From: an uncultured candidate division Zixibacteria bacterium
GTDB taxonomy: Bacteria; Zixibacteria; MSB-5A5; UBA10806; 4484-95
Direction of reading: 5' to 3'
Length of the DNA stretch: 64,000 bases
NCBI GenBank assembly: GCA_963668625.2
Contig: CAXXKA010000006.1
Location: 128,001-192,000 of the forward strand
A model generated the notes under the pieces. The model searched no databases. It saw only the letters and a list, made by a program, of their open reading frames with translations, and was not told where the DNA came from. This document shows, piece after piece, positions 1-64,000 of the stretch (positions are counted from its first letter, which is position 1; each line of letters begins with the position of its first letter). A program made the position numbers and the translations under genes.

Positions 1-797
1 AGATATTTTGATCTGGCGGTCTTTGAATACTGATATTTGAGAATGACTCCTTCATTACGTGCCTGCTCCATTTGTTTTATAGAGAAACGCGCAGGGCCAT
101 GCAGTAATGTGCCATCCTGTGATGACAGTACAGCTGCTTTCATGGGAGAGTGGCATTTATAACATTCAGCGGTTATTATATTCAGGTATTTTTTGCTCAA
201 ACCGCCGCCGCATTTTTCGCATTTCCCGTGAAGGCATATCGATACGGCTGATGGTGTTAATACGGGTTCCCAGAGCATGTTAAGATCAAGATCACTTTTT
301 AATGTGAATTCGATTACAATGATATTATTGCTGGTATAATAATCACGAGCTTTATCATCTGGGGCATGAGTTACAATTACCTCGACTACGGCAAATATTT
401 CACTATCTTGATCGAACAATGCGATATCGGGTATGCAATCGCCTGTGTTATACTCCATCTCCGCGCGAGTTACTTTCTTGAGCAGATTGCCCATGTGCTC
501 ATCGAGGCATTGGTTGCATTGCCATTTAAACGGCAGCTCGGCACTATCATCAATAGCTTTTCGGATTTTATCGAACAGCAGCATTTTAAAACCGAGATGA
601 ATAGCTGATTCGGGCGAGCATGGTTTATCGGTAGGCAGATGCGAGAAATGCGGACGTTTCAGAAGTCGCCGGCTGCTTTTGAATATCATCGGGCCGCCGC
701 ATTCCAGGCAATGGTATTCGATACCTTTAACCGCTTTGGCGGCATGCACTAGATTATTTTCGGGATCGTAAGCTACCGGGTATTTTAGCTCTTTCAT
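1..797 (-). CDS. CoiA-like zinc-ribbon + PD-(D/E)XK nuclease family protein (3' end runs off the window; absent from ORF track)
   Basis: Hand translation from ATG at 797: MKELKYPVAYDPENNLVHAAKAVKGIEYHCLECGGPMIFK..KRPHFSH..PESAIH (CoiA-type N-terminus), then IPDIALFD..AVVEVIVTHAPD (nuclease core), extra CxxC pairs (CNQC, CEKC, CYKC); open to position 1. Confidence 0.75.
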   Translation of the reverse strand, partial: MKELKYPVAYDPENNLVHAAKAVKGIEYHCLECGGPMIFKSSRRLLKRPHFSHLPTDKPCSPESAIHLGFKMLLFDKIRKAIDDSAELPFKWQCNQCLDEHMGNLLKKVTRAEMEYNTGDCIPDIALFDQDSEIFAVVEVIVTHAPDDKARDYYTSNNIIVIEFTLKSDLDLNMLWEPVLTPSAVSICLHGKCEKCGGGLSKKYLNIITAECYKCHSPMKAAVLSSQDGTLLHGPARFSIKQMEQARNEGVILKYQYSKTARSKY

Positions 798-981
798 GGT
801 ATTATCATATAAAATCATGTGAAATAGTACAAGTTGATTATTGGATTGAATTGGAAGTTAGTATCAGTATATTGCTCCGCTTTTATCCTGCCTAATCTTG
901 CCGTTGCGATGTCTTGGTCAGGTGCTGCTTGGAAACCTTCTTGAATCATGTAGAATGCGCATTCTGCAGGCAAACAAGCCA

Positions 982-1006
982 CGTTGCGAAGCAGCGCTTC
1001 GCAACG
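982..1006. repeat. REP-like palindrome
   Basis: CGTTGCGAAGC-AGC-GCTTCGCAACG perfect 11-bp inverted repeat in intergenic region. Confidence 0.55.
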
Positions 1007-1175
1007 AGATGAAAAGACCGGACACTAGTGATCATTTTATTATCCTGAAAAAATTATTTCTTTAACGTCATTACGAAACTTCTCCTTGGGTTTTGAATAC
1101 AAATAACTTGTAATACGACCCGCTAAATAATGAAGGGATAAACTCAATGATAAAAATACCTAAGTAGCAAAGCTG

Positions 1176-1204
1176 TTGACTTTAGCTGCTCAAATTCGTA
1201 TTTT
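1176..1204 (+). promoter_or_regulatory. sigma70-type promoter for HMGS operon
   Basis: TTGACT-N17-TATTTT, 72 nt upstream of ATG. Confidence 0.5.
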
Positions 1205-1275
1205 ATTATCTCTTTATCTGTATGCTTGAAAACAAAATTATCTTTCCAATAACTACCTCAACGAAAGGATACTAA

Positions 1276-2328
1276 ATGGTCGGTATCGTAGGTTATGGAG
1301 CGTATATACCCCTAAACCGTATCAAGGTGGAGGAAATCGCTAAAGTATGGGGTGCCGATGCTCCCAGCTTCAAAAAGGGGTTAATGCTTCAGGAAAAATC
1401 AGTTCCCAGCCCGGATCAGGACACGATCACCATGTCGGTGGAGGCAGCAAGGAGGGCCATCCTTCGCGCCGGAATCGATCCTAAGAATATCGGAGCTGTT
1501 TATATTGGTTCGGAATCACACCCCTATGCGGTGAAACCCTCCGGTGTTACGGTCGCCGAGGCGATAGGGGCGGTACCCGATTGTCATTGCGCCGATTTCG
1601 AGTTCGCCTGTAAAGCAGGTTCAGAGGGAATGTTCGTTGCCATGGGCCTGGTGAAAGCAGGCGAGATCGAATATGGTCTCGGTATCGGCGGCGATACCTC
1701 GCAAGGCGCTCCCGGTGATGCTCTGGAATACAGCGCCTCGGCTGGAGCCGCGGCTTATATATTTGGCAAGGAGAACCTGGTAGCAGAATGCCTGTACACT
1801 CACTCGTACATGACTGACACGCCTGATTTCTGGAGAAGGGAGTACCAGTTCTACCCTCGTCACGCCAGCCGCTTTACCGGTGAACCGGCGTATTTCAAAC
1901 ATACATTCGGCTGTACTCAGGCTATTTTGGAGAAAGCCAACATGAAACCCGAGGATTTCAGGTTCGTGGTGTTCCATCAACCCAATGGGAAATTCCCCAT
2001 GACCGCCGGTTTGAAGCAGGGATTCAAACGCGAGCAAATCGAGCAGGGCTGGCTCTCGCCGCTGCTGGGTAACACCTACTCCGGGGCATCGCCGATGGGC
2101 TTGTCAGCCTGTCTTGATGTCGCCGAGCCGGGAGATAAAATTCTGATGATCTCGTACGGTTCGGGTTCGGGTAGTGATGGTTTCATCTGGGAGGTCAAGG
2201 ATCGTATCAAAGAGGTTCAGAAGATGACCGTGCAAACCCGCGAACAGCTCGAATCAGATAAGAGAATTTACCTAGATTACGGCACCTACGCCAAGTATCG
2301 CGGCAAGATCAGGAAACTCCCCGTTTAA
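1276..2328 (+). CDS. Hydroxymethylglutaryl-CoA synthase, archaeal type
   Basis: GIVGYGAYIP start, GSESHPYAVKP (catalytic Glu), EFACKAG (catalytic Cys), FHQPNGKFP (His), GNTYSG, SYGSGSGSD; 350 aa like archaeal HMGS. Confidence 0.93.
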   Translation: MVGIVGYGAYIPLNRIKVEEIAKVWGADAPSFKKGLMLQEKSVPSPDQDTITMSVEAARRAILRAGIDPKNIGAVYIGSESHPYAVKPSGVTVAEAIGAVPDCHCADFEFACKAGSEGMFVAMGLVKAGEIEYGLGIGGDTSQGAPGDALEYSASAGAAAYIFGKENLVAECLYTHSYMTDTPDFWRREYQFYPRHASRFTGEPAYFKHTFGCTQAILEKANMKPEDFRFVVFHQPNGKFPMTAGLKQGFKREQIEQGWLSPLLGNTYSGASPMGLSACLDVAEPGDKILMISYGSGSGSDGFIWEVKDRIKEVQKMTVQTREQLESDKRIYLDYGTYAKYRGKIRKLPV

Positions 2329-2354
2329 CTAGAATGCAATAGGAGAATAGATAA

Positions 2355-3521
2355 ATGAGAGAAGTTGCAATAATCGGTATCGGAATGAACAAATGGGGTG
2401 AGTTGTGGGATATCTCTATCCGCAACCTGATAGCTGACTCCGCCCTGTTGGCTTTAGATGATGCCGGTATTGAAAAGGATAAAGTGGAAGCGATGTATAT
2501 CGGCTGCATGTCCTCAGGGTTGTTTACCGACCAGGAGCATCTGGCAGCTATTGGCCCGGATTACTCGGGCATGTTACCGATTCCGTGTACCCGTGTCGAG
2601 TCGGCCTGCGCCTCGGGTGGACTGGCTTTCCGTTCGGCGCTCATGCATGTAGCCTCGGGCATGGCCGATATCGTAATGGCTGTCGGTGTGGAGAAGATGA
2701 CAGATGTCGATGGCGCCGGAGCTACTTTCGGACTGGCCACCGCCGCCGATCAGGAATACGAGGTGTACAACGGCGTGACATTCCCCGGCCTGTATTCCAT
2801 GATGGCAACCCATCACATGCATCACCACGGAACCACCCGCGACCAGATCGCAATGGTGTCGGTGAAAAACCATGAGAACGGTTCGAAAAACCCGCTGGCC
2901 CAATTCCCCATGAAAGTTACTCTGGAACAGGTGAAAAACGCCGTGATGGTTGCCGATCCGCTTTCCATCCTGGATTGCTCGCCTATAACCGATGGCTCGG
3001 CTGCGGTGATACTGTGCTCGATGGATAAAGCTAAAGAGATCTGCAAGAAACGCCTGGTGAAAGTAACCGGCTCGGGTCACGCTACCGATACGATACAGCT
3101 TGCCCAGCGCGAGGATCTATCATATTTAAAATCAACCCGGATAGCCGCTGAAATGGCTTACAAGATGGCCGGTCGTACGATCAAGGATATCGATTTTGCC
3201 GAGGTACACGATTGTTTCACTATTGCCGAGATCATGGTGATGGAGGCTATCGGCCTGGTGGATAAAGGCAAAGGCGGCCCGGCGGTCGAAAGCGGGCTTA
3301 CGCGTATCGATGGCAAGTTCCCGATCAACGCCTCGGGCGGTTTGAAATCGAAAGGTCATCCCGTGGGAGCTACCGGTGTAGCTCAGATAGTCGAGCTTAC
3401 CAAGCAGATTCGCGGTATTGCCGATGAGGGCCGTCAGCTAAAGAAAGCTGATGTTGGATTAGCACAGAACATGGGCGGCTCCGGTGCCAGCTCAGTTGTT
3501 CATATACTGGAGGGAATTTAA
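2355..3521 (+). CDS. Acetoacetyl-CoA thiolase, archaeal/SCP2 type
   Basis: [10 protein letters not shown] (nucleophile Cys), [38 protein letters not shown]. Confidence 0.92.
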
Positions 3522-3522
3522 T

Positions 3523-3915
3523 ATGCCGGCACCCAGATATTGGAGAGAGATACCTCAACGCTATCGCTATGAGGGCGTTAAATGCAAAAAGTGCGGCAAG
3601 GTCTGTTTCCCGACCAGGATAGTTTGCCCACAGTGTCAGCATCGCGAGTTCGATAAGGTGGTGGTTAGCACCGCCGGAACGCTAGAGACATTCACCGTGA
3701 TACGCGTAGCGCCATCACAGTTCGTAGACCAGGCGCCGTACCCGATCGGTATCGTTAACCTTGGTGATGATGTCAAAGTGCTATGCCAGGTGGCGGATGT
3801 TGCTCCCGAGGATTTGAAAGTCGGGATGAAGCTCAAACTCGAGTTCCGTAAAATCCAGCAGGAGCATGAGGATGGCATACTCTGCTACGGCTACAAGGCC
3901 GTACCGGAGGCCTAA
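3523..3915 (+). CDS. DUF35 Zn-ribbon/OB-fold scaffold protein of thiolase-HMGS complex
   Basis: MPAPRYWR start, CKKC..CPQC Zn ribbon, OB fold, C-terminal YGYKA; ATG 1 nt after thiolase stop. Confidence 0.9.
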   Translation: MPAPRYWREIPQRYRYEGVKCKKCGKVCFPTRIVCPQCQHREFDKVVVSTAGTLETFTVIRVAPSQFVDQAPYPIGIVNLGDDVKVLCQVADVAPEDLKVGMKLKLEFRKIQQEHEDGILCYGYKAVPEA

Positions 3916-3932
3916 GAAGAATGCAAAAACGA

Positions 3933-3961
3933 GTAGGGGCACAAGCATGCTGTGCCCCTGC
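3933..3961 (+). repeat. GTAG-type REP hairpin
   Basis: GTAGGGGCACA-AGCATGC-TGTGCCCCTGC. Confidence 0.7.
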
Positions 3962-3994
3962 GTTTATGTATCAAAATTGAATAAAATGCCGCAT

Positions 3995-4787
3995 GTGTCA
4001 GGATGGAAGGAACGACATCCTGACACTTGTAGCCCGTTTGTATTAGTAGATCAACGATAAGCTTATATGTCAGGATGGAAGCATAGCGACATCCTGACAT
4101 TGAATTCATTACGCACATGAATAATAACTGGAAGAATCATTATCTGGACAATGCCATACATCACGTAACCGGTACCGTTAATGCGTGGCAGAAAGTTTTA
4201 GTGTATCCTGATATATTATCTATTTTATTTTTAGACTTAAACCGTATGACTGTTAGATGGAATGTTACAGTATGGGGATTTGTAATCATGCCGGAACATT
4301 TTCATATGCTAATACAGAGCTGTAAAGGTGAGAATATTAAAAAGTTTATTCACGGTGGTAGACGTTCGATTTCAGGGAGAGTGAAGAGATTTATTGAATC
4401 GAATAATAGAATTATTGCAGATTATTGTGTTAAAAGCGGAATCAATACATCAATAATCTTTAATGTAAAAACAGCAGGGAAATTATCTTTTAGGTTTTGG
4501 AAAGAAAAACCTGGAGTATTTCCTATTTCTAATGAGATTGATGTCCAAAAGAAACTTGATTATATTCATAATAATCCTGTTAGGCGAGGTTTAGTTAAAT
4601 CACCTGAGGAATGGGAGTATTCGAGTTTTAATTATTATGCTGATGGGAAAATTGTAGGTTTGCCTGTTGGCGGGGGGCGTCAGGATGTCGCTAAGCTTCC
4701 ATCCTGACGGATAAAAGATGCTCTTATAAAAGAGATTGAATAAAATATACTTTATGTGTCAGGATGGAAGGAACGACATCCTGACAC
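3995..4787. mobile_element. REPtron: RAYT gene flanked by four (T/C)GTCAGGATG..CATCCTGAC(A/G) REP hairpins
   Basis: Copies at 3995-4026, 4067-4100, 4678-4709 (inverted) and 4756-4787; outer two identical (GTGTCAGGATGGAAGGAACGACATCCTGACAC). Confidence 0.85.
4117..4707 (+). CDS. REP-associated tyrosine transposase (RAYT, Y1 HUH family)
   Basis: GFVIMPEHFHML (HUH), RFW, KLDYIHNNPVRRGLV..PEEWEYSS (catalytic Tyr); AT-rich relative to neighbours; flanked by REPs. Confidence 0.92.
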   Translation: MNNNWKNHYLDNAIHHVTGTVNAWQKVLVYPDILSILFLDLNRMTVRWNVTVWGFVIMPEHFHMLIQSCKGENIKKFIHGGRRSISGRVKRFIESNNRIIADYCVKSGINTSIIFNVKTAGKLSFRFWKEKPGVFPISNEIDVQKKLDYIHNNPVRRGLVKSPEEWEYSSFNYYADGKIVGLPVGGGRQDVAKLPS

Positions 4788-4826
4788 TTTGGCAGATAAA
4801 TCGAACTAAACACGAAATGGAGCGAG

Positions 4827-6434
4827 ATGTTTCAAATAGAATCTAAGATCGACACCAAAAGCGCTGAGTTCAAAGCTAACTCAGAACACTGGAGAAAGCA
4901 GGCGGATGAATTCCGTGAACGTCTGGAGAAAGTAAAACAGGGCGGCCCGGAGAGAGCCCGGGATAAGCATCTCAAGAGAGGCAAGCTCTTAACCCGCGAC
5001 AGGGTCAGAGGTCTGTTCGATAAGAACACCCCGTTTCTCGAGCTAAGCTCGCTGGCCGCGTACGACATGTACGATAACGATGCTCCAAGCGCCGGTATTA
5101 TCACCGGTATCGGGGTTGTGCATGGCCGCGAGGTGCTGGTAGTTGCCAATGATGCCACAGTCAAGGGGGGAACATACTACCCCATGACAATCAAGAAACA
5201 TGTCCGGGCGCAGGAGGTGGCCGAGGCTAATAACCTTCCCTGTGTGTACCTCGTAGACTCAGGCGGCGTATTCCTGCCGCATCAGAAAGATGTGTTCCCC
5301 GACAAAGGCCATTTCGGAACGATATTCTACAACCAGGCCAGGTTATCCGCTAAAGGCATTGCTCAAATAGCTGTCGTGATGGGCTCATGCACGGCCGGTG
5401 GCGCGTATGTTCCGGCTATGAGTGATGAGGCTGTCATCGTACGCAAGCAGGGGACGATTTTCATAGGTGGCCCGCCTCTGGTTAAAGCTGCCACCGGTGT
5501 GGATGTCACCGATGAGGATTTAGGCGGCGCAGATGTTCATTGCCGTATCTCAGGCACCGCAGACCATTACGCTTTAAACGATGAGCATGCGCTGCAAATC
5601 ACCCGTAACATAGTCGAATGCCTGGAAGCTCCGAAGAAAACAGATATCGGCAGAAGAGAGCCCGAGGAGCCCAAGTACGATCCTAAAGAGCTGTTCGGCG
5701 TGATGCCCGCCGATATCAGAAAGCCTTTCGATATTAGAGAGATTATAGCCCGCATAGTTGACCGAAGCGAGTTCCAGGAGTTCAAGGAGCTATACGGCCA
5801 GACACTGGTCTGTGGTTTCGCTCGTATCATGGGGTACCCGGTTGGCATACTGGCCAATAACGGCGTGCTGTTTTCCGAAAGCTCGGTTAAAGGCGCGCAT
5901 TTTATTGAGCTATGTACTACGCGTAAAATTCCGCTGTTGTTTCTTCAGAATATTACCGGTTTCATCGTAGGCAAAGACTACGAGCACGGTGGTATCGCCC
6001 GTAACGGCGCCAAGCTGGTGCATGCCGTAGCCAACGCCGATGTCCCCAAGCTGACAGTGATGGTGGGTGGCTCATACGGCGCGGGCAACTACGCCATGTG
6101 CGGACGAGGCTACGAGCCAAGGTTCATCTGGATGTGGCCCAGCTCTAAAATATCCGTGATGGGCGGCGAGCAGGCAGCTAATGTGCTTCTGACCGTGCGC
6201 AAGAAAGGCCTCGAGGCTAAAGGTAAATCGATGACCAAAGAGGAGGAGGATGAGTTCCTCAAACCGATTATCGAACGATACGATTACGAGGGCTCGCCGT
6301 ATTTCTCCACCGCGCGTATCTGGGATGACGGAATAATCGATATGCTCGATACCCGTAACGTAATCGCGCTGGGATTATCGGCGGCGTTGAACGCATCGAT
6401 ACCGGAACAGCGTTACGGCGTGTTCAGGATGTAG
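4827..6434 (+). CDS. liuB: 3-methylcrotonyl-CoA carboxylase beta (carboxyltransferase) subunit
   Basis: [59 protein letters not shown]-terminal YGVFRM. Confidence 0.92.
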
Positions 6435-6531
6435 AGGTGACTATGGCGGATAACAATACATGCGGCTGGGGTACGGCCTCACGCCCCAACAATTGGTACA
6501 AGTTTACGTATGTCAAAATGAGAAGGCAATT

Positions 6532-7326
6532 ATGACAGATATAAAGCAATACACGACTATCAAACTTGATATAAGAGGCAAAGTAGCCCGGGTGATATTA
6601 AACCGTCCCGAGATAAGAAACGCGTTCAATAACGTGATGATCTCGGAGATGACCGAGGTATTCAAGCATATAAACTCCCGTGATGACCTCCGCGTGGTGG
6701 TAGTTACCGGCGAGGGCAAAGCGTTCTGCGCCGGCGCCGATTTGAAATGGATGAAAGGCGTTCTGGACTACACTTACGAGGAGAACCTTCAGGACAGCCA
6801 GAATCTCTCGGATATGTTCGCCGAGATGGCCAACTGCCCGCTGCCTACTATCGCTCGCGTGGATGGCCCGGCTATCGGAGGCGGCACCGGTATGGTAGCT
6901 GTTAACGATATCGTGATCGCCTCGGAGAACGCGCTTTTCAGCTTGAGCGAGGTCAAGATCGGTCTGGTTCCCGCCTGTATCTCTCCCTATGTCATCCGCA
7001 GAATGGGAGATTCCAACGCTCGCGAGTATTTCCTGACCGGCGAACGTCTGAACGCCGAGAAAGCCAAAGCCGCCGGACTGGTAAACCGTGTGGTTAGTTC
7101 GGATAAATTGGATAAGGAGATAGATGCACTGATTAAGCAGCTTCTATCAAGCGGTCCTAATGCTCTTGCCTGGTGCAAGCAGCTTATCGATAAAGTCCCG
7201 CCGATGGGGCAGAATGAGTACGGCCGTTACACCGCCGAGGTGATAACAAAGCTTCGCATGAGTGATGAGGGGCAGGAGGGCATGAAAGCGTTTTTCGAAA
7301 AGCGCAAACCCAAATGGTGCGAGTAA
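6532..7326 (+). CDS. liuC: Enoyl-CoA hydratase, probable methylglutaconyl-CoA hydratase
   Basis: LNRPEIRNAFN, FCAGADLKWM, AIGGGTG, SEVKIGLVPACISPYV, EGQEGMKAFFEKRKP; between MCC subunits; ATG 6532 preferred over 6460. Confidence 0.85.
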   Translation: MTDIKQYTTIKLDIRGKVARVILNRPEIRNAFNNVMISEMTEVFKHINSRDDLRVVVVTGEGKAFCAGADLKWMKGVLDYTYEENLQDSQNLSDMFAEMANCPLPTIARVDGPAIGGGTGMVAVNDIVIASENALFSLSEVKIGLVPACISPYVIRRMGDSNAREYFLTGERLNAEKAKAAGLVNRVVSSDKLDKEIDALIKQLLSSGPNALAWCKQLIDKVPPMGQNEYGRYTAEVITKLRMSDEGQEGMKAFFEKRKPKWCE

Positions 7327-7338
7327 CTTGATAGAAGA

Positions 7339-7587
7339 GTAGATCAAAACCCCTGCGGTTTTGATGCTATCGTTAGATGAGATTAAGTATCAATTAAAAT
7401 AAGATGAAGATAATTAGCAACTTAGGAAGCAAATAATGTTTTCAAAAATACTAGATGAGTAGGTCAAAATCCCTGCGGTTTTAACGATTGATAAATCACT
7501 AATCGTAGGTCAAGTCCACTCGGAACTTGGCAAACCGCTTGAATAAGGACAATAAAAATAGTCATGCCCCAAGTAGGCATGACCTAC
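7339..7587. repeat. Cluster of four GTAG-type REP hairpins (BIME-like)
   Basis: GTAGATCAAAAC..GTTTTGAT (7339), GTAGGTCAAAAT.. (7459), GTAGGTCAAGT..ACTTGGC (7505), and inverted GTAGGTCATGCC..GGCATGAC (7561-7587). Confidence 0.75.
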
Positions 7588-7599
7588 CAAGGACTGATA

Positions 7600-9102
7600 A
7601 TGTTTTCAAAAATACTAGTAGCTAACAGAGGCGAGATTGCGGTTCGAGTGATGAAAGCCTGTCGCGAGCTGGGAATCAAAACCGTGGCGGTATACTCGAC
7701 TATCGATCGTGATGCTCTTCACGTGCAGGTTGCCGATCAGGCCGTATGTATCGGCGAAGCCCCTCCCGGCGAGAGCTACCTCAATATCGATGCTATCATA
7801 AATGCGATTAAAGAGACCGGCGCCGATGCTGTTCATCCCGGCTATGGCTTTTTATCCGAGAACTATCTTTTCGCCGAGAGATGCGCAAAAGAGGGGATAG
7901 CGTTTATCGGGCCGTCGGCGGAATCGATGAAACTGGTGGGTGATAAGGTCGCCTCGCGCGAGGTGACAGAGAAAGCCGGCATACCGCTAATCCCCGGTAT
8001 GAGAGGCAAGAGCACGGATGTCAATGAATGCCTGGAGGAGGCCGAGCGAATCGGTTACCCGGTACTGCTTAAAGCCTCGGCAGGCGGCGGTGGCAAAGGT
8101 ATGCGCGTAGCTCGTGATAAAGCCGAGCTTAAGGACGCCGTGGAGGCGGGTATGCGCGAGGCCGGTTCGGCGTTCGGCGATCCCTCGGTGTATCTCGAAA
8201 AATATATCGAGCAGCCCCGTCATATAGAGTTCCAGGTGCTAGCTGATAATCACGGCAACGCCATTCACTTGTTCGAAAGGGAATGCTCGATACAACGCCG
8301 TCACCAGAAAATAGTAGAGGAAAGCCCCTCGCCGGTGCTAACCGATGAGCTTCGCAAAAAGATGGGCGAAACTGCCCTGAAAGTAGTCGAGGTCTCCAAT
8401 TATACCAACGCCGGTACGGTTGAGATGCTTCTGGATAAGCACGGCAATTACTATTTCCTGGAGGTCAATGCCCGCCTTCAGGTGGAGCACCCCGTAACCG
8501 AAATGGTAACAGGTGTTGACCTGGTGCACGCCCAGATAAGAATTGCCGCCGGCGAGAAGCTCTGGATAAAACAGGAGGATCTGTCCCAGCGCGGTCATGC
8601 AATCGAATGCCGTATCTATGCTGAGGATCCCGAAAACAATTTCTTACCTTCAGCCGGTAAGATACTTTATATGAAAGAACCAACCGGTCCCGGCATCCGT
8701 CACGATTGCGGCGTGTTCTCCGGCTACGAGGTTTCGGTTTATTATGATCCGATACTTTCCAAACTGATTGCCTGGGCGCCGGATCGTGAAATATGCTGCC
8801 ATCGTATGGCAAGAGCGCTGGAGGATTTTCCGGTTCTGGGAATCAAAACCGGTATCGAGTTTTTGCGGGATGTCGTGATTCATCCTGAATTTATTGCCGG
8901 TAACACTTTCACGGATTTCATCCCGGCCAACATGCCGGATTGGAAACACGAATCCGGGAATGGCGTTTTAAACGAGGCGTTAATTTCGGCGGTATTGTTC
9001 GGTAAATACAATCGCAAAAAGTCGATGGTGTCAGGTAAACAGGAGCTACCCTCGCCCTGGCTGGAGATAGGTGACTGGCAAATCGGCTCGGGCGCGGTTT
9101 AA
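7600..9102 (+). CDS. liuD: Biotin carboxylase (methylcrotonyl-CoA carboxylase alpha subunit, BC part)
   Basis: MFSKILVANRGEIA, HPGYGFLSEN, KASAGGGGKGMR, ERECSIQRRHQK, EVNARLQVEHPVTE, RIYAEDP. Confidence 0.92.
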   Translation: MFSKILVANRGEIAVRVMKACRELGIKTVAVYSTIDRDALHVQVADQAVCIGEAPPGESYLNIDAIINAIKETGADAVHPGYGFLSENYLFAERCAKEGIAFIGPSAESMKLVGDKVASREVTEKAGIPLIPGMRGKSTDVNECLEEAERIGYPVLLKASAGGGGKGMRVARDKAELKDAVEAGMREAGSAFGDPSVYLEKYIEQPRHIEFQVLADNHGNAIHLFERECSIQRRHQKIVEESPSPVLTDELRKKMGETALKVVEVSNYTNAGTVEMLLDKHGNYYFLEVNARLQVEHPVTEMVTGVDLVHAQIRIAAGEKLWIKQEDLSQRGHAIECRIYAEDPENNFLPSAGKILYMKEPTGPGIRHDCGVFSGYEVSVYYDPILSKLIAWAPDREICCHRMARALEDFPVLGIKTGIEFLRDVVIHPEFIAGNTFTDFIPANMPDWKHESGNGVLNEALISAVLFGKYNRKKSMVSGKQELPSPWLEIGDWQIGSGAV

Positions 9103-9118
9103 AAAAGATGGAGTTATA

Positions 9119-9643
9119 ATGGAACAAGAATTTGTATATCAGGGCGAGACTTATACGGTAAAAGTTGAAAACGCCAACGGGGATAACTCCAAGTCCGAGG
9201 CATTCAAAGCCTCGATAGCCGAGCGAGAATATGCGATTGACCTGGCAAAAGTGTCGGCTAATTGTTTCTCTGTCTCTTTCGATGGCACAAATAAAACCGT
9301 TTATGTTACTGATTCGGATGATTCGGTATTCGTTCACCTGGATGGTCGTGTCGTTAGGTTGGATAAGATTACCGATGACGCGAAGAAATTTTCCTCTGCC
9401 GGATTGGAGTATGGCGCCAAGGATGAGATCAAAGCGCCTATGCCGGGTAAGGTGGTGAAAATACTGGTCGAGCAGGGGCAGACGATCGAGGTCGGCCAAC
9501 CGCTGGTAATAGTTGAGTCGATGAAGATGGAGAACGAAATCAAATCGCCAACAAACGGGACTGTAAAGGCGATTAATTTTGCAGCCGGAGATTTAGTCGA
9601 TCCCAGTCAGGCGATATTAAATCTAGAACCTGATGAGGAGTAA
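9119..9643 (+). CDS. Biotin carboxyl carrier protein (with N-terminal BT-like region)
   Basis: APMPGKVV..VESMKMENEI biotinylation motif; SD GGAG before ATG 9119. Confidence 0.9.
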   Translation: MEQEFVYQGETYTVKVENANGDNSKSEAFKASIAEREYAIDLAKVSANCFSVSFDGTNKTVYVTDSDDSVFVHLDGRVVRLDKITDDAKKFSSAGLEYGAKDEIKAPMPGKVVKILVEQGQTIEVGQPLVIVESMKMENEIKSPTNGTVKAINFAAGDLVDPSQAILNLEPDEE

Positions 9644-9835
9644 ATAATATTACATGGTCTTCCAATATTTTGCTATTGAAGTATAAATATGCTTGAAAAA
9701 CTTGATTTATATAACAATTACCTCTATAATAGAATTATATGATATATAATGGGTTAAGCTCAATCGACTCGTATGAGTTAAATATTATTTGACAAAAAGA
9801 TTCCAATACTATTTACTTTCTGTTAAGAAAGGACT

Positions 9836-10279
9836 TTGCTTATGATATTTTCACAAACAGCTTACTACGCCATGCGGGCTGTATATTATCTATTAACGAC
9901 CAGTGATAACGAATGGCATCTTACAAAAGATGTTGCCGAGTCTACTAAGATACCGGCTCCGTATCTTGCCAGAATCATGTCAACCCTGGCAAAACGCGGT
10001 ATTCTTCGTTCACGCACCGGAATGGGCGGCGGTTTTAGTATCTCGAACGAGGGAATGAACCAAACCCTGTATGATGTCGTTACGCAGTTCGATAATTTCG
10101 ATAATGTACCCGAGTGCATGTTCGGTTTTACAAATTGTAAAGCCGATGATCACAACTATCTTCATGAGAAGTGGACGGATGTGAAAGAGAGGCTGGTCAA
10201 TATGCTCAAGGAAACCAAGCTTGGTGCTTTGAAACATGATCAGGAACTCATCGACTGGCAAAAAGTTGAGTCAGTGTAG
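9836..10279 (+). CDS. Rrf2-family transcriptional regulator
   Basis: FSQTAYYAMRA, IPAPYLARIM, LRSRTGMGGGF wHTH; ECMFGFTNC..LHEKW. Confidence 0.9.
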   Translation: MLMIFSQTAYYAMRAVYYLLTTSDNEWHLTKDVAESTKIPAPYLARIMSTLAKRGILRSRTGMGGGFSISNEGMNQTLYDVVTQFDNFDNVPECMFGFTNCKADDHNYLHEKWTDVKERLVNMLKETKLGALKHDQELIDWQKVESV

Positions 10280-10304
10280 TTATCGAAAATTGATGAATAA
10301 ATTT

Positions 10305-10336
10305 AACCCGGTGATTTGGTATCGCCGGGTTTTTTT
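10305..10336 (+). terminator. Rho-independent terminator
   Basis: AACCCGGTGAT-TTGGT-ATCGCCGGGTT followed by T run. Confidence 0.75.
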
Positions 10337-10396
10337 GTATTTATCGTAACTGATATATTGACCGGAATTTGATATTAGCCTATAATCGATTTCACT

Positions 10397-10798
10397 ATGA
10401 AAGAAGATAAAAAATTCAATTCGGATAAATGCGCCGGATGTTCTGGCAAATGCTGTCGTTATATATTAGTCGACTTACCGACTCCTCGAAGCCGACTGGA
10501 TTATAACAATTATGCCTGGTATCTGGCTCATGAGAAAACAGCTATATATATCGATGAGGGTAAATGGTATCTGGCGGTGTTCAATAAGTGTCGCTATTTG
10601 GGCGAGGACAATCGCTGCAGCGCCTATGATAAACGTTTTCAAGCCTGCAGAGATCACACCGATGAGAACTGCGAATTCGACAGTGATTTCGTTGCTGATA
10701 TCATTATTCGTGATCCGTTCGAGCTTATGGAGTACGGCGAAAAGAAATTCAAGAAAGCCGCCAGAAAACGCAAAATCTCGATGAGGAAGAACAAGTAA
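10397..10798 (+). CDS. YkgJ-family (CxxCxxCC) cysteine-cluster protein
   Basis: CAGCSGKCC, CRYL..NRCSAYDKRFQACR..C. Confidence 0.85.
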   Translation: MKEDKKFNSDKCAGCSGKCCRYILVDLPTPRSRLDYNNYAWYLAHEKTAIYIDEGKWYLAVFNKCRYLGEDNRCSAYDKRFQACRDHTDENCEFDSDFVADIIIRDPFELMEYGEKKFKKAARKRKISMRKNK

Positions 10799-10800
10799 AT

Positions 10801-11249
10801 TCTTTGATTATCTGATGCGAGGTAAATCTGGTGTATTGCTGCTCACCCTGGATCCCGGATCGAGTCCGGGATGACAGTGGGCGGGGATTAGGTGTGTCAT
10901 TCCAAACTTGATTTGGAATCCAGTGAAACGAGTAGCAATCTATTTGATTCTGGAAAGTGACAGCCATCATATATCTTATTCTATACTCTTTGATTATCTG
11001 ATACGAGGCAAATCTGGTGTATTGCTGCTCACCCTGGATCCCGGATCGAGTCCGGGATGACAGTGGGCGGGGATTAGGTGTGTCATTCCAAACTTGATTT
11101 GGAATCCAGTGAAACGAGTAGCAATCTATTTGATTCTGGAAAGTGACAGCCATCATATATCTTATTCTATACTCTTTGATTATCTGATACGAGGCAAATC
11201 TGGTGTATTACTGCTCACCCTGGATCCCGGATCGAGTCCGGGATGACAG
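10801..11249. repeat. Tandem array, 186-bp unit x 2.4, each unit containing two divergent TGTCAT..ATCCAG palindromic elements
   Basis: Units start at 10801, 10987, 11173; element A CTGGATCCCGGATCGAGTCCGGGATGACA (10848-10876), element B TGTCATTCCAAACTTGATTTGGAATCCAG (10895-10923). Confidence 0.92.
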
Positions 11250-11265
11250 ATCAAATATGACAGTA

Positions 11266-11736
11266 TTAAATCTTTGGCGGTTCTATTCCTAGAATTCTCA
11301 AATAATGATTAATCTGTGAGCGGTGATGTATATCATGCTCCAGCAGATGCATCATTATCCACTTGCCGGTAATCATGTGGATTTCGCCGCGCCATTTATG
11401 CGGAATCTCTTTTTCGGTGATTCCCGGACAGCGTTCGAAAAAATCCTCCAGCCTTAACCAGTGATCATTAAGCAAATTCTCGATTTCCGGCTTTGGATAG
11501 CTCGGGCAAGGAGTTAAATCCTTATAGTCTTTGCCATCTATGATTTTGCTTATCCACCAGTTGCTGGCCTCGGCAATATGCATGAAAATATTACCGAGAG
11601 TAATCATCTGGTCTGCCGGCCCCCAATCAAGTTTATCATCGGGAGTTTTTTTCAATGCCTGCATTATTGGCGGTTTAACCTCATCGAACCAGAATTTTCT
11701 GATTATCTCCAATTCCAGCATACCTTTAGTTTCCAT
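11266..11736 (-). CDS. DinB/YfiT-family protein
   Basis: TLGNIFMHIAEA..W and HLLEHDIHHRSQI..YLRILGIEPP metal-binding His pattern. Confidence 0.88.
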   Translation of the reverse strand: METKGMLELEIIRKFWFDEVKPPIMQALKKTPDDKLDWGPADQMITLGNIFMHIAEASNWWISKIIDGKDYKDLTPCPSYPKPEIENLLNDHWLRLEDFFERCPGITEKEIPHKWRGEIHMITGKWIMMHLLEHDIHHRSQINHYLRILGIEPPKI

Positions 11737-11804
11737 CTTTGCTCCTTATTTTTAGTAATAATACTATATTCCTCGACAGGCTTTTTAGGTCTCCTAAAAG
11801 TATC

Positions 11805-11833
11805 TTGACTATTGTTACCCAGAATTTTATAAA
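11805..11833 (+). promoter_or_regulatory. sigma70-type promoter
   Basis: TTGACT-N17-TATAAA upstream of transketolase, SD GGAGGAG. Confidence 0.6.
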
Positions 11834-11870
11834 GCTATATGTAATTTATTAAATTTAAACTGGAGGAGCA

Positions 11871-14234
11871 ATGTCTTTAACCAATATCACCGGCAAAAAG
11901 CTCGAATTCGGCAACAGAAGAGCACTCTATCTGGATATCACCGAGTTTAAAGATCAGCCAGGATCCATCGGCAACGACACTATCGATTCTTTGAATAAAT
12001 TCAATCTCTGGTATCGAACCCTGTGCTCGATACTGTTCAACTTTGCTCAATCCGGCCATCCCGGCGGCAGTGTCTCCTCAGGTCATTTCGTCTCCTCGGC
12101 TATTATCGAGACGATGGATTACGATATCAGCGATCCCGACCGGGCTGACAACGATATGATTAGCTATGCCGCCGGTCATAAGGCGCTGGGTTTGTACGCC
12201 ATGTGGGCCTCCCGTAACGAGATGCTTCGCATTGCCAATCCTGAAATCCTGCCCGAGGAGAGAAAACAGCTCCGGTTGGAGGATATGCTTGGTTTCCGGA
12301 GAAACCCTACTCAGGACACCCCTCTGTTCAAGAAGTTCAATGCCAAACCTCTTGATGGTCACCCGACTCCGATGACTCCTTTTTTGAAGCTCTCGACCGG
12401 CCCCTCCGGCGTGGGCGTACCCGCCTCACTGGGATTAGCGATGGGAGCGCTGGATAGATTCGGTAAGAACCATCCGAAAGTGCATATTATCGAGGGCGAG
12501 GGCGGCATGACTCCCGGACGAGTATCAGAGGCATTGGCAACCGCCAGCTCTGGTCTGCTCAAAAACGTTATCCTTCATGTAGACTGGAACCAGGCCTCGA
12601 TTGATTCCAACAACGTATGCCGTAACGGCGCCACGCCCGGCGACTACGTGCAATGGGATCCGATCGAATTTTTATACCTTCACGATTGGAATGTGATCTA
12701 CGTTCCCGATGGTTTCGATTACGATATGGTCATTCGTGCCCAGCGAATCGCCAAGGAGGGATTAAACGATCAACCCACCGCTATCGTGTATAAAACCGTT
12801 AAGGGTTGGCGTTACGGTATAGAGGGCAAAGCCTCGCACGGGGCAGGACACAAATTCTGCTCGGATGAATATTACAAATCGCTCGAGGAATTCGAAAACG
12901 CTTTCAATTTCAAACTTCCGAGGCTGGAACAACAAAGTACCCCCGAGGAGTTGGAGCAGTTATACTACGACACCCTTTTGGCGCTTCGCAATGTGGCCGA
13001 ATCGGAAACCGAGATGCATGGCTATATCGCCAGAAGAGTAGCCGGCAGCAAAGACAGGCTCGATAAACTTAATCGTAAGCCGCGACCGGATGCTCCCGAT
13101 TTGAGCAAGTTGTACAGCGATAGCAGCATCGATTCCCAGAAGATACCCGAAAGCCTTCAGCTGGCTCCCGGCGCCAAATCGACTCTTCGCGGCGAACTGG
13201 GCAAGTGCCTGGGCTATCTCAACAATCATACCAGTGGCGCATTTATAGGCGGGGCGGCCGATCTTCTGGGCTCGACCTCGGTAAATAAATTGAATGGTGA
13301 TTACCCCGGCGGATTTTATAATTTCGTCAATAACTCCAAGGCTCGTTTGATCGCGGTCGGTGGTATTTGCGAGGATGCCCTGGGCGCATTCATGACAGGC
13401 GTATCATCGTTTGGTTTCAATATAGGGGTGAGCGCCTCGTACGCGGCTTTCATCGCGGCCCTGGAGCATATCGCGGCTCGTGTGCATTGTATAAGCCAGC
13501 AGGCCCGTCACGATTTCAACGGCGAGCCGTTCAAGACCTTCATCATGATATGTGGTCATGCCGGATTGAAAACCGGTGAGGATGGCCCCACGCACGCCGA
13601 TCCGCAGGCGCTTCAACTTCTACAGGAAAATTTCCCGCATGGAAAAGCCATTACGTTAGTACCCTGGGACCCGCAGGAACTCTGGCCGCTTCTGGTCGAG
13701 GGCTTGAAAAAACAGCCCGCGTTGTTAGCACCGTACGTTACCCGCCCCAGCGAGGCGATAATAGATCGCGCCAAGTTTTATCTTCCCCCGGCAACCGAGG
13801 CTGTCAAGGGTGTGTACCAGTTCCGCAAAGCCGATCCGAACAAAGCTCCGTATCACGGCACTGTCGTGTTGCAGGGCAGCGCTGTTACCAACGATTTTGT
13901 CACTTACGTGCTGCCTAAGCTGGATGAGGGCGGTTACAATATGAATATTTACTATGCCGCAAGCGCCGAGCTGTTCTCGCTTCTGCCTGAGGATGAGCAA
14001 GAGGCTATTTTCCCGGAGGCAAGGCGGGCTGAGGCGATGGGTATCACCGGTTTCACCTTTCCGACTATCTATCGCTGGGTGACCTCTGATTACGGTCGTA
14101 AGCACTCGATTCACTCTTTCAGCAAGGGGATTTATCCCGGCTCCGGCAAAGCTGATAAAGTGATGCAGGAGGTTGGCCTGGATGGCGTGGCACAATGGGC
14201 AAAGATTCAGGAATATATAAAAGGCAGAGCTTAG
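11871..14234 (+). CDS. Transketolase-family TPP enzyme (divergent, 787 aa)
   Basis: SGHPGG, AAGHKA, LDGHPT, STGPSG, EGEGG..DWNQASID, GGAADL, GICE, TGEDGPTH. Confidence 0.8.
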   Translation: MSLTNITGKKLEFGNRRALYLDITEFKDQPGSIGNDTIDSLNKFNLWYRTLCSILFNFAQSGHPGGSVSSGHFVSSAIIETMDYDISDPDRADNDMISYAAGHKALGLYAMWASRNEMLRIANPEILPEERKQLRLEDMLGFRRNPTQDTPLFKKFNAKPLDGHPTPMTPFLKLSTGPSGVGVPASLGLAMGALDRFGKNHPKVHIIEGEGGMTPGRVSEALATASSGLLKNVILHVDWNQASIDSNNVCRNGATPGDYVQWDPIEFLYLHDWNVIYVPDGFDYDMVIRAQRIAKEGLNDQPTAIVYKTVKGWRYGIEGKASHGAGHKFCSDEYYKSLEEFENAFNFKLPRLEQQSTPEELEQLYYDTLLALRNVAESETEMHGYIARRVAGSKDRLDKLNRKPRPDAPDLSKLYSDSSIDSQKIPESLQLAPGAKSTLRGELGKCLGYLNNHTSGAFIGGAADLLGSTSVNKLNGDYPGGFYNFVNNSKARLIAVGGICEDALGAFMTGVSSFGFNIGVSASYAAFIAALEHIAARVHCISQQARHDFNGEPFKTFIMICGHAGLKTGEDGPTHADPQALQLLQENFPHGKAITLVPWDPQELWPLLVEGLKKQPALLAPYVTRPSEAIIDRAKFYLPPATEAVKGVYQFRKADPNKAPYHGTVVLQGSAVTNDFVTYVLPKLDEGGYNMNIYYAASAELFSLLPEDEQEAIFPEARRAEAMGITGFTFPTIYRWVTSDYGRKHSIHSFSKGIYPGSGKADKVMQEVGLDGVAQWAKIQEYIKGRA

Positions 14235-14251
14235 ATATCTCTATTCAAATC

Positions 14252-14284
14252 AAAGCCGCTCGATGAATGTCGGGCGGCTTTTTT
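14252..14284 (+). terminator. Rho-independent terminator
   Basis: AAAGCCGCTCGAT..GTCGGGCGGCTTTTTT. Confidence 0.8.
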
Positions 14285-14599
14285 GTTGATCCTAAAAAAC
14301 ACCGGTATATCCGATGTGTACGTTTGAGGCGAAGCGTTGTTATTTTTTTCTTGTTTCAAAACTCCGATTTGGAAACGGTTGTATTCGAGAAACCTAGTTT
14401 CGATTTTTATTTGATTATCGATAGAATGTCCAAGCGAAGATTATAAAATACGGTTGAATGCAGAAGACGAGAGCATCTGCCAGCCACGGAAATTTAACCT
14501 GAATATATCCGTATGCAGAGTATATTTATAGTAAAGGAGATGGTACGATAAAAGCATCTTGCTAATCTATTCTGTTGGTGTTAGAGCTTCGGTAATGAA

Positions 14600-14770
14600 T
14601 TTCTAACTGGAGCGGATAGGTTATAGGCTGAACTGAATGCTTGAGGCCAGACCTCGTAAAGGAGATTAATCAGACCTGTAACCGAATTGCCACCATAAGG
14701 CAAAGACCTTGAATAGGAGTTTGGTAGGCGCCGACAGAGAGTCTGCTCCAGTGATAACCATAGAATGGAG
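14600..14770 (+). ncRNA. Candidate IS110 bridge RNA in left non-coding end
   Basis: Stems 14606-14616/14742-14752 and 14619-14631/14670-14683; internal ATAGGAG (14713-14719) identical to the element's right end. Confidence 0.6.
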
Positions 14771-14777
14771 CAAGAAG

Positions 14778-15791
14778 ATGAGGTACTTAGGAGTAGACCT
14801 TCACACAAACAGTTTGACCGTGTGTTACCTGACAGCCGGTGGTCGGGAGAGGATCAAGGAGTATCGGCTAAAGGATCTAAAGGAATTTAAACGAGGATTA
14901 AAAAAGACGGATTGTGTAGCGGTTGAGGCCACTGGCAACACTCGTTATTTCGTTGATGAGATATCGCATTTGGTCAAGCGAGTTGTTGTCGTCGATCCGA
15001 ACAAATTTGAGATAATCAAATCATCAGTCAGTAAGACGGATGAAAACGATGCCAGGAACTTAGCCTATTTTATGAGCAAAGACATGTTGCCGAAAGCCCG
15101 ATTAAAGACGAAAGATAAAGCGCAGATCAGTTCACTTGTTGGGACACGGGACAAGCTGGTCAAGTTACGTACAGCTTTGAAGAATAAAATACACAACATA
15201 CTCAATCATCATGGTATCAAGAGTAAAAAGGAGGCCTACTCCAGCAACAAGAGTTTGGAGCGGGTTCTAAAGATGAATTTTGATGAGGTTGTTTCTGTTG
15301 AGCTTGAGGTATTGGTTGATCAGATTCGCAGTTTGAATGAGGGGATAAAAAAGCTGGACAAACAGATAGAGGATCAGGGTCGCAAGTTGAACGGGCATAA
15401 GAACCTGACCAGCATCAAAGGAATCGGCAGCAAATCAGCTACAGTGTTGCTTTCGGTAATTGGTGATGTTGCTGATTTTTCGGACAAAGATAAATTGGCC
15501 TCATATTTTGGCGTAGTGCCGCGAGTTTCCAATTCAAACGAGATTCAGCATCATGGTCGGATTACCAAGCGTGGTTCTAAGATTGGTCGGACTACACTGG
15601 TGCAGTGTACGCTTGTTGCCATACGATATAACCATTACTTGAGTAAATATTACAATCGTATAAAAAACCGTCGTGGCAGCGGTAAGGCTATCATTGCCAC
15701 AGCCAGAAAATTACTGGGAATAATCTATGACACCTTGAAAAATAATTGGGTGTTTGAAGATTTCCCTAACTTTGTGTTAGCAAACAGATAA
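14778..15791 (+). CDS. IS110-family transposase/recombinase (DEDD + Tnp20 domains)
   Basis: MRYLGVDLH, VAVEATG, KTDENDA, LTSIKGIG, SYFGVVPRVSNS, ITKRGS, KAIIATARKLL. Confidence 0.95.
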   Translation: MRYLGVDLHTNSLTVCYLTAGGRERIKEYRLKDLKEFKRGLKKTDCVAVEATGNTRYFVDEISHLVKRVVVVDPNKFEIIKSSVSKTDENDARNLAYFMSKDMLPKARLKTKDKAQISSLVGTRDKLVKLRTALKNKIHNILNHHGIKSKKEAYSSNKSLERVLKMNFDEVVSVELEVLVDQIRSLNEGIKKLDKQIEDQGRKLNGHKNLTSIKGIGSKSATVLLSVIGDVADFSDKDKLASYFGVVPRVSNSNEIQHHGRITKRGSKIGRTTLVQCTLVAIRYNHYLSKYYNRIKNRRGSGKAIIATARKLLGIIYDTLKNNWVFEDFPNFVLANR

Positions 15792-15828
15792 CTGAAATTT
15801 GGAGTAGACTTTTATCATAGGAGTATGT

Positions 15829-16015
15829 ATGTCGGGACTTGCAATGCTTGCTAAAATCATTTCCCTGATTGCTCTACTTCGAGTATTAGTGATTACTGAA
15901 TCACCGTTTCTTTGTGCTGGCATGTTTATATTTCTGGATATTAGATAGGTTTGTTGGCAGGTGGGTAATATTCGGTATAGTATCGGTTTTAGGAGTTGCG
16001 ATAGGGTTGGTATAG
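15829..16015 (+). pseudogene. Remnant of small membrane protein gene directly after IS110
   Basis: MSGLAMLAKIISLIALLRVLVITESPFLCAGMF then frame change to YFWILDRFVGRWVIFGIVSVLGVAIGLV*; all hydrophobic. Confidence 0.4.
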
Positions 16016-16018
16016 TAA

Positions 16019-16750
16019 TTATAAACTTAGTTGTGATGGCGAAATTTCAGGGTAATTATCCCAGATTTGGCCCTCTAATAACCGCCCCGTTTTCTTCTTA
16101 TTAACGCCGCCCCATTGTTTGAAGAAAAACGGTATGCCGTGCTTGACACATCTATTTCTGATTTGGATTACCCAGCATCCATCAATAGGTCGCGAACGAG
16201 GGCCCGACTCGCCGCCGACTATAACCCAATCTATCTTTTTCGTTGGGAAATCAGGTATGGCGGAAAGCAAAGGTTCCATCGAAACGAATCTTATAAAAGC
16301 CGGCACTTTGCCGAGATCATCCATCCTGTAAACGTAATCGGAATTTTCAACACTGACTCCCATCCAGATATTTTTCGGCCATGGTAATTTCGGCGCGATC
16401 TCGACTAAGCGTTTCGACCTTTTGGTGAGTATTTGAAAAGTATGCCAGTGAGCCTTGCTCATCACATCGAACATTTTTATAATGAAGCTATCAGGGATGT
16501 CTTCATGAAACAGATCGCTCATCGAGTTAACGAAAATAACCTGAGGCTTTTTCCATTTGAGAGGCTGTTCTATTTCATGCGGGTGAAGAGTAACATTGAA
16601 ACCATCTTTATACTTAGGCTGTCCCATTTTCATCAGACGGTGAGCCATACGCTCGGCATAGCAGTTGCGACAACCCGGGCTGGCTTTTGTACATCCGGTC
16701 ACCGGGTTCCAGCTTGTGCCTGTCCATTCTATTTTAGTTGGTTGTGGCAT
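16019..16750 (-). CDS. Gp37/Gp68 (DUF5131) radical-SAM-like protein
   Basis: TKIEWT..SWNPVTGCTKASPGCRNCYAE (CX6CX2C), FVNSMSDLFH, FQILTKR, WMGVSVE, WVIVGGESG, FFFKQWGG. Confidence 0.93.
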   Translation of the reverse strand: MPQPTKIEWTGTSWNPVTGCTKASPGCRNCYAERMAHRLMKMGQPKYKDGFNVTLHPHEIEQPLKWKKPQVIFVNSMSDLFHEDIPDSFIIKMFDVMSKAHWHTFQILTKRSKRLVEIAPKLPWPKNIWMGVSVENSDYVYRMDDLGKVPAFIRFVSMEPLLSAIPDFPTKKIDWVIVGGESGPRSRPIDGCWVIQIRNRCVKHGIPFFFKQWGGVNKKKTGRLLEGQIWDNYPEISPSQLSL

Positions 16751-16759
16751 AAGTATAAT

Positions 16760-17647
16760 TTATAATAACTCTTGTTGTGGGTAAATGTATTTTCTTATTT
16801 TCTCACAGAATTCATAACCTTTTTTGTTTTTACTAGCAAATATCATATAATATAGTACTACATTTTTTTCCATCTTTACTGGGAAAACGTATTTATTCGT
16901 ATATTTATCCGGCGGTTTTTTGTAACCATTTTTATACAATTCATCCAGATACAAATTAATCAACTTTTCCCCCCAGAATCTTATATCACCGTTTTTGTAC
17001 TGTTTATTGATTATTTGCCATTTATCAGAATTAAAGAAACGGTTATATTTATCTAAAGTATGTGAAGATCCTCTCTTAAAGTCCATTCCAATGGGAAGAT
17101 TAATTAATAGATCTACTAATTTATTGCTTGTCAGCTTAATTATTGTTTTAAAATCAAGTTCACTCATATTACTAGGATCGAGCATACAAAAACTGAGTGA
17201 TTTTCTTGATAATTGTTTATTAATTTTTTCAGCAATGTCATTAGCATCTTCATTGTAAATTTGAATATTTTGAGTTGCATTTTTTGTTCGGTATTCTATT
17301 GCCCGGTAACAGTCATTATTAAGATCATTAAGAAATATATTGGAATAATTATATTTAAGAGCCATAAAAACTGGGCTTCTTTTTTCATCGCCGGTTTTAC
17401 GATCAAAATAATAACCAGGTCCACAATATAAATCTATATAATTGATTTCATTGAACCTATGTTTCATTCCTTTTGTTAAAATCCCGCTATAGTCATCTAC
17501 TATTTTTACTTTTTCCTCTGCCCAAAAAGAAGCGCATCTTGCTGGATGTTCATCTGAAGCGTTACTAATAGTACACAGATTGTTTTGGCGGTAGTGGTAT
17601 TTGTTTTTTTGACATTCGTTACAGTGTGGATTAATAAATCCTTCCAT
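16760..17647 (-). CDS. tcmP: Three-Cys-motif partner protein (TcmP-like SAM methyltransferase fold)
   Basis: WAEEK, YIDLYCGPG (SAM motif I), FCMLDP, DLLINLP, LYYMIFASKN..G; immediately upstream of DUF5131; very AT-rich. Confidence 0.85.
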   Translation of the reverse strand: MEGFINPHCNECQKNKYHYRQNNLCTISNASDEHPARCASFWAEEKVKIVDDYSGILTKGMKHRFNEINYIDLYCGPGYYFDRKTGDEKRSPVFMALKYNYSNIFLNDLNNDCYRAIEYRTKNATQNIQIYNEDANDIAEKINKQLSRKSLSFCMLDPSNMSELDFKTIIKLTSNKLVDLLINLPIGMDFKRGSSHTLDKYNRFFNSDKWQIINKQYKNGDIRFWGEKLINLYLDELYKNGYKKPPDKYTNKYVFPVKMEKNVVLYYMIFASKNKKGYEFCEKIRKYIYPQQELL

Positions 17648-17701
17648 AGATAACCCCTTTCATTTGATAGGATATAGTAGGAATAATCAATCTTAGACAA
17701 T

Positions 17702-17734
17702 AAAAAACTCCCAATTACCATAATTGGGAGTTTT
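17702..17734 (-). terminator. Rho-independent terminator (bidirectional-looking)
   Basis: AAAAAACTCCCAATTA-CCA-TAATTGGGAGTTTT. Confidence 0.8.
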
Positions 17735-17763
17735 CAAGCTCATATCAGCTTTTATGCAGAATC

Positions 17764-18582
17764 TTAGAATCCCCAGGTCAGGCGAGCGCCGAGATTAAAT
17801 GACTGGGCAGAGTTCTTGCCCATGACATTGTACAGGCCGGAAAGTTTCAAGCCAATCTGCGGATTGACCTGATACTCGGCGTACGGACCGACACGGAACC
17901 ACTGAGTGCCACTGTCGGAAACATCAAGATCATTCCAGGTGGCATCCTGGCCGAAACCGGTCTGCATCTCGATACCGGGCATGACCTGCGGGCTGACCCA
18001 ATAACCCCAATCGGCATTGGCCCAAACCTCGCTACCGGGTTTGTAATTGTAGTCGGAATTTTCCATGCGCAGGTTGTAATACACGGAGGCCTGTCCGCGC
18101 CACTGCTCGGTCTCTTTGGCGAAAGCTACGCCGGGACGAATATTGAGCTGGCCCGTGCCCAGACTTTTCTCGTCGTCGCCGGTCGGCAGATCGGCCCACA
18201 ACCAGGCGGAGAGATACATTCCCTCTTTATGATTGTCGATCAGCCAATAAGCAGCCGAAAGCTGAATGTCACCGATACCGGCCTCGGAATCAACGTTAGG
18301 CTGATTGTCGGAAACGAACGGCAGGAACGCGCTCACCATCCAACGATTTTCACCGAACATGCCGTAGTAGGACGGCCTGGCGGCGAAACCCATCTGGCTC
18401 CAGGACTCGCTGTAGTCATAGGAGTCACCATCCGAGTTATAGGCTTTGCTGGCGGTCGAAAAACCGGGGTAAGCCTGAAGATAGAAACCGGGAGAATAAG
18501 GCACGTTGTCGAAATCGGCAAATTCACCGAACGCGCTGGCGGTCAGCATCAAGCCGACCATAACTGTTAATACGATTCTCAT
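17764..18582 (-). CDS. Outer-membrane beta-barrel 'transporter' (phenol MetA-degradation-like family)
   Basis: Signal peptide, GIGDIQL, LPTGDDEKSLGTG, YKPGSE, C-terminal aromatic F. Confidence 0.7.
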   Translation of the reverse strand: MRIVLTVMVGLMLTASAFGEFADFDNVPYSPGFYLQAYPGFSTASKAYNSDGDSYDYSESWSQMGFAARPSYYGMFGENRWMVSAFLPFVSDNQPNVDSEAGIGDIQLSAAYWLIDNHKEGMYLSAWLWADLPTGDDEKSLGTGQLNIRPGVAFAKETEQWRGQASVYYNLRMENSDYNYKPGSEVWANADWGYWVSPQVMPGIEMQTGFGQDATWNDLDVSDSGTQWFRVGPYAEYQVNPQIGLKLSGLYNVMGKNSAQSFNLGARLTWGF

Positions 18583-19041
18583 TTTTTCCCTCCATCAATG
18601 ATTAGGTTTATATCAAGTTCAATTAATTGCTTTGGTTAAAAATTTCTCTTACCTCGTATGCTCCGGTTCACCTCCTTGTATATATTTAGGGTAATGTATA
18701 TTTAACGCTATCTGGAATCTATTATCGATTGTTTGCCAACTATGTTTAGCCGGAATTTTCATTTTTAGTATATTTTTATGATTTTTTTGGGGGCCTATCT
18801 CATATTATTGGAATGAGTTATGTGGTGTTGGAATGACATATATCATAAAAAAAACAACCCGATAATGCTGTTCGGTATCATTTAACCCGGCTAAACGGAG
18901 CTTCTGTTCGGCTATATTAAGCTGCCGGGCGATTGATATAATTTGTTGATTATAGGTAAACTCTATGATATGATTTTAGCCGGAGTTGCGGATTAGCAAC
19001 GTTTAATTATGCAACGGTTTTAGAGAAAGTGATGGTATTAT

Positions 19042-20367
19042 ATGAGCAATGATATCAGTTCCTTATGGAAAAGTGAGGATTGGTGGGCAGTCTGGATTGG
19101 CTTTATTATCTTCGCGGGCTCTTTTTTAAGTTGGGTGCCCAAAATCCCCAAAGTTGGTGGTTGGTCGGATTCGCCGCTTGATGCTTTCATGATTATCAAG
19201 GACGGTGTGGTCAGCGGCAGCCTTATAGTTCCTTTACTGCTGCTGATGGCCGGCATCGGTATATTAACCGCTATTGCCGTTGCTTTCATGAAAACCGAAA
19301 ACGTAGGCCAATACCTGATCGGTTTTGTTGTTGTATTTATCCTGGCCTGCCTCTCTTATTGGATTGCTCATCAAACTAATATAAAATACTGGGGACTAAG
19401 CTACGCCATGTGGGCGCTGATAGTAGGCCTGTTGATATCGAATACTATCGGAACGCCATCATGGCTAAAAGCGGCGGCGAAAACCGAGCTGTTCATTAAA
19501 ATCGGTCTGGTGCTTTTAGGCGCGGAGATTTTGTTCAAGAAGATACTATCGCTCGGGCCTCCTGGTTTGATGGTTGCCTGGATAGTCACCCCGGTTGTAG
19601 TAATTTTCATGTACAAGTTCGGCAGGGATTTTCTGAAAATGAAAAACCTTCACCTGGTGATAATTATTGCGGCCGCCACCTCGGTTTGCGGTGTCTCGGC
19701 GGCCATTGCTACCGCTGCCGCCTGCTGCGCCAAGAAAGAGGATTTGACCCTGGCTGTCGGTATGACACTCATATTCACCGTGCTGATGATGTTTTTCATG
19801 CCGCTGGGGATAAAAGCGATGGGTATGGATCCCATACTCGGCGCCGCCTGGATGGGGGGGACTATCGATTCCACCGGGGCAGTCGTTGCGGCAGGCTCCA
19901 TGCTGGGCGCGGATGCCGAGAAAGTTGCTGCTGTAGTCAAGATGATCCAGAACGTGCTTATCGGTTTGGTGGCTTTCGTGGTGGCAATTTATTGGGTGAC
20001 AGTAGTCGAGCGCGATCCCGAATGCAAGCCCAATGTCATGGAGATCTGGTATCGTTTCCCGAAATTCGTCATCGGGTTCGTAGCGGCCTCGATATTGTTC
20101 TCGTTCGTACTGGTACCTATGCACGGCGGTGATTTTACCATCGTAGAGGCGAAATATATCAAACCCATAACCAAAACTCTTCGGGGATGGTTTTTCTGCC
20201 TGGCGTTCGTAGCTATAGGTCTCGAATCCAATTTTAAAGACCTGGTGAGCCGTATGGAGCGGGGTAAACCGATGCTGCTGTACGTGGTTGGTCAATCGTT
20301 TAATTTGATTTTAACGCTGGCTGTTGCTTTCCTGGCTTTCATGGTGTTGTTTAAAGATTCAATCTAG
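19042..20367 (+). CDS. YeiH/putative sulfate exporter family membrane protein
   Basis: SEDWWAVWIG, EFIKIGLVLLG-like, SVCGVSAAIA, AWMGGTIDSTGAVVAAG, RFPKFVIGF, AFVAIGLE. Confidence 0.88.
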   Translation: MSNDISSLWKSEDWWAVWIGFIIFAGSFLSWVPKIPKVGGWSDSPLDAFMIIKDGVVSGSLIVPLLLLMAGIGILTAIAVAFMKTENVGQYLIGFVVVFILACLSYWIAHQTNIKYWGLSYAMWALIVGLLISNTIGTPSWLKAAAKTELFIKIGLVLLGAEILFKKILSLGPPGLMVAWIVTPVVVIFMYKFGRDFLKMKNLHLVIIIAAATSVCGVSAAIATAAACCAKKEDLTLAVGMTLIFTVLMMFFMPLGIKAMGMDPILGAAWMGGTIDSTGAVVAAGSMLGADAEKVAAVVKMIQNVLIGLVAFVVAIYWVTVVERDPECKPNVMEIWYRFPKFVIGFVAASILFSFVLVPMHGGDFTIVEAKYIKPITKTLRGWFFCLAFVAIGLESNFKDLVSRMERGKPMLLYVVGQSFNLILTLAVAFLAFMVLFKDSI

Positions 20368-20378
20368 ATGAGGAGACG

Positions 20379-20621
20379 ATGCAGGAACGATTGAAAGACT
20401 GGTTGAAATTTCTCGGTGGACTTATTGCCCTGGCGTTGATCGTAGCATTTTTCAGCTCGGGATACTCGCCTCCGGGGATTTGCGGCGAGGTGCTCCGCCA
20501 TAACCAGCAAAATAACATAGATGCTTCACCGCTCCTTTATTCGGAGGTAGAGCATATGAGTGAATTGGAAAAAGGCGTGAAAGAGCTGAGGGAAAAAGCC
20601 GCCGCAGCGAAAATCCCTTAG
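20379..20621 (+). CDS. Small hypothetical membrane-anchored protein
   Basis: SD GAGGAG, N-terminal TM, 'IDASPLLYSEVE'; co-transcribed with YeiH. Confidence 0.65.
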   Translation: MQERLKDWLKFLGGLIALALIVAFFSSGYSPPGICGEVLRHNQQNNIDASPLLYSEVEHMSELEKGVKELREKAAAAKIP

Positions 20622-20960
20622 TTGAATTTGATAATCTTTTTCTCGAAATTTACCACTTTTGGCGGTTTCTTACCTTTGCCGGGCGCTAATACATGACCCT
20701 CGAGTTCGAGCCTTTTAGCCTGGTAATCTATTCCCCCAGGATATTTATCGTTCAAGCTGCCATCTGTTTTAAGCGTGCGCCAGAAAGGTGTCGCCCGCAC
20801 TTTGCCTTTGGGAACTATCTTTAATAAAGTGACAAGATCAACAGGGCGGGGGTAAGTATTCTACCTTTTGAGGTATCTGCGTATTTAACCTCTTTCTCCT
20901 TTGAATCTTTATGCGCCAGGGTGTTTTAATTTTATGTCTGTTTTCCGGAGGTGGAATCAT
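20618..20960 (-). pseudogene. MGMT/ATL-like DNA-alkyl repair protein pseudogene
   Basis: KTPWR..KGRIL/PRPVDL..VPKGKV joined directly to TPFWRTLKTDGSLNDKYPGG..QAKRLELEGH; frameshift plus apparent internal deletion. Confidence 0.6.
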
Positions 20961-20979
20961 CTCTTTCTTTGAACCCACT

Positions 20980-21519
20980 TTACTCGAACTTCTCGTAGCT
21001 GGTTATACCTTCAGCAAAAGCTTTGTACCCCGTTTCATCGAACAAAACGAAAACAACCGATTGTAGTTTCTTCGAATTCCGTAAAAACGCGTAAACTTGT
21101 TCAATCATCACGCCGGCACATTTCTCGATAGGAAATCCACCTACGCCAGTTCCCAGCGCGGGGAAACTAATCGATTCGATTTTATTTTTCTCCGCCAATT
21201 CGAGCGTTGCGATTGTAGTTGTTCTAATCAGCTCTTCGCTCGTAATGAGGTCCTGTCCCATTGCCGCGGCGTGTATTACGTATTTAGCTTTAAGCTCACC
21301 GGCATGAGTGATCACCGCTTCGCCGGCATTGATCGGCCCCTGCTTGATAGCCGCCTCCTCGATAGAAGCACCGCCTTTTCGTTTGATCGCTCCGGCAACT
21401 CCGGCGCCCATCCAGAGATGGTTGTTGGCGGCGTTAACTATCGCCCCGGTACCGGCCTCGGTGATATCGCCTTGACGGATGATAATCGTTTTGCCGTCAA
21501 ACTCTAATTTCGCCTCCAT
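20980..21519 (-). CDS. Macro domain protein (ADP-ribose binding/hydrolase)
   Basis: QGDIT, AIVNAAN, MGAGVAGAI, YVIHA, FPALGTGVGGF. Confidence 0.92.
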   Translation of the reverse strand: MEAKLEFDGKTIIIRQGDITEAGTGAIVNAANNHLWMGAGVAGAIKRKGGASIEEAAIKQGPINAGEAVITHAGELKAKYVIHAAAMGQDLITSEELIRTTTIATLELAEKNKIESISFPALGTGVGGFPIEKCAGVMIEQVYAFLRNSKKLQSVVFVLFDETGYKAFAEGITSYEKFE

Positions 21520-22100
21520 GTGAAAGCTCCTTTAAAGTGATTATCGAGCATCCTGAAAAACCTGTTGCTCTTTAATTTCAATACTATTACGGAAAGTAAA
21601 TAGATAATGATAGCCGCCAGAACCACCCCGACTATCGCCCCCGCTAAAACATCCGCCGGGTAGTGACGGCCCAGGTATATTCGCGATATACCTATAAGAG
21701 CGGCAATCGTGGCAAATAACCAGATGTATTTTCTGACGAAGAAAGATAACGCGGTCATGGCGGCGAAAATGTTTACCGCATGGTTGGAGGGAAAACCGAA
21801 TTTGCCACCGCAGCCCACTAAGAGCCTGATATCACCCAGGGTATGGCATGGTCGAGGACGACCGAAAAAGGGCTTGAGCAGGTAATGGGTGAGCGGATCG
21901 AGCAAGGCGACGCAAACGGCAGCCACGACAAGAGCGATACGTACTTTCGCCGAACCACGCCAGACGATAGCAGCCGCTACAATAAGCATTAACGCGAGAA
22001 ATATTTTAGATTCGGCCACGGTTACGAAAAACGTATCGAGCACCGGATTGGCCAGATCGCGATTAAAGAAATACAAAATCGCTTTGTCTATCGCCTCCAT
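21504..22100 (-). CDS. PAP2-family phosphatase (undecaprenyl-PP phosphatase-like)
   Basis: KPFFGRPRP, FPSNH, SRIYLGRHYPADV. Confidence 0.92.
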   Translation of the reverse strand: MEAIDKAILYFFNRDLANPVLDTFFVTVAESKIFLALMLIVAAAIVWRGSAKVRIALVVAAVCVALLDPLTHYLLKPFFGRPRPCHTLGDIRLLVGCGGKFGFPSNHAVNIFAAMTALSFFVRKYIWLFATIAALIGISRIYLGRHYPADVLAGAIVGVVLAAIIIYLLSVIVLKLKSNRFFRMLDNHFKGAFTWRRN

Positions 22101-22128
22101 AAAAAAATCCTCCTCGTAAGAGGAGGAT
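22101..22128 (-). terminator. Terminator hairpin that also contains the PAP2 Shine-Dalgarno
   Basis: Minus strand ATCCTCCTC-TTAC-GAGGAGGAT-TTTTTT-ATG. Confidence 0.7.
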
Positions 22129-22166
22129 AATGATTGATGATCTAAAACTCAACAAGTTTCGGAACG

Positions 22167-24254
22167 TTATTTGATCATTATACATTTCCGCGTCTGGCTG
22201 AAATCACCGGCCTGGATTTTATAAAGATAAATACCGGATGGTTTATCCGAGGCGTGCCAGGTCACGTTGTGCCGTCCCGCCTGATGGTAGCTATCGACCA
22301 GCGTTTCGACTTTCCTGCCGAGTATATCGTAGATATCGATACGAACATCCGTAGCGGAGGGTATATCATAGGAGATATTCGTAGAGGCGTTAAACGGATT
22401 GGGGTAATTCCCTGCCAGGTGGTATGATGATGGAACGATCGGCTCGGTATCATCGATACCCGTCGGGCTGAACCGGCAGGTTATGAGCGAGTTGCGATCG
22501 GAAATATAAACATACTCTCCATCAACAGCGACATCGGTAGCCCAGCCGGGAGTGTTGTACCTGGCAACCGAGTAAATATTCGGCAGATCGCTTATATCGC
22601 AAATCCAGATATCATTTTCCGCCAGGTAAGCGTAGTGACCATCAGTCCACATATTTTGTGCCTGTCCTTGCGCTCCCCAGGCAACCACCTGGGATGGGTT
22701 ATACGGATCGCCGACATCGATAATATGATAACTCAGGCAGGTAACCAGGTATGCCCGGCTATCGACGATATCTACGCTTTTACAATAGTGGGGCACGTAG
22801 AATTCACTGATATATTCCGGTTCGAGCGAGTTAGATATATCAAGGATTAACAATCCCAGGTAATCATCACTGATATAAAGGTAATCTCCATTTTTAGTCA
22901 TGCTGGTTGGCTGAGTTGCTGAGATATCATATTCGGCAACCAGGGAGGGGAATTCGAGATAGTCCAAATCGATTATTTGCATATCAGCCTGGTATAACAG
23001 CAGATATGCCAGGTTGTCTTTAACCGCGATTCCCCTGATCGAAGAGGGGGCGGTGTAGGTACCGACAATATCCGGCGTGAACGGATTGGTGATTTCGATT
23101 ATATAAAGCGTATTGTCACCCGCCGCAACGAATGCATGAGTATCGGTGATATAATAATCCGTTACCCATTCGGGTAGTATCAACCTGCCCAGCACCTCAG
23201 GCAGGGATGGATTCGAGTTGTCGACTATATGAAAACCACCCGCGTAAAGAAGGCCATCATGTTTTTCCGAGGTGAATATCCGCCTGGAGGTGGTGTAGTG
23301 GTTAACCAACTCGGGCGTATCCTGAGTCGAGATATCGTATGAGTATATCCCCCTGTTGCTGAATGCAGCATACAGCATCCCATTGCCGTAAGCCAGTGTG
23401 GTACCCAAGCCGGAGACGGCTATGCGATTGACGACGACAGGCGCGGACGGATCGGAGATATCGACAACAATCAGGTCGTCATCCCAGGTTAAAATATAGG
23501 CGTAATCGTTTCGTATATGAATATCAATATATCCCTCATTGAGCTGGCTTAAAAGCTGCGGAGTGTATGGATCGGTAATATCAAAAATCAGCAGCCCCGA
23601 TCCCCAATTGTTGAAAGCGTACAATATATCGCCATCGATAAAGGCTTTATTACAGCCTGCCGGGATCGGTATGGTAGTAATCAGCTCGGGCAGTTCCGGG
23701 TTCGCGATATCGTACACTATTACGCCGTCGATATCCGAGGATATATAAAGCATATTATTGTATCCGGTGATATCCATAACCAATGAGTATGACTGGTAAT
23801 AGACCTGTTCAAGATGTTCAGGGTCGGAGAAGTCGATCGCGTAAATACCTTTGTCGTTATCGGCGAGGAATGCGTAATCGCCGGTAATTTCCAGATCGAT
23901 AATCTCGCCACCGGTATGGAATGTCGAGATCAGTTGCGGAGATTCGATATCGCTAATATCGATCACCTGCAGACCGGCGGTGCCGCTTGCCAATAATGCG
24001 AGATCGCTTTCGATTGCTACGGCGAAAGTCTCACCCTCGGTATACAATCTCGAAATCTCCACCGGATACTCGGCATCGGTGTAATCGAGGATCACTAGGC
24101 CGTTCACGAAACCGCAGTAGGCGTAGTTGTCGACGATTTCAATGTCATTGACACCGTTCCATAATGTGCTGTTTACATATTCCATTTGCTGAGCTGAAAC
24201 TGGAAAGGCACAAATGAAAATAACAAACACTACGATAAGTTTTGTTTTAAGCAT
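22167..24254 (-). CDS. Secreted LVIVD-repeat beta-propeller protein with T9SS/FlgD-like C-terminal sorting domain
   Basis: Signal peptide; repeated GLxIIDISDPxxP / YAYL units; C-terminal NYPNPFNASTNISY..IYDILGRKV..SGIYLYKI. Confidence 0.88.
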   Translation of the reverse strand: MLKTKLIVVFVIFICAFPVSAQQMEYVNSTLWNGVNDIEIVDNYAYCGFVNGLVILDYTDAEYPVEISRLYTEGETFAVAIESDLALLASGTAGLQVIDISDIESPQLISTFHTGGEIIDLEITGDYAFLADNDKGIYAIDFSDPEHLEQVYYQSYSLVMDITGYNNMLYISSDIDGVIVYDIANPELPELITTIPIPAGCNKAFIDGDILYAFNNWGSGLLIFDITDPYTPQLLSQLNEGYIDIHIRNDYAYILTWDDDLIVVDISDPSAPVVVNRIAVSGLGTTLAYGNGMLYAAFSNRGIYSYDISTQDTPELVNHYTTSRRIFTSEKHDGLLYAGGFHIVDNSNPSLPEVLGRLILPEWVTDYYITDTHAFVAAGDNTLYIIEITNPFTPDIVGTYTAPSSIRGIAVKDNLAYLLLYQADMQIIDLDYLEFPSLVAEYDISATQPTSMTKNGDYLYISDDYLGLLILDISNSLEPEYISEFYVPHYCKSVDIVDSRAYLVTCLSYHIIDVGDPYNPSQVVAWGAQGQAQNMWTDGHYAYLAENDIWICDISDLPNIYSVARYNTPGWATDVAVDGEYVYISDRNSLITCRFSPTGIDDTEPIVPSSYHLAGNYPNPFNASTNISYDIPSATDVRIDIYDILGRKVETLVDSYHQAGRHNVTWHASDKPSGIYLYKIQAGDFSQTRKCIMIK

Positions 24255-24387
24255 AATTCCTCCCGGTACATAATAAGTTATATAAAAATTTATTCAGAAC
24301 TGTCTAGATCATAGATAAATGAATATTTATTGTCAAGGAGAATATGATTTTCTGGATAAAGCCTCTGTTTTATTGTATTAATACTTT

Positions 24388-25134
24388 ATGGCATTGATGT
24401 TCGAGAAATACGCCGCCGACTATGCCGAGTATCGTCCGGCGTACCCCGAGGATATGATCGAGTCATTAGTGAAACGTTTTCATATAAGCGATAGAACCAG
24501 AATACTCGATTTGGCTTGCGGAACGGGAAAATTCGGGGAGTCGTTGACAAAGCAGGTAAAACCCGTAATAACGGGCGTAGATAAGTCGCTGGTGCTTCTT
24601 GGCTACAATCAATACTCGGATAAGCTGAATTGTGTCTCGGAGTCACTGCCTTTTGCTGATTCCGCTTTCGATATCGTTACCATCGGGCAAGCGTTTCACT
24701 GGTTCGATTTCGAGCTGGCGTTTGCTGAAATCTCTCGTGTTTTAAAGCCAGGCGGTGGTTTGATCATTGCCTGGTACAGGCGAGCACGGGCATCAGGCGG
24801 CTACCGGAAGAAAATGGATGAGTTGGTAAAAAGCCTGAATCCGGGTTACGAACCCGAGTTTATGGATTATGATTGGCAATCCATAATAGCAAAGCAAGGC
24901 CGATTCGAGGATATTGATTATTTTAAAACTAAAGTTGTTTTGAAATTAACCGTTGATGATTATATCAAACTTCAGCGATCCAAATCGTATGTAGGTGACT
25001 CCATGTCAGGAAAAGATATCGATATCTGGACTGAAAAAGCGCTGGAGATTGTACATGATGAATTTCCTGATGGGATTGTTAGCGAGGATTTACAATATTT
25101 CTATGTTTCAGCATCTCGGATTAAAGATCAATAA
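24388..25134 (+). CDS. Class I SAM-dependent methyltransferase
   Basis: YAEYRPAYP, ILDLACGTG, GQAFHWFD, RVLKPGG. Confidence 0.9.
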   Translation: MALMFEKYAADYAEYRPAYPEDMIESLVKRFHISDRTRILDLACGTGKFGESLTKQVKPVITGVDKSLVLLGYNQYSDKLNCVSESLPFADSAFDIVTIGQAFHWFDFELAFAEISRVLKPGGGLIIAWYRRARASGGYRKKMDELVKSLNPGYEPEFMDYDWQSIIAKQGRFEDIDYFKTKVVLKLTVDDYIKLQRSKSYVGDSMSGKDIDIWTEKALEIVHDEFPDGIVSEDLQYFYVSASRIKDQ

Positions 25135-25288
25135 CGGGAACATTCTAGTATCATTTTCATCTTATTATATATTTGTAAAGACTGTTGTACCCGTGTGTCC
25201 TTTTGAAACAAATAGATACGATTATGTCAATAATAATTAGAAAAGTGTTAAAACATGAACCTGAAGAGTACATAGGTCTTTAATCCGC

Positions 25289-25317
25289 TTGCCTTTAACC
25301 GATAAAGGTAGTATAGT
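25289..25317 (+). promoter_or_regulatory. sigma70-type promoter for ppdK
   Basis: TTGCCT-N17-TATAGT. Confidence 0.55.
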
Positions 25318-25358
25318 ATAAGCTAATTTTTTTGAATAATTGAATTCTACATAAAGGA

Positions 25359-28256
25359 GTGGAGATGGTAGCAAAAAAGAAAGCAAAGGCAAAAAAAACA
25401 ACAAAGAAGAAAGCAGCGAAGAAGGTAGCCAAGAAAAAAGTTGCCAAGAAAGTCGCTAAGAAAGTAGCGAAGGAAACAGCAAAGAAAGTAGCAAAGAAAG
25501 CAGTAAAAAAAGTGACTAAAACAGCAGCTAAGAAAAAAGTTGCAGCTAAGAAAAGTGTGAAAAAAGCAGCAACTTCAACATCTAAAAAAGGTAAATTAGT
25601 CTATTTATTTGGCGGTAATAAAGCCGAAGGCGCCGGAGATATGAAAGATCTTCTGGGCGGAAAAGGAGCCGGATTGGCCGAGATGACCAATATCGGAATT
25701 CCTGTTCCTCCGGGATTTACGATCACCACCGATGTCTGTGCGCTTTTCTATGAAAATAACATGGAAGCTCCGAAAGAGCTGGAAAAACAGATGCAGGATG
25801 GAATCAAGCATGTCGAGAAACTCACCGGCAAGAAATTCGGTGATAACTCCGATCCTCTTCTGATTTCCGTGCGTTCGGGCGCCAAATTTTCAATGCCAGG
25901 TATGATGGATACAGTTCTGAACCTTGGTTTAAATGAAGAGACCATTCAGGGCTTGATTGCCAAGACCGAAAACGATCGTTTCGCGTATGACAGCTATCGT
26001 CGTTTTATCCAGATGTTCGGCAATGTCGTTCTGGGAATCGATAAGGCCGAATTCGAGGATATTCTCGAGGCTCGTAAGCACAAGCAGAAAATCAAACTCG
26101 ATGTTGAAATGACTGTCGATGATCTCAAGTATATTATCAAAAAATACAAAGAGAAAGTTAGAGAGAAAACCGGTGATGATTTCCCGCAGGATCCGCAGGT
26201 GCAATTGCAGATGTCCAGGGATGCGGTATTTCGCTCCTGGAACAACCCTCGCGCCATCACTTACCGTAAGTTGAACGATATCCCGGGTGACCTGGGAACG
26301 GCTGTCAACGTGCAGGCTATGGTTTACGGTAATATGGGCGAAAGCTCCGCCACCGGCGTAGGTTTCACCCGCGACCCCTCAACCGGCGCCAAGAAATTCT
26401 ACGGTGAATACCTGACCAACGCCCAGGGCGAGGATGTCGTGGCCGGTATCAGGACACCCAAGCACATCAATGAGCTTTCTAAAGAGATGCCGAAGGTTTA
26501 CAAGCAGCTCAAGGATATCACTGACAGGCTGGAGAAACATTATCGCGATATACAGGATTTCGAGTTCACCATCCAGGAGGGTATCCTGTACATGCTCCAG
26601 ACCAGGACCGGCAAGCGCACCACCGCCTCCGCGGTTAAGATTGCCGTCGATATGGTTAAAGAGAAACTGATCAATAAAGAGGAGGCCCTTCTACGCGTGG
26701 AGCCCCATACACTCGATCAGTTATTACATAAGCAAATTGACCCGAACGCCTCGGTTAACGTAATCGCGACGGGTCTGGCCGCTTCGCCCGGAGCAGCCTC
26801 CGGTATGGCGGTATTTTCCTCGGATGACGCGGTGCGTTTTTCCGAAGCCGGTAAGAAAGTAATCCTGGTAAGGCAGGAAACCAATCCGGATGATATTCAC
26901 GGCATGAACGTGGCCGAGGGTATCCTTACCTCCCGTGGCGGTATGACCTCCCACGCGGCGGTAGTCGCTCGCGGTATGGGAAAATGCTGTGTCGCCGGTG
27001 TCGAGGATATCAAGGTGTATGAGGTCGATCGCAAGTTCATCGTTGGCAAGAGTGTTATCTCCGAAGGTGATATTATCACCTTAAATGGCAGTACCGGTGA
27101 GGTTATGTCAGGTGAAGTGTCGACTATCGATCCCGAGCTTTCCGGTGAATTCGGCACGTTCATGAAATGGGCCGATGATGTTCGTAAGCTTCGCATAAGA
27201 ACCAACGCCGACACGCCGCAGGATGCCAAAGTCGCTCGTTCGTTCGGCGCTGAGGGTATCGGGCTATGCCGAACCGAGCACATGTTTTTCGCCCCGGATC
27301 GCATTCCGATCGTCCAGAAGATGATTTTAGCAGATAACGAACTTGACCGTCGAGAGGCATTGGATAAACTGCTGCCTTATCAGAAAGATGATTTCAAGGG
27401 TATTTTCGAAGCCATGCAGGGATTGCCTGTCACGATCAGGACAATCGACCCACCGCTTCACGAGTTCTTACCTGATAAGGAAGAGGTAGTCAAAGAAATC
27501 GAGAAGATGAAAGGCGAGGGCGCCTGGGATGACGATATCAAGGCCAAGGAAAAAATCCTGTCTCGTATCGATGACCTTACGGAGTTCAACCCCATGATGG
27601 GGCATCGCGGTTGCCGTCTGGGTATCACCTACCCGGAGATTACCGAGATGCAGAGTCGGGCGATATTCTTAGCCGCCTGTGATATGGCAAGGAAAGCCAG
27701 TAAAACTCCGCCGATTCCGGAGATAATGATCCCGCTGGTCGGTACCGTTGCTGAGCTTCGTCACCAGTCCGCCATTGTGCATCGCGTTGCCAAAGAGGTC
27801 ATGACTCAAACCAAGCAGACTATCAAGTACCTGGTTGGCACGATGATCGAGATTCCGCGCGGCGCCGTTACTGCCGACGAGATTGCCGAAGTAGCAGAGT
27901 TCTTCTCGTTCGGCACCAACGATCTCACACAGATGGCGTTCGGTTACTCTCGTGATGATGCCGGCAAATTCATCAAGATTTACCTTGAAAAAGGCATACT
28001 CGAGAAAGACCCGTTTGTCACGCTCGACCAGACCGGTGTTGGCAAACTGATGGAGATCGCGGTAGAGAAGGGTCGCAAGGCCAAACCCGATATCAAGCTG
28101 GGTATCTGTGGCGAACATGGCGGTGATCCTGCCTCGGTTCAGTTCTGCCATAAGCTGGGCTTGGACTACGTTAGTTGTTCACCGTATCGTGTGCCGATTG
28201 CCAGGCTTGCCGCCGCGCATGCCGCATTAGGTACCACCGATTATACGATGAAATAA
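25359..28256 (+). CDS. ppdK: Pyruvate, phosphate dikinase with N-terminal Lys/Ala-rich extension
   Basis: LLGGKGAGLAEM, SVRSGA..SMPGMMDT, GGMTSHAAVVARG (phospho-His), GIGLCRTEHMF, FSFGTNDLTQ, GICGEHGGDP. Confidence 0.97.
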   Translation: MEMVAKKKAKAKKTTKKKAAKKVAKKKVAKKVAKKVAKETAKKVAKKAVKKVTKTAAKKKVAAKKSVKKAATSTSKKGKLVYLFGGNKAEGAGDMKDLLGGKGAGLAEMTNIGIPVPPGFTITTDVCALFYENNMEAPKELEKQMQDGIKHVEKLTGKKFGDNSDPLLISVRSGAKFSMPGMMDTVLNLGLNEETIQGLIAKTENDRFAYDSYRRFIQMFGNVVLGIDKAEFEDILEARKHKQKIKLDVEMTVDDLKYIIKKYKEKVREKTGDDFPQDPQVQLQMSRDAVFRSWNNPRAITYRKLNDIPGDLGTAVNVQAMVYGNMGESSATGVGFTRDPSTGAKKFYGEYLTNAQGEDVVAGIRTPKHINELSKEMPKVYKQLKDITDRLEKHYRDIQDFEFTIQEGILYMLQTRTGKRTTASAVKIAVDMVKEKLINKEEALLRVEPHTLDQLLHKQIDPNASVNVIATGLAASPGAASGMAVFSSDDAVRFSEAGKKVILVRQETNPDDIHGMNVAEGILTSRGGMTSHAAVVARGMGKCCVAGVEDIKVYEVDRKFIVGKSVISEGDIITLNGSTGEVMSGEVSTIDPELSGEFGTFMKWADDVRKLRIRTNADTPQDAKVARSFGAEGIGLCRTEHMFFAPDRIPIVQKMILADNELDRREALDKLLPYQKDDFKGIFEAMQGLPVTIRTIDPPLHEFLPDKEEVVKEIEKMKGEGAWDDDIKAKEKILSRIDDLTEFNPMMGHRGCRLGITYPEITEMQSRAIFLAACDMARKASKTPPIPEIMIPLVGTVAELRHQSAIVHRVAKEVMTQTKQTIKYLVGTMIEIPRGAVTADEIAEVAEFFSFGTNDLTQMAFGYSRDDAGKFIKIYLEKGILEKDPFVTLDQTGVGKLMEIAVEKGRKAKPDIKLGICGEHGGDPASVQFCHKLGLDYVSCSPYRVPIARLAAAHAALGTTDYTMK

Positions 28257-28276
28257 ATTCGGATTAACCGATATTT

Positions 28277-28308
28277 AAAAGCCGCTCTTGATGGGCGGCT
28301 TTTTTTTG
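28277..28308 (+). terminator. Rho-independent terminator
   Basis: AAAAGCCGCTC-TTGAT-GGGCGGCTTTTTTTT. Confidence 0.8.
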
Positions 28309-28439
28309 ATCGATGGATTGATATTCTGTTTGCTTAAAAAACCATCTCACCTCACAGCAGCTGAGATGGGGTACCTTTTAACATCAAACCAATAACATTA
28401 ATTTAAAATACTATAGTAATTTTCTGTTGATGATTACTT

Positions 28440-29594
28440 CTAGATGCCGGATATTTTTTTCATGGCGCGATGAGCATCCATGATAGTGATGAAATTCTGC
28501 AAACGGGAAATCGTAAAATTATCCCGACCCGAGAGCGGGAAAGCATATGACTGAATCAGGTAATCCTCATTCTCGAAACCCTCAACAGCGTCGTCATCGA
28601 AATTGGTTAGCGATACCTTGAAACCGTCCTTCTCCAGAGAATTCCTGTCTATCGTAACCGTATGAGTTTTGAAAGTCGGGATCGTTCGCGTTTCGCCGTT
28701 GCTAAGCCTGACACTGATATGTTCTCGGAAATGAGGCTTTTTCGTGATTTTGATTTTCGCTCCGATAGAAATCGCGAGTAATATATGCCCCAGCCCGGTA
28801 GCCAGTATTGGCCTCAGACCGATCAATCGTGATATGTTGGATATAGCGTAACCCATCTCCTGGGGATGGCCTGGACCGCCTGACAGTAGAATGCCATCCG
28901 GTTTTAAGGCTATCACCTTTTCGGGCGAATAATCGGCGGGCACAACTCTGATATCACAGCCTAATGATTTTAGATTGCGCAGGATAGAGTAGCTTATACC
29001 GAAATCGTAAGCGACTAAATTGAAATTTCTTTCCCGGCCGGTCGCGAATTCCTCATCACGCAAATCCCAGATGAATTCCAGGCGGGTGGAAAGCTCCCGG
29101 GCAGGATCGAAGGTCTTATCCGCTTCAGGTATATCGGGACTATTACCACTGCCGATATCGAGATGGTCGAGGAACATGGTGTTTAATTCCCCCCGGCTGT
29201 GACCTATCATGGCCTGCACGCGGCCAACTTTCTGTAATATCGATTTCAAACCGTCCGAATCGAAAGGTTTAAATAAGCTGATACCGTTCGTTTGAAGGTA
29301 GTTAACCAGGTTATAATAGACATCCCCAATAGGAGAATCGTTGATGTCTCCGAGTACGACAAGGGCTTTTAAGTGAGGCGTGTAGGATTCGATTTCGGAA
29401 TTGAACGGCCAGCGATTATCTATAGCCTCGGAATCGGAAACGACTATGCGGTCATAATTAACCGGGTCAGTTAGAACCTCATAATGAAAATTTTCCGAAT
29501 GATATAATACGATTTCACCGGGAGTGAACTCGCCCGTGCATACCAATTCACCGGCAAAAATATCACCGGTGTCTAATCCCAGAAACGCCTTCAT
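28440..29594 (-). CDS. Carbamoyl-phosphate synthase small subunit homologue lacking the glutaminase triad
   Basis: CarA layout (KAFLGLDTG..GEIV..YEVLTDP; VAYDFGISYSILRNL; DGILLSGGPGHP) but ILATGLGH replaces GICLGHQ and YAFPLS replaces QYHPE. Confidence 0.75.
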   Translation of the reverse strand: MKAFLGLDTGDIFAGELVCTGEFTPGEIVLYHSENFHYEVLTDPVNYDRIVVSDSEAIDNRWPFNSEIESYTPHLKALVVLGDINDSPIGDVYYNLVNYLQTNGISLFKPFDSDGLKSILQKVGRVQAMIGHSRGELNTMFLDHLDIGSGNSPDIPEADKTFDPARELSTRLEFIWDLRDEEFATGRERNFNLVAYDFGISYSILRNLKSLGCDIRVVPADYSPEKVIALKPDGILLSGGPGHPQEMGYAISNISRLIGLRPILATGLGHILLAISIGAKIKITKKPHFREHISVRLSNGETRTIPTFKTHTVTIDRNSLEKDGFKVSLTNFDDDAVEGFENEDYLIQSYAFPLSGRDNFTISRLQNFITIMDAHRAMKKISGI

Positions 29595-29729
29595 TCTGGG
29601 AGTAATATTTTATAGTGAAAAGACCCGTTTGTCAAGTAATAAGTTGAATTGTTAACTTTTAGACTTATATAGGGTTGATAAATACTAATAATGTTGTCAT
29701 ATTTATTATAATGGTTAAAGAGATGTATT

Positions 29730-30318
29730 ATGAATAAATAGTTACTATTTTGGTTTTATCATGAGTCTCTATTGTTTTTGCCCAGGAAAATTGGGGGTCA
29801 GCCGAATTGTTAGTCATACATTCATCAGGTGATATAGGAACCGCCAACCCGACATTTTATCATGAGGATAGCGTTTATTATGAAAATATTACTTTTGAGG
29901 ATAGTTACTACCGTCTGTATGGGATATCCAGCTACTATGGTTCCGAGGCGGGGGAGATTCCCGGTGATTGGGTGAATATCCCCGAGGTTCACAATATCTC
30001 GCCGTTTGTTTCGTACGATAATAACCAGCTCTATTTCCCCTCTGACAGGCCGGGCGGATACGGCGGATTTGATATCTGGCAAACCGCGCAGGCGTTACCC
30101 GAATCGATTTTTGCCTTACGTTGGCCTCCACTTCAGATGTAAATCTATCGATATATGATATATGCGGACGCAAAGTGGATGAGATATGCGCCGGAAATAT
30201 GCCTGCCGGAGCTAACGATCCTCAGTGGAAACCTGCTAATTTAGGCTCGGGAATTTATTTAAGCCGTCTTTCATTTGATGGCTATACCAGTACTAAAAAG
30301 CTTGTTTATTTGAAGTAA
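29730..30318 (+). pseudogene. Degraded secreted protein gene (PD40/WD40-like repeat + C-terminal sorting domain)
   Basis: Signal-peptide region with frameshift and in-frame TGA; LYFPSDRPGGYGGFDIW repeat; frame change to IYDICGRKV..SGIYLSRL..KKLVYLK. Confidence 0.65.
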
Positions 30319-30398
30319 AGACAATGCAAGTTAACATCAGGCTTTCACTTGCCGGATACCCTTATAAAACGCTTATATAATATTAACGATTAATTTTG

Positions 30399-30426
30399 TT
30401 GACATCCGGTCGATAAAAGTTATATT
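30399..30426 (+). promoter_or_regulatory. sigma70-type promoter for secDF
   Basis: TTGACA-N16-TATATT. Confidence 0.5.
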
Positions 30427-30525
30427 TGTCGACTGTATGTTGAGCGGGGTAATACCCGCTTTTAATAACTAAACTGTTAGATAATAACCGGATATGAACC
30501 CGAGGCAGTATTCTGGAGTGGTTGG

Positions 30526-32202
30526 ATGAGACAATCTCAAAAAATAAGCCTAGTTATCGTAGCGCTGCTAATCGTGCTTGCGCTATACGGCCTGTATCCA
30601 TCGTTTGTATTTCATTCGATGAGTCATACAGAGCAAGAAACTCTCAAAGCAGAAAATCCTACTGAGTATTATTCATTAAAAAACAAGGCTATTCGCCTTG
30701 GGCTGGATTTGAAGGGCGGTATGCATATTGTCCTCGAGATCGAAAAGCCCGAGGGCGGCGAGATAGCGGATGTTCAGGATCGTGTCCTGGAGATCATCCG
30801 TAACCGTGTTGACAAAATCGGTGTCACCGAGCCGCAGATTCAGACCTCCGGCCCCGATCGTATAGTGGTTGATCTTCCCGGGTTTACCGATATCGAGCAG
30901 GCCAAAAAATTAATCGGCGAAACTGCCCAGTTGCAGTTTAAACTTCTCCCTGAAGCTGCCGTGATTACCGCAATGCTGAATCAGATAGATTCCGTGCTGG
31001 CGATAAGCTATGCCGATACGGCCGGCACCGATGCGGACGCCGAGGAAAAAGCCGAGGGTGAAGCGGCCGCCGATAGCACAACCAATGATATTCTCGAGAT
31101 GCTGGACGAGCAAGCGCCTGACCAGCCGATTACGCCGGCCGAGGAGGAAGATTATTTCGGGGAGCATCTTTTTACCTCGCTGATATATCAACAGGACGGT
31201 TACGGTTTCACCATCCCCATGGATGATTACTACGAAGCCGAGAAACTGCTGGCCTCGCCAGAGGTTCAGGCGCTTATTCCTCCGGATATTCAGGTAGTTT
31301 GGTCTACCCGTAAAATGTACATGGCCGAACGCGCTTATCAGAAATTATATTTCCTAAAAACACGGGTTGAGATGAGCGGTGAACATCTGGTGAACGCCGT
31401 TCCCGGTTTCGACCAGTTCCGTCAGCCGATAGTATCATTCGAGCTTGATGGCGAAGGCGCTCGTCGCTTTTCGGCATTGACCGGCGCCAATACCGGTAAG
31501 CCGCTGGCGATCGTTCTTGATGATCGCGTCGAATCCACGCCCGAGATCAGGACGAGGATTCGTGACCGCGGACAGATTGAACTTGGTGGTAACGCCGATT
31601 GGGAAGATGCCAGACTTCTGGCCGTAGTGCTGAAAGCCGGTGCTTTACCTGCGAAAGTTAATATTATACAGAATTCGGTAGTTGGACCTTCTTTAGGTCA
31701 GGACTCTATCAATAAAGGCAAATTGGCCTCCCTGATCGGGCTGGCCGCGGTGGTTCTGTTCATGTTCATCTATTATAGGATGTCGGGTCTTATCGCCGAT
31801 TTCGCGTTGTTCCTGAACTTCCTGTTCATATTCGGGTTTATGATTATCCCGGGTATCGGAGCTACCCTGACCTTGCCGGGTATAGCGGGAATTATCCTGA
31901 CTATGGGTATCTCGGTCGACTCGAATGTGCTGATATTCGAGCGAATACGAGAGGAGCTGCGAACCGGCAAAACTGTCCGGGCGGCAATTGATGCCGGCTA
32001 CGACAGAGCTCTTCTGACTATTATCGATTCTCACGTGACGACACTGATTACGGCGTTATTCCTGTTCATGTTCGGCACCGGCCCTATTAAGGGATTCGCG
32101 GTGACACTATCGGTTGGTGTAACGCTTTCGTTGTTTACCGCGCTGTTTGTAACCAAGGTGATATTCAACATGCGCAAGAAATACAAGACATTAAGCATAT
32201 AG
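30526..32202 (+). CDS. secD: Protein translocase subunit SecD
   Basis: LGLDLKGG, IRNRVDKIGVTEP, LAIVLD, VGPSLG, LTLPGIAG, VDSNVLIFERIREE, IKGFAVTL. Confidence 0.97.
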   Translation: MRQSQKISLVIVALLIVLALYGLYPSFVFHSMSHTEQETLKAENPTEYYSLKNKAIRLGLDLKGGMHIVLEIEKPEGGEIADVQDRVLEIIRNRVDKIGVTEPQIQTSGPDRIVVDLPGFTDIEQAKKLIGETAQLQFKLLPEAAVITAMLNQIDSVLAISYADTAGTDADAEEKAEGEAAADSTTNDILEMLDEQAPDQPITPAEEEDYFGEHLFTSLIYQQDGYGFTIPMDDYYEAEKLLASPEVQALIPPDIQVVWSTRKMYMAERAYQKLYFLKTRVEMSGEHLVNAVPGFDQFRQPIVSFELDGEGARRFSALTGANTGKPLAIVLDDRVESTPEIRTRIRDRGQIELGGNADWEDARLLAVVLKAGALPAKVNIIQNSVVGPSLGQDSINKGKLASLIGLAAVVLFMFIYYRMSGLIADFALFLNFLFIFGFMIIPGIGATLTLPGIAGIILTMGISVDSNVLIFERIREELRTGKTVRAAIDAGYDRALLTIIDSHVTTLITALFLFMFGTGPIKGFAVTLSVGVTLSLFTALFVTKVIFNMRKKYKTLSI

Positions 32203-32215
32203 GCGGGTTGAGACT

Positions 32216-33149
32216 ATGTTTGAGATAGTAAAGAATACAAATATCGATTTCATCGGTATGCGGAAAATCTCGTTTGTTATTTCCGCACTTCTGCTGGCGC
32301 TGGGTATATTCGCCTTCGTGATGATGAGTATGGGCAAAGCCAATATGGGTATCGATTTCGTGGGTGGCGCGATGATAATGGGCAGTTTCGAGAAACCTAT
32401 CAACGCCTCCGATCTCAGAAGCACTCTGGCCGAGGAGGGTTTCGGTGACGCGGACATACAGAACGTGGCAGGAGAAGCTGTCGAGAAAAATTCGTTTATC
32501 ATAAGGACAATCGGTGAATCGCACACGCTTGGTGATTCTCTTTTAACGGATGTTATCGTTGCCAGGATAGCTCAGCATTTTCCGGATAACAAATTCACGA
32601 TTGACAGTATTGATGATATTGGCGGCGCCGTGGGTAAAACTCTCCAAGAAAAAGCCCGCTGGGCGGTTCTGTTTGCCCTGGCCGGAATCCTGGTTTATAT
32701 CTGGGTACGTTTCGATTTCCGATTCGGTATAGCCGCGACTATAGCTACTTTTCATGATGTTATCGTGGTGTTGGGTTTGTACTACCTGACCGGCCGCGAG
32801 ATATCGCTTTTATTGATTACCGCGCTTTTAACCCTGGCCGGTTACTCGCTTACCGATACGGTCGTGGTTTACGATAGGATACGTGAGAATTTGAAGCAAT
32901 TCCGCAAACGCGGTAATTTCACCGATACGGTCAACGCCTCCGTAAATGAGGTTTTATCGCGTACGATTGTCACCAGTACCACGACTCTTCTGGCCGTACT
33001 GGCGCTGTTTATTTTCGGCGGCGAGGTATTACGCGATTTCTCATTAGCGCTCTTTTTAGGCGTGATCATTGGTACTTATTCGTCGGTGTTCGTTGCCAGT
33101 CCGATTATCGTGGAATGGGAAAAAACGCAGCCCGAGAAGGTTCAAGTAG
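32216..33149 (+). CDS. secF: Protein translocase subunit SecF (true stop probably 33149; extra A at 33120-33125 extends ORF to 33265)
   Basis: GIDFVGG, HDVIVVLG, GYSLTDTVVVYDRIREN, GTYSSVFVASP; removing one A gives EWEKRSPRRFK* just before a terminator. Confidence 0.93.
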
Positions 33150-33174
33150 AAATCTTGAATATCGTAAAATTAAT

Positions 33175-33202
33175 GGCGTTCCATCTCGGAGCGCCTTTTT
33201 TT
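33175..33202 (+). terminator. Rho-independent terminator after secF
   Basis: GGCGTTCC-ATCTC-GGAGCGCC-TTTTTTT. Confidence 0.75.
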
Positions 33203-33280
33203 ATGCGAAAAACGATTGACTATGTGACGTTTACTTATTTATTTGGGGCAACTGGATTTAGATAATTCGCAAATGGAGGA

Positions 33281-34369
33281 ATGATGAATACCTATATGAA
33301 GCTGATAATTTTATTGATGGCGTTAGTGCTGAATTTCTCACAGGCTGCGGCAAAGGAAAACGTCGCAGTTTTCGATTTTAATCCTGTTGGAGTCGATAAC
33401 CAGACAGCTCTATCATCCTCGCAGATATTCCGGGCGGAGCTTGGCGCGATTGGCAAGTATAATGTTCTGACCAAAGGCGATATCGATGAACGTCTGCAAG
33501 CTGCCAGTATATACGATTTCACGGCTAATGATATCAATAGTGCGATTAGCAAGGGCAAAATAATTGATGCCGATAAATCGGTTATCGGATCCCTGACCCG
33601 CCTGGGCAACAAGATTATTGTCGATGTCCAACTGATCAGTGTCAGTAGTGGCGAAATCGAGCTGTCGGATAGATTCTCGACTGATTCTATCGAGGACCTC
33701 GATGTTGTTCTCAGAAGGCTGGCCGGTGCGGTTTCCAGCGGTTAAAAAAGTAGAGACGGAAACGAACAAGTTCGATTTAACCGATGAGGAAACGGAAGAG
33801 ACGCGACATCGCAAATCTTTCATAACCTCGGGTGTGTCATTCGGCTTCGGCTTCCCGGTCGGAGATTCTTCCTATTCGGATGTCGACAATCTTAAGCTCC
33901 TTTCATGGAATATCCGCTATGAGGCCGGCAAATATGTCGTCGAAAATGCGCTGGGGGTAAGCTGGGGAAGCACTGATGTTACGGTTGACACCCTTAATGA
34001 TACCAAAGAGTCAAAAGGCGTGTTTTATTATTCCCTGGGATATAGGTTTGCGATATATCCTGGCCCCGCAATCCGATATAAGTCCTTATGTTGGAGCCGG
34101 TTTGGGGTTCCATTTCGTTTTCGGGGCGAAAATCGAGGATTATGATTTCCCGGTGGCCGAATCGGATCAAGCTATGGCTATGCATTTTAGCGCGGGTTTG
34201 TACGCGTTTCAGTCGTATGATTTCAGGCTGTCCGTGGGATGCTAAATATACTATAGTATTTACCGATGCTTTCTATGGATCGAAGAATAATTCGCAGCAG
34301 ATCGGAATCTCGATTGGCATTTCGAGAAAATGGAAGGACAATCAAAAGAAGATTTTCTTTGTCTATTAA
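33281..34369 (+). CDS. Secreted CsgG/TolB-N-like domain + outer-membrane beta-barrel protein (three +1 frameshifts)
   Basis: Signal peptide, VAVFDF..GSLTRLG..VDVQLI; continues across frames into SPYVGAGLGFH barrel strands; breaks near 33742, 34024, 34237. Confidence 0.65.
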
Positions 34370-34534
34370 TAACGGAGTATGTTGATTTTATATTGCCGGA
34401 GATGTTAATTCGATTAAATAACAGGGAGCTTAGATTTAGGACTTTCAGATTAAGTTATGGAAAGTCTTGATTTTATACTATACGTTTTATAAATTTCCCC
34501 GAAAATAATGATAAAAATAACTCAAGGAGATTTT

Positions 34535-35670
34535 ATGGATATTGGAATAGCCAAAGAGGGTGATCATCTTGAAAACAGGGTTGCGCTAACTCCCGCCGGC
34601 GCGAAAACCCTGATAAACGCCGGTCATACGGTTTATCTGGAGCAGGGCGCCGGAGAGGCATCAGGATTCCAGGATGACGATTATCTGGATGTCGGCGTAA
34701 AACTGGTTTACTCCGAGGAGGAGATATTTTTACGCTCTAAAATATTGCTAAAAGTTGCTCCCCCGACAATCGATGAATGTGAAATGATGCCGGGAAAACC
34801 AGATCGTGCTGACGGCCTTTCATCTGGCTGTGGCGCCGGAGGATAGCTTGAAGCTGCTCCTGGAAAAGAAGATCAGCTCTGTAGGTTACGAGATTATCGA
34901 GGATGATGAGGGTAACCTGCCGGTTGTCGTTCCGATGTCTGAATTAGCAGGTCAGATGACGATTCAGATCGCCAGCAACCATCTGATGAACAGCCGAGGT
35001 GGTCGAGGTATCCTTCTGGGCGGAGCCGCCGGTGTGCCGCCGGCAACGGTGATAATTCTGGGCGCGGGCACGCTTGGCATAAACGCTGCCAAGACGGCTA
35101 AAGGCATCGGCGCCAACGTAATCCTGTTCGACAGCGATATCAGCCGTCTGAGATATGCCAACGACTTGTTCAAAAAACAAATCGTTACTTATCTTCCGTT
35201 CGAGTACAACCTCGAAAAAGCTGTTCAAATCGCCGATGTTATTATCGGTGCGGTTTCCATTCACGGTGAGATGGCGCCCAAGCTTATTACCGAGAAGATG
35301 CTCAAGTCGATGAAGCCTCGGTCATTGGTAATAGATGCCGCTATCGATACCGGAGGGATGTATCGAAGCCTCACATCCTACCAACTGGACCGATCCGACC
35401 TATGTCTCGGAAAATATCATTCATTTCTGTGTACCAAATATGCCGTCCAATATTAGCCGTACGGCCACCTATGCATTATCCAACGCTATCCTGCCTTATG
35501 TTTACCGTATAGCAGAGGTCGGGCTTGATAAATCGATGCAACAGGATTACGGCCTGGCTCGTGGTGTTTATACTCATAAAGGAGAAGCATTGAGAAACGT
35601 AGTTGCCAATAGACTGGGAATTAAAGCCAGGGCTTTGAAAGATATTCTTGCTGTGGGGGGTAAGGCATGA
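34535..35670 (+). CDS. ald: Alanine dehydrogenase (two +1 frameshifts)
   Basis: IGIAKE..ENRVALTP, PMSELAG, GRGILLGG, ILGAGTLG, DAAIDTGG/CIE, HFCVPNMP; breaks near 34792 and 35356. Confidence 0.85.
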
Positions 35671-36964
35671 GGTGGATAGATCTCTATCATAGCCGTCAAA
35701 TATCCGCGGATGATGCGGTGAAATGCATAAAGTCGGGAGATAATGTTTATATACATCCCGGCTGCTGTACACCGGAATATCTCGTTGATGCTATGGTAAA
35801 ACGTAAAGACGAACTCGAGAATGTCACGGTTATGCACATCCTGACCGAAGGCAAGGCGGCTTATACTCAGCCGGGTATGGAACCTCATTTTCGTCACCGT
35901 TCGTTGTTTACCGGTAAAAAACGCCCGACAGGCGGTGAACGAAGGGCGTGCCGATCAATCGCATATGTTTTTAGGCGAGGTGGAAAAGCTCTGGACAACC
36001 GGCATCGTTGATGTTGACGTGGCGATTATCCAGGTCAGTCCGCCTGATGAACACGGTTTCTGCTCGTTCGGCGTAGGTGTCGATGTTACCATGACGGCTG
36101 CCCATAAAGCCCAAAATCGTGCTGGCCATGGTCAACCAGAAAATGCCGCGCGTTCACGGTGACTGCTTCATTCATGTTAGCAAGCTCACTCATATTGTCG
36201 AACATACTACGCCTCTTTTGGAGATGCCGCAGGGTACCCCCGATGAGGTCTCGATAAAAATCGGTAAGCTGATTGCCGATCATATCGATGATGGTTCGAC
36301 ACTTCAGATGGGGATCGGGGCTATTCCCGACGCGTTTCTATCGGAGCTCGAAGGCCGTCATGATATGGGTATTCACACCGAGATGTTTTCCGACGGTATC
36401 ATCCCGCTGGTAGAATCAGGCGTGATCAATAACTCGCAAAAGACTCTTCACCCCGGTAAGATAGTCGCGGCTTTTACCCTGGGCACCCGGCCGATATTCG
36501 ATTTCTGCGATGATAATCCGTTGTGTGAATTCCATCCCTGCTGGTACACCAACGATCCGTTTATCATAGCCCAGAACGACAAGATGGTCTCGATCAACTC
36601 GGCTTTAGGTGTCGACCTGACCGGCCAGGTATTTGCAGATTCGCTGGGATTCAATTTCTATTCGGGATTCGGCGGCCAGCTTGATTTCGTAAGGGGTGCG
36701 GCTAAATCCAAAGGCGGTATGCCTTTCATCGCTTTGCCCGCCACTGCCAAAGGCGGCAAACTCTCGAGAATCGCACCTAACTTGCCGTTGGGAACCGGCG
36801 TAACCACCACTCGTGGCGATGTCCACTGGATCGTGACCGAGTTCGGCGCGGTTGATCTTTACGGCAAAACCGTACGTGAGAGAACGAAACTACTTATCAG
36901 CATAGCGGCTCCTCAGTTCAGGGAGGAGTTGGAGAAATTCGCCAAGGAGCATAAATATATCTAG
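35667..36964 (+). CDS. Acetyl-CoA hydrolase/4-hydroxybutyrate CoA-transferase family (two +1 frameshifts)
   Basis: ADDAVKCIKSGD, QVSPPDEHGFCSFGV, TLQMGIGAIP, GIHTEMFSDG, SGFGGQLDF, IVTEFG; breaks near 35916 and 36110. Confidence 0.87.
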
Positions 36965-37003
36965 GCGGATATGCTGAAAATGAAATCAAATGATAATCAC
37001 TTT

Positions 37004-37031
37004 GCCGGATTGTTTTCAGTCCGGCTTTTTT
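37004..37031 (+). terminator. Rho-independent terminator
   Basis: GCCGGATTG-TTTT-CAGTCCGGC-TTTTTT. Confidence 0.7.
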
Positions 37032-37160
37032 GTTGATATTAAAAAACACCGGTTTACCCGGTATGTCCGTTTCACTACCTCGCAATGACATCAATGATGA
37101 CTTTTTCAACAATCCCCGGAGTTTTGTAACCGGTACAGACGACTTAAGCCGGCAGGATAA

Positions 37161-37192
37161 AAGCCACCGATCCTATGGCGGTGGTAGCTTAC
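37161..37192 (+). repeat. IS200/IS605 right-end-like hairpin (gene-less remnant)
   Basis: AAGCCACCG-ATCCTATGG-CGGTGGT-AGCTTAC resembles the subterminal palindrome + short tail of IS605-group right ends. Confidence 0.4.
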
Positions 37193-37379
37193 TTATCAGA
37201 TATCGGCTGAATGACATTCTAAAAGCAGGCGGATTCGCGATTATATTTAATCTTTTTATCTGAGGTGGCGGGGATCCCTTCCAACCATTTGGCCAAATAA
37301 GGTATGTTGTCGATAACTAACATCACAATATTTTATTATAGATGTTGACTGTCGCCGTATTATCGATTATAACATCATT

Positions 37380-37586
37380 ATGAACGATGAAGAAAAATAC
37401 AAAGCTCTGGAACTCTCAGGCGCGGAGTTGGATCAGTTTCTGAAAAAACTGGTTAACAGGCTTTACGATCAAATGTGGTCGGATGTGTCAATCGGGCCGG
37501 ATGAGATTATCATTAAAGAGCGATTGGGAAAATCAATAGTCGAGGCATTGAAAGAATATGCAATCTATCGATCTGATGAGGGATAG
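37380..37586 (+). CDS. Small hypothetical protein (possibly leaderless)
   Basis: TTGACT-N17-TATAAC (37345-37373) ends 6 nt before ATG; no SD; overlaps next gene. Confidence 0.6.
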   Translation: MNDEEKYKALELSGAELDQFLKKLVNRLYDQMWSDVSIGPDEIIIKERLGKSIVEALKEYAIYRSDEG

Positions 37587-38124
37587 AGGCAGGGCCTGGA
37601 GTATTCTCTGTAAGTACACCGAATCGGAATCACTTCGCAAGCATGCCCTGTCGGTAGAGGCTGCGATGCGTTATTTTGCCGAGAAATTCGACGAGGATAT
37701 CGACTACTGGGGCGCGGTCGGTTTGCTTCATGATTTCGATTACGAACAATACCCCAAAGGTCATCCTGAAACCGGCGTGGATATCATCAAAGAAAACGGC
37801 TATGATCAGGAATTCAGCGATACCCTGTTGTCTCATGTGGATACCAGCGGCATACCTCGCGATTCGCGGATTAGGAAAACGCTGTTCGCCGTGGATGAGC
37901 TTTGCGGTTTCGTCACTGCGGTTGCGCTGGTGCGGCCCTCTAAAAAAGTCGCTGATGTCAAAGTGAAATCAGTGAAAAAGAAGATGAAAGATAAAGCTTT
38001 CGCCCGTCAGGTTTCACGCGAGGATATCAGGAAAGGCGCCGAGGAGCTTGGTTTACCGCTCGAGGAAGTCATCGAAAACGTAATTGCCGCGCTCACGGCA
38101 AAAGCCGATGAACTTGGGTTGTAG
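37558..38124 (+). CDS. HD/HDIG-domain metal-dependent hydrolase
   Basis: LRKHALSVEAAMR, GLLHDFDYE, LFAVDELCG, SVKKKMKDKAFAR; start may be 37576. Confidence 0.9.
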   Translation: MQSIDLMRDRGRAWSILCKYTESESLRKHALSVEAAMRYFAEKFDEDIDYWGAVGLLHDFDYEQYPKGHPETGVDIIKENGYDQEFSDTLLSHVDTSGIPRDSRIRKTLFAVDELCGFVTAVALVRPSKKVADVKVKSVKKKMKDKAFARQVSREDIRKGAEELGLPLEEVIENVIAALTAKADELGL

Positions 38125-38136
38125 CGTCACCATCTT

Positions 38137-38808
38137 ATGAGCAAGCAATTTAAAGCGATTCTATTCGATATGGACGGCACCCTTATCGATTCGATGGGTT
38201 ATCATGTTACCGCCTGGACTACGGCATTTCGCGAAAGCGGTTACGAAACGGATGACCTGATTTTCTTTTTGAACGAGGGAGTCCGTCACCCACTGACCGT
38301 TAAACAGCGATTAAGCGAACTCGGTATCGAAAATCCGGGCGATGAGCTTATCAAAAAAATTTACACCCGCAAACGCGAGATATTCGAAAGTATAGTACAG
38401 ATCAGGCCTATCGAGGGCGTTATGAAGTTGTTGGATAAACTTAAGGGTGTGGTAAAGCTGGGGATCGTCACAGGCGGCGTGCGTAACGTAGTTGAGCGCG
38501 TGGTGTCGGAACATTTCGAGGGTTTTTTCGATATCGTGGTAGACTACGAAAGCACCGAAAGAGGCAAGCCCGATCCCGATCCGTTTGCCTATGGCGCGAA
38601 ACTGACCGGTTATCCGAACGAGAACGTGCTGGCTGTCGAGAACGCTCCGACCGGGGTAAAATCGGCGGTTGACGCCGGCCTTACATGCTGGGCGGTTTGC
38701 AATACGCTCGATGCGAAATATCTAGCGGGAGCTCATCGCGTGTTCGATAATTTCCATCAGATACAAAAAGCTCTGTTCGAGGGTACCCTTCTGCACGCAC
38801 CTAAATAA
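38137..38808 (+). CDS. HAD-family phosphatase (beta-phosphoglucomutase-like)
   Basis: FDMDGTLIDS, GKPDPDP, VENAPTGV. Confidence 0.92.
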   Translation: MSKQFKAILFDMDGTLIDSMGYHVTAWTTAFRESGYETDDLIFFLNEGVRHPLTVKQRLSELGIENPGDELIKKIYTRKREIFESIVQIRPIEGVMKLLDKLKGVVKLGIVTGGVRNVVERVVSEHFEGFFDIVVDYESTERGKPDPDPFAYGAKLTGYPNENVLAVENAPTGVKSAVDAGLTCWAVCNTLDAKYLAGAHRVFDNFHQIQKALFEGTLLHAPK

Positions 38809-38871
38809 ATTATTATTCCTTGACTATCCTGGTTCCTTTGAATATATAGCTCCACAAAATAGGGAGGAAAT

Positions 38872-39546
38872 ATGCCCAGAATTACGGTATTACTTGATGA
38901 TATAATAATACTTTCCGAACTCAGTGAAAGCGGCGAGCCCCGGCCCGCCAAAGCCTCGGCTATATGTGATCTGGCCGGCGCAGGCGGCGTAGCTATAGGT
39001 CTTCGCAAAGGTGAGATAACCCCCGAGCATGAGCGTATCATAAAAGGGATAAAGGGCGTGCTGGGAATCCCGTTGGCGTTGATTATTCCGGCGGATGATA
39101 AATCTATCGAGAAGACTATCGATCTCTCGCCCTCGATGGCCGTGCTGGCGGATATCGTCCCCGGTGACAGCGACTACGTGGCTCGTTTGCAAGTGGCCAA
39201 TATTATCGTGGCCATCGAGATCACGCCCGACCTCGATCAGGTTAAAGCCGCGGCCAAGATGAAAGCCGATTATATCGCTATCGATGTCAGCCAGTATTGC
39301 ACGGAAAAAAGCCTGTCGGTAAAGGTTGATCTTCTCAACACGATTGCCAAAGCGGCGGCGCTGGCTGAACGTCTTTCTATTGGTGTGCTCGTAACGGGCC
39401 CCATGACTTTAAATGATGTCTCGAAATTAGCTGAGATCGATCAGGTCGAGGATTATTTTATCGGCCACGAACTGGTAAGCAAAGCTTTACTGTTTGGGCT
39501 GGAGGAGTCGATCGCCGAGTTTAAGGATGAAATATCGAGTGTCTAG
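38872..39546 (+). CDS. Pyridoxine 5'-phosphate synthase (PdxJ) homologue with degenerate active site
   Basis: PdxJ-like frame (EPRPAKASAIC..AGAGGVAIGLR; EITPDLDQVKAA..ADYIAI; IGHELVSKALLFGL) but NIDH, HLREDRRH and AGHGL motifs are lost. Confidence 0.65.
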   Translation: MPRITVLLDDIIILSELSESGEPRPAKASAICDLAGAGGVAIGLRKGEITPEHERIIKGIKGVLGIPLALIIPADDKSIEKTIDLSPSMAVLADIVPGDSDYVARLQVANIIVAIEITPDLDQVKAAAKMKADYIAIDVSQYCTEKSLSVKVDLLNTIAKAAALAERLSIGVLVTGPMTLNDVSKLAEIDQVEDYFIGHELVSKALLFGLEESIAEFKDEISSV

Positions 39547-39635
39547 GTAGAATATAATTATTTGTAACGCAATAGATTAACAAAATCCATACTATTTTGA
39601 AACATATAGCATCATGTATGCGTTTTTAAAATCTG

Positions 39636-41854
39636 ATGATTGGAAATGAGGTAAGAAAGATTAATTCGAGATTGATGTTCGCCTGCCTGGCGGTTTTGTT
39701 TGCCCTCCTTTACTCTGGAAATTCCGGCGCAACAACAATAAGCGGTGTCGTCATAGACTCGTTGACGAATGAGAGACTTCCCGGAGTAGTCGTAAAGCTG
39801 GTAAACTCATCGGTTGGTACCCACACCGACGCTGAGGGCCGATTCAGTTTGTTCATTGATGATACGGATGAGATCGAGGAAGGGCTGAAATTTCATCTTA
39901 TAGGTTTTCACGATAAAACAATCAGGATCGATGATTTCGAGTCGCCTGATAATCTGAAAATATACATGTCCTATTCAGCCTGGAAACTCGATCAGGTGGT
40001 TGTTACTGCGACCCGCAGAGAATATATCTTAAAAGATGTGCCGATTACGACCGAGCTTATTACCGCCGAGGAATTTAAAGAGACAGGCGCGTTAACTGTC
40101 GATGAGGCTTTAAGCTCTCATATCGGTGTTAATATCTCCGATGATCTATCCGGTAAAGGCGTTATTCTTCGCGGTATCGATCCCTCGCGCGTGCTGATCA
40201 TGATAGATGGCGACAGGGTGATCGGCCGGGTGCAGGGTTCGTTGGATATGGGACAGATATCGCTGGCTAATGTCGAGCGTATCGAGATCGTTAAAGGCAC
40301 CGGCGCAACGCTGTATGGCTCGGACGCTATCGGCGGGGTGGTAAATATTATCACCAAAAAGCCATCCGCTTTTAACTCGCTCGATCTTTACTCCAGTTAC
40401 GGAAGTTTCAATACATACGATTTTCAGGCCGGGGTTAATTCGACAGTCATAGGCAGAGGAATTAACCTTACCGCCAAGTTCATGCATACCGATGGTTTCG
40501 ACCTCGATGAGAGCACCGAGCACACCAACGGACTGGAGGATACCGACAGGTTCAACGCCAACGCAAAGATGCTGTTCAAGCCGCCGATAATCTCGATTTG
40601 GATTTTTCGCTGGGATTCATGGCTGAGGATAAAGACTGGAAGGAATCCGAGGTGGTGCAGATAGGTGTCGACCGCGATACGGTATATAACTATGATGACT
40701 CCGAGCGTAATTATCGCTACGATATAGCAGCCAAGCTGCGCTGGCAGATCGATCCGGTGGCTGATTTCACTTTCGATATTCATGGCTCGTACTACGATCA
40801 TATCTGGAAAAAATTCACGCGCTCCAATGCCTGGATAGATACCTCCGAAACCGATGATGATATCGTAGGATCGTCTTTTCAATATAACAGGATGTTCACC
40901 AACAATCACATACTCACGTTCGGCGGTGATATATTCACGCAGGGTTTGAATTCCAATCAACTGGCCTCGGGTAGCGAACGCGTGCGCAACGAGGATTTGT
41001 ACATGCAGTACGAATGGCGGCCGGTCAGTAAGCTGGTGTTTTTACCGGGCTTGCGCTGGGAACATCACGAAACCTACGGGCACTATTTCAATCCGAGTCT
41101 AAACGCCATGTGGGATGCCTGTAGATTTTTCAATCTGCGCGGCTCGATCAGCAAAGGATTCCGCGCGCCCTCGATCAAGGAACTGTATTTCGAGTTCGAT
41201 CACAGCGCCGCTGGATATATAGTGTACGGCGGCGGCGAGGAACTCGATCCGGAGACGAGTATCAATTACTCGTTAACCGCGGAGATCAACTACAGCCAAG
41301 AAGCCGTTCATCGCCTTACCTATTTCAGAAGCGATCTGAAAAATTTAATCGAGTTCACGGAGGGCGATTTCTCCGATCCTACCTACTGGCGGGGAATTTA
41401 TTACTATGGCAATATCGTGAAAGCGAAAACCGAAGGGATCGAATGGGAGACGCAGATAAAGGCACTCAATAAACTCGATCTATCTTTTTCATACACTTAT
41501 CTCAGCGCGAAAAATCTTACCGAGAAGATCGATCTGATAAACCGTCCCGACCATACGTTCAAATTCAACACCGGCTATGTGATATCACCTATTGATACCA
41601 GGCTTAGCCTGTGGGGATTCTGGCATGACAGGAAACTGTGGATATCGCAGGCGGAGACATCGGAACGCAGCAGCGATGCTTACGCGCCCTCGCGCTGGAA
41701 TCTGAATGCCGGCCTATCGCGGGAATTGTTCGATAAAATCGAGTTGTTCGTAAAGGTTAATAATATATTGGATGAGAAAAACGCGAATTTCGGTTACTGG
41801 CCCGAACGAAGTTACACTGTAAGTATTAATTATAATTTTAGTAGGAGTAATTAA
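39636..41854 (+). CDS. TonB-dependent receptor, HmuR/BtuB-like (one frameshift near 40580)
   Basis: CarboxypepD_reg N-domain, VVVTATR, ILRG..VLIMIDG, VERIEIVKG..LYGSDAIGGVVNIITK, GFRAPSIKELY, C-terminal YNF. Confidence 0.88.
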
Positions 41855-42934
41855 ATGAAGAAACTTTTAATGATAGCACCGTTTATACTGAGCGTGCTTT
41901 TTTTCGCGTGTGATGATGATAAGGGCAACCCTATTATACCGGATGATACCACCACTAGCACCTGGATTGAGGATGGTGGTTACTGGAGCAGTTTAGTTGA
42001 TGCGGAAAGTGAAACATCGTTTGTATATTTTAGTTTTGCCACGCAGGAGACCGTTGCAGTAACAGATGCTCAAGCACCAACCAGTAGTGCCTGGGATATT
42101 GCTTTTAAAAGATATCATGTGCAATTAAATGGAGGCCTTTCAGGCAATAAAGGTGTAGTCGGGGTTGATTTAGCTGTGGCAGGCTCTCCTGACTCTACGG
42201 ATTTTGCCGCCGTGGTTGATACCTCTGATATTACAATCAGTGATTGGATGGAAGACAACTACTCTTTATCTCTTGATGAATGGTACAGCTATAACCCGAT
42301 TTCGCATGCTGTGGACCCAACATATTATGTGTATCTTCTAAAAGATGCTGCCGGGAAATATGTAAAATTTCAGGTAATCGATATATTCGATGGCGGTCAA
42401 CCGCCGGATATGGGATCGGTCAAGCTTCGATATGTTTATCAGGCTGATGGACCTGATGTCTCTGGTGTTCCTGATACTTTAACACTTATTGTTGGCGTCG
42501 GTACCGGATATGTTGATTTTTCGACTGGTATGGAGGTTACGCCTGCTGATCCCGAAAATTCGACCGATTGGGATATGGCATTTACTCAATATGAAATTCA
42601 TTTAAACTCATCCTTATGGGGACGCGGTTATGCCAGTGCTTATCCGGCATATCAGGATTCCAGCTTAACCGGCGGTAATCCTACAAATTTTGATGGTATT
42701 ACTACTGCGGTTACAAACAACACCGGCTATTTTACCGATGTAATATCATCAGCTTTAACTGATTGGTGGTATCATATGTTTGATGGTACTCAATCGCGAT
42801 TGCCATCACGTGATCATGTATATCTAATTAAAGTTGATGATTCGGTTTATAAGTTAAAAATTCATAGCTATTACCATCCTGATACTGAAACTGCTGCAGC
42901 TAACATCACTTTCCACTGGGCTGAACTGGAATAA
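41855..42934 (+). CDS. hmuY: HmuY-family lipoprotein with two HmuY domains
   Basis: Lipobox FFAC; WDIAFKRYHVQLNGG and WDMAFTQYEIHLN repeats; KDAAGKYVKFQ and VYLIK..YKLKIHSYY. Confidence 0.8.
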   Translation: MKKLLMIAPFILSVLFFACDDDKGNPIIPDDTTTSTWIEDGGYWSSLVDAESETSFVYFSFATQETVAVTDAQAPTSSAWDIAFKRYHVQLNGGLSGNKGVVGVDLAVAGSPDSTDFAAVVDTSDITISDWMEDNYSLSLDEWYSYNPISHAVDPTYYVYLLKDAAGKYVKFQVIDIFDGGQPPDMGSVKLRYVYQADGPDVSGVPDTLTLIVGVGTGYVDFSTGMEVTPADPENSTDWDMAFTQYEIHLNSSLWGRGYASAYPAYQDSSLTGGNPTNFDGITTAVTNNTGYFTDVISSALTDWWYHMFDGTQSRLPSRDHVYLIKVDDSVYKLKIHSYYHPDTETAAANITFHWAELE

Positions 42935-42953
42935 GCAGCGTCATAATTACTAA

Positions 42954-42989
42954 AATTAAAAAGCCGCCCCCGTTTGGGAGCGGCTTTTT
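42954..42989. repeat. 36-bp direct repeat copy 1 (bidirectional terminator)
   Basis: AATTAAAAAGCCGCCCCCGTTTGGGAGCGGCTTTTT identical to 45537-45572. Confidence 0.9.
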
Positions 42990-42995
42990 TATTAT

Positions 42996-45440
42996 CTATT
43001 CGTGGCTTGCACCTGAACATGAAAAGCATGCTTTTGGTGCCTGCCCTATACCTCTGAAGTAATTAACAAGGTACAATACATCACTTCCAGTAATTACGCA
43101 ATCACCATTTGCATCGCCAGATGCGTAAAACAAATCAGGCGAAGGACATCTGCAAAAACAATTACTAGGGGGTGTGTTGTTTCCAGCTAAATACTGTACT
43201 AAAAATGTAACATCTCCCCCTATTACTTGCTCATCACCATTTGCATCGCCAGCATAAAAATCACACCAATCTAGCTTTGTGATAAAACCATCGACATAGC
43301 CAGTTATCGTCCCATCATTTAAGTTATTATCGTAACAATTCGGTGATGTGTAAAAATCATCAGACATCGTTGTCCCTGCAATCCAAGGGGGTTCATACCA
43401 TGATTCCATAGAGATATAATCTACTTCAACACTTACTATACTTCTATAGCCTATTGGGCTAAGGAAAAAACCATCATTGCCTGTTCCTCCTAAATAGCCG
43501 CTTTGTGAAACCGATTGGTAATTTCCATTGTAGCAGTAAAAATATGTATAAAAAATGTCATAACCACCATTGTGCGTAGTATTAGTGTTTATTACCGGAA
43601 AATTGGTTGAATTAGTATAACCAACAACCGTGGGAGATCTCAGAAAAGCTGTTGATATATCAGTTGCATACTCGTTGCCTGATCCACCTAAATAAGTACT
43701 CCATCCCAGTTGGCTGCCGTATCTTAAATGTAAAACAAATGCATCATAACCGCCATTATAAGTGTCGTCGTATGCATTAACTGTAGGGAAATTTGATGAA
43801 TTTGTTGAACCAACAAGAGTAACACCATCATCCCAATCTTTAAAAATGCCTTCTGCGATATCATCACCCGAACCGCCAATATAGGTGCTAAATGATATGC
43901 TTGTTAAAGCTGGATTAAACTTAGTAATAAAAACATCTTTGTTCCCTTGATAAGTGTAGAGCGGATTAACAGCAGGGAAATTACTCGATGCTGTGAAACC
44001 TGTTATATATAATTCACCGCTTTGTTCATTCAAACCATATGCCCTGTCATCACCTGAGCCACCTAAAAATGTGCTTCCTTGGATCGTATACGGGGATGAA
44101 TCTGATATACTCGTAATAAAAATATCGATTTCGCCGTTAAAAGTTCTATCATATGCGTTTCCAGTAGTAGGAAAAGTCCCTGAACCGGTCCAACCACATA
44201 TAGTAAAATGTGATTCAAAGGCATAATAATGAATATCTTCGGCATAATCATTGTAAGAGCCACCAATGTATGTACTAAAAAATAGTCCACTGCCTTCCCA
44301 GTATTTAAGAGCAAATGCATCTATAGAACCACCGAGTGTATTGTCTATGGGGTTCATCATTGGAAAGTCAGAGGAAGAAGTGTAGCCGGTAACATATATA
44401 CCTGTACCCCCATCGCTTGCAATACCAGTGGCTACATCAGTTACACTACCGCCTATGATTATACTATATGCTAATGAACCATCTGCATTAAACTTAGATA
44501 TGAATAGATCGCATACTCCCTGTGGCCCTATAGGCGGTATGCCATGTGGATAATTCGAAGAAAATGTATAACCCGTAATAAATCGAGTATAATTTGAAGT
44601 CTGACACATATCAGTAATTATGTCATGATTTGTTCCGCCAATGTAACTACTATATACTGGAGTGATATTGGGATCAATTATTAAAGGTCTATTGGATTCG
44701 TAAGGCCCGGTTACTATGAAACCATAACTATTATCATTGTAAATACAAAATTCACAATCGACTAATCTACGCTTTCCGTTAATTTCTTGATAGCAAATTG
44801 GGGCAGTTTCTTTTAGCTCAAACTCACCAGTGTCAATTATCAAATCGCCATTATCAAGCTTGGATAATTTGGCTAGTGGTTCTGGTTTAAAACGAACAAT
44901 CGAAGGATTTACACCAGGATTGACAACAATGTCATATTTTAATGAATTGTTATCGGAATAGTATTTAAAATCAATCCCCTTATAAACGTTTATATAATTG
45001 ATAGATTTATAAGTGTTTAAATTGTGCCTCCATTTTGATTCGTCATTTCCAATATAAAAACTGTATTTAGGTTCGGCCATTTCGCCATCAGTAATTAGCA
45101 CATTTTTATTTGCTCCGATCAAATTAATTTCTATACTATGAGCAATTACTTCTGGATTATGATTCTGATCTAATGATGAACTTAATGATTTTTTCTCTGG
45201 AATCTCTAGATAATGATAATAGAATGAATTTCTACAGAAATCAATAGTAATGCCATTAGAAAAGCATCTGTACTCGATGATACTGTCGAATTGTCCATCA
45301 TTTGGGATGAAAGAAAATCCAGAATTAAAACTGTCTTTCCCTGTCATCGATAAATTATTTTGAGCAAATACTGGAACGACAGAGTAGCTTAATAATAATA
45401 GCATAAAGACAATGCTGCTCATATAACGGAAACGGTACAT
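42996..45440 (-). CDS. Secreted SBBP beta-propeller repeat protein with C-terminal dockerin-like domain
   Basis: FIPNDGQ..YKGID..LKYDIVVNPG..LIIDP N-domain; repeated YSTYIGGS..D..IYVTGYTSSSDFP; GDANGD x2; AT-rich. Confidence 0.87.
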   Translation of the reverse strand: MYRFRYMSSIVFMLLLLSYSVVPVFAQNNLSMTGKDSFNSGFSFIPNDGQFDSIIEYRCFSNGITIDFCRNSFYYHYLEIPEKKSLSSSLDQNHNPEVIAHSIEINLIGANKNVLITDGEMAEPKYSFYIGNDESKWRHNLNTYKSINYINVYKGIDFKYYSDNNSLKYDIVVNPGVNPSIVRFKPEPLAKLSKLDNGDLIIDTGEFELKETAPICYQEINGKRRLVDCEFCIYNDNSYGFIVTGPYESNRPLIIDPNITPVYSSYIGGTNHDIITDMCQTSNYTRFITGYTFSSNYPHGIPPIGPQGVCDLFISKFNADGSLAYSIIIGGSVTDVATGIASDGGTGIYVTGYTSSSDFPMMNPIDNTLGGSIDAFALKYWEGSGLFFSTYIGGSYNDYAEDIHYYAFESHFTICGWTGSGTFPTTGNAYDRTFNGEIDIFITSISDSSPYTIQGSTFLGGSGDDRAYGLNEQSGELYITGFTASSNFPAVNPLYTYQGNKDVFITKFNPALTSISFSTYIGGSGDDIAEGIFKDWDDGVTLVGSTNSSNFPTVNAYDDTYNGGYDAFVLHLRYGSQLGWSTYLGGSGNEYATDISTAFLRSPTVVGYTNSTNFPVINTNTTHNGGYDIFYTYFYCYNGNYQSVSQSGYLGGTGNDGFFLSPIGYRSIVSVEVDYISMESWYEPPWIAGTTMSDDFYTSPNCYDNNLNDGTITGYVDGFITKLDWCDFYAGDANGDEQVIGGDVTFLVQYLAGNNTPPSNCFCRCPSPDLFYASGDANGDCVITGSDVLYLVNYFRGIGQAPKACFSCSGASHE

Positions 45441-45536
45441 AGAACCTCCTTGAAATTATTCGTAAGTGTTAACCAATATGTTAATGATATTATTAGCTAT
45501 TTTTATTGTCAAGGAATAAAATATAAAAGCTCTATT

Positions 45537-45572
45537 AATTAAAAAGCCGCCCCCGTTTGGGAGCGGCTTTTT
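45537..45572. repeat. 36-bp direct repeat copy 2 (bidirectional terminator)
   Basis: Identical to 42954-42989. Confidence 0.9.
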
Positions 45573-45590
45573 GTGTGACGCCCGTAAAGT

Positions 45591-46661
45591 CTATTCCGTG
45601 TCAGCCAGGATTGGCTCTATTGTTGGCAGTTGTTCCGGTCGCAGGATTTCCTCCTTTCCTTTCAAGGTTACGATTCCATCGCTGCGGGTCGCCACGAAAA
45701 TATCGTTATCTCCTTTGAATAATCCGATTACTGGTTTGCCGATGAACGCCGGTACGGCTTGAAGGGAGTCGTTGGCGTAGACGAACAGGCCCTGCTCGGT
45801 GCCGATGTAAGTCGAGAACACTTTCGGCAGGAAACAGTTGACCTCGTAAATCTCGGTCGAATCTCTGAGGTAGAGCTGCTTCCACTCGCCGCCGTCATGC
45901 TGGAAAATACCCGAGGGAGTGCCCACCCAGAGATAAGGATACTGATACTCGAGCGCGGAGACGAAATCGAATATTTCGGTATCACGAGCCAGGTAACGTC
46001 TCTTCCAGTTTTCGCCGTCATAACGCCACAGGCCGTCACCGAAAGTACCTACCCAGAGGCCGTCATCATCCTCGGTTAAGGATGTCACCAGGAGATCGGC
46101 TTTCATGAGTGAATCGCTATACCAATCATCCATGAAATGCAAACCGTCATTGGCGCCGATCAGGTAGCCCTCGCCGAATTTCAGTACTACATTGACAGGC
46201 GCGCCGAGGTCGAATGTATCGCGCAGGCTTTCGTATTCGTAGTCCGCGAATATCAACCGGTCGCCGCCAATTACCGCCTCATCTTTCTCGTACAGCATGC
46301 AGGCCATATCCGGCGCGTGATCCGAGCAAAACGAGGTGACCGGGTCGCTCCAACCCGAACTGTCTTTCATCACCGTGTACAGCATCTTACCCGATAGGAT
46401 ATCGAACTTGCCGTTGTTGTAGAAAACTCTTTCGATCTCGGGATACGAGGGGGCGGGCGACGTGACCTGTTCCTCGACAACCGGCTCGATTACCGGTTCG
46501 ATCGTGTCTGCCGGTATTGCTTGCTCGGCGATTGCCTCAACCATGACTACTTGCGGTCTTTTCTTCAAGCCTGCCCCTATAATCAAAACAAACGCCAGTA
46601 GGGAAACCACGATAACCGAGACCACCTGTCCTTTGTCTCTCATTCTTTCTCGCTTTAACAT
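45591..46661 (-). CDS. Membrane-anchored beta-propeller protein (two-component regulator propeller-like repeats)
   Basis: N-terminal TM; GLWVGTFGDGL, LWVGTPSG, YIGTEQGL repeats; SD GAGGAGG before ATG 46661. Confidence 0.65.
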   Translation of the reverse strand: MLKRERMRDKGQVVSVIVVSLLAFVLIIGAGLKKRPQVVMVEAIAEQAIPADTIEPVIEPVVEEQVTSPAPSYPEIERVFYNNGKFDILSGKMLYTVMKDSSGWSDPVTSFCSDHAPDMACMLYEKDEAVIGGDRLIFADYEYESLRDTFDLGAPVNVVLKFGEGYLIGANDGLHFMDDWYSDSLMKADLLVTSLTEDDDGLWVGTFGDGLWRYDGENWKRRYLARDTEIFDFVSALEYQYPYLWVGTPSGIFQHDGGEWKQLYLRDSTEIYEVNCFLPKVFSTYIGTEQGLFVYANDSLQAVPAFIGKPVIGLFKGDNDIFVATRSDGIVTLKGKEEILRPEQLPTIEPILADTE

Positions 46662-46915
46662 CTTTCCTCCTCTGTTGGGGATTAAGGTTTTTAATAATTT
46701 CATCCAGTATTAAAACAAAAGCCGTGCCACGACCTTAAGGCGTTGGTATTCATGATATTTAAGAAATAAGGATGAATTTAAAGCGTGTCTATGCGGAATG
46801 ATCCGTGTCTGAAAGTATACGCTATCGAATAGCTAACCTGAATGCCTCATAGTACGATATTAATAACATGAAACATCTTGATTCTATCGAGATAAAATCT
46901 TGCCCGATATGAAAC

Positions 46916-46945
46916 TTGACTGACGCTTACGGGTTAAAGTATACT
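46916..46945 (+). promoter_or_regulatory. sigma70-type promoter
   Basis: TTGACT-N18-TATACT. Confidence 0.5.
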
Positions 46946-46981
46946 GGTTGCAGGAAAATTGTTGAAAATGTTGAAGAAGGA

Positions 46982-47055
46982 ATCGTCAGGTAGGCGATAT
47001 CTTTCGTAGAAGATGTCAGGCGGATGAAATCCTTTGTTTATCCATTCCTGACGAT
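46982..47055 (+). promoter_or_regulatory. Structured 5' leader (three-way junction candidate)
   Basis: ATCGTCAGG/CCTGACGAT closing stem enclosing two hairpins. Confidence 0.4.
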
Positions 47056-47089
47056 ACTTGCTTGATTTTCGACAGTCCAGGGAGAGTCT

Positions 47090-48865
47090 ATGATCAAAAA
47101 GCTAACGTTCGTTCTGTTAATATCAATTCTATTAACATCACTTGCAACCACCGATACCAACACGGATATACTCGGCTCGGTGATTTTGAAAAAGAACTAC
47201 CGGTTGTATATCGATAAAGGCCGTGCCGATGGTGTCAACGTTGGTAATCGTCTCGAGGTGCTTTATGACGGCCGTTCGTTCGGTACCGCGCTAATTTCGT
47301 GGGTTGGGGATGATATCTCTTATGCCCGTATGGATTCCTCGGTGTATTACCGGTTCTATTATGTACAGCCGCTCGAGGCTCGTATATATTTGGAAAGCAC
47401 GACGAAGTTCACCGGCGGCGCTATTCACGTACCGTTTTTCAACGATCTCAAGCTAAAGCCCTCCGAGATCACCATTCCCGATGAGTACACTGTCGGCTAT
47501 CTGATTTACGATAACCTGGTTAATCTCGATAGCGAGGGTAAAATCGTACCCGGCCTGGCGCATTCGTGGGAACATCACGGCAACACCTACACGTTTTATC
47601 TCAATCCCGATATCAAATTTCATTCGGGTAAATATCTGGATGCCCTGGATGTGGCGCATTCGCTGGTGGAACTGGCGCGGTCTCCGGAGCTTACGCCGGC
47701 CGCCTCGTTTATCACCCAGGTGGAGGGGTATAACCAGGTGCATCGCGGCAGGGCGAACGAGTTGCAGGGTGTATTTATCAGCAATAAAAATACCATAGGT
47801 ATCACCACCAAAAACGAGTTCGAACCACTCTTGAAATACCTGGCGGGTCCCGGCGGTTTTATCATACCCTCGGTCGATAGAACCCCCGTGCCGATAGGGA
47901 CAGGCCCGTTTAAAGTGGTAAGCGTACGGGATGAGCGAGTAATGCTGGCGGCTAATACCGATTATTTCGCCGATTCACCGGCGCTCGATAGCGTGATATT
48001 CAACCGCTACTCGGATTACAAAGAGGCGGCGCTCGATTTCGAACTCGGCAGGTTGGATCTGATCGGTTTCGACACGCATAACGCCGAGGAGCTATTATCG
48101 GGCGGCGACTACCAGGCTAGAAAATACTACACCAGTTCTCTGGTGATGTTGGGTTTTAACTGTAAGCATAAATACCAGGAGGACTATAAACTCTCCGGGG
48201 CATTGAACGGCTTATTCGACAGGGAAAGCATAGTACGAGTGCTTCTGGCGAATTCGGCCAGATCGAGTTCCTCGATTATTTCGCCGACATTCAGTATCGA
48301 ATCGCAGTATGCCAATGACTTCACGTTCATGCCCGGCGAGGCGAAAGCCGCCCTGGCTGATATCGCTGATTTGCCGGGCGAGTTGAACCTCGTGTATGAT
48401 GGTTTCGATCCGGCCTTAAAGCCGGTTGCGGCATATATCGCCGGCCAGCTCCGTCACGCCGGTTTGAAAGTAAAAACACAGAAACTCGATAGTCGTTATC
48501 TGGAAGAGTCAACTAATTTAAGCACGATGGATTTATATCTCATGCGCTACGATATCCCGGTGCTCGATCCTGACGCGCTTTTTTATCCGTTGTTCTCCTC
48601 GGAGTTGAACGGTATAACGAATTATTTCAATTATAGCGATGAGCAACTCGAGCGCTATCTGAGCGGCGCCCGGCGAATCGAGGATACATACGCGCGTGAG
48701 GATATATATAGGGAGGCCGAGGATTTATTGATGAAAAATCCACCCCTCATCGTGCTGTACAATCCATACCTGACAATCGCTCATCGGAGGGACCTTGCCG
48801 GTTTTAAAGCCGACCCCAGGGCGTTCGTAAACCTTCGCGATACATACTACCAGGCGGGTAAATAA
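47090..48865 (+). CDS. Family 5 (peptide/nickel) substrate-binding protein with extra N-terminal beta domain
   Basis: LIYDNLV..IVPGLAHSW..YTFYL..FHSG, PIGTGPFKV; N-terminal LYIDKGRADGVNVG. Confidence 0.85.
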   Translation: MIKKLTFVLLISILLTSLATTDTNTDILGSVILKKNYRLYIDKGRADGVNVGNRLEVLYDGRSFGTALISWVGDDISYARMDSSVYYRFYYVQPLEARIYLESTTKFTGGAIHVPFFNDLKLKPSEITIPDEYTVGYLIYDNLVNLDSEGKIVPGLAHSWEHHGNTYTFYLNPDIKFHSGKYLDALDVAHSLVELARSPELTPAASFITQVEGYNQVHRGRANELQGVFISNKNTIGITTKNEFEPLLKYLAGPGGFIIPSVDRTPVPIGTGPFKVVSVRDERVMLAANTDYFADSPALDSVIFNRYSDYKEAALDFELGRLDLIGFDTHNAEELLSGGDYQARKYYTSSLVMLGFNCKHKYQEDYKLSGALNGLFDRESIVRVLLANSARSSSSIISPTFSIESQYANDFTFMPGEAKAALADIADLPGELNLVYDGFDPALKPVAAYIAGQLRHAGLKVKTQKLDSRYLEESTNLSTMDLYLMRYDIPVLDPDALFYPLFSSELNGITNYFNYSDEQLERYLSGARRIEDTYAREDIYREAEDLLMKNPPLIVLYNPYLTIAHRRDLAGFKADPRAFVNLRDTYYQAGK

Positions 48866-48867
48866 TC

Positions 48868-50586
48868 ATGAGACGAAAAATATTTTTACTTCTATTCGTA
48901 GCCGCGGCCGTGCCGTTAATCGGCATACTGTTATTTTTACGGGTCACTATGCTGGGACAGCAGCAGGAATTAGCGCAGAACAGGCTTTCCTCGGTTGTCA
49001 GCGGCGTTATTGGGTTTTATGATAGAAACGGCACCAGCGTGTTAAATCAGGTAAAAGCGCTGGCGGATAACGATGACCTGAAACGGACGCTTCTCCTAAC
49101 CGATGAGATTGGCTTTATCGATCAATCGGCTCTTATCAAAAAGACCGAACGTCAGCTCGAACTGCTCGATCTGGATTACCTGGCGGTGATCGATCCCAAA
49201 GGCGAGGTGCTGGCGCAGGGCCACGATCAGTCGGTGTTCGGTTTCTCGCTGGAGGATGATCCGATAGTCAACGAGGCTCTTAACGGTCAACCCGTGCATT
49301 CACTGGCGATACGAGATATTCGGGGCAGCGATGAACTTCTGACAATGGCCGCCTCGCCGGTGTGGTTCAAGAATCGGGCTATCGGGGTGGTGATCGGCGG
49401 CAAAATCATTGATGAGAGTTATTTGCAGGATTTACAGTCGCTTTCCGGCGCGGAGTTGATACTACTAAGCGAGGGAGAGATCAAAGGCACGACTATACCC
49501 GGAAACTTGAACGAGGTACCGATCGAGACTACCGCTAACGCTTTTACCTCGGTACAGCTTGCCGGAACGCCATATAAGTTCAACTCCTATGCCCTGACTA
49601 ATTTTACCGGCGATAAAGTAGCCGATTTGATGATCGGTATCAGCACTTACGATTTAAAAACGGTGTACGATCGGATTTCCATGATATTCATCATATTCGC
49701 GCTGGGATCTTTCGTACTGGCGTTCGTGTTGGCCTGGTCGTTCTCCTACAGTATCACCAAACCGATTACCGCGCTGGCCGAGGCCTCATCCCGTATGGCT
49801 ACCGGTGATTTCGAGGTCGCGTTAAATTCCCGGCGCAGGGATGAGATCGGCAAGCTGATCAATAGTTTCAACACCATGGCCACCGACCTGAAAGACTACC
49901 GCGAGAAACTGGTCGATTCCGAGCGAATGGCGGCGTTTACCCAGATGGCGCAGAAAGTGGCGCATGAGATAAAAAATCCGCTAACCCCCATACAGGTGTC
50001 CATACAGGATTTGAAACGCACTTTCGATGCCGGCGATGAGGATTTCCCCGAGATACTCAACAACTCATGCAACACCGTGCTGGAGGAGGTATCCTCGCTG
50101 GCGAAGATCGTTAAAGAGTTCTCCGAGTTCGCTCGTTTTCCGTCTCCGCAATTGCAACGCGAGGATTTACGCGAGCTGATGCAGTCATATATCGGGCTGT
50201 ACGGTATCGATGTCGAATCCGGCAGGATGATAGTAGATTTCGCAGATGAGAATATTATCGTTACTGTCGATCGGGAGCAGTTGAAACGAGCAGTACATAA
50301 TATCGTGAAAAACGCGTTCGAGGCCGGCGGCGAAACCGGCAAAGTCGAGGTTCGGACATATCGCGAAAACGAATTTGCCGTGATCGAGGTAAAAGATAAC
50401 GGCCCCGGATTTTCACCGATGGCGAAAAAGAATTTGTTCTCGCCGTATTTTACCACCAAAGCCGAGGGCAGTGGATTGGGATTGGTTATCGTGAAAAAGA
50501 TCATCAGCGATCATGACGGTGTGATCGAGATCAGTGATGATGAAAACGGTTCAGCGATTAAATTGAAATTGAGGATGAGTAAATAG
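48868..50586 (+). CDS. Sensor histidine kinase (Cache/HAMP/HisKA/HATPase, NtrY-like)
   Basis: Two TMs, ITKPI..DEIGKL, AHEIKNPLTPI, NIVKNA, DNGPG, PYFTTK..GSGLGL. Confidence 0.93.
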   Translation: MRRKIFLLLFVAAAVPLIGILLFLRVTMLGQQQELAQNRLSSVVSGVIGFYDRNGTSVLNQVKALADNDDLKRTLLLTDEIGFIDQSALIKKTERQLELLDLDYLAVIDPKGEVLAQGHDQSVFGFSLEDDPIVNEALNGQPVHSLAIRDIRGSDELLTMAASPVWFKNRAIGVVIGGKIIDESYLQDLQSLSGAELILLSEGEIKGTTIPGNLNEVPIETTANAFTSVQLAGTPYKFNSYALTNFTGDKVADLMIGISTYDLKTVYDRISMIFIIFALGSFVLAFVLAWSFSYSITKPITALAEASSRMATGDFEVALNSRRRDEIGKLINSFNTMATDLKDYREKLVDSERMAAFTQMAQKVAHEIKNPLTPIQVSIQDLKRTFDAGDEDFPEILNNSCNTVLEEVSSLAKIVKEFSEFARFPSPQLQREDLRELMQSYIGLYGIDVESGRMIVDFADENIIVTVDREQLKRAVHNIVKNAFEAGGETGKVEVRTYRENEFAVIEVKDNGPGFSPMAKKNLFSPYFTTKAEGSGLGLVIVKKIISDHDGVIEISDDENGSAIKLKLRMSK

Positions 50587-51941
50587 TGAAAATACTTTTG
50601 GTTGATGACGAGAAAAACATCCTCGATTCGGTCAGCCGCGCCCTGAAACGAATGGGGCATGAGGTTGTTTCCGCCGATGGGTTCAATCCCGCTGTGGCCG
50701 CCTGTGATGACTCATTCGACCTGGCCACTCTCGATGTCTGGCTTAACAGCGATGAAGGTGATGGCGTCGATTTGCTCAAGGCGCTCAAGACAGCATATCC
50801 GCATCTTATGGTGGTGATGATCTCCGGTGGCTCGACTATCGCTACGGCGGTTGAGGCGATAAAGCATGGCGCTTATGATTTTCTCGAGAAGCCGCTCTCT
50901 CTCGATAAACTAGAGGTGCTATTGAAAAATATCGATGAGCTGATATCTCTTCGCAAACAACGTGATGAGCTTCTACGCCAGGTGCAGGACGAGTATAAGC
51001 TGGTGGGTGAGTCCTCGGCTATTAAAGCGATGGTCGCCACTATCGATCGTTTCGCGCCCGAGGAGGCGCCGGTGCTGATTACAGGTGAAAGCGGCAGCGG
51101 CAAGGAACTCGTTGCCCGTATGATTCACAACAAGTCGGGACGAGCAAGCGGTCCGTTTATCGCTATCAACTGCGCGGCCTTGCCGGATGAGCTTGCCGAG
51201 GCCGAGCTGTTCGGCTACGAGGAAGGCGCGTTTACCGGTGCGATGAGTTCGCACGAGGGATATTTCAGACGAGCCGGCGGCGGAGTGCTGTTTTTGGATG
51301 AGATAAGCGAGATGTCGCTAAAGCTTCAAGCGAAACTTCTGCGTGTGATAGAGGAGCGCAAGGTAACCCCGCTTGGCGGCAAGGATGTTTTCGATATAGA
51401 TATACGCCTGATAGCGGCCTCCAATCGCAAGCTCAAGGAGGAGGCAGACAGCGGGGGATTCCGCCATGATTTATATTTTAGATTGAACGTGCTGCCGGTT
51501 AGTGTGCCTCCGCTGCGCGAGCGTATCAGCGATATCGGATTGCTGGTTGAATATTTCTGCGCGGCCTACGCCTCGAAAGCCAATAAAAAACAACGCAAGT
51601 TCTCCAAGAGTGCGATTGCTTACCTGGAGAAACTCGGCTACCCCGGCAATATCCGCGAGTTGAAAAACTACATTGAGCGTATACTGATTATCAGTGATTC
51701 TGATCCAATCGAGCCTCAGTCAATAGAGGCCGTGCTGGCGGGAGTTAGCTCATCTACGGGTGGTGATAAGGAGCTATCCTCATTGAAACAGGCGGTGGAG
51801 GATTTCGAGCGCGAGTATATCGAAAAGGCGATAGCCGGAGCCGAGGGCAACATAGCCCGCGCTGCCCGGATACTCGGCCTGGAACGCAGCCATCTGTACA
51901 AAAAGATGAAAGCGCTGGGGATTGAGAAGGGGGAGAGGTAA
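50586..51941 (+). CDS. Sigma54-dependent response regulator (NtrX-like)
   Basis: ILLVDDE, LDVW, GESGSGKE, GAFTGA, LFLDEI, PGNIREL, C-terminal Fis HTH. Confidence 0.95.
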   Translation: MKILLVDDEKNILDSVSRALKRMGHEVVSADGFNPAVAACDDSFDLATLDVWLNSDEGDGVDLLKALKTAYPHLMVVMISGGSTIATAVEAIKHGAYDFLEKPLSLDKLEVLLKNIDELISLRKQRDELLRQVQDEYKLVGESSAIKAMVATIDRFAPEEAPVLITGESGSGKELVARMIHNKSGRASGPFIAINCAALPDELAEAELFGYEEGAFTGAMSSHEGYFRRAGGGVLFLDEISEMSLKLQAKLLRVIEERKVTPLGGKDVFDIDIRLIAASNRKLKEEADSGGFRHDLYFRLNVLPVSVPPLRERISDIGLLVEYFCAAYASKANKKQRKFSKSAIAYLEKLGYPGNIRELKNYIERILIISDSDPIEPQSIEAVLAGVSSSTGGDKELSSLKQAVEDFEREYIEKAIAGAEGNIARAARILGLERSHLYKKMKALGIEKGER

Positions 51942-52139
51942 CCTGAGAGATGAAGCAAGCATTCCCACTTCACAACAGATGGTGCGGGGTGCCGGTGTTA
52001 AACTATAAGTCCGTTTCTATCCCTATTAATTAATTATGTTTCTAATTCCAATTGGTATTGAATTTATTATTGGTTGAATCAAAACGTACAGCTGAAAACA
52101 GTGTGACCGTCAGGTTAAGTCTTGTTTAGTACAGTTAAT

Positions 52140-52179
52140 ATACTATTCCGGCAATTGTTTTCAATTGCCGGAATAGTAT
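52140..52179. terminator. Perfect 18-bp inverted repeat between convergent genes
   Basis: ATACTATTCCGGCAATTG-TTTT-CAATTGCCGGAATAGTAT. Confidence 0.65.
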
Positions 52180-52192
52180 TTCTTTTACAGTC

Positions 52193-52657
52193 TTATGGGC
52201 AACTACCTTGCCAGGGCGATGGCTCTCCTCCCATGTTAAATTCTAAACAACCAAGATGTGTGGTACCGCTAATACATTTTGACGGCCATGTATTAGACTG
52301 ACTACCTACAGCATTTATCCAAGCTTTGCCAATATAGCCACAACCATCCGGCAAACCATAGACAGTTATAGTACGATATCCGCCATATAATATTACATTA
52401 GTGTTTTGCCATCGTACCACACCATTTTGTATAATTTGAACTGTGTAAGTTCCCCATACTGTTGGTCCTCTTAGTGTCACTTGTGCGTTTGCTGAATAGA
52501 TTACATCAGGGTAGTCATTTTCGTTTTTTGTTGAACTATTTTTGAAGTCAATTGCTTTGGATGATGTTGGATTAATCTGTTCCTCAACCGATGAGCATAC
52601 GATTAGTCCAAGCGATAGAGCAAGAATAACGAGAAATAGTATTCCTGATAATTTCAT
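52193..52657 (-). CDS. Hypothetical secreted/lipoprotein, AT-rich
   Basis: Signal peptide with VC, SD GGGAGG, four C-terminal Cys. Confidence 0.65.
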   Translation of the reverse strand: MKLSGILFLVILALSLGLIVCSSVEEQINPTSSKAIDFKNSSTKNENDYPDVIYSANAQVTLRGPTVWGTYTVQIIQNGVVRWQNTNVILYGGYRTITVYGLPDGCGYIGKAWINAVGSQSNTWPSKCISGTTHLGCLEFNMGGEPSPWQGSCP

Positions 52658-53040
52658 TGAAATCCTCCCAAGTTACTTATTACTATGTTTTTGTTTTAAG
52701 GCATCATTTTTGTTATTACGCTCCTTTCAATATTAGACTTTTAATATTAATTTGGTAATGCTAGATCTGTTGATGTGGTTATAAGATTAATTATATAGAA
52801 TTAAGCGCTTTTTGTCTAATGAAATTAGTAAAAAAGATGTATAATATTATTAAATATATAACGAATGATGTTGCATTGTTGTAGTGTATTCCAACTTCGT
52901 TCTGTATATTGCAAGGGATATATAATCTGAAGGAGAATAGCCAATAACCACCATTAATCTCCTTCACTTCCCATTCAGCAAATCAATTTCCAGCCGAATT
53001 AACTTGACAGACGGGCATAAATTTATGATTTTAATCGCTT

Positions 53041-53640
53041 GTGATGATTGAAGATGCCCCGATCGAAAAAGAGCGCGTTAAAATCGTGCTGGGGCTGGGC
53101 AATCCGGGACGGCGTTACGCCGACACCCGTCACAATGTAGGCCACATGGTGGTCGACCGCCTGGCCTTTTTGAAAAAAGAAGAGTTTGCCTCAGGCAACG
53201 GACCGTTCGAGTACTGCCGGATAGAGTACGATGGTAACGAGATTTACCTATGTAAATCAACGACTTACATGAACAACACCGGTAAAGCGGCGGCGGCGAT
53301 AAAGAACTACTTTGATATCGCCCCGGAAAGTATTATGATCATCTCCGATGATTCTAATATACCGCTGGGAAAGATAAGGTTTCGGGTTAGCGGTTCCGAT
53401 GGCGGTCATAACGGCCTGGCCTCGGTAACGCGGTACCTTCACACCGATGCCTACCCGAGGTTGAGGCTGGGCGTGGATTCCAATCCCGCCGGGGTGCCAC
53501 TTGAAGATTATGTACTGGAGGATTTCGACAAGGACGAATTTGACGTTGTAGACAAAATGGTTGCCGAGTCGATGAGATTCATCGAGAATCTCGCTTTAGG
53601 CAAGATAGAAAATAAATCAATAACAATAACTGTACTGTAA
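53041..53640 (+). CDS. pth: Peptidyl-tRNA hydrolase
   Basis: GLGNPG..YADTRHNVG, TYMNNTG, GSDGGHNGL, RLRLGV. Confidence 0.96.
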   Translation: MMIEDAPIEKERVKIVLGLGNPGRRYADTRHNVGHMVVDRLAFLKKEEFASGNGPFEYCRIEYDGNEIYLCKSTTYMNNTGKAAAAIKNYFDIAPESIMIISDDSNIPLGKIRFRVSGSDGGHNGLASVTRYLHTDAYPRLRLGVDSNPAGVPLEDYVLEDFDKDEFDVVDKMVAESMRFIENLALGKIENKSITITVL

Positions 53641-53651
53641 TTTTTAACACA

Positions 53652-53696
53652 GTACTCCCTACTCCGGTAGAGGGGTCGCAAGTCCAGAGGGAGGTT
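53652..53696 (+). promoter_or_regulatory. Probable S6:S18-binding rpsF leader
   Basis: CTCCCT pairs with AGGGAG SD, internal CCA loop, directly upstream of rpsF. Confidence 0.5.
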
Positions 53697-53698
53697 TG

Positions 53699-54193
53699 AT
53701 GAGAATTTACGAACTCACCATTATTCTCGAACCCAATTTAGACAAAGAAGCCGTTAATTCAGAACTCGATAAGCTTACCGATATGGTTAAAAAAGCCGAC
53801 GGTACCGTTTTCGAGGTTCAGCATCTCGGAATGCGCAGACTGACTTTCGAGATGTCAGGCAACACCCAGGGAAATTACTACACGATCTATTTCAACGCAG
53901 TTCCTGAGGTCTTAACTCAGATGGATAAGTCTATGAAACTCAATGAGTCGGTCTTAAGATCGATGACAATCGTGTTGAAGCAGTCCATTTACGAGGCCTC
54001 AAGCAAAAAGAAATCCGATGAGAGAAGACCGGCCGTAGAGAATACGGTTGATGAGAAGAAGTCCTCAGCTCCTGATACCGCCGCGCCAAAAGCGGTCGCC
54101 GAGGAGAAGACCTCGGACGAGGAAAACGAGAAAACCGAAGCTGATGACAGTTCGGCTGATGATTCCGGTGATGATCAGGAGGATAAAGCATAA
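53699..54193 (+). CDS. rpsF: 30S ribosomal protein S6 with acidic C-terminal tail
   Basis: MRIYELTIILEP, GMRRLTFEM, GNYY, NESVLR. Confidence 0.93.
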   Translation: MRIYELTIILEPNLDKEAVNSELDKLTDMVKKADGTVFEVQHLGMRRLTFEMSGNTQGNYYTIYFNAVPEVLTQMDKSMKLNESVLRSMTIVLKQSIYEASSKKKSDERRPAVENTVDEKKSSAPDTAAPKAVAEEKTSDEENEKTEADDSSADDSGDDQEDKA

Positions 54194-54258
54194 GTGTTTT
54201 AAATGTAGGCACTTACGTTTATTGAAACTTAGTCTCAATTGATTTGGAGGATATTTAG

Positions 54259-54483
54259 ATGATAAGAAAAAGAAGAAAAATCTGTCGCTTCTGTGAGCAT
54301 CAGGTTAAAAGAATAGATTACCGTGATGACAGAATTTTGAAAAGATACATCTCTGATCGCGGCAAGATTATCCCGAGGCGTGTGACCGGTGTCTGCGCCA
54401 AACATCAAAGATGGCTTTCCACTGCCATTAAGCGTGCCAGGGTAATGTCGTTTTTACCGTTTACCTCAAAGGAACTTGATTAA
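54259..54483 (+). CDS. rpsR: 30S ribosomal protein S18 (Zn-binding form)
   Basis: [32 protein letters not shown]. Confidence 0.97.
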
Positions 54484-54503
54484 TATTAGCGGGTTAAATA
54501 GTT

Positions 54504-55424
54504 GTGGCAAACTCAGACGGGACAAAATTATGGATTCTGGTCATAATCGTCGCTATCTCGGGCGTCTTGGTTGGCGTACCGTTGGTCAATTCGGTGATGA
54601 TTCTTCTAGCCCAGATCGCCCTGATCATATTGATGGTCAGGTATCGATATATATATGTCATGATACCATCCGTGATTGCGTTAGCGATAATTGCCGCGCT
54701 ATATGGACCTCAACTTTCCATGATATTCTTTTTCCTCGTTTTGCTACCGGGATTACTTATGGGAATTAAAGCCAGAATATTCGGTACGCCGAACTCAATC
54801 GTATTATGGGGTTTTGCGCCTTATCTGGTGATCGTTCTCATGGCAATTTTGTTCTACTCCAATATCTCCTCTCAGACCGAACTGTTCATCGCTGAATTTC
54901 AGACGATGATGCAGCAGAGCGCCGCACAGTTGGGGCTCGGTACTGGGGAAATAGCGGAGATGATGAAGATGAGTAACCAGGTTATTGTCTGGACTATTCG
55001 TTTGTTACCGGGCATACTGTTTACGATGTTTGCCATGCTGGTGTTATTCGCTTACCTGGGCGCTACTACGGTTGCCCGACATTTCGGAGCGGTGATACCG
55101 AGTATGGTTCCGGCCTATTTCTGGCGGGCAAGCGAATTATGGCTGATACCATTCGGTATAACAATGCTGCTGATTCTTTTAGGCGGCGAGGGGTTAAGGA
55201 TAGCAGGGGAAAACCTGTTAGTATTTTTTGTTCATTTCTATGCCTTTTTCGGCCTGTGTTTAATCGATTTCTATCTAAACCAGTTAAATATTCCGTACCC
55301 GGTACGGATAATTATCTACCTGATAATGCTTCTGCCGGTAATAACCATTTTGATTCTGGCATTTTTGGGTTTAATAGACAGCCGATTTGATTTCCGAAAA
55401 TTGGCATTCGAAAGTGAAAACTGA
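54504..55424 (+). CDS. DUF2232/YybS membrane protein
   Basis: Multi-TM, C-terminal LGLIDSRFDFR; usual position between rpsR and rplI. Confidence 0.85.
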   Translation: MANSDGTKLWILVIIVAISGVLVGVPLVNSVMILLAQIALIILMVRYRYIYVMIPSVIALAIIAALYGPQLSMIFFFLVLLPGLLMGIKARIFGTPNSIVLWGFAPYLVIVLMAILFYSNISSQTELFIAEFQTMMQQSAAQLGLGTGEIAEMMKMSNQVIVWTIRLLPGILFTMFAMLVLFAYLGATTVARHFGAVIPSMVPAYFWRASELWLIPFGITMLLILLGGEGLRIAGENLLVFFVHFYAFFGLCLIDFYLNQLNIPYPVRIIIYLIMLLPVITILILAFLGLIDSRFDFRKLAFESEN

Positions 55425-55442
55425 TTTTTAAGGAGAACAGAA

Positions 55443-55898
55443 GTGAAAGTAATATTAAGAGATGATATAGATGGTCTCGGCACATGTGGCGAGGTTGTAG
55501 TTGTTAAAGGCGGATATGCCAGAAATTACCTGATCCCCAGAAATCTGGCGGTTCAGGCTACAACCGGCAATGTCAAATCCATCGATGAGATCAAAAAGCA
55601 AAAAACATTCCGCGACAACAAACGTAAACGTGAATCAGAGAGAATTAAGGATAAATTGGAGAAATTATCACTTACCGCCGAGGTACAGGTTGGTGAGGAA
55701 GATAAAGTCTTCGGTTCTGTGACCGCCGCCATGATAGCCGGTTTGTTGAAATCTCAGGGTTTCGAGATTGACCGTCGCATTATATTGCTCGATGAGCCAA
55801 TAAAAGCTCTTGGCGTATATACGATTCCGGTCAAGCTCGATAAAGATGTAACCGCCGATGTAAAATTGTGGGTGGTAAAGAAAGAGGGATCCGAATAA
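55443..55898 (+). CDS. rplI: 50S ribosomal protein L9
   Basis: MKVILRDDI..LG..VKGGYARNYLIP, FGSVT, IKALG. Confidence 0.97.
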   Translation: MKVILRDDIDGLGTCGEVVVVKGGYARNYLIPRNLAVQATTGNVKSIDEIKKQKTFRDNKRKRESERIKDKLEKLSLTAEVQVGEEDKVFGSVTAAMIAGLLKSQGFEIDRRIILLDEPIKALGVYTIPVKLDKDVTADVKLWVVKKEGSE

Positions 55899-56073
55899 TT
55901 CGCTATCGCGGATACATCGCAGTCTTTATTTAGTTGTAATAATTGGGACAACTAACCGAATGCTGATTTAGGATTATCAGCGGAAGAGACTGTTTTTTCA
56001 GATTTGGCTTGATTAATCGTTGATTTTGAGCCAAAATTCAGTGGAAAGACAGAATTTTAAGACTGGTGGATTT

Positions 56074-56556
56074 ATGGCATTAATTGAAGCTGAAATCGGC
56101 GGATTAGCGCTGGATATTACGACTAACTCTCCGGTCGTGACGCTTTCTCCGAAAGGTTCCGAGAAAGTACTGCCGATCTGGATAGGCCATTACGAGGCCT
56201 GGGCTATTGGCATGGAGATGTCCGGAGTAGTATCTAAACGCCCCCTTACTCACGATCTTCTGTACAAGATCATCGAGAGCATGGGCGGAGCTATCGATAA
56301 AATAGCCGTTACGAATTTAAAAGAGCAAACTTTCTATGCCAGGATATCGATCAAATACGATGGCCAAATAATCGAGGTTGATGCCCGTCCCTCCGATTCT
56401 ATCGCGATAGCGCTGAAAGCTAATGCGCCGATATACGTAGACGAGGAATTATTTCAGCTTAAGGATGAGAAAACAACCGGTATACCCGACCAGGAAACTC
56501 TACGCGAACGCTTACGCCGAATAAACCCGGAGGATTTTGGCAAGTATAAGTTATGA
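56074..56556 (+). CDS. Bifunctional nuclease family (DUF151)
   Basis: LPIWIGHYEA, RPLTHDL, TFYA, DARPSDSIAIAL. Confidence 0.93.
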   Translation: MALIEAEIGGLALDITTNSPVVTLSPKGSEKVLPIWIGHYEAWAIGMEMSGVVSKRPLTHDLLYKIIESMGGAIDKIAVTNLKEQTFYARISIKYDGQIIEVDARPSDSIAIALKANAPIYVDEELFQLKDEKTTGIPDQETLRERLRRINPEDFGKYKL

Positions 56557-57059
56557 TTATTCCGTACCGGGGTAAAAAACCAATTATCGATAGTAGTTGT
56601 TTTATTGCGCCTGATGCTGTTATCGTTGGGGATGTCGAACTGGGCGAGAACTCGTCCGTGTGGTTTGGGGCGGTTATTCGAGGCGATATCTTTCCGATCA
56701 AAATCGGTCGATACACCAATATTCAGGACAGAATGGTTATACATGTTACTAACAATAAGTATGCTACTACGATTGGTGATTACGTAACCGGCGGGCACGG
56801 CGCGATACTCCATGGCTGTACTATCGAGGATTGCTGTATAATCGGTATGGGGGCGGTCGTGTTGGATAACTCCCTGATCGGCCACGAGTCTATCGTAGCC
56901 GCCGGCTCGGTTGTGAAAATGCATGAACGAGTTCCACCGGGAGTGCTCGTTGCGGGTAATCCGGCAGTTGTCAAGAGGGAGCTTTCAGGCAGGGAACGAG
57001 AGGGAATAAAACAATCAGCTTTAAACTATTCAGGATATATTGAAGGGTACGAGTTGTGA
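56553..57059 (+). CDS. Gamma carbonic anhydrase family protein
   Basis: FIAPDAVIVGDV, SVWFGAVIRGD, NIQD..IH, GHGAILHGC. Confidence 0.93.
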   Translation: MIIPYRGKKPIIDSSCFIAPDAVIVGDVELGENSSVWFGAVIRGDIFPIKIGRYTNIQDRMVIHVTNNKYATTIGDYVTGGHGAILHGCTIEDCCIIGMGAVVLDNSLIGHESIVAAGSVVKMHERVPPGVLVAGNPAVVKRELSGREREGIKQSALNYSGYIEGYEL

Positions 57060-58849
57060 GAAAAGCGCTAATAATCTGTATTGTATTACTGGTATCATCA
57101 ACGTGTTTCGCCCAGCGTATCCCTAGTTCGCCAATGGAGGCGTTATACCAGGCTCTCGATCTTTACGGGCTTGGCCGATACGATCAGGCGTATGAGAAAT
57201 TCAAACATTTTTCCGAGTTTTATGCGGGCGAAAGCCATTACTCGATTTTCAAGTTCATGGCTGCCAAATCGCTATATAAAGGCGGTAGGTCGGATGAGGC
57301 CGAAAATCAGTTCGAGCGGTTCATTCAGGAATTGCCGAGTTCCGATTATGTCGGCGCGACCTATCTTTACCTCGGCCATATAAATTATAAAAAAGGTGAT
57401 CTGTTGGACGCGGCGATAGCTTACCTGAAAGCGATTGATTTTCGCTCGGATAAAGAGGCCGGCGAAATTGCCGCCGCCAATCTCGTGCCGCTTTTGCGCC
57501 AGGAGCTCTCCATAGAGGATCTCGATTACCTGGCCGATAACTACCCTCGTTCCGAGTACGCCGGCGAAGTGGTCTATCATCAAGGGAAAAGACATTATGC
57601 CAATGGTAGGTATAAACGAGCGGTGAAGACATTCGAAAAGTATCTGGAAAATTATGCTCCCGGTTTCCATACCGCCGAGGTCAAACAGCTTTACTCGAAA
57701 GCGCGTGAACAGGCGTTCAAGAAAATCGTAATTGGCGTGCTCGCTCCTACTACCGGAACCTATGGAGATTACGGAGATGAGATGGTGGATGGTATCAAGC
57801 TGGCGTTTGCCAACGGCGCGAAAATTAACGGTAAGCAAATCGAGCTATTGTTTATAGATACTAAAGGTTCGCCGGTGCATGCCACCAAGGCAATCAAATC
57901 GTTAGCGATGGAGGAGCCGGTTGCCATTATCGGGCCGCTTCGCTCCGAGTCGGCGGTGGGCGCCTCGATAGTATCGAATTTTAACGATATACCGCTTATT
58001 ACCCCAACCGCCTCCGAGGAGGGAATAGCCGAACTGGGAGGTAACGTATACCAGGTATCGCCCCCGGCAGAGAGAATTGCCGAAAAACTGGCAGAATACG
58101 CGGTGAACGATATGGGGATTACCGAGTTCGGTATTATTGCCCCGAGCGATTACACCAGCCGACAGGTAGCCAAAGCATTCAGCCAGAAAGTTTATCAGCT
58201 TGGTGGTGAGGTACTTTCCTCTACATATTACGAATCCGGTGAAACCGATTTCTCCAACCAGATCACTCCTCTTCGCGAGAAACTGCTAATGAAAACAGAG
58301 GAACAACTGGCGATGGAGACGATAGATTCGACCGAGTATTACAACGAGGATAAAGAGGCCTGGATCGATCAGGAGGATTGGCGCGTTTACCTGGGTGGAC
58401 TATTCTTACCGGGGTATCCCAGCGAGCTTTCGCTACTGGTGCCGCAGATCAGGTATCACGTTATTACTACTCAATACCTTGGTTTGGACGGCTGGGATTC
58501 CAACGACTTTATCGATAACCTCGAACGCTATATAAACGGCTCTATATTCGCCACCGATTATCATCCCGGCATGGAAAGCGACGCCTGGGATGAATTTATC
58601 GTGAATTATTACAAAACTTTCGAAAAGCAACCGGGACGAGTAGCGGCTTTATCCTATGATGCCGCCAGCCTGATTCGTAAAGCGCTGGAGAGCGGCGCCA
58701 CTACCGCCGAGGACGTGTCGGCCTACTTGAACTCGATCGAAAATTACAAAGGCGTTAGCTGTAATATCGATTTCAAGTCGACGCATAACGCTAACAATGC
58801 CGTAAGCGTATTTCAAATCAATGATGGTATGTTGAATCGTTTGAAATGA
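57056..58849 (+). CDS. TPR + periplasmic-binding-fold protein (LpoA/penicillin-binding protein activator-like)
   Basis: Signal peptide, TPR repeats, IGVLAPTTG, IIGPL, ALSYDA. Confidence 0.8.
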   Translation: MRKALIICIVLLVSSTCFAQRIPSSPMEALYQALDLYGLGRYDQAYEKFKHFSEFYAGESHYSIFKFMAAKSLYKGGRSDEAENQFERFIQELPSSDYVGATYLYLGHINYKKGDLLDAAIAYLKAIDFRSDKEAGEIAAANLVPLLRQELSIEDLDYLADNYPRSEYAGEVVYHQGKRHYANGRYKRAVKTFEKYLENYAPGFHTAEVKQLYSKAREQAFKKIVIGVLAPTTGTYGDYGDEMVDGIKLAFANGAKINGKQIELLFIDTKGSPVHATKAIKSLAMEEPVAIIGPLRSESAVGASIVSNFNDIPLITPTASEEGIAELGGNVYQVSPPAERIAEKLAEYAVNDMGITEFGIIAPSDYTSRQVAKAFSQKVYQLGGEVLSSTYYESGETDFSNQITPLREKLLMKTEEQLAMETIDSTEYYNEDKEAWIDQEDWRVYLGGLFLPGYPSELSLLVPQIRYHVITTQYLGLDGWDSNDFIDNLERYINGSIFATDYHPGMESDAWDEFIVNYYKTFEKQPGRVAALSYDAASLIRKALESGATTAEDVSAYLNSIENYKGVSCNIDFKSTHNANNAVSVFQINDGMLNRLK

Positions 58850-59664
58850 TGGTAGATAAACGTCAAAGATTAAACGATATCATTAAAAGCTACGAATCGG
58901 TGGTGATCGGGTTATCCGGTGGAGTGGATTCTACTCTGGCCGCCAAAGTTTGCCTCGATACGCTCGGGAAAGAAAATGTCTGGTTGGTTACTGGTAATTC
59001 GAAATCTATCCCACCCGAGGAGATCGAGGACTGTAAAAAAATCGCCGAATGGTTAAAAATAGGTGGTGATCATTTCATCATTATTGATACGGGTGAGTTG
59101 AGCGACCCGAATTACTTTTTGAATCCCACAAATAGATGTTATTTTTGCAAAAGCGAGTTGTTCGATAAGTTAAGGATGATTGCCGGGAAAGTCGGCGCAA
59201 AAACTATCATCGATGGCTCTAATGCCTCGGATATTCACGATTATCGGCCCGGGGCTAAAGCCAGTCGAGAGAAGAATATCAAGGCGCCATTGGCCGAGGC
59301 CGGTTTCCTCAAAGAGGATGTCAGGCGCCTGGCAAAAGAACTTGAACTGCCCAACTGGAATAAACCCTCGATGCCCTGCCTGGCCTCTCGTATACCTTAC
59401 GATTCGGAGGTGACCGCTAAGAAACTGGAGCAAATCGCCAGCGCGGAAAGGCTCATGCGTGAGCTAGGTTTCGTGCAATTCAGGGTGAGACATCACGATA
59501 AAATCGCGCGCCTGGAGGTGGATGATATGAGTGTTCTGCAAGACCGGCATGTGAGGGAACGGATTAACGAGGGATTGAAAAAGATAGGTTTTAATTATGT
59601 GGCCGTAGACCTGGGGGGATTCAAATCGGGAAGTTTAAATATTAATATAGAAGGGAAAAGTTAG
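58846..59664 (+). CDS. larE: LarE-like ATP-dependent sulfur transferase (PP-loop)
   Basis: SGGVDS, NPTNRCYFCK, DYRPG, KPSMPCLASRIPY, QFRVRHH. Confidence 0.88.
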   Translation: MMVDKRQRLNDIIKSYESVVIGLSGGVDSTLAAKVCLDTLGKENVWLVTGNSKSIPPEEIEDCKKIAEWLKIGGDHFIIIDTGELSDPNYFLNPTNRCYFCKSELFDKLRMIAGKVGAKTIIDGSNASDIHDYRPGAKASREKNIKAPLAEAGFLKEDVRRLAKELELPNWNKPSMPCLASRIPYDSEVTAKKLEQIASAERLMRELGFVQFRVRHHDKIARLEVDDMSVLQDRHVRERINEGLKKIGFNYVAVDLGGFKSGSLNINIEGKS

Positions 59665-59665
59665 A

Positions 59666-59893
59666 ATGGCCGAACAGGAAAAACGCGTTGCCATGACAGT
59701 AGTGGTTGGCGATCAAAAACGTGAAATAACTTTCGATGAATTAACGTTATCGAATAACCTTGCGCTGGAGGCTTTGGTAAAGGTGCTGGTAGATAAAGGC
59801 GTGTTCAAGGTTGAGGAGCTGCAGGCGGTTATGGATGATATCCGGAGCAAACGCTACGCCGATCCCGGCACGCAGCCACCGAACGCGAATTAA
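59666..59893 (+). CDS. Small hypothetical protein
   Basis: Operonic; LEALVKVLVDKGV helix motif. Confidence 0.7.
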   Translation: MAEQEKRVAMTVVVGDQKREITFDELTLSNNLALEALVKVLVDKGVFKVEELQAVMDDIRSKRYADPGTQPPNAN

Positions 59894-59901
59894 GACCGTA
59901 T

Positions 59902-60354
59902 ATGGAAAAGCTTTCGTGGGTATCTCATCCGGCTAAAGCCCGGAAAACAGCGGCGGTGATAACACTGTTTTTGATTTTCTTGATCATGTGGATGGTGTAT
60001 AGCATGACCCAGTCATTGGTTATGATCTTTTTCGCGCTGCTTCTGTTCAACGCCGCTTTATCCAGTTTTTTCTTTCCTACTCGTTTCGAGGTGAGCAAGG
60101 ACAAGCTTTTGATAAAATACATGTTCACCTCACAAGAGAAAAATATGAGTATGTTCCGGTCGTTTTACCCGGATAAACGCGGGGTATTGCTTTCGCCGTT
60201 TACCCGGCCGTCCCGGCTGGAGAATTTTCGGGGTGTTTACCTTAGATACGAAGGTAATAAAGATGAAGTGGATGCTTTCGTGAAAGATATTTTCGAGAAA
60301 CGTAAAGCCGAGTTACTCGACGATAGGCCAGAGGAGGAAGGCAGCGATGGCTAA
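59902..60354 (+). CDS. Hypothetical membrane protein
   Basis: Two TMs, FFPTRF, GVLLSPF..SRLENFRG. Confidence 0.75.
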   Translation: MEKLSWVSHPAKARKTAAVITLFLIFLIMWMVYSMTQSLVMIFFALLLFNAALSSFFFPTRFEVSKDKLLIKYMFTSQEKNMSMFRSFYPDKRGVLLSPFTRPSRLENFRGVYLRYEGNKDEVDAFVKDIFEKRKAELLDDRPEEEGSDG

Positions 60355-60826
60355 AGATATGTTAGAATCTCCGACGCCGCCGGAGCCTGATGATCCCAAC
60401 AGGACCAAACCGAATGCCGAGGAGCAGGAACTGATCGACAGGTTCGGCAGCTGGATTGCAAAGCGTGGTTTGACCGTCCCGGCGATCCTGTTTATCGAGT
60501 CCGGTAAACCCTTGAACTGGATATTCTCGCAGGGTATGCTTGTCGGAGAACCGGCGGCCTGGGCGCTCGATCCGATGATGAAAGCGGCTTTCAATTTTAC
60601 CCATGCCGATTATTTGAAACTTCAAAGACTACTCGAAAAACGCTGGAGCGTGGAGTTCCTTCTGCAGTCGATAGAGAAACACGATGATATTCAGCGCAAT
60701 AAAGAGGATGAGATCAAAAAAGAAAAGAAGGCCAGGAAAAAAGAGCTGAAAGCCCAGCGCAAAGGCAAACGGGGGAAATTTTTCCGCAAGTTGTTTGGGA
60801 ATGAAAAACCTGAGGACACGAAATAG
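60347..60826 (+). CDS. Hypothetical protein
   Basis: GLTVPAILFIESGKPLN motif, Lys-rich tail; SD GAGGAGG. Confidence 0.75.
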   Translation: MAKDMLESPTPPEPDDPNRTKPNAEEQELIDRFGSWIAKRGLTVPAILFIESGKPLNWIFSQGMLVGEPAAWALDPMMKAAFNFTHADYLKLQRLLEKRWSVEFLLQSIEKHDDIQRNKEDEIKKEKKARKKELKAQRKGKRGKFFRKLFGNEKPEDTK

Positions 60827-60853
60827 CAAAATTTAAATTATGTAAGATTTTCA

Positions 60854-61001
60854 GTAGAGGCGTTCAATCGAACGCCTCTACTTTTTTCATCTTGTGGTCG
60901 GGGTATTTCCCCGCTTGGGCGGAGGGTGACAAAACTTGCATGCCTGCACGCAAAAGCCGGCAGACGAGGACATCCGCCGGCTGTGATGTATGTTGAGCCT
61001 A
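60854..61001. repeat. REP hairpin cluster between convergent genes
   Basis: GTAGAGGCGTTC-AATC-GAACGCCTCTAC (60854-60881) and AGCCGGCAGA..TCCGCCGGCT (60955-60982). Confidence 0.65.
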
Positions 61002-61017
61002 CATGATGCTTGGACTG

Positions 61018-61770
61018 CTATTTCGGTTTGGCGCCGAAAATCCACATCATGCGAGTATCTCGCGATATCGGATCATCCTTACGTGTACCGAATCCTTCTA
61101 TATCGACAAAGCCAATCGATTCGAAAAGGCTGACGAGTTCGTGGAATGAGTACATGCGAATATCCAACTCATATTTTCTTTCTTTGCCATCTTTGATATA
61201 GTACCATTCGGAATGGTTTTGGGAAGTGCGGTAGTCGAATTTCCTGCTTTCGATTACTTTCACGTCGCCTAAATCCTGCCAGCCGTTAGAGCTGAAATTC
61301 CGCATGATCCAGTCACGGTTTATCACATGAAGCACGAATGTTCCTCCAGGCTTAAGGGCTTTGAACATCTTTTTAAGCGCAAGCTTATCATCCGAGCGTT
61401 TTTCAAAAAAGCCGAATGAGGTCCAGAGGTTGCCGGCGAAATCGAATTGCGAGTTGAAATTTATCTTACGCATGTCATTTACTTGCGTTGTTATACCGAG
61501 CTTTTCCTTTTTCGCTTTCCTATCGAGTTCCTCTATATATGACTTCGTTATATCAACACCCGTTACACGGATACCTTTTTTAGCAAGCGGAATAGATACG
61601 CGGCCGATACCGCAGGGGCAATCCAAAAAAGTGCTGCCTTTTTTCATATTAAGTTTGTTGATGAGATACCGAACCTCGGCATTCGTAGTCTTCGCGGCAA
61701 TCATCTTGAATGCGGGCCTGAAATCATCGAAAAAACCTGCTTCCCACCATTCGGCGTCCTTCTTACTCAT
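61018..61770 (-). CDS. Class I SAM-dependent methyltransferase
   Basis: FLDCPCGIGR, VTGVD, DMR, TSFGFF, LKPGG, IRMYS. Confidence 0.92.
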   Translation of the reverse strand: MSKKDAEWWEAGFFDDFRPAFKMIAAKTTNAEVRYLINKLNMKKGSTFLDCPCGIGRVSIPLAKKGIRVTGVDITKSYIEELDRKAKKEKLGITTQVNDMRKINFNSQFDFAGNLWTSFGFFEKRSDDKLALKKMFKALKPGGTFVLHVINRDWIMRNFSSNGWQDLGDVKVIESRKFDYRTSQNHSEWYYIKDGKERKYELDIRMYSFHELVSLFESIGFVDIEGFGTRKDDPISRDTRMMWIFGAKPK

Positions 61771-61930
61771 AGTATCCTCCTGTTAAGGGTTGGTAATGTT
61801 TAGCAGATACGTGAAATTATGTCAAGGGTTTCATAAAAGATGAAAGAGGTGCGCGGTTGTCGGGAGTTATTACTTTCCGATCCACTTGCAATAGCGTAAT
61901 GTTGGTGTGCCGTTTGCTTTCGCGTCATAT

Positions 61931-61962
61931 AAAAAACGGGACGCTCTTTCGAACGTCCCGTT
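61931..61962 (-). terminator. Rho-independent terminator
   Basis: Minus strand AACGGGACGTTC..GAGCGTCCCGTTTTTT. Confidence 0.75.
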
Positions 61963-61988
61963 GATTTTCATCTGAATCGAATTCGAGA

Positions 61989-63659
61989 TTATCTCATCGT
62001 ACCTACGTAATGTGCGGTATACTGACGATCTTTGATTCTCTCATCGGTGTAGTCAGGTAGAAGCATCGGGGCAACGCGGCCGTTATCCACACCGGCGTCA
62101 TCAACCTCTTTGTTGAACCTGGCAACGTGATCGAGCGAGAGCTTGCCGTCTTTGGCTTTATCTTTGGCGTAAAGCGCGGCGCTCTTGCCGGAAATCCTGC
62201 CGAATACCATGATATCCAGCAGCGAATTACCCATCAAGCGATTCTCGCCATGCACACCGCCGCCTACCTCGCCGGCAACGAACAGGCCGGGCAGGGAGGT
62301 TTCGCTGTTGCTCTTGTATTCGAGTCCGCCGTTCTGGTAGTGAAGAGTCGGGTAGATCAACATCGGCTCTTTCGCGATATCGATACCGAAACGTTCATAC
62401 AAGATATGCTTGCCTGGGAATTCACGCTCTACTGTTCCTTCACCGTGTAGCATATCGATCATCGGTGAATCAAGCCAGATACCGAGCTTGCCGGTCGGCG
62501 TGGGAACGCCTTTGCCAACTACGGTACACTGCCTGATAATCGAGGCTGCCTCGACATCGCGCGGTTCGCGTTCGTTGACGAACTGGTTACCCTCGATATT
62601 GACCAGGTTAGCACCCGAGCCCCGGAATTTCTCGGTTATCAAAATACCCTCGGCTTGCTCCGGGAAGACGATACCTGTCGGGTGATACTGCACCGTATGC
62701 AGGAAGCAGATTTTCACGCCCGCGCGATAACCCATCACGATACCATCGGCGGTCGCGCCGTAATGGTTCGTGGTCATGAAACCTTGAACGTGCAAGCGAC
62801 CGGATCCGCCGGTAGCCATCACGACAGACTTGGCTTTAACGATCGTGTATTCCTCGGTTTCCATGTTGTACAGCACGGCGCCGGCACAATGCCCATGCTC
62901 GTTTAAAATAAGTTCGACAGCCGGTGAGAATTCTATCACCTGAATGTCGGCGGAACGATTTCTTGACTCGTCGCGTACGGTGCGCATCATCTCCGCGCCA
63001 GTGATATCCGCGGCGTAATGCATACGCTTGCGCGATGTGCCGCCGCCATGAATGGTGTAGAGAGTACCATCGGGCATCTTACTGAAATTACAGCCGAGTT
63101 TTTCCAGCCACTTGATGGCGCTGGGAGCTTCGTTAACCAATGTCTCGACCAATTCGGGATCGTTTACGAAATGCCCGCCGCCCATGACATCGAGGTAATG
63201 AAAGTAGGGGGAATCCTTGTGGCCTTTGCTGGCGGCTTGGATACCGCCCTCGGCCATCATCGTGTTGGCATCACCATGGCGAAGCTTGGTAGCTATGATA
63301 ACTTTCGCGCCCTGTTCCTGGGCAAGAATAGCGGCCGATGTTCCAGCGCCGCCGCCGCCAATTACCAGCACGTCGGTTTCGTAATCGACTTTGGCGAGAT
63401 CGATATCGGCGGGATTAACACGGCTTTTAGCCTCCAGCAGGTCGGCCATCTCGTGAGCAATGCGGTAGCCTTTACTTGGTCCGACTTTAACTTCGCGGCG
63501 ACCTTCCTCTTTGAAATCGGGATGATTGTCGAGCATCTCCTTGCGCTCATCCAGGGATAAGAACGGAACTTCCTCATCGCGTTTTTTACGCTCGACTCTT
63601 TCGGATCGAGTTTTCTCGACCGCCTTGATCAATTGTTTTAATGATTCTGGGTATGGCAT
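61989..63659 (-). CDS. Fumarate reductase/succinate dehydrogenase-like flavoprotein (non-covalent FAD type)
   Basis: VIGGGGAG, NTMMAEGG, ATGG, QYHPTG, LITEKFRG, EPRD, PTLHYQNGG, VHGENRLMGNSL. Confidence 0.88.
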   Translation of the reverse strand: MPYPESLKQLIKAVEKTRSERVERKKRDEEVPFLSLDERKEMLDNHPDFKEEGRREVKVGPSKGYRIAHEMADLLEAKSRVNPADIDLAKVDYETDVLVIGGGGAGTSAAILAQEQGAKVIIATKLRHGDANTMMAEGGIQAASKGHKDSPYFHYLDVMGGGHFVNDPELVETLVNEAPSAIKWLEKLGCNFSKMPDGTLYTIHGGGTSRKRMHYAADITGAEMMRTVRDESRNRSADIQVIEFSPAVELILNEHGHCAGAVLYNMETEEYTIVKAKSVVMATGGSGRLHVQGFMTTNHYGATADGIVMGYRAGVKICFLHTVQYHPTGIVFPEQAEGILITEKFRGSGANLVNIEGNQFVNEREPRDVEAASIIRQCTVVGKGVPTPTGKLGIWLDSPMIDMLHGEGTVEREFPGKHILYERFGIDIAKEPMLIYPTLHYQNGGLEYKSNSETSLPGLFVAGEVGGGVHGENRLMGNSLLDIMVFGRISGKSAALYAKDKAKDGKLSLDHVARFNKEVDDAGVDNGRVAPMLLPDYTDERIKDRQYTAHYVGTMR

Positions 63660-63675
63660 ATATCAACCTCTATTC

Positions 63676-64000
63676 CTATAGTCCGTAATTATCTTTGGGA
63701 GTCCAGTCCTCGCCCGCCATTGCCGGCTCCATCTCCCGTTCCTGGTATGTTTTTTTAAGTTCGTCGGTGCTCATGCCTTTGAGCTTATCGATAGCTTCTT
63801 TGAACCTGTCGGCATCGATATTGGCAACCATCGTTTTAAGATGTTCGGCCCTGGGGGTCAGGTAGGAACCTTTTATTCGGCGAGCCAACTGGGCGATATG
63901 ATACTGCGGCAGCTCACCGTAGCATCTACTGGCGCACAGGCCGCACTGGATGCAGTCGAATGAAATCTCGGCGGCGGCGGCGATATCGCCACGTTTCAGA
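63676..64000 (-). CDS. 4Fe-4S dicluster protein, C-terminal part (starts beyond window)
   Basis: Hand translation LKRGDIAAAAEISFDCIQCGLCASRC..ARR; CxxCxxCxxxC motif. Confidence 0.85.
   Translation of the reverse strand, partial: LKRGDIAAAAEISFDCIQCGLCASRCYGELPQYHIAQLARRIKGSYLTPRAEHLKTMVANIDADRFKEAIDKLKGMSTDELKKTYQEREMEPAMAGEDWTPKDNYGL

Follow-up and report, generated by a model that had tools for sequence, protein, structure and literature searches.

An archaeal-type HMG-CoA synthase complex adjoining a methylcrotonyl-CoA carboxylase module in a Zixibacteria genome: a candidate pathway centred on HMG-CoA

In a genome of the candidate division Zixibacteria, the genes for an archaeal-type thiolase/HMG-CoA synthase complex are followed by genes for a 3-methylcrotonyl-CoA carboxylase (MCC) as well as a hydratase, which raises the question of whether the two sets of enzymes constitute a single pathway and, if so, in which direction it runs. 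The locus lies at positions 1276-9643 of the window (the whole 64,000-nucleotide stretch of DNA that was analysed), and the ORF listing and family profile searches place all its named genes co-directionally on the + strand. The triad, the RAYT interruption and the MCC, hydratase, biotin carboxylase and BCCP genes described in the first-pass annotation are all present, as listed below. The host is a sediment-type bacterium whose nearest relatives carry the label Zixibacteria.

1276..2328, + strand: archaeal-type HMG-CoA synthase (HMGS), 350 aa (TIGR00748, NF003274)
2355..3521, + strand: archaeal-type (SCP-x-like) acetoacetyl-CoA thiolase, 388 aa (NF004720)
3484..3915, + strand: DUF35 scaffold protein, zinc ribbon and OB fold (PF01796, OB_ChsH2_C; PF12172, zf-ChsH2)
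3933..3961, + strand: GC-rich hairpin with a weak T tail, terminator-like, 11 pairs, 7 GC
3996..4025, no strand: REP hairpin 5' of the RAYT-like gene (TGTCAGGATG ... CATCCTGACA)
4068..4099, no strand: second REP hairpin 5' of the RAYT-like gene (REP hairpin search)
4117..4707, + strand: RAYT-like gene (REP-associated tyrosine transposase-like), 196 aa (NF047646, just under cut-off)
4757..4786, no strand: REP hairpin 3' of the RAYT-like gene (REP hairpin search)
4827..6434, + strand: MCC beta, carboxyltransferase, 535 aa (PF01039, PDB matches)
6460..7326, + strand: crotonase-family hydratase, inferred 3-methylglutaconyl-CoA hydratase, LiuC/AtuE-like (PF00378)
7564..9102, + strand: biotin carboxylase (BC), ATP-grasp, 512 aa, first piece of a split MCC alpha (TIGR00514)
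9071..9643, + strand: BT-BCCP, BT-like and biotinyl carrier domains, second piece of the split MCC alpha (PF00364)
9836..10279, + strand: Rrf2-family regulator (PF02082, 82.8 bits)

Identities of the two gene sets

The HMGS, present in a single copy and the only one in the genome, matches TIGR00748 with 508.8 bits (cut-off 353) and NF003274 with 510 bits. Compared with archaeal and PhlA-type proteins, it is of the archaeal type, scoring 455.9 bits against the HMGS of the M. thermolithotrophicus complex (6esq_I, thiolase/HMGS/DUF35) and 196 bits against PhlA. The Glu, Cys and His residues previously noted as intact are indeed in place (E80, C112, H234), and N266 completes the catalytic tetrad. 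The thiolase matches NF004720 with 533 bits (cut-off 420), the M. thermolithotrophicus thiolase model NF053570 with 519 bits, under the cut-off of 600, and 6esq_A with 385.6 bits, and it retains the motifs C85-A-S, H285-D-C-F and G334-H-P. The DUF35 protein (PF01796, 67.5 bits; PF12172, 27.7 bits) has one CxxC pair at residues 34-37 and another at 48-51; the alignment with its relatives begins at about residue 12, and translation probably starts at the ATG at 3523, directly past the thiolase stop. The window thus has all three adjacent subunits of the archaeal complex, with the E-C-H-N tetrad, the CxS, GHx and HDxF motifs (as defined in PMC12960953) and the DUF35 zinc ribbon. Unlike the archaeal complex, this triad resides in a bacterium, is joined in one putative operon with MCC and a hydratase, and is kept in many genomes that lack HMG-CoA reductase (HMGR), where, therefore, it does not serve mevalonate synthesis. 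Bacterial three-subunit assemblies of HMGS/ACAT/DUF35-like proteins are known, namely, the Friedel-Crafts acyltransferases PhlABC and MucABC, but these, according to PMC12960953, have lost the E-C-H-N tetrad and HDxF, both of which are kept in the window proteins.

The second set resembles the LiuABCDE system of Pseudomonas, which comprises MCC beta, hydratase, MCC alpha, isovaleryl-CoA dehydrogenase (IVD) and HMG-CoA lyase and mediates leucine/isovalerate utilisation. MCC beta (PF01039, 503 bits) aligns without gaps over 532 residues with P. aeruginosa MCC beta (737 bits) and scores 739 bits against human MCC beta, compared with 468 bits for GCC beta and at most 285 bits for PCC beta. The hydratase (PF00378, 203 bits) has its best NCBIfam matches to NF005675 (269 bits, cut-off 350) and to the gamma-carboxygeranoyl-CoA hydratase model NF004227 (243 bits, cut-off 426); translation probably begins at the ATG at 6532. 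It lies between MCC beta and BC, and the succession MCC beta, hydratase, BC/BCCP is that of liuB-liuC-liuD; it is a putative 3-methylglutaconyl-CoA hydratase of the LiuC/AtuE-like kind. BC matches TIGR00514 with 647.5 bits (cut-off 626.5); BT-BCCP contains the biotin motif SMKM, matches PF00364 with 72.9 bits and PF21385 (ACCA_BT) with 22.3 bits, under cut-off, and probably starts at the ATG at 9119. The splitting of MCC alpha into two proteins, a difference from LiuABCDE, recurs elsewhere: in 32 other loci, BC has an ORF to itself (about 500 aa), as it also has in 6 loci checked stop-to-stop, and 25 other loci have a separate BT-BCCP ORF (about 180 aa). Further differences from the Pseudomonas system are the triad that precedes the module and the lack, in the studied genome, of a liuA-type IVD and a liuE lyase; in the sister lineages G031, G032 and G040, the same module is followed by a lyase.

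Linkage across genomes

In counts that include related genomes and hence are non-independent samples, MCC beta was found within 10 kb of HMGS on the same contig in 24 of the 36 class genomes with a strong HMGS (the class sample consists of 41 genomes), and among 80 loci from other genomes, on the same strand within 1.3 kb downstream in 36 and anywhere in the locus in 47. Another 14 loci extend downstream for 3.4 kb or more and yet have no MCC beta, and 19 end too early to judge, so that it is present in 47 of 61 informative loci. Such recurrence, in these class relatives as in 47 of the 80 loci from elsewhere, puts the adjacency far beyond chance. The record titles name Zixibacteria, Aminicenantes/Acidobacteriota, Eisenbacteria, Glassbacteria, Planctomycetota and Elusimicrobiota, and the gene order is retained over titles from at least five phylum-level groups. 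The proposal that the two halves meet at HMG-CoA and belong together is supported by this synteny over several phyla, the blocks being linked in relatives.

It is conceivable that the blocks are mere neighbours without a common pathway, kept together, for instance, by co-regulation in response to acetyl-CoA status or by inherited gene order. The 14 informative loci in which the triad has no nearby MCC beta are compatible with this possibility, as are the location of the blocks on different contigs in G024, G031 and G034 and the hairpin and RAYT insertion that part them in the studied genome. However, the DUF35-MCC beta spacers are just 13-90 nt in many loci, leaving little room for separate transcription units, the order is conserved among the phylum-level groups, and the triad is retained after loss of HMGR and MDD, with the adjacent hydratase as the only recognised HMG-CoA enzyme left. 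The triad, therefore, does something in such genomes, and we consider mere neighbourhood highly improbable.

The RAYT-like gene that sits between the halves matches NF047646 with 77.9 bits (cut-off 80) and PF01797 with 20.2 bits, under cut-off; homologues occupy the corresponding place in L004 (two copies), L008, L009 and G013. Three of the seven full REP hairpins of the genome flank it, and the REP 10-mer core occurs in 100 copies genome-wide versus about 8 expected. The arm of the hairpin at 3933..3961 occurs once in the genome; this hairpin could be a partial terminator, and together with the RAYT insertion it may split transcription in the Zixibacteria genome studied.

Mevalonate, lyase and dehydrogenase genes

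The genome search for hmgR, mevalonate and MEP genes revealed dxs and ispH and, on another contig, a mevalonate operon of IDI2, an HMGR-MVK fusion, MDD and a PMK-like gene. For the lower pathway, the match is to the ordinary diphosphomevalonate-decarboxylase family (TIGR01240, above cut-off) and not to the archaeal variants. Of the three enzymes that had been reported as absent from the window, HMGR is accordingly encoded beyond the window, whereas the absence of lyase and IVD holds genome-wide: no HMG-CoA lyase scores above cut-off (best 45 bits versus 246), and there is no IVD-type enzyme among the three acyl-CoA dehydrogenases (ACADs), all of which are encoded on one contig, C1, and are nearer to SCAD/Bcd than to IVD. 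Along with in-cluster ACADs of other phyla, they are closest to clostridial Bcd (5ol2_C). The search for a canonical liuA/liuE set elsewhere in the genome, then, found none.

Among the class genomes, HMGR is present in 14 of 41 and MDD in 15 of 41; neither was detected in any of the 14 genomes of sister family f2, to which G013 and G021, each a single contig, belong. Both HMGR and MDD are missing from 14 of the 24 linked class genomes, and in 12 of the 24, including two closed genomes, neither HMGR nor MDD nor lyase scores above cut-off, which implies a conserved role independent of mevalonate. Searches of a closed Aminicenantes chromosome (G041) and an Eisenbacteria genome (G043) for HMGR and lyase found neither. 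The idea that leucine carbon is fed into an archaeal-type mevalonate pathway thus survives in part: with its operon, the studied genome could do so, but the archaeal-type lower pathway is not matched, and feeding cannot explain the conserved linkage because those 14 relatives lack HMGR and MDD.

A related possibility is that two suppliers converge, HMGS operating forwards and LiuBCD catabolically, on one HMG-CoA sink, which would be mevalonate via HMGR-MVK in the studied genome and an unrecognised non-homologous lyase or reductase in the HMGR-less relatives. The complete lower mevalonate operon and the single HMGS in the window fit this scheme, and the same HMGR-MVK fusion occurs in families f1, f4 and f7 (open frames of 731-796 aa), and f13 has an HMGR at a contig end, with an open frame of 599 aa. 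In G030, which lacks both HMGS and lyase, the gene directly upstream of MCC beta encodes an AtuA-family protein, whose function is unassigned. AtuA also separates the triad from MCC beta in L023 and L076, and in L067 it is found 8 kb downstream of the triad, where it immediately precedes a fragment of MCC beta, so an unrecognised HMG-CoA enzyme is conceivable. Yet no AtuA homologue was found in the Zixibacteria genome under study, the scheme demands an unknown enzyme in many lineages, the 12 linked genomes lack HMGR, MDD and lyase, G041 and G043 lack HMGR and lyase, and, given dxs and ispH here and ispH in the HMGR-less relatives (ispH is present in G013, G021, G026, G041 and G043), mevalonate is not required for isoprenoids. 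We consider this explanation unlikely.

Candidate directions of the pathway

We infer that the seven genes form one pathway module centred on HMG-CoA that joins three acetyl-CoA with 3-methylcrotonyl-CoA and CO2 independently of mevalonate, its direction being a matter of candidate readings. Because the run persists in many relatives that have no known HMG-CoA-using enzymes, a hitherto undescribed route linking acetyl-CoA with branched five-carbon units is indicated; we found no description of the triad-MCC combination in print. Tentatively, with a probability of about 0.38, we favour lyase-free leucine/isovalerate catabolism in which the synthase/thiolase complex runs backwards. Leucine or isovalerate would be converted to 3-methylcrotonyl-CoA through a Bcd-like ACAD, the split-alpha MCC (BC and BT-BCCP) would carboxylate it, and the product would be hydrated to HMG-CoA. 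The thiolase/HMGS/DUF35 channelling complex, in reverse, would then turn HMG-CoA and 2 CoA into 3 acetyl-CoA, standing in for HMG-CoA lyase and acetoacetate CoA-transferase and conserving the third thioester; in the studied genome, the HMGR-MVK fusion could also drain the HMG-CoA pool into mevalonate.

Several observations count for this direction. In G027, G031, G032, G036 and G040, the gene next after BCCP is a lyase with a high score (362-407 bits), and these are the only 5 of the 41 class genomes with a PF01144 CoA-transferase, which in G032 immediately follows the lyase; the lyase/transferase pair and the triad, therefore, appear to be alternative partners of MCC and the hydratase. The retention of the ATP-grasp BC subunit in every full cluster argues likewise, as do the fragmented lyase that G019 carries together with an intact linked cluster and the acyl-CoA catabolic neighbours in other loci, namely, Bcd-type ACADs (8 loci), thiolase II (6), 3-hydroxyacyl-CoA dehydrogenase (7) and a PCC-like gene accompanied by mutase and epimerase genes. 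A mechanistic parallel might be the roTCA cycle of Desulfurella and Thermosulfidibacter, in which citrate synthase runs reversed: on the catabolic reading, a synthase that its thioester hydrolysis renders nominally irreversible would likewise be driven in reverse by the next enzyme and mass action, although the enzyme family and the pathway differ and the likeness is one of mechanism only.

Against the catabolic direction, the hydrolysis step of HMGS is regarded as irreversible, and to our knowledge its net reversal has never been shown, even if the overall triad reaction can be estimated, from general values, as near equilibrium. The lack of an IVD-type dehydrogenase also counts against it, and so do the Bcd-like ACADs, as Bcd-type enzymes often run reductively. 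The replacement of the lyase is not clean because G027 and G036 carry triad and lyase side by side, and in six genomes a lyase-like gene of lower score (271-283 bits) lies elsewhere. The closed Phycisphaerales chromosome G047 has HMGS and thiolase but neither HMGR nor MCC beta (E <= 1e-100), so the triad has another role there. The possible transcription split at the hairpin and RAYT insertion and the kinship of the sampled genomes have to be weighed on the same side.

Biosynthesis, the main rival, which we rank slightly below lyase replacement and consider less likely than not, would use the same enzymes in the opposite sense: the triad would make HMG-CoA from 3 acetyl-CoA, the hydratase 3-methylglutaconyl-CoA, the biotin enzyme, running backwards and possibly making ATP, 3-methylcrotonyl-CoA, and a Bcd-like enzyme isovaleryl-CoA, destined for iso-branched fatty-acid primers or for leucine. 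Such a pathway would be a variant of the myxobacterial Aib route, whose enzymes are the synthase MvaS, the hydratase LiuC, the decarboxylase AibA/AibB and the reductase AibC, with MCC replacing AibA/AibB. Myxococcus, however, has MCC and yet uses a dedicated decarboxylase, and mitochondrial MCC is treated as irreversible. The precedent, the alternative isovaleryl-CoA biosynthesis of Myxococcus xanthus, as presented in PMC5389471, ties HMG-CoA synthase to methylglutaconyl-CoA hydratase and 3-methylcrotonyl-CoA outside isoprenoid synthesis. Unlike the Aib system, the window has an HMGS of the archaeal complex type rather than MvaS and a complete ATP-dependent biotin carboxylase, and no AibA/B-like PF01144 protein was found in the 36 class genomes without an in-cluster lyase (the studied genome and 35 others), so that MCC is the only candidate decarboxylase there. 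Biosynthesis is further favoured by the triad being a full orthologue of a complex evolved for synthesis, with all catalytic motifs intact, by the Bcd type of the nearby ACADs and by genomes in which HMGS occurs in the absence of HMGR although MCC beta is unlinked or not found. The stress/envelope neighbours in two phyla (Hsp20, Hsp70, DnaJ and ClpB in Zixibacteria; ECF sigma, anti-sigma, LiaF and HtrA in Aminicenantes) would fit membrane-lipid adjustment. However, a decarboxylating biotin enzyme needs no ATP-grasp BC, the orthologous MCC-hydratase modules of sister families accompany lyase and CoA-transferase, a catabolic arrangement, and G013 apparently has a leuA-leuC-leuB-like cluster, so the route is not needed there for leucine. 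The three-option interpretation of the first-pass annotation, taken as a whole, is partly supported.

The Rrf2 gene adjoins the 3' end of the cluster, with a promoter-like site (9702-9730) and a terminator-like site (10305-10331) of its own, and follows BCCP in only one of the 80 other loci (L006); on its position, it is a neighbour and at most a candidate member of the seven-gene cluster.

Gene content of the cluster

Eight open reading frames, all on the plus strand, were recognised within positions 1276-9643 of the window by ORF listing and family scans. The first-pass annotation had described here an archaeal-type triad of HMG-CoA synthase (HMGS), thiolase and DUF35 protein in one run with a methylcrotonyl-CoA carboxylase (MCC) module, and every item of that gene content proved correct when ORFs, family scans, PDB comparison, motifs and REP hairpins were considered together.

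Open reading frames of the cluster and the family matches behind their assignment
1276-2328, plus strand: HMG-CoA synthase; TIGR00748 archaeal equivalog, 508.8 bits (cut-off 353.35)
2355-3521, plus strand: SCP-x-type thiolase; NF004720, 533 bits
3484-3915, plus strand: DUF35 protein; PF01796 and PF12172
4117-4707, plus strand: gene resembling REP-associated tyrosine transposases (RAYT); NF047646, 77.9 bits (cut-off 80)
4827-6434, plus strand: carboxyltransferase; PF01039, 503 bits
6460-7326, plus strand: crotonase-family hydratase; best models NF005675, 269 bits (cut-off 350), and NF004227, 243 bits (cut-off 426), both below cut-off
7564-9102, plus strand: biotin carboxylase (BC); TIGR00514, 647.5 bits
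9071-9643, plus strand: BT-like domain and biotinyl carrier protein (BT-BCCP); PF00364, 72.9 bits

The HMGS scores 455.9 bits against 6esq_I, from the thiolase/HMGS/DUF35 complex of Methanothermococcus thermolithotrophicus, versus 196 bits against PhlA, and the thiolase scores 385.6 bits against 6esq_A. A 2026 paper (PMC12960953) names the motifs that distinguish true HMGS/ACAT complexes from repurposed bacterial ones, namely, an E-C-H-N tetrad (E82/C114/H238/N270 in the archaeal enzyme), CxS, GHx and HDxF. Residues E80, C112, H234 and N266 of the window HMGS align with this tetrad, and the thiolase retains C85-A-S (CxS), G334-H-P (GHx) and H285-D-C-F (HDxF, the shared CoA site), while the DUF35 protein, made up of a zinc ribbon and an OB fold, has two CxxC pairs. 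With a score above the equivalog cut-off and the complete catalytic tetrad, the product of 1276-2328 is predicted to be an archaeal-type HMGS, and the three adjacent genes, each present in a single copy in the source genome, have the gene-level features of a predicted thiolase/HMGS/DUF35 channelling complex.

Among PDB proteins, the carboxyltransferase scores 739 bits against human MCC beta and 737 against that of P. aeruginosa (PaMCC beta), compared with 468 for geranyl-CoA carboxylase beta (GCC beta) and at most 285 for propionyl-CoA carboxylase beta, so that, in sequence, it is nearer MCC beta than either of the other two. The criterion for MCC versus GCC selectivity was the aromatic Phe191 of PaMCC beta, which excludes geranyl-CoA (the Phe191/Gly162 position); the segment HFGxIF(F/Y)NQ of the carboxyltransferase aligns with PaMCC beta without gaps. 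The crotonase-family gene occupies the spot between the two carboxylase genes at which the Liu cluster has its methylglutaconyl-CoA hydratase, and the carrier domain contains the biotin attachment motif SMKM. Whereas MCC usually has one alpha subunit with BC, BT and BCCP domains, here all three domains are present but are distributed between two proteins encoded in separate frames, a BC of 512 aa and a BT-BCCP of 190 aa. A sequencing frameshift was considered as the cause of this split and ruled out: separate ORFs recur for BC (~500 aa) in 32 and for BT-BCCP (~180 aa) in 25 other loci, as well as in 6 loci that were examined from stop to stop, so the split alpha subunit is real.

The two halves are separated by the RAYT-like gene, which is flanked by REP hairpins at 3996, 4068 and 4757, three of the seven full hairpins of the genome; the 10-mer core of the REP occurs 100 times in the genome against ~8 expected. 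A further hairpin at 3933-3961, unique in the genome and with a weak T tail, sits together with the RAYT insertion between the halves. Homologues of the RAYT are found at the same site, in two families, in loci L004 (two tandem copies), L008 and L009 of other genomes and in the single-contig genome G013. The combination of RAYT and REP hairpins in the gap between DUF35 and MCC beta was observed in the window (3996-4786) and in L004, L008, L009 and L102, with 56-70 % protein identity. Such a shared position points to vertical retention over a long time or to a site that is preferred for insertion. Rfam and tRNA scans of the window gave no match.

Conservation of the linkage and the HMG-CoA enzymes of its carriers

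The first-pass annotation had proposed a test of synteny conservation in relatives, and the linkage was indeed found to be conserved. A strong HMGS match is present in 36 of the 41 genomes of the class (source genome included), and 24 of these 36 have an orthologue of MCC beta no further than 10 kb away on the same contig; among the 12 others, several have short contigs or contig ends. A broader scan, with one genome for each GTDB species, gave 594 relatives of the HMGS, of which the 80 best loci were analysed; those closest to the window HMGS come from records titled Candidatus Zixiibacteriota. In 36 of the 80, MCC beta follows DUF35 on the same strand at a distance of 1.3 kb or less, and in 8 it follows, again on the same strand, at 2.3-8 kb; it is upstream on the same strand in 2, adjacent but divergent in 1 and absent, despite at least 3.4 kb of downstream sequence, in 14, the remaining 19 being too short to judge. 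Within the same best 80, the order HMGS-thiolase-DUF35-MCC beta-hydratase-BC-BCCP recurs under record titles of Zixibacteria, Aminicenantes/Acidobacteriota and Glassbacteria; the carboxylase block precedes the triad in Eisenbacteria and Elusimicrobiota records and, in a Planctomycetales record, is split around a triad on the opposite strand. In loci of this set that lack the RAYT, DUF35 and MCC beta are often just 13-90 nt apart. No recurrent partner gene was found around the triads of the 14 loci without MCC beta. That the two halves are mere neighbours with no common pathway has to be set against this recurrence in several phyla and beside those 14 loci, and appears very improbable.

The source genome, with a completeness of 95.9 %, amounts to 4.3 Mb spread over 10 contigs. 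Its 16S rRNA gene scores 1594 bits with the bacterial model versus 1053 with the archaeal one, which led us to reject an archaeal origin for the window. In this genome, the triad is accompanied by HMG-CoA reductase (HMGR), which is encoded on another contig (G000:C1:343800-346107; locus L084:9801-12107) in an ORF of 768 aa whose product joins a class II HMGR (TIGR00532, 334 bits) with mevalonate kinase (TIGR00549, 201 bits). We know of no description of such a fusion. Type 2 IPP isomerase (IDI2) is encoded upstream of it, and downstream lie the genes for diphosphomevalonate decarboxylase (MDD; TIGR01240, 231 bits) and for a GHMP kinase similar to phosphomevalonate kinase. In 12 other genomes of the class, the HMGR match sits in an open frame of 731-796 aa, the 13th such match (G039) being a 599-aa frame at a contig end; in G042, a genome from outside the class, the frame is 822 aa long. 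The presence of dxs (781 bits) and ispH (288 bits) implies that the source genome has the MEP route as well.

In contrast to the Liu cluster, which has LiuA and LiuE, the source genome contains neither: the best match to HMG-CoA lyase (LiuE) reaches 45 bits with NF004283 (cut-off 246), and the only three acyl-CoA dehydrogenases (ACADs), all at C1:605-614 kb near genes for thiolase II and 3-hydroxybutyryl-CoA dehydrogenase, match SCAD/Bcd best, with isovaleryl-CoA dehydrogenases 90-140 bits lower, so that none is of the LiuA type. Unlike the myxobacterial Aib pathway, with its AibA/AibB decarboxylase of the glutaconate-CoA-transferase-like kind (PF01144), the source genome has no PF01144 match; no AtuA homologue was found in it either.

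The mevalonate enzymes are unevenly distributed among the carriers. Of the 41 class genomes, HMGR (PF00368) was detected in 14 and not in the other 27, and it is likewise missing from eight genomes outside the class (G041, G043, G045-G050); MDD (TIGR01240) is above cut-off in 15 of the 41. The window's own family has HMGR in 8 of 9 and MDD in 9 of 9 genomes, but neither was found in any of the 14 genomes of the sister family f2, including the single-contig G013 and G021, nor in families f3, f5, f6, f8 and f12; control genomes gave the expected results in these searches. Among the 24 linked-cluster genomes, 14 lack both HMGR and MDD, and 12 (G010, G012, G013, G015, G016, G017, G019, G020, G021, G026, G029 and G038) lack, in addition, an above-cut-off lyase. 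Outside the class, the cluster occurs without HMGR and lyase in G041, a closed chromosome of Aminicenantes, and in G043, a genome of Eisenbacteria, whereas HMGR is present in G042 and G044 and a lyase in G045. Since ispH is found in G013, G021, G026, G041 and G043, isoprenoids are possible there without mevalonate.

The earlier proposal that the locus feeds leucine carbon into mevalonate therefore survives only in part: the source genome does have a lower-pathway operon, but 14 of the 24 linked relatives have neither HMGR nor MDD. Mevalonate supply is an extra option in the source genome's family and is not the reason for the gene linkage. A broader version, in which both halves supply HMG-CoA to one sink, mevalonate in the source genome and some other sink elsewhere, accommodates the HMGR fusion but requires a different sink in those relatives, and we consider it unlikely. 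In the carriers without HMGR and lyase, no recognised enzyme acts on HMG-CoA except the triad and the hydratase next to it. The best reading is therefore that the seven genes form a single pathway, 3 acetyl-CoA <-> 3-methylcrotonyl-CoA + CO2.

Direction of the predicted pathway

We tentatively favour the catabolic direction. 3-Methylcrotonyl-CoA would be carboxylated and then hydrated to HMG-CoA, and the thiolase/HMGS/DUF35 complex, running in reverse, would convert HMG-CoA and 2 CoA to 3 acetyl-CoA, saving one thioester per leucine compared with the lyase and CoA-transferase route. With a cost of about +25 kJ/mol for the thiolase condensation and a synthase step roughly as exergonic as that of citrate synthase, the overall reaction of the complex would be near equilibrium and might be reversed at a high CoA/acetyl-CoA ratio, as happens with citrate synthase in the roTCA cycle. 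We know of no demonstration of HMGS reversal. Extended to Zixibacteria, Aminicenantes and other sediment bacteria, this reading amounts to a widespread, lyase-free catabolism of leucine or isovalerate by a reversed triad, to which we assign a probability of roughly 0.35.

The main rival is the opposite direction, that is, isovaleryl-CoA synthesis of the myxobacterial type with MCC acting as a decarboxylase. ACADs of the clostridial Bcd type, which often work reductively, neighbour the cluster in 8 loci (closest structure, 5ol2_C), and the triad evolved as a complex working in the synthetic direction. Moreover, five genomes have an unlinked triad without HMGR, and in one of these, G047 (a closed chromosome of Phycisphaerales), a search for MCC beta gave no match at E <= 1e-100. 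Against this, the ATP-grasp BC subunit is retained in all complete clusters, which argues for ATP-driven carboxylation and, hence, for the catabolic direction; on balance, we rate the biosynthetic alternative as somewhat less likely. Other recurrent neighbours are thiolase II (6 loci), 3-hydroxyacyl-CoA dehydrogenase (7 loci) and a set consisting of a PCC-like carboxylase, a B12 mutase and an epimerase.

Further clues come from genomes in which the MCC module has other partners. A high-scoring lyase (362-407 bits) directly follows BCCP in five of the 41 class genomes (G027, G031, G032, G036 and G040), which is the canonical catabolic layout. A family-I CoA-transferase is needed to reactivate acetoacetate, and among the 41 genomes this family (PF01144) is confined to the same five, in G032 immediately following the lyase; thus, the MCC-hydratase module seems to have two alternative partners, the triad on the one hand and the lyase with its CoA-transferase on the other. 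The alternation is incomplete, however, as G027 and G036 have a convergent triad next to the lyase-containing cluster. In G019, the lyase gene (G019:C16:4329-5201) is fragmented, its four or more pieces lying in different frames, while the linked triad-MCC cluster is intact. In genome G030, neither HMGS nor lyase was found, and the order (locus L098, G030:C2:270001-290000) is AtuA, MCC beta, hydratase, BC, BCCP, thiolase II, 3-hydroxyacyl-CoA dehydrogenase and two ACADs. Genes of the AtuA family (PF07287) occur near the triad in further loci: in L023 and L076 they separate it from MCC beta, in L041 and L052 they adjoin it, and in L067 such a gene follows the triad at a distance of 8 kb, immediately ahead of a partial MCC beta with which the locus ends; the AtuA-family protein is a candidate for a so far unrecognised HMG-CoA-processing enzyme. 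In a quick tree of 43 MCC beta sequences, from which ORFs shorter than 500 aa were omitted, three lyase-linked sequences group with L017 and L080 (SH-aLRT 96), a grouping that does not settle the direction.

Six other class genomes encode a lower-scoring lyase-like protein elsewhere (271-283 bits). A LeuC-like aconitase-family large subunit (~434 aa) is encoded a few kb from such genes at G003:C22, G007:C296 and G039:C49, and the broken lyase of G019:C16 likewise has a LeuC-like gene nearby; lyase-like genes in this setting may serve some pathway distinct from the breakdown of leucine. Searches for the leuB and leuC families gave only below-cut-off matches that are hard to assign, although a leu cluster in G013 is probable.

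The enzyme families involved are all known; their combination is not. A bacterial HMG-CoA synthase is normally taken as a marker of the mevalonate pathway. Here, many genomes without HMGR and lyase retain HMGS, in one predicted operon with MCC, so that metabolic reconstructions of these abundant uncultured sediment phyla from genomes are probably wrong at this point. Full-text searches of the openly accessible literature found no description of an operon joining the HMGS triad to MCC or of the triad kept without HMGR beside MCC, and a full-text search for HMG-CoA synthase, methylcrotonyl-CoA carboxylase and DUF35 together found no paper. Five papers name both Zixibacteria and mevalonate; in one of these, PMC7495880, mevalonate is mentioned once, in a figure legend. 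Either direction would bring something new. Catabolically, the cluster would encode a reversible HMG-CoA synthase complex, the HMG-CoA counterpart of reversed citrate synthase, conserving in amino-acid fermentation a thioester (about one ATP equivalent) that the lyase and CoA-transferase route gives up; biosynthetically, a biotin carboxylase would serve as a decarboxylase, with branched primers made from acetyl-CoA.

Flanking genes and the remainder of the window

The cluster is flanked by stress genes in both Aminicenantes-type and Zixibacteria-type loci. In the former (L028, L030, L040, L042, L043, L049-L051, L055 and L058-L060), genes for an ECF sigma factor, a zf-HC2 anti-sigma factor and a LiaF-like protein lie upstream and those for an ECF sigma factor and HtrA downstream; in the latter (L016, L023, L026, L062, L067, L068 and L076), Hsp20, Hsp70, DnaJ and ClpB are encoded upstream.

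Elsewhere in the window, several genes at 34508-36964 and 39636-41854 seem to be broken into short overlapping ORFs, among them an alanine dehydrogenase/PNT-like gene and a TonB-dependent receptor gene split into plug and barrel, and a C-terminal fragment of an acetyl-CoA hydrolase/transferase is located at 36119-36964; these split genes are either assembly frameshift errors or pseudogenes. The 787-aa protein encoded at 11871-14234 has weak transketolase matches (PF00456, 50 bits; NF004559, 127 bits versus a cut-off of 488) and is predicted to be a divergent thiamine-diphosphate enzyme. Downstream of the cluster, at a distance of 5 kb, 14709-15791 encodes an IS110-family transposase (NF033542, 242 bits).
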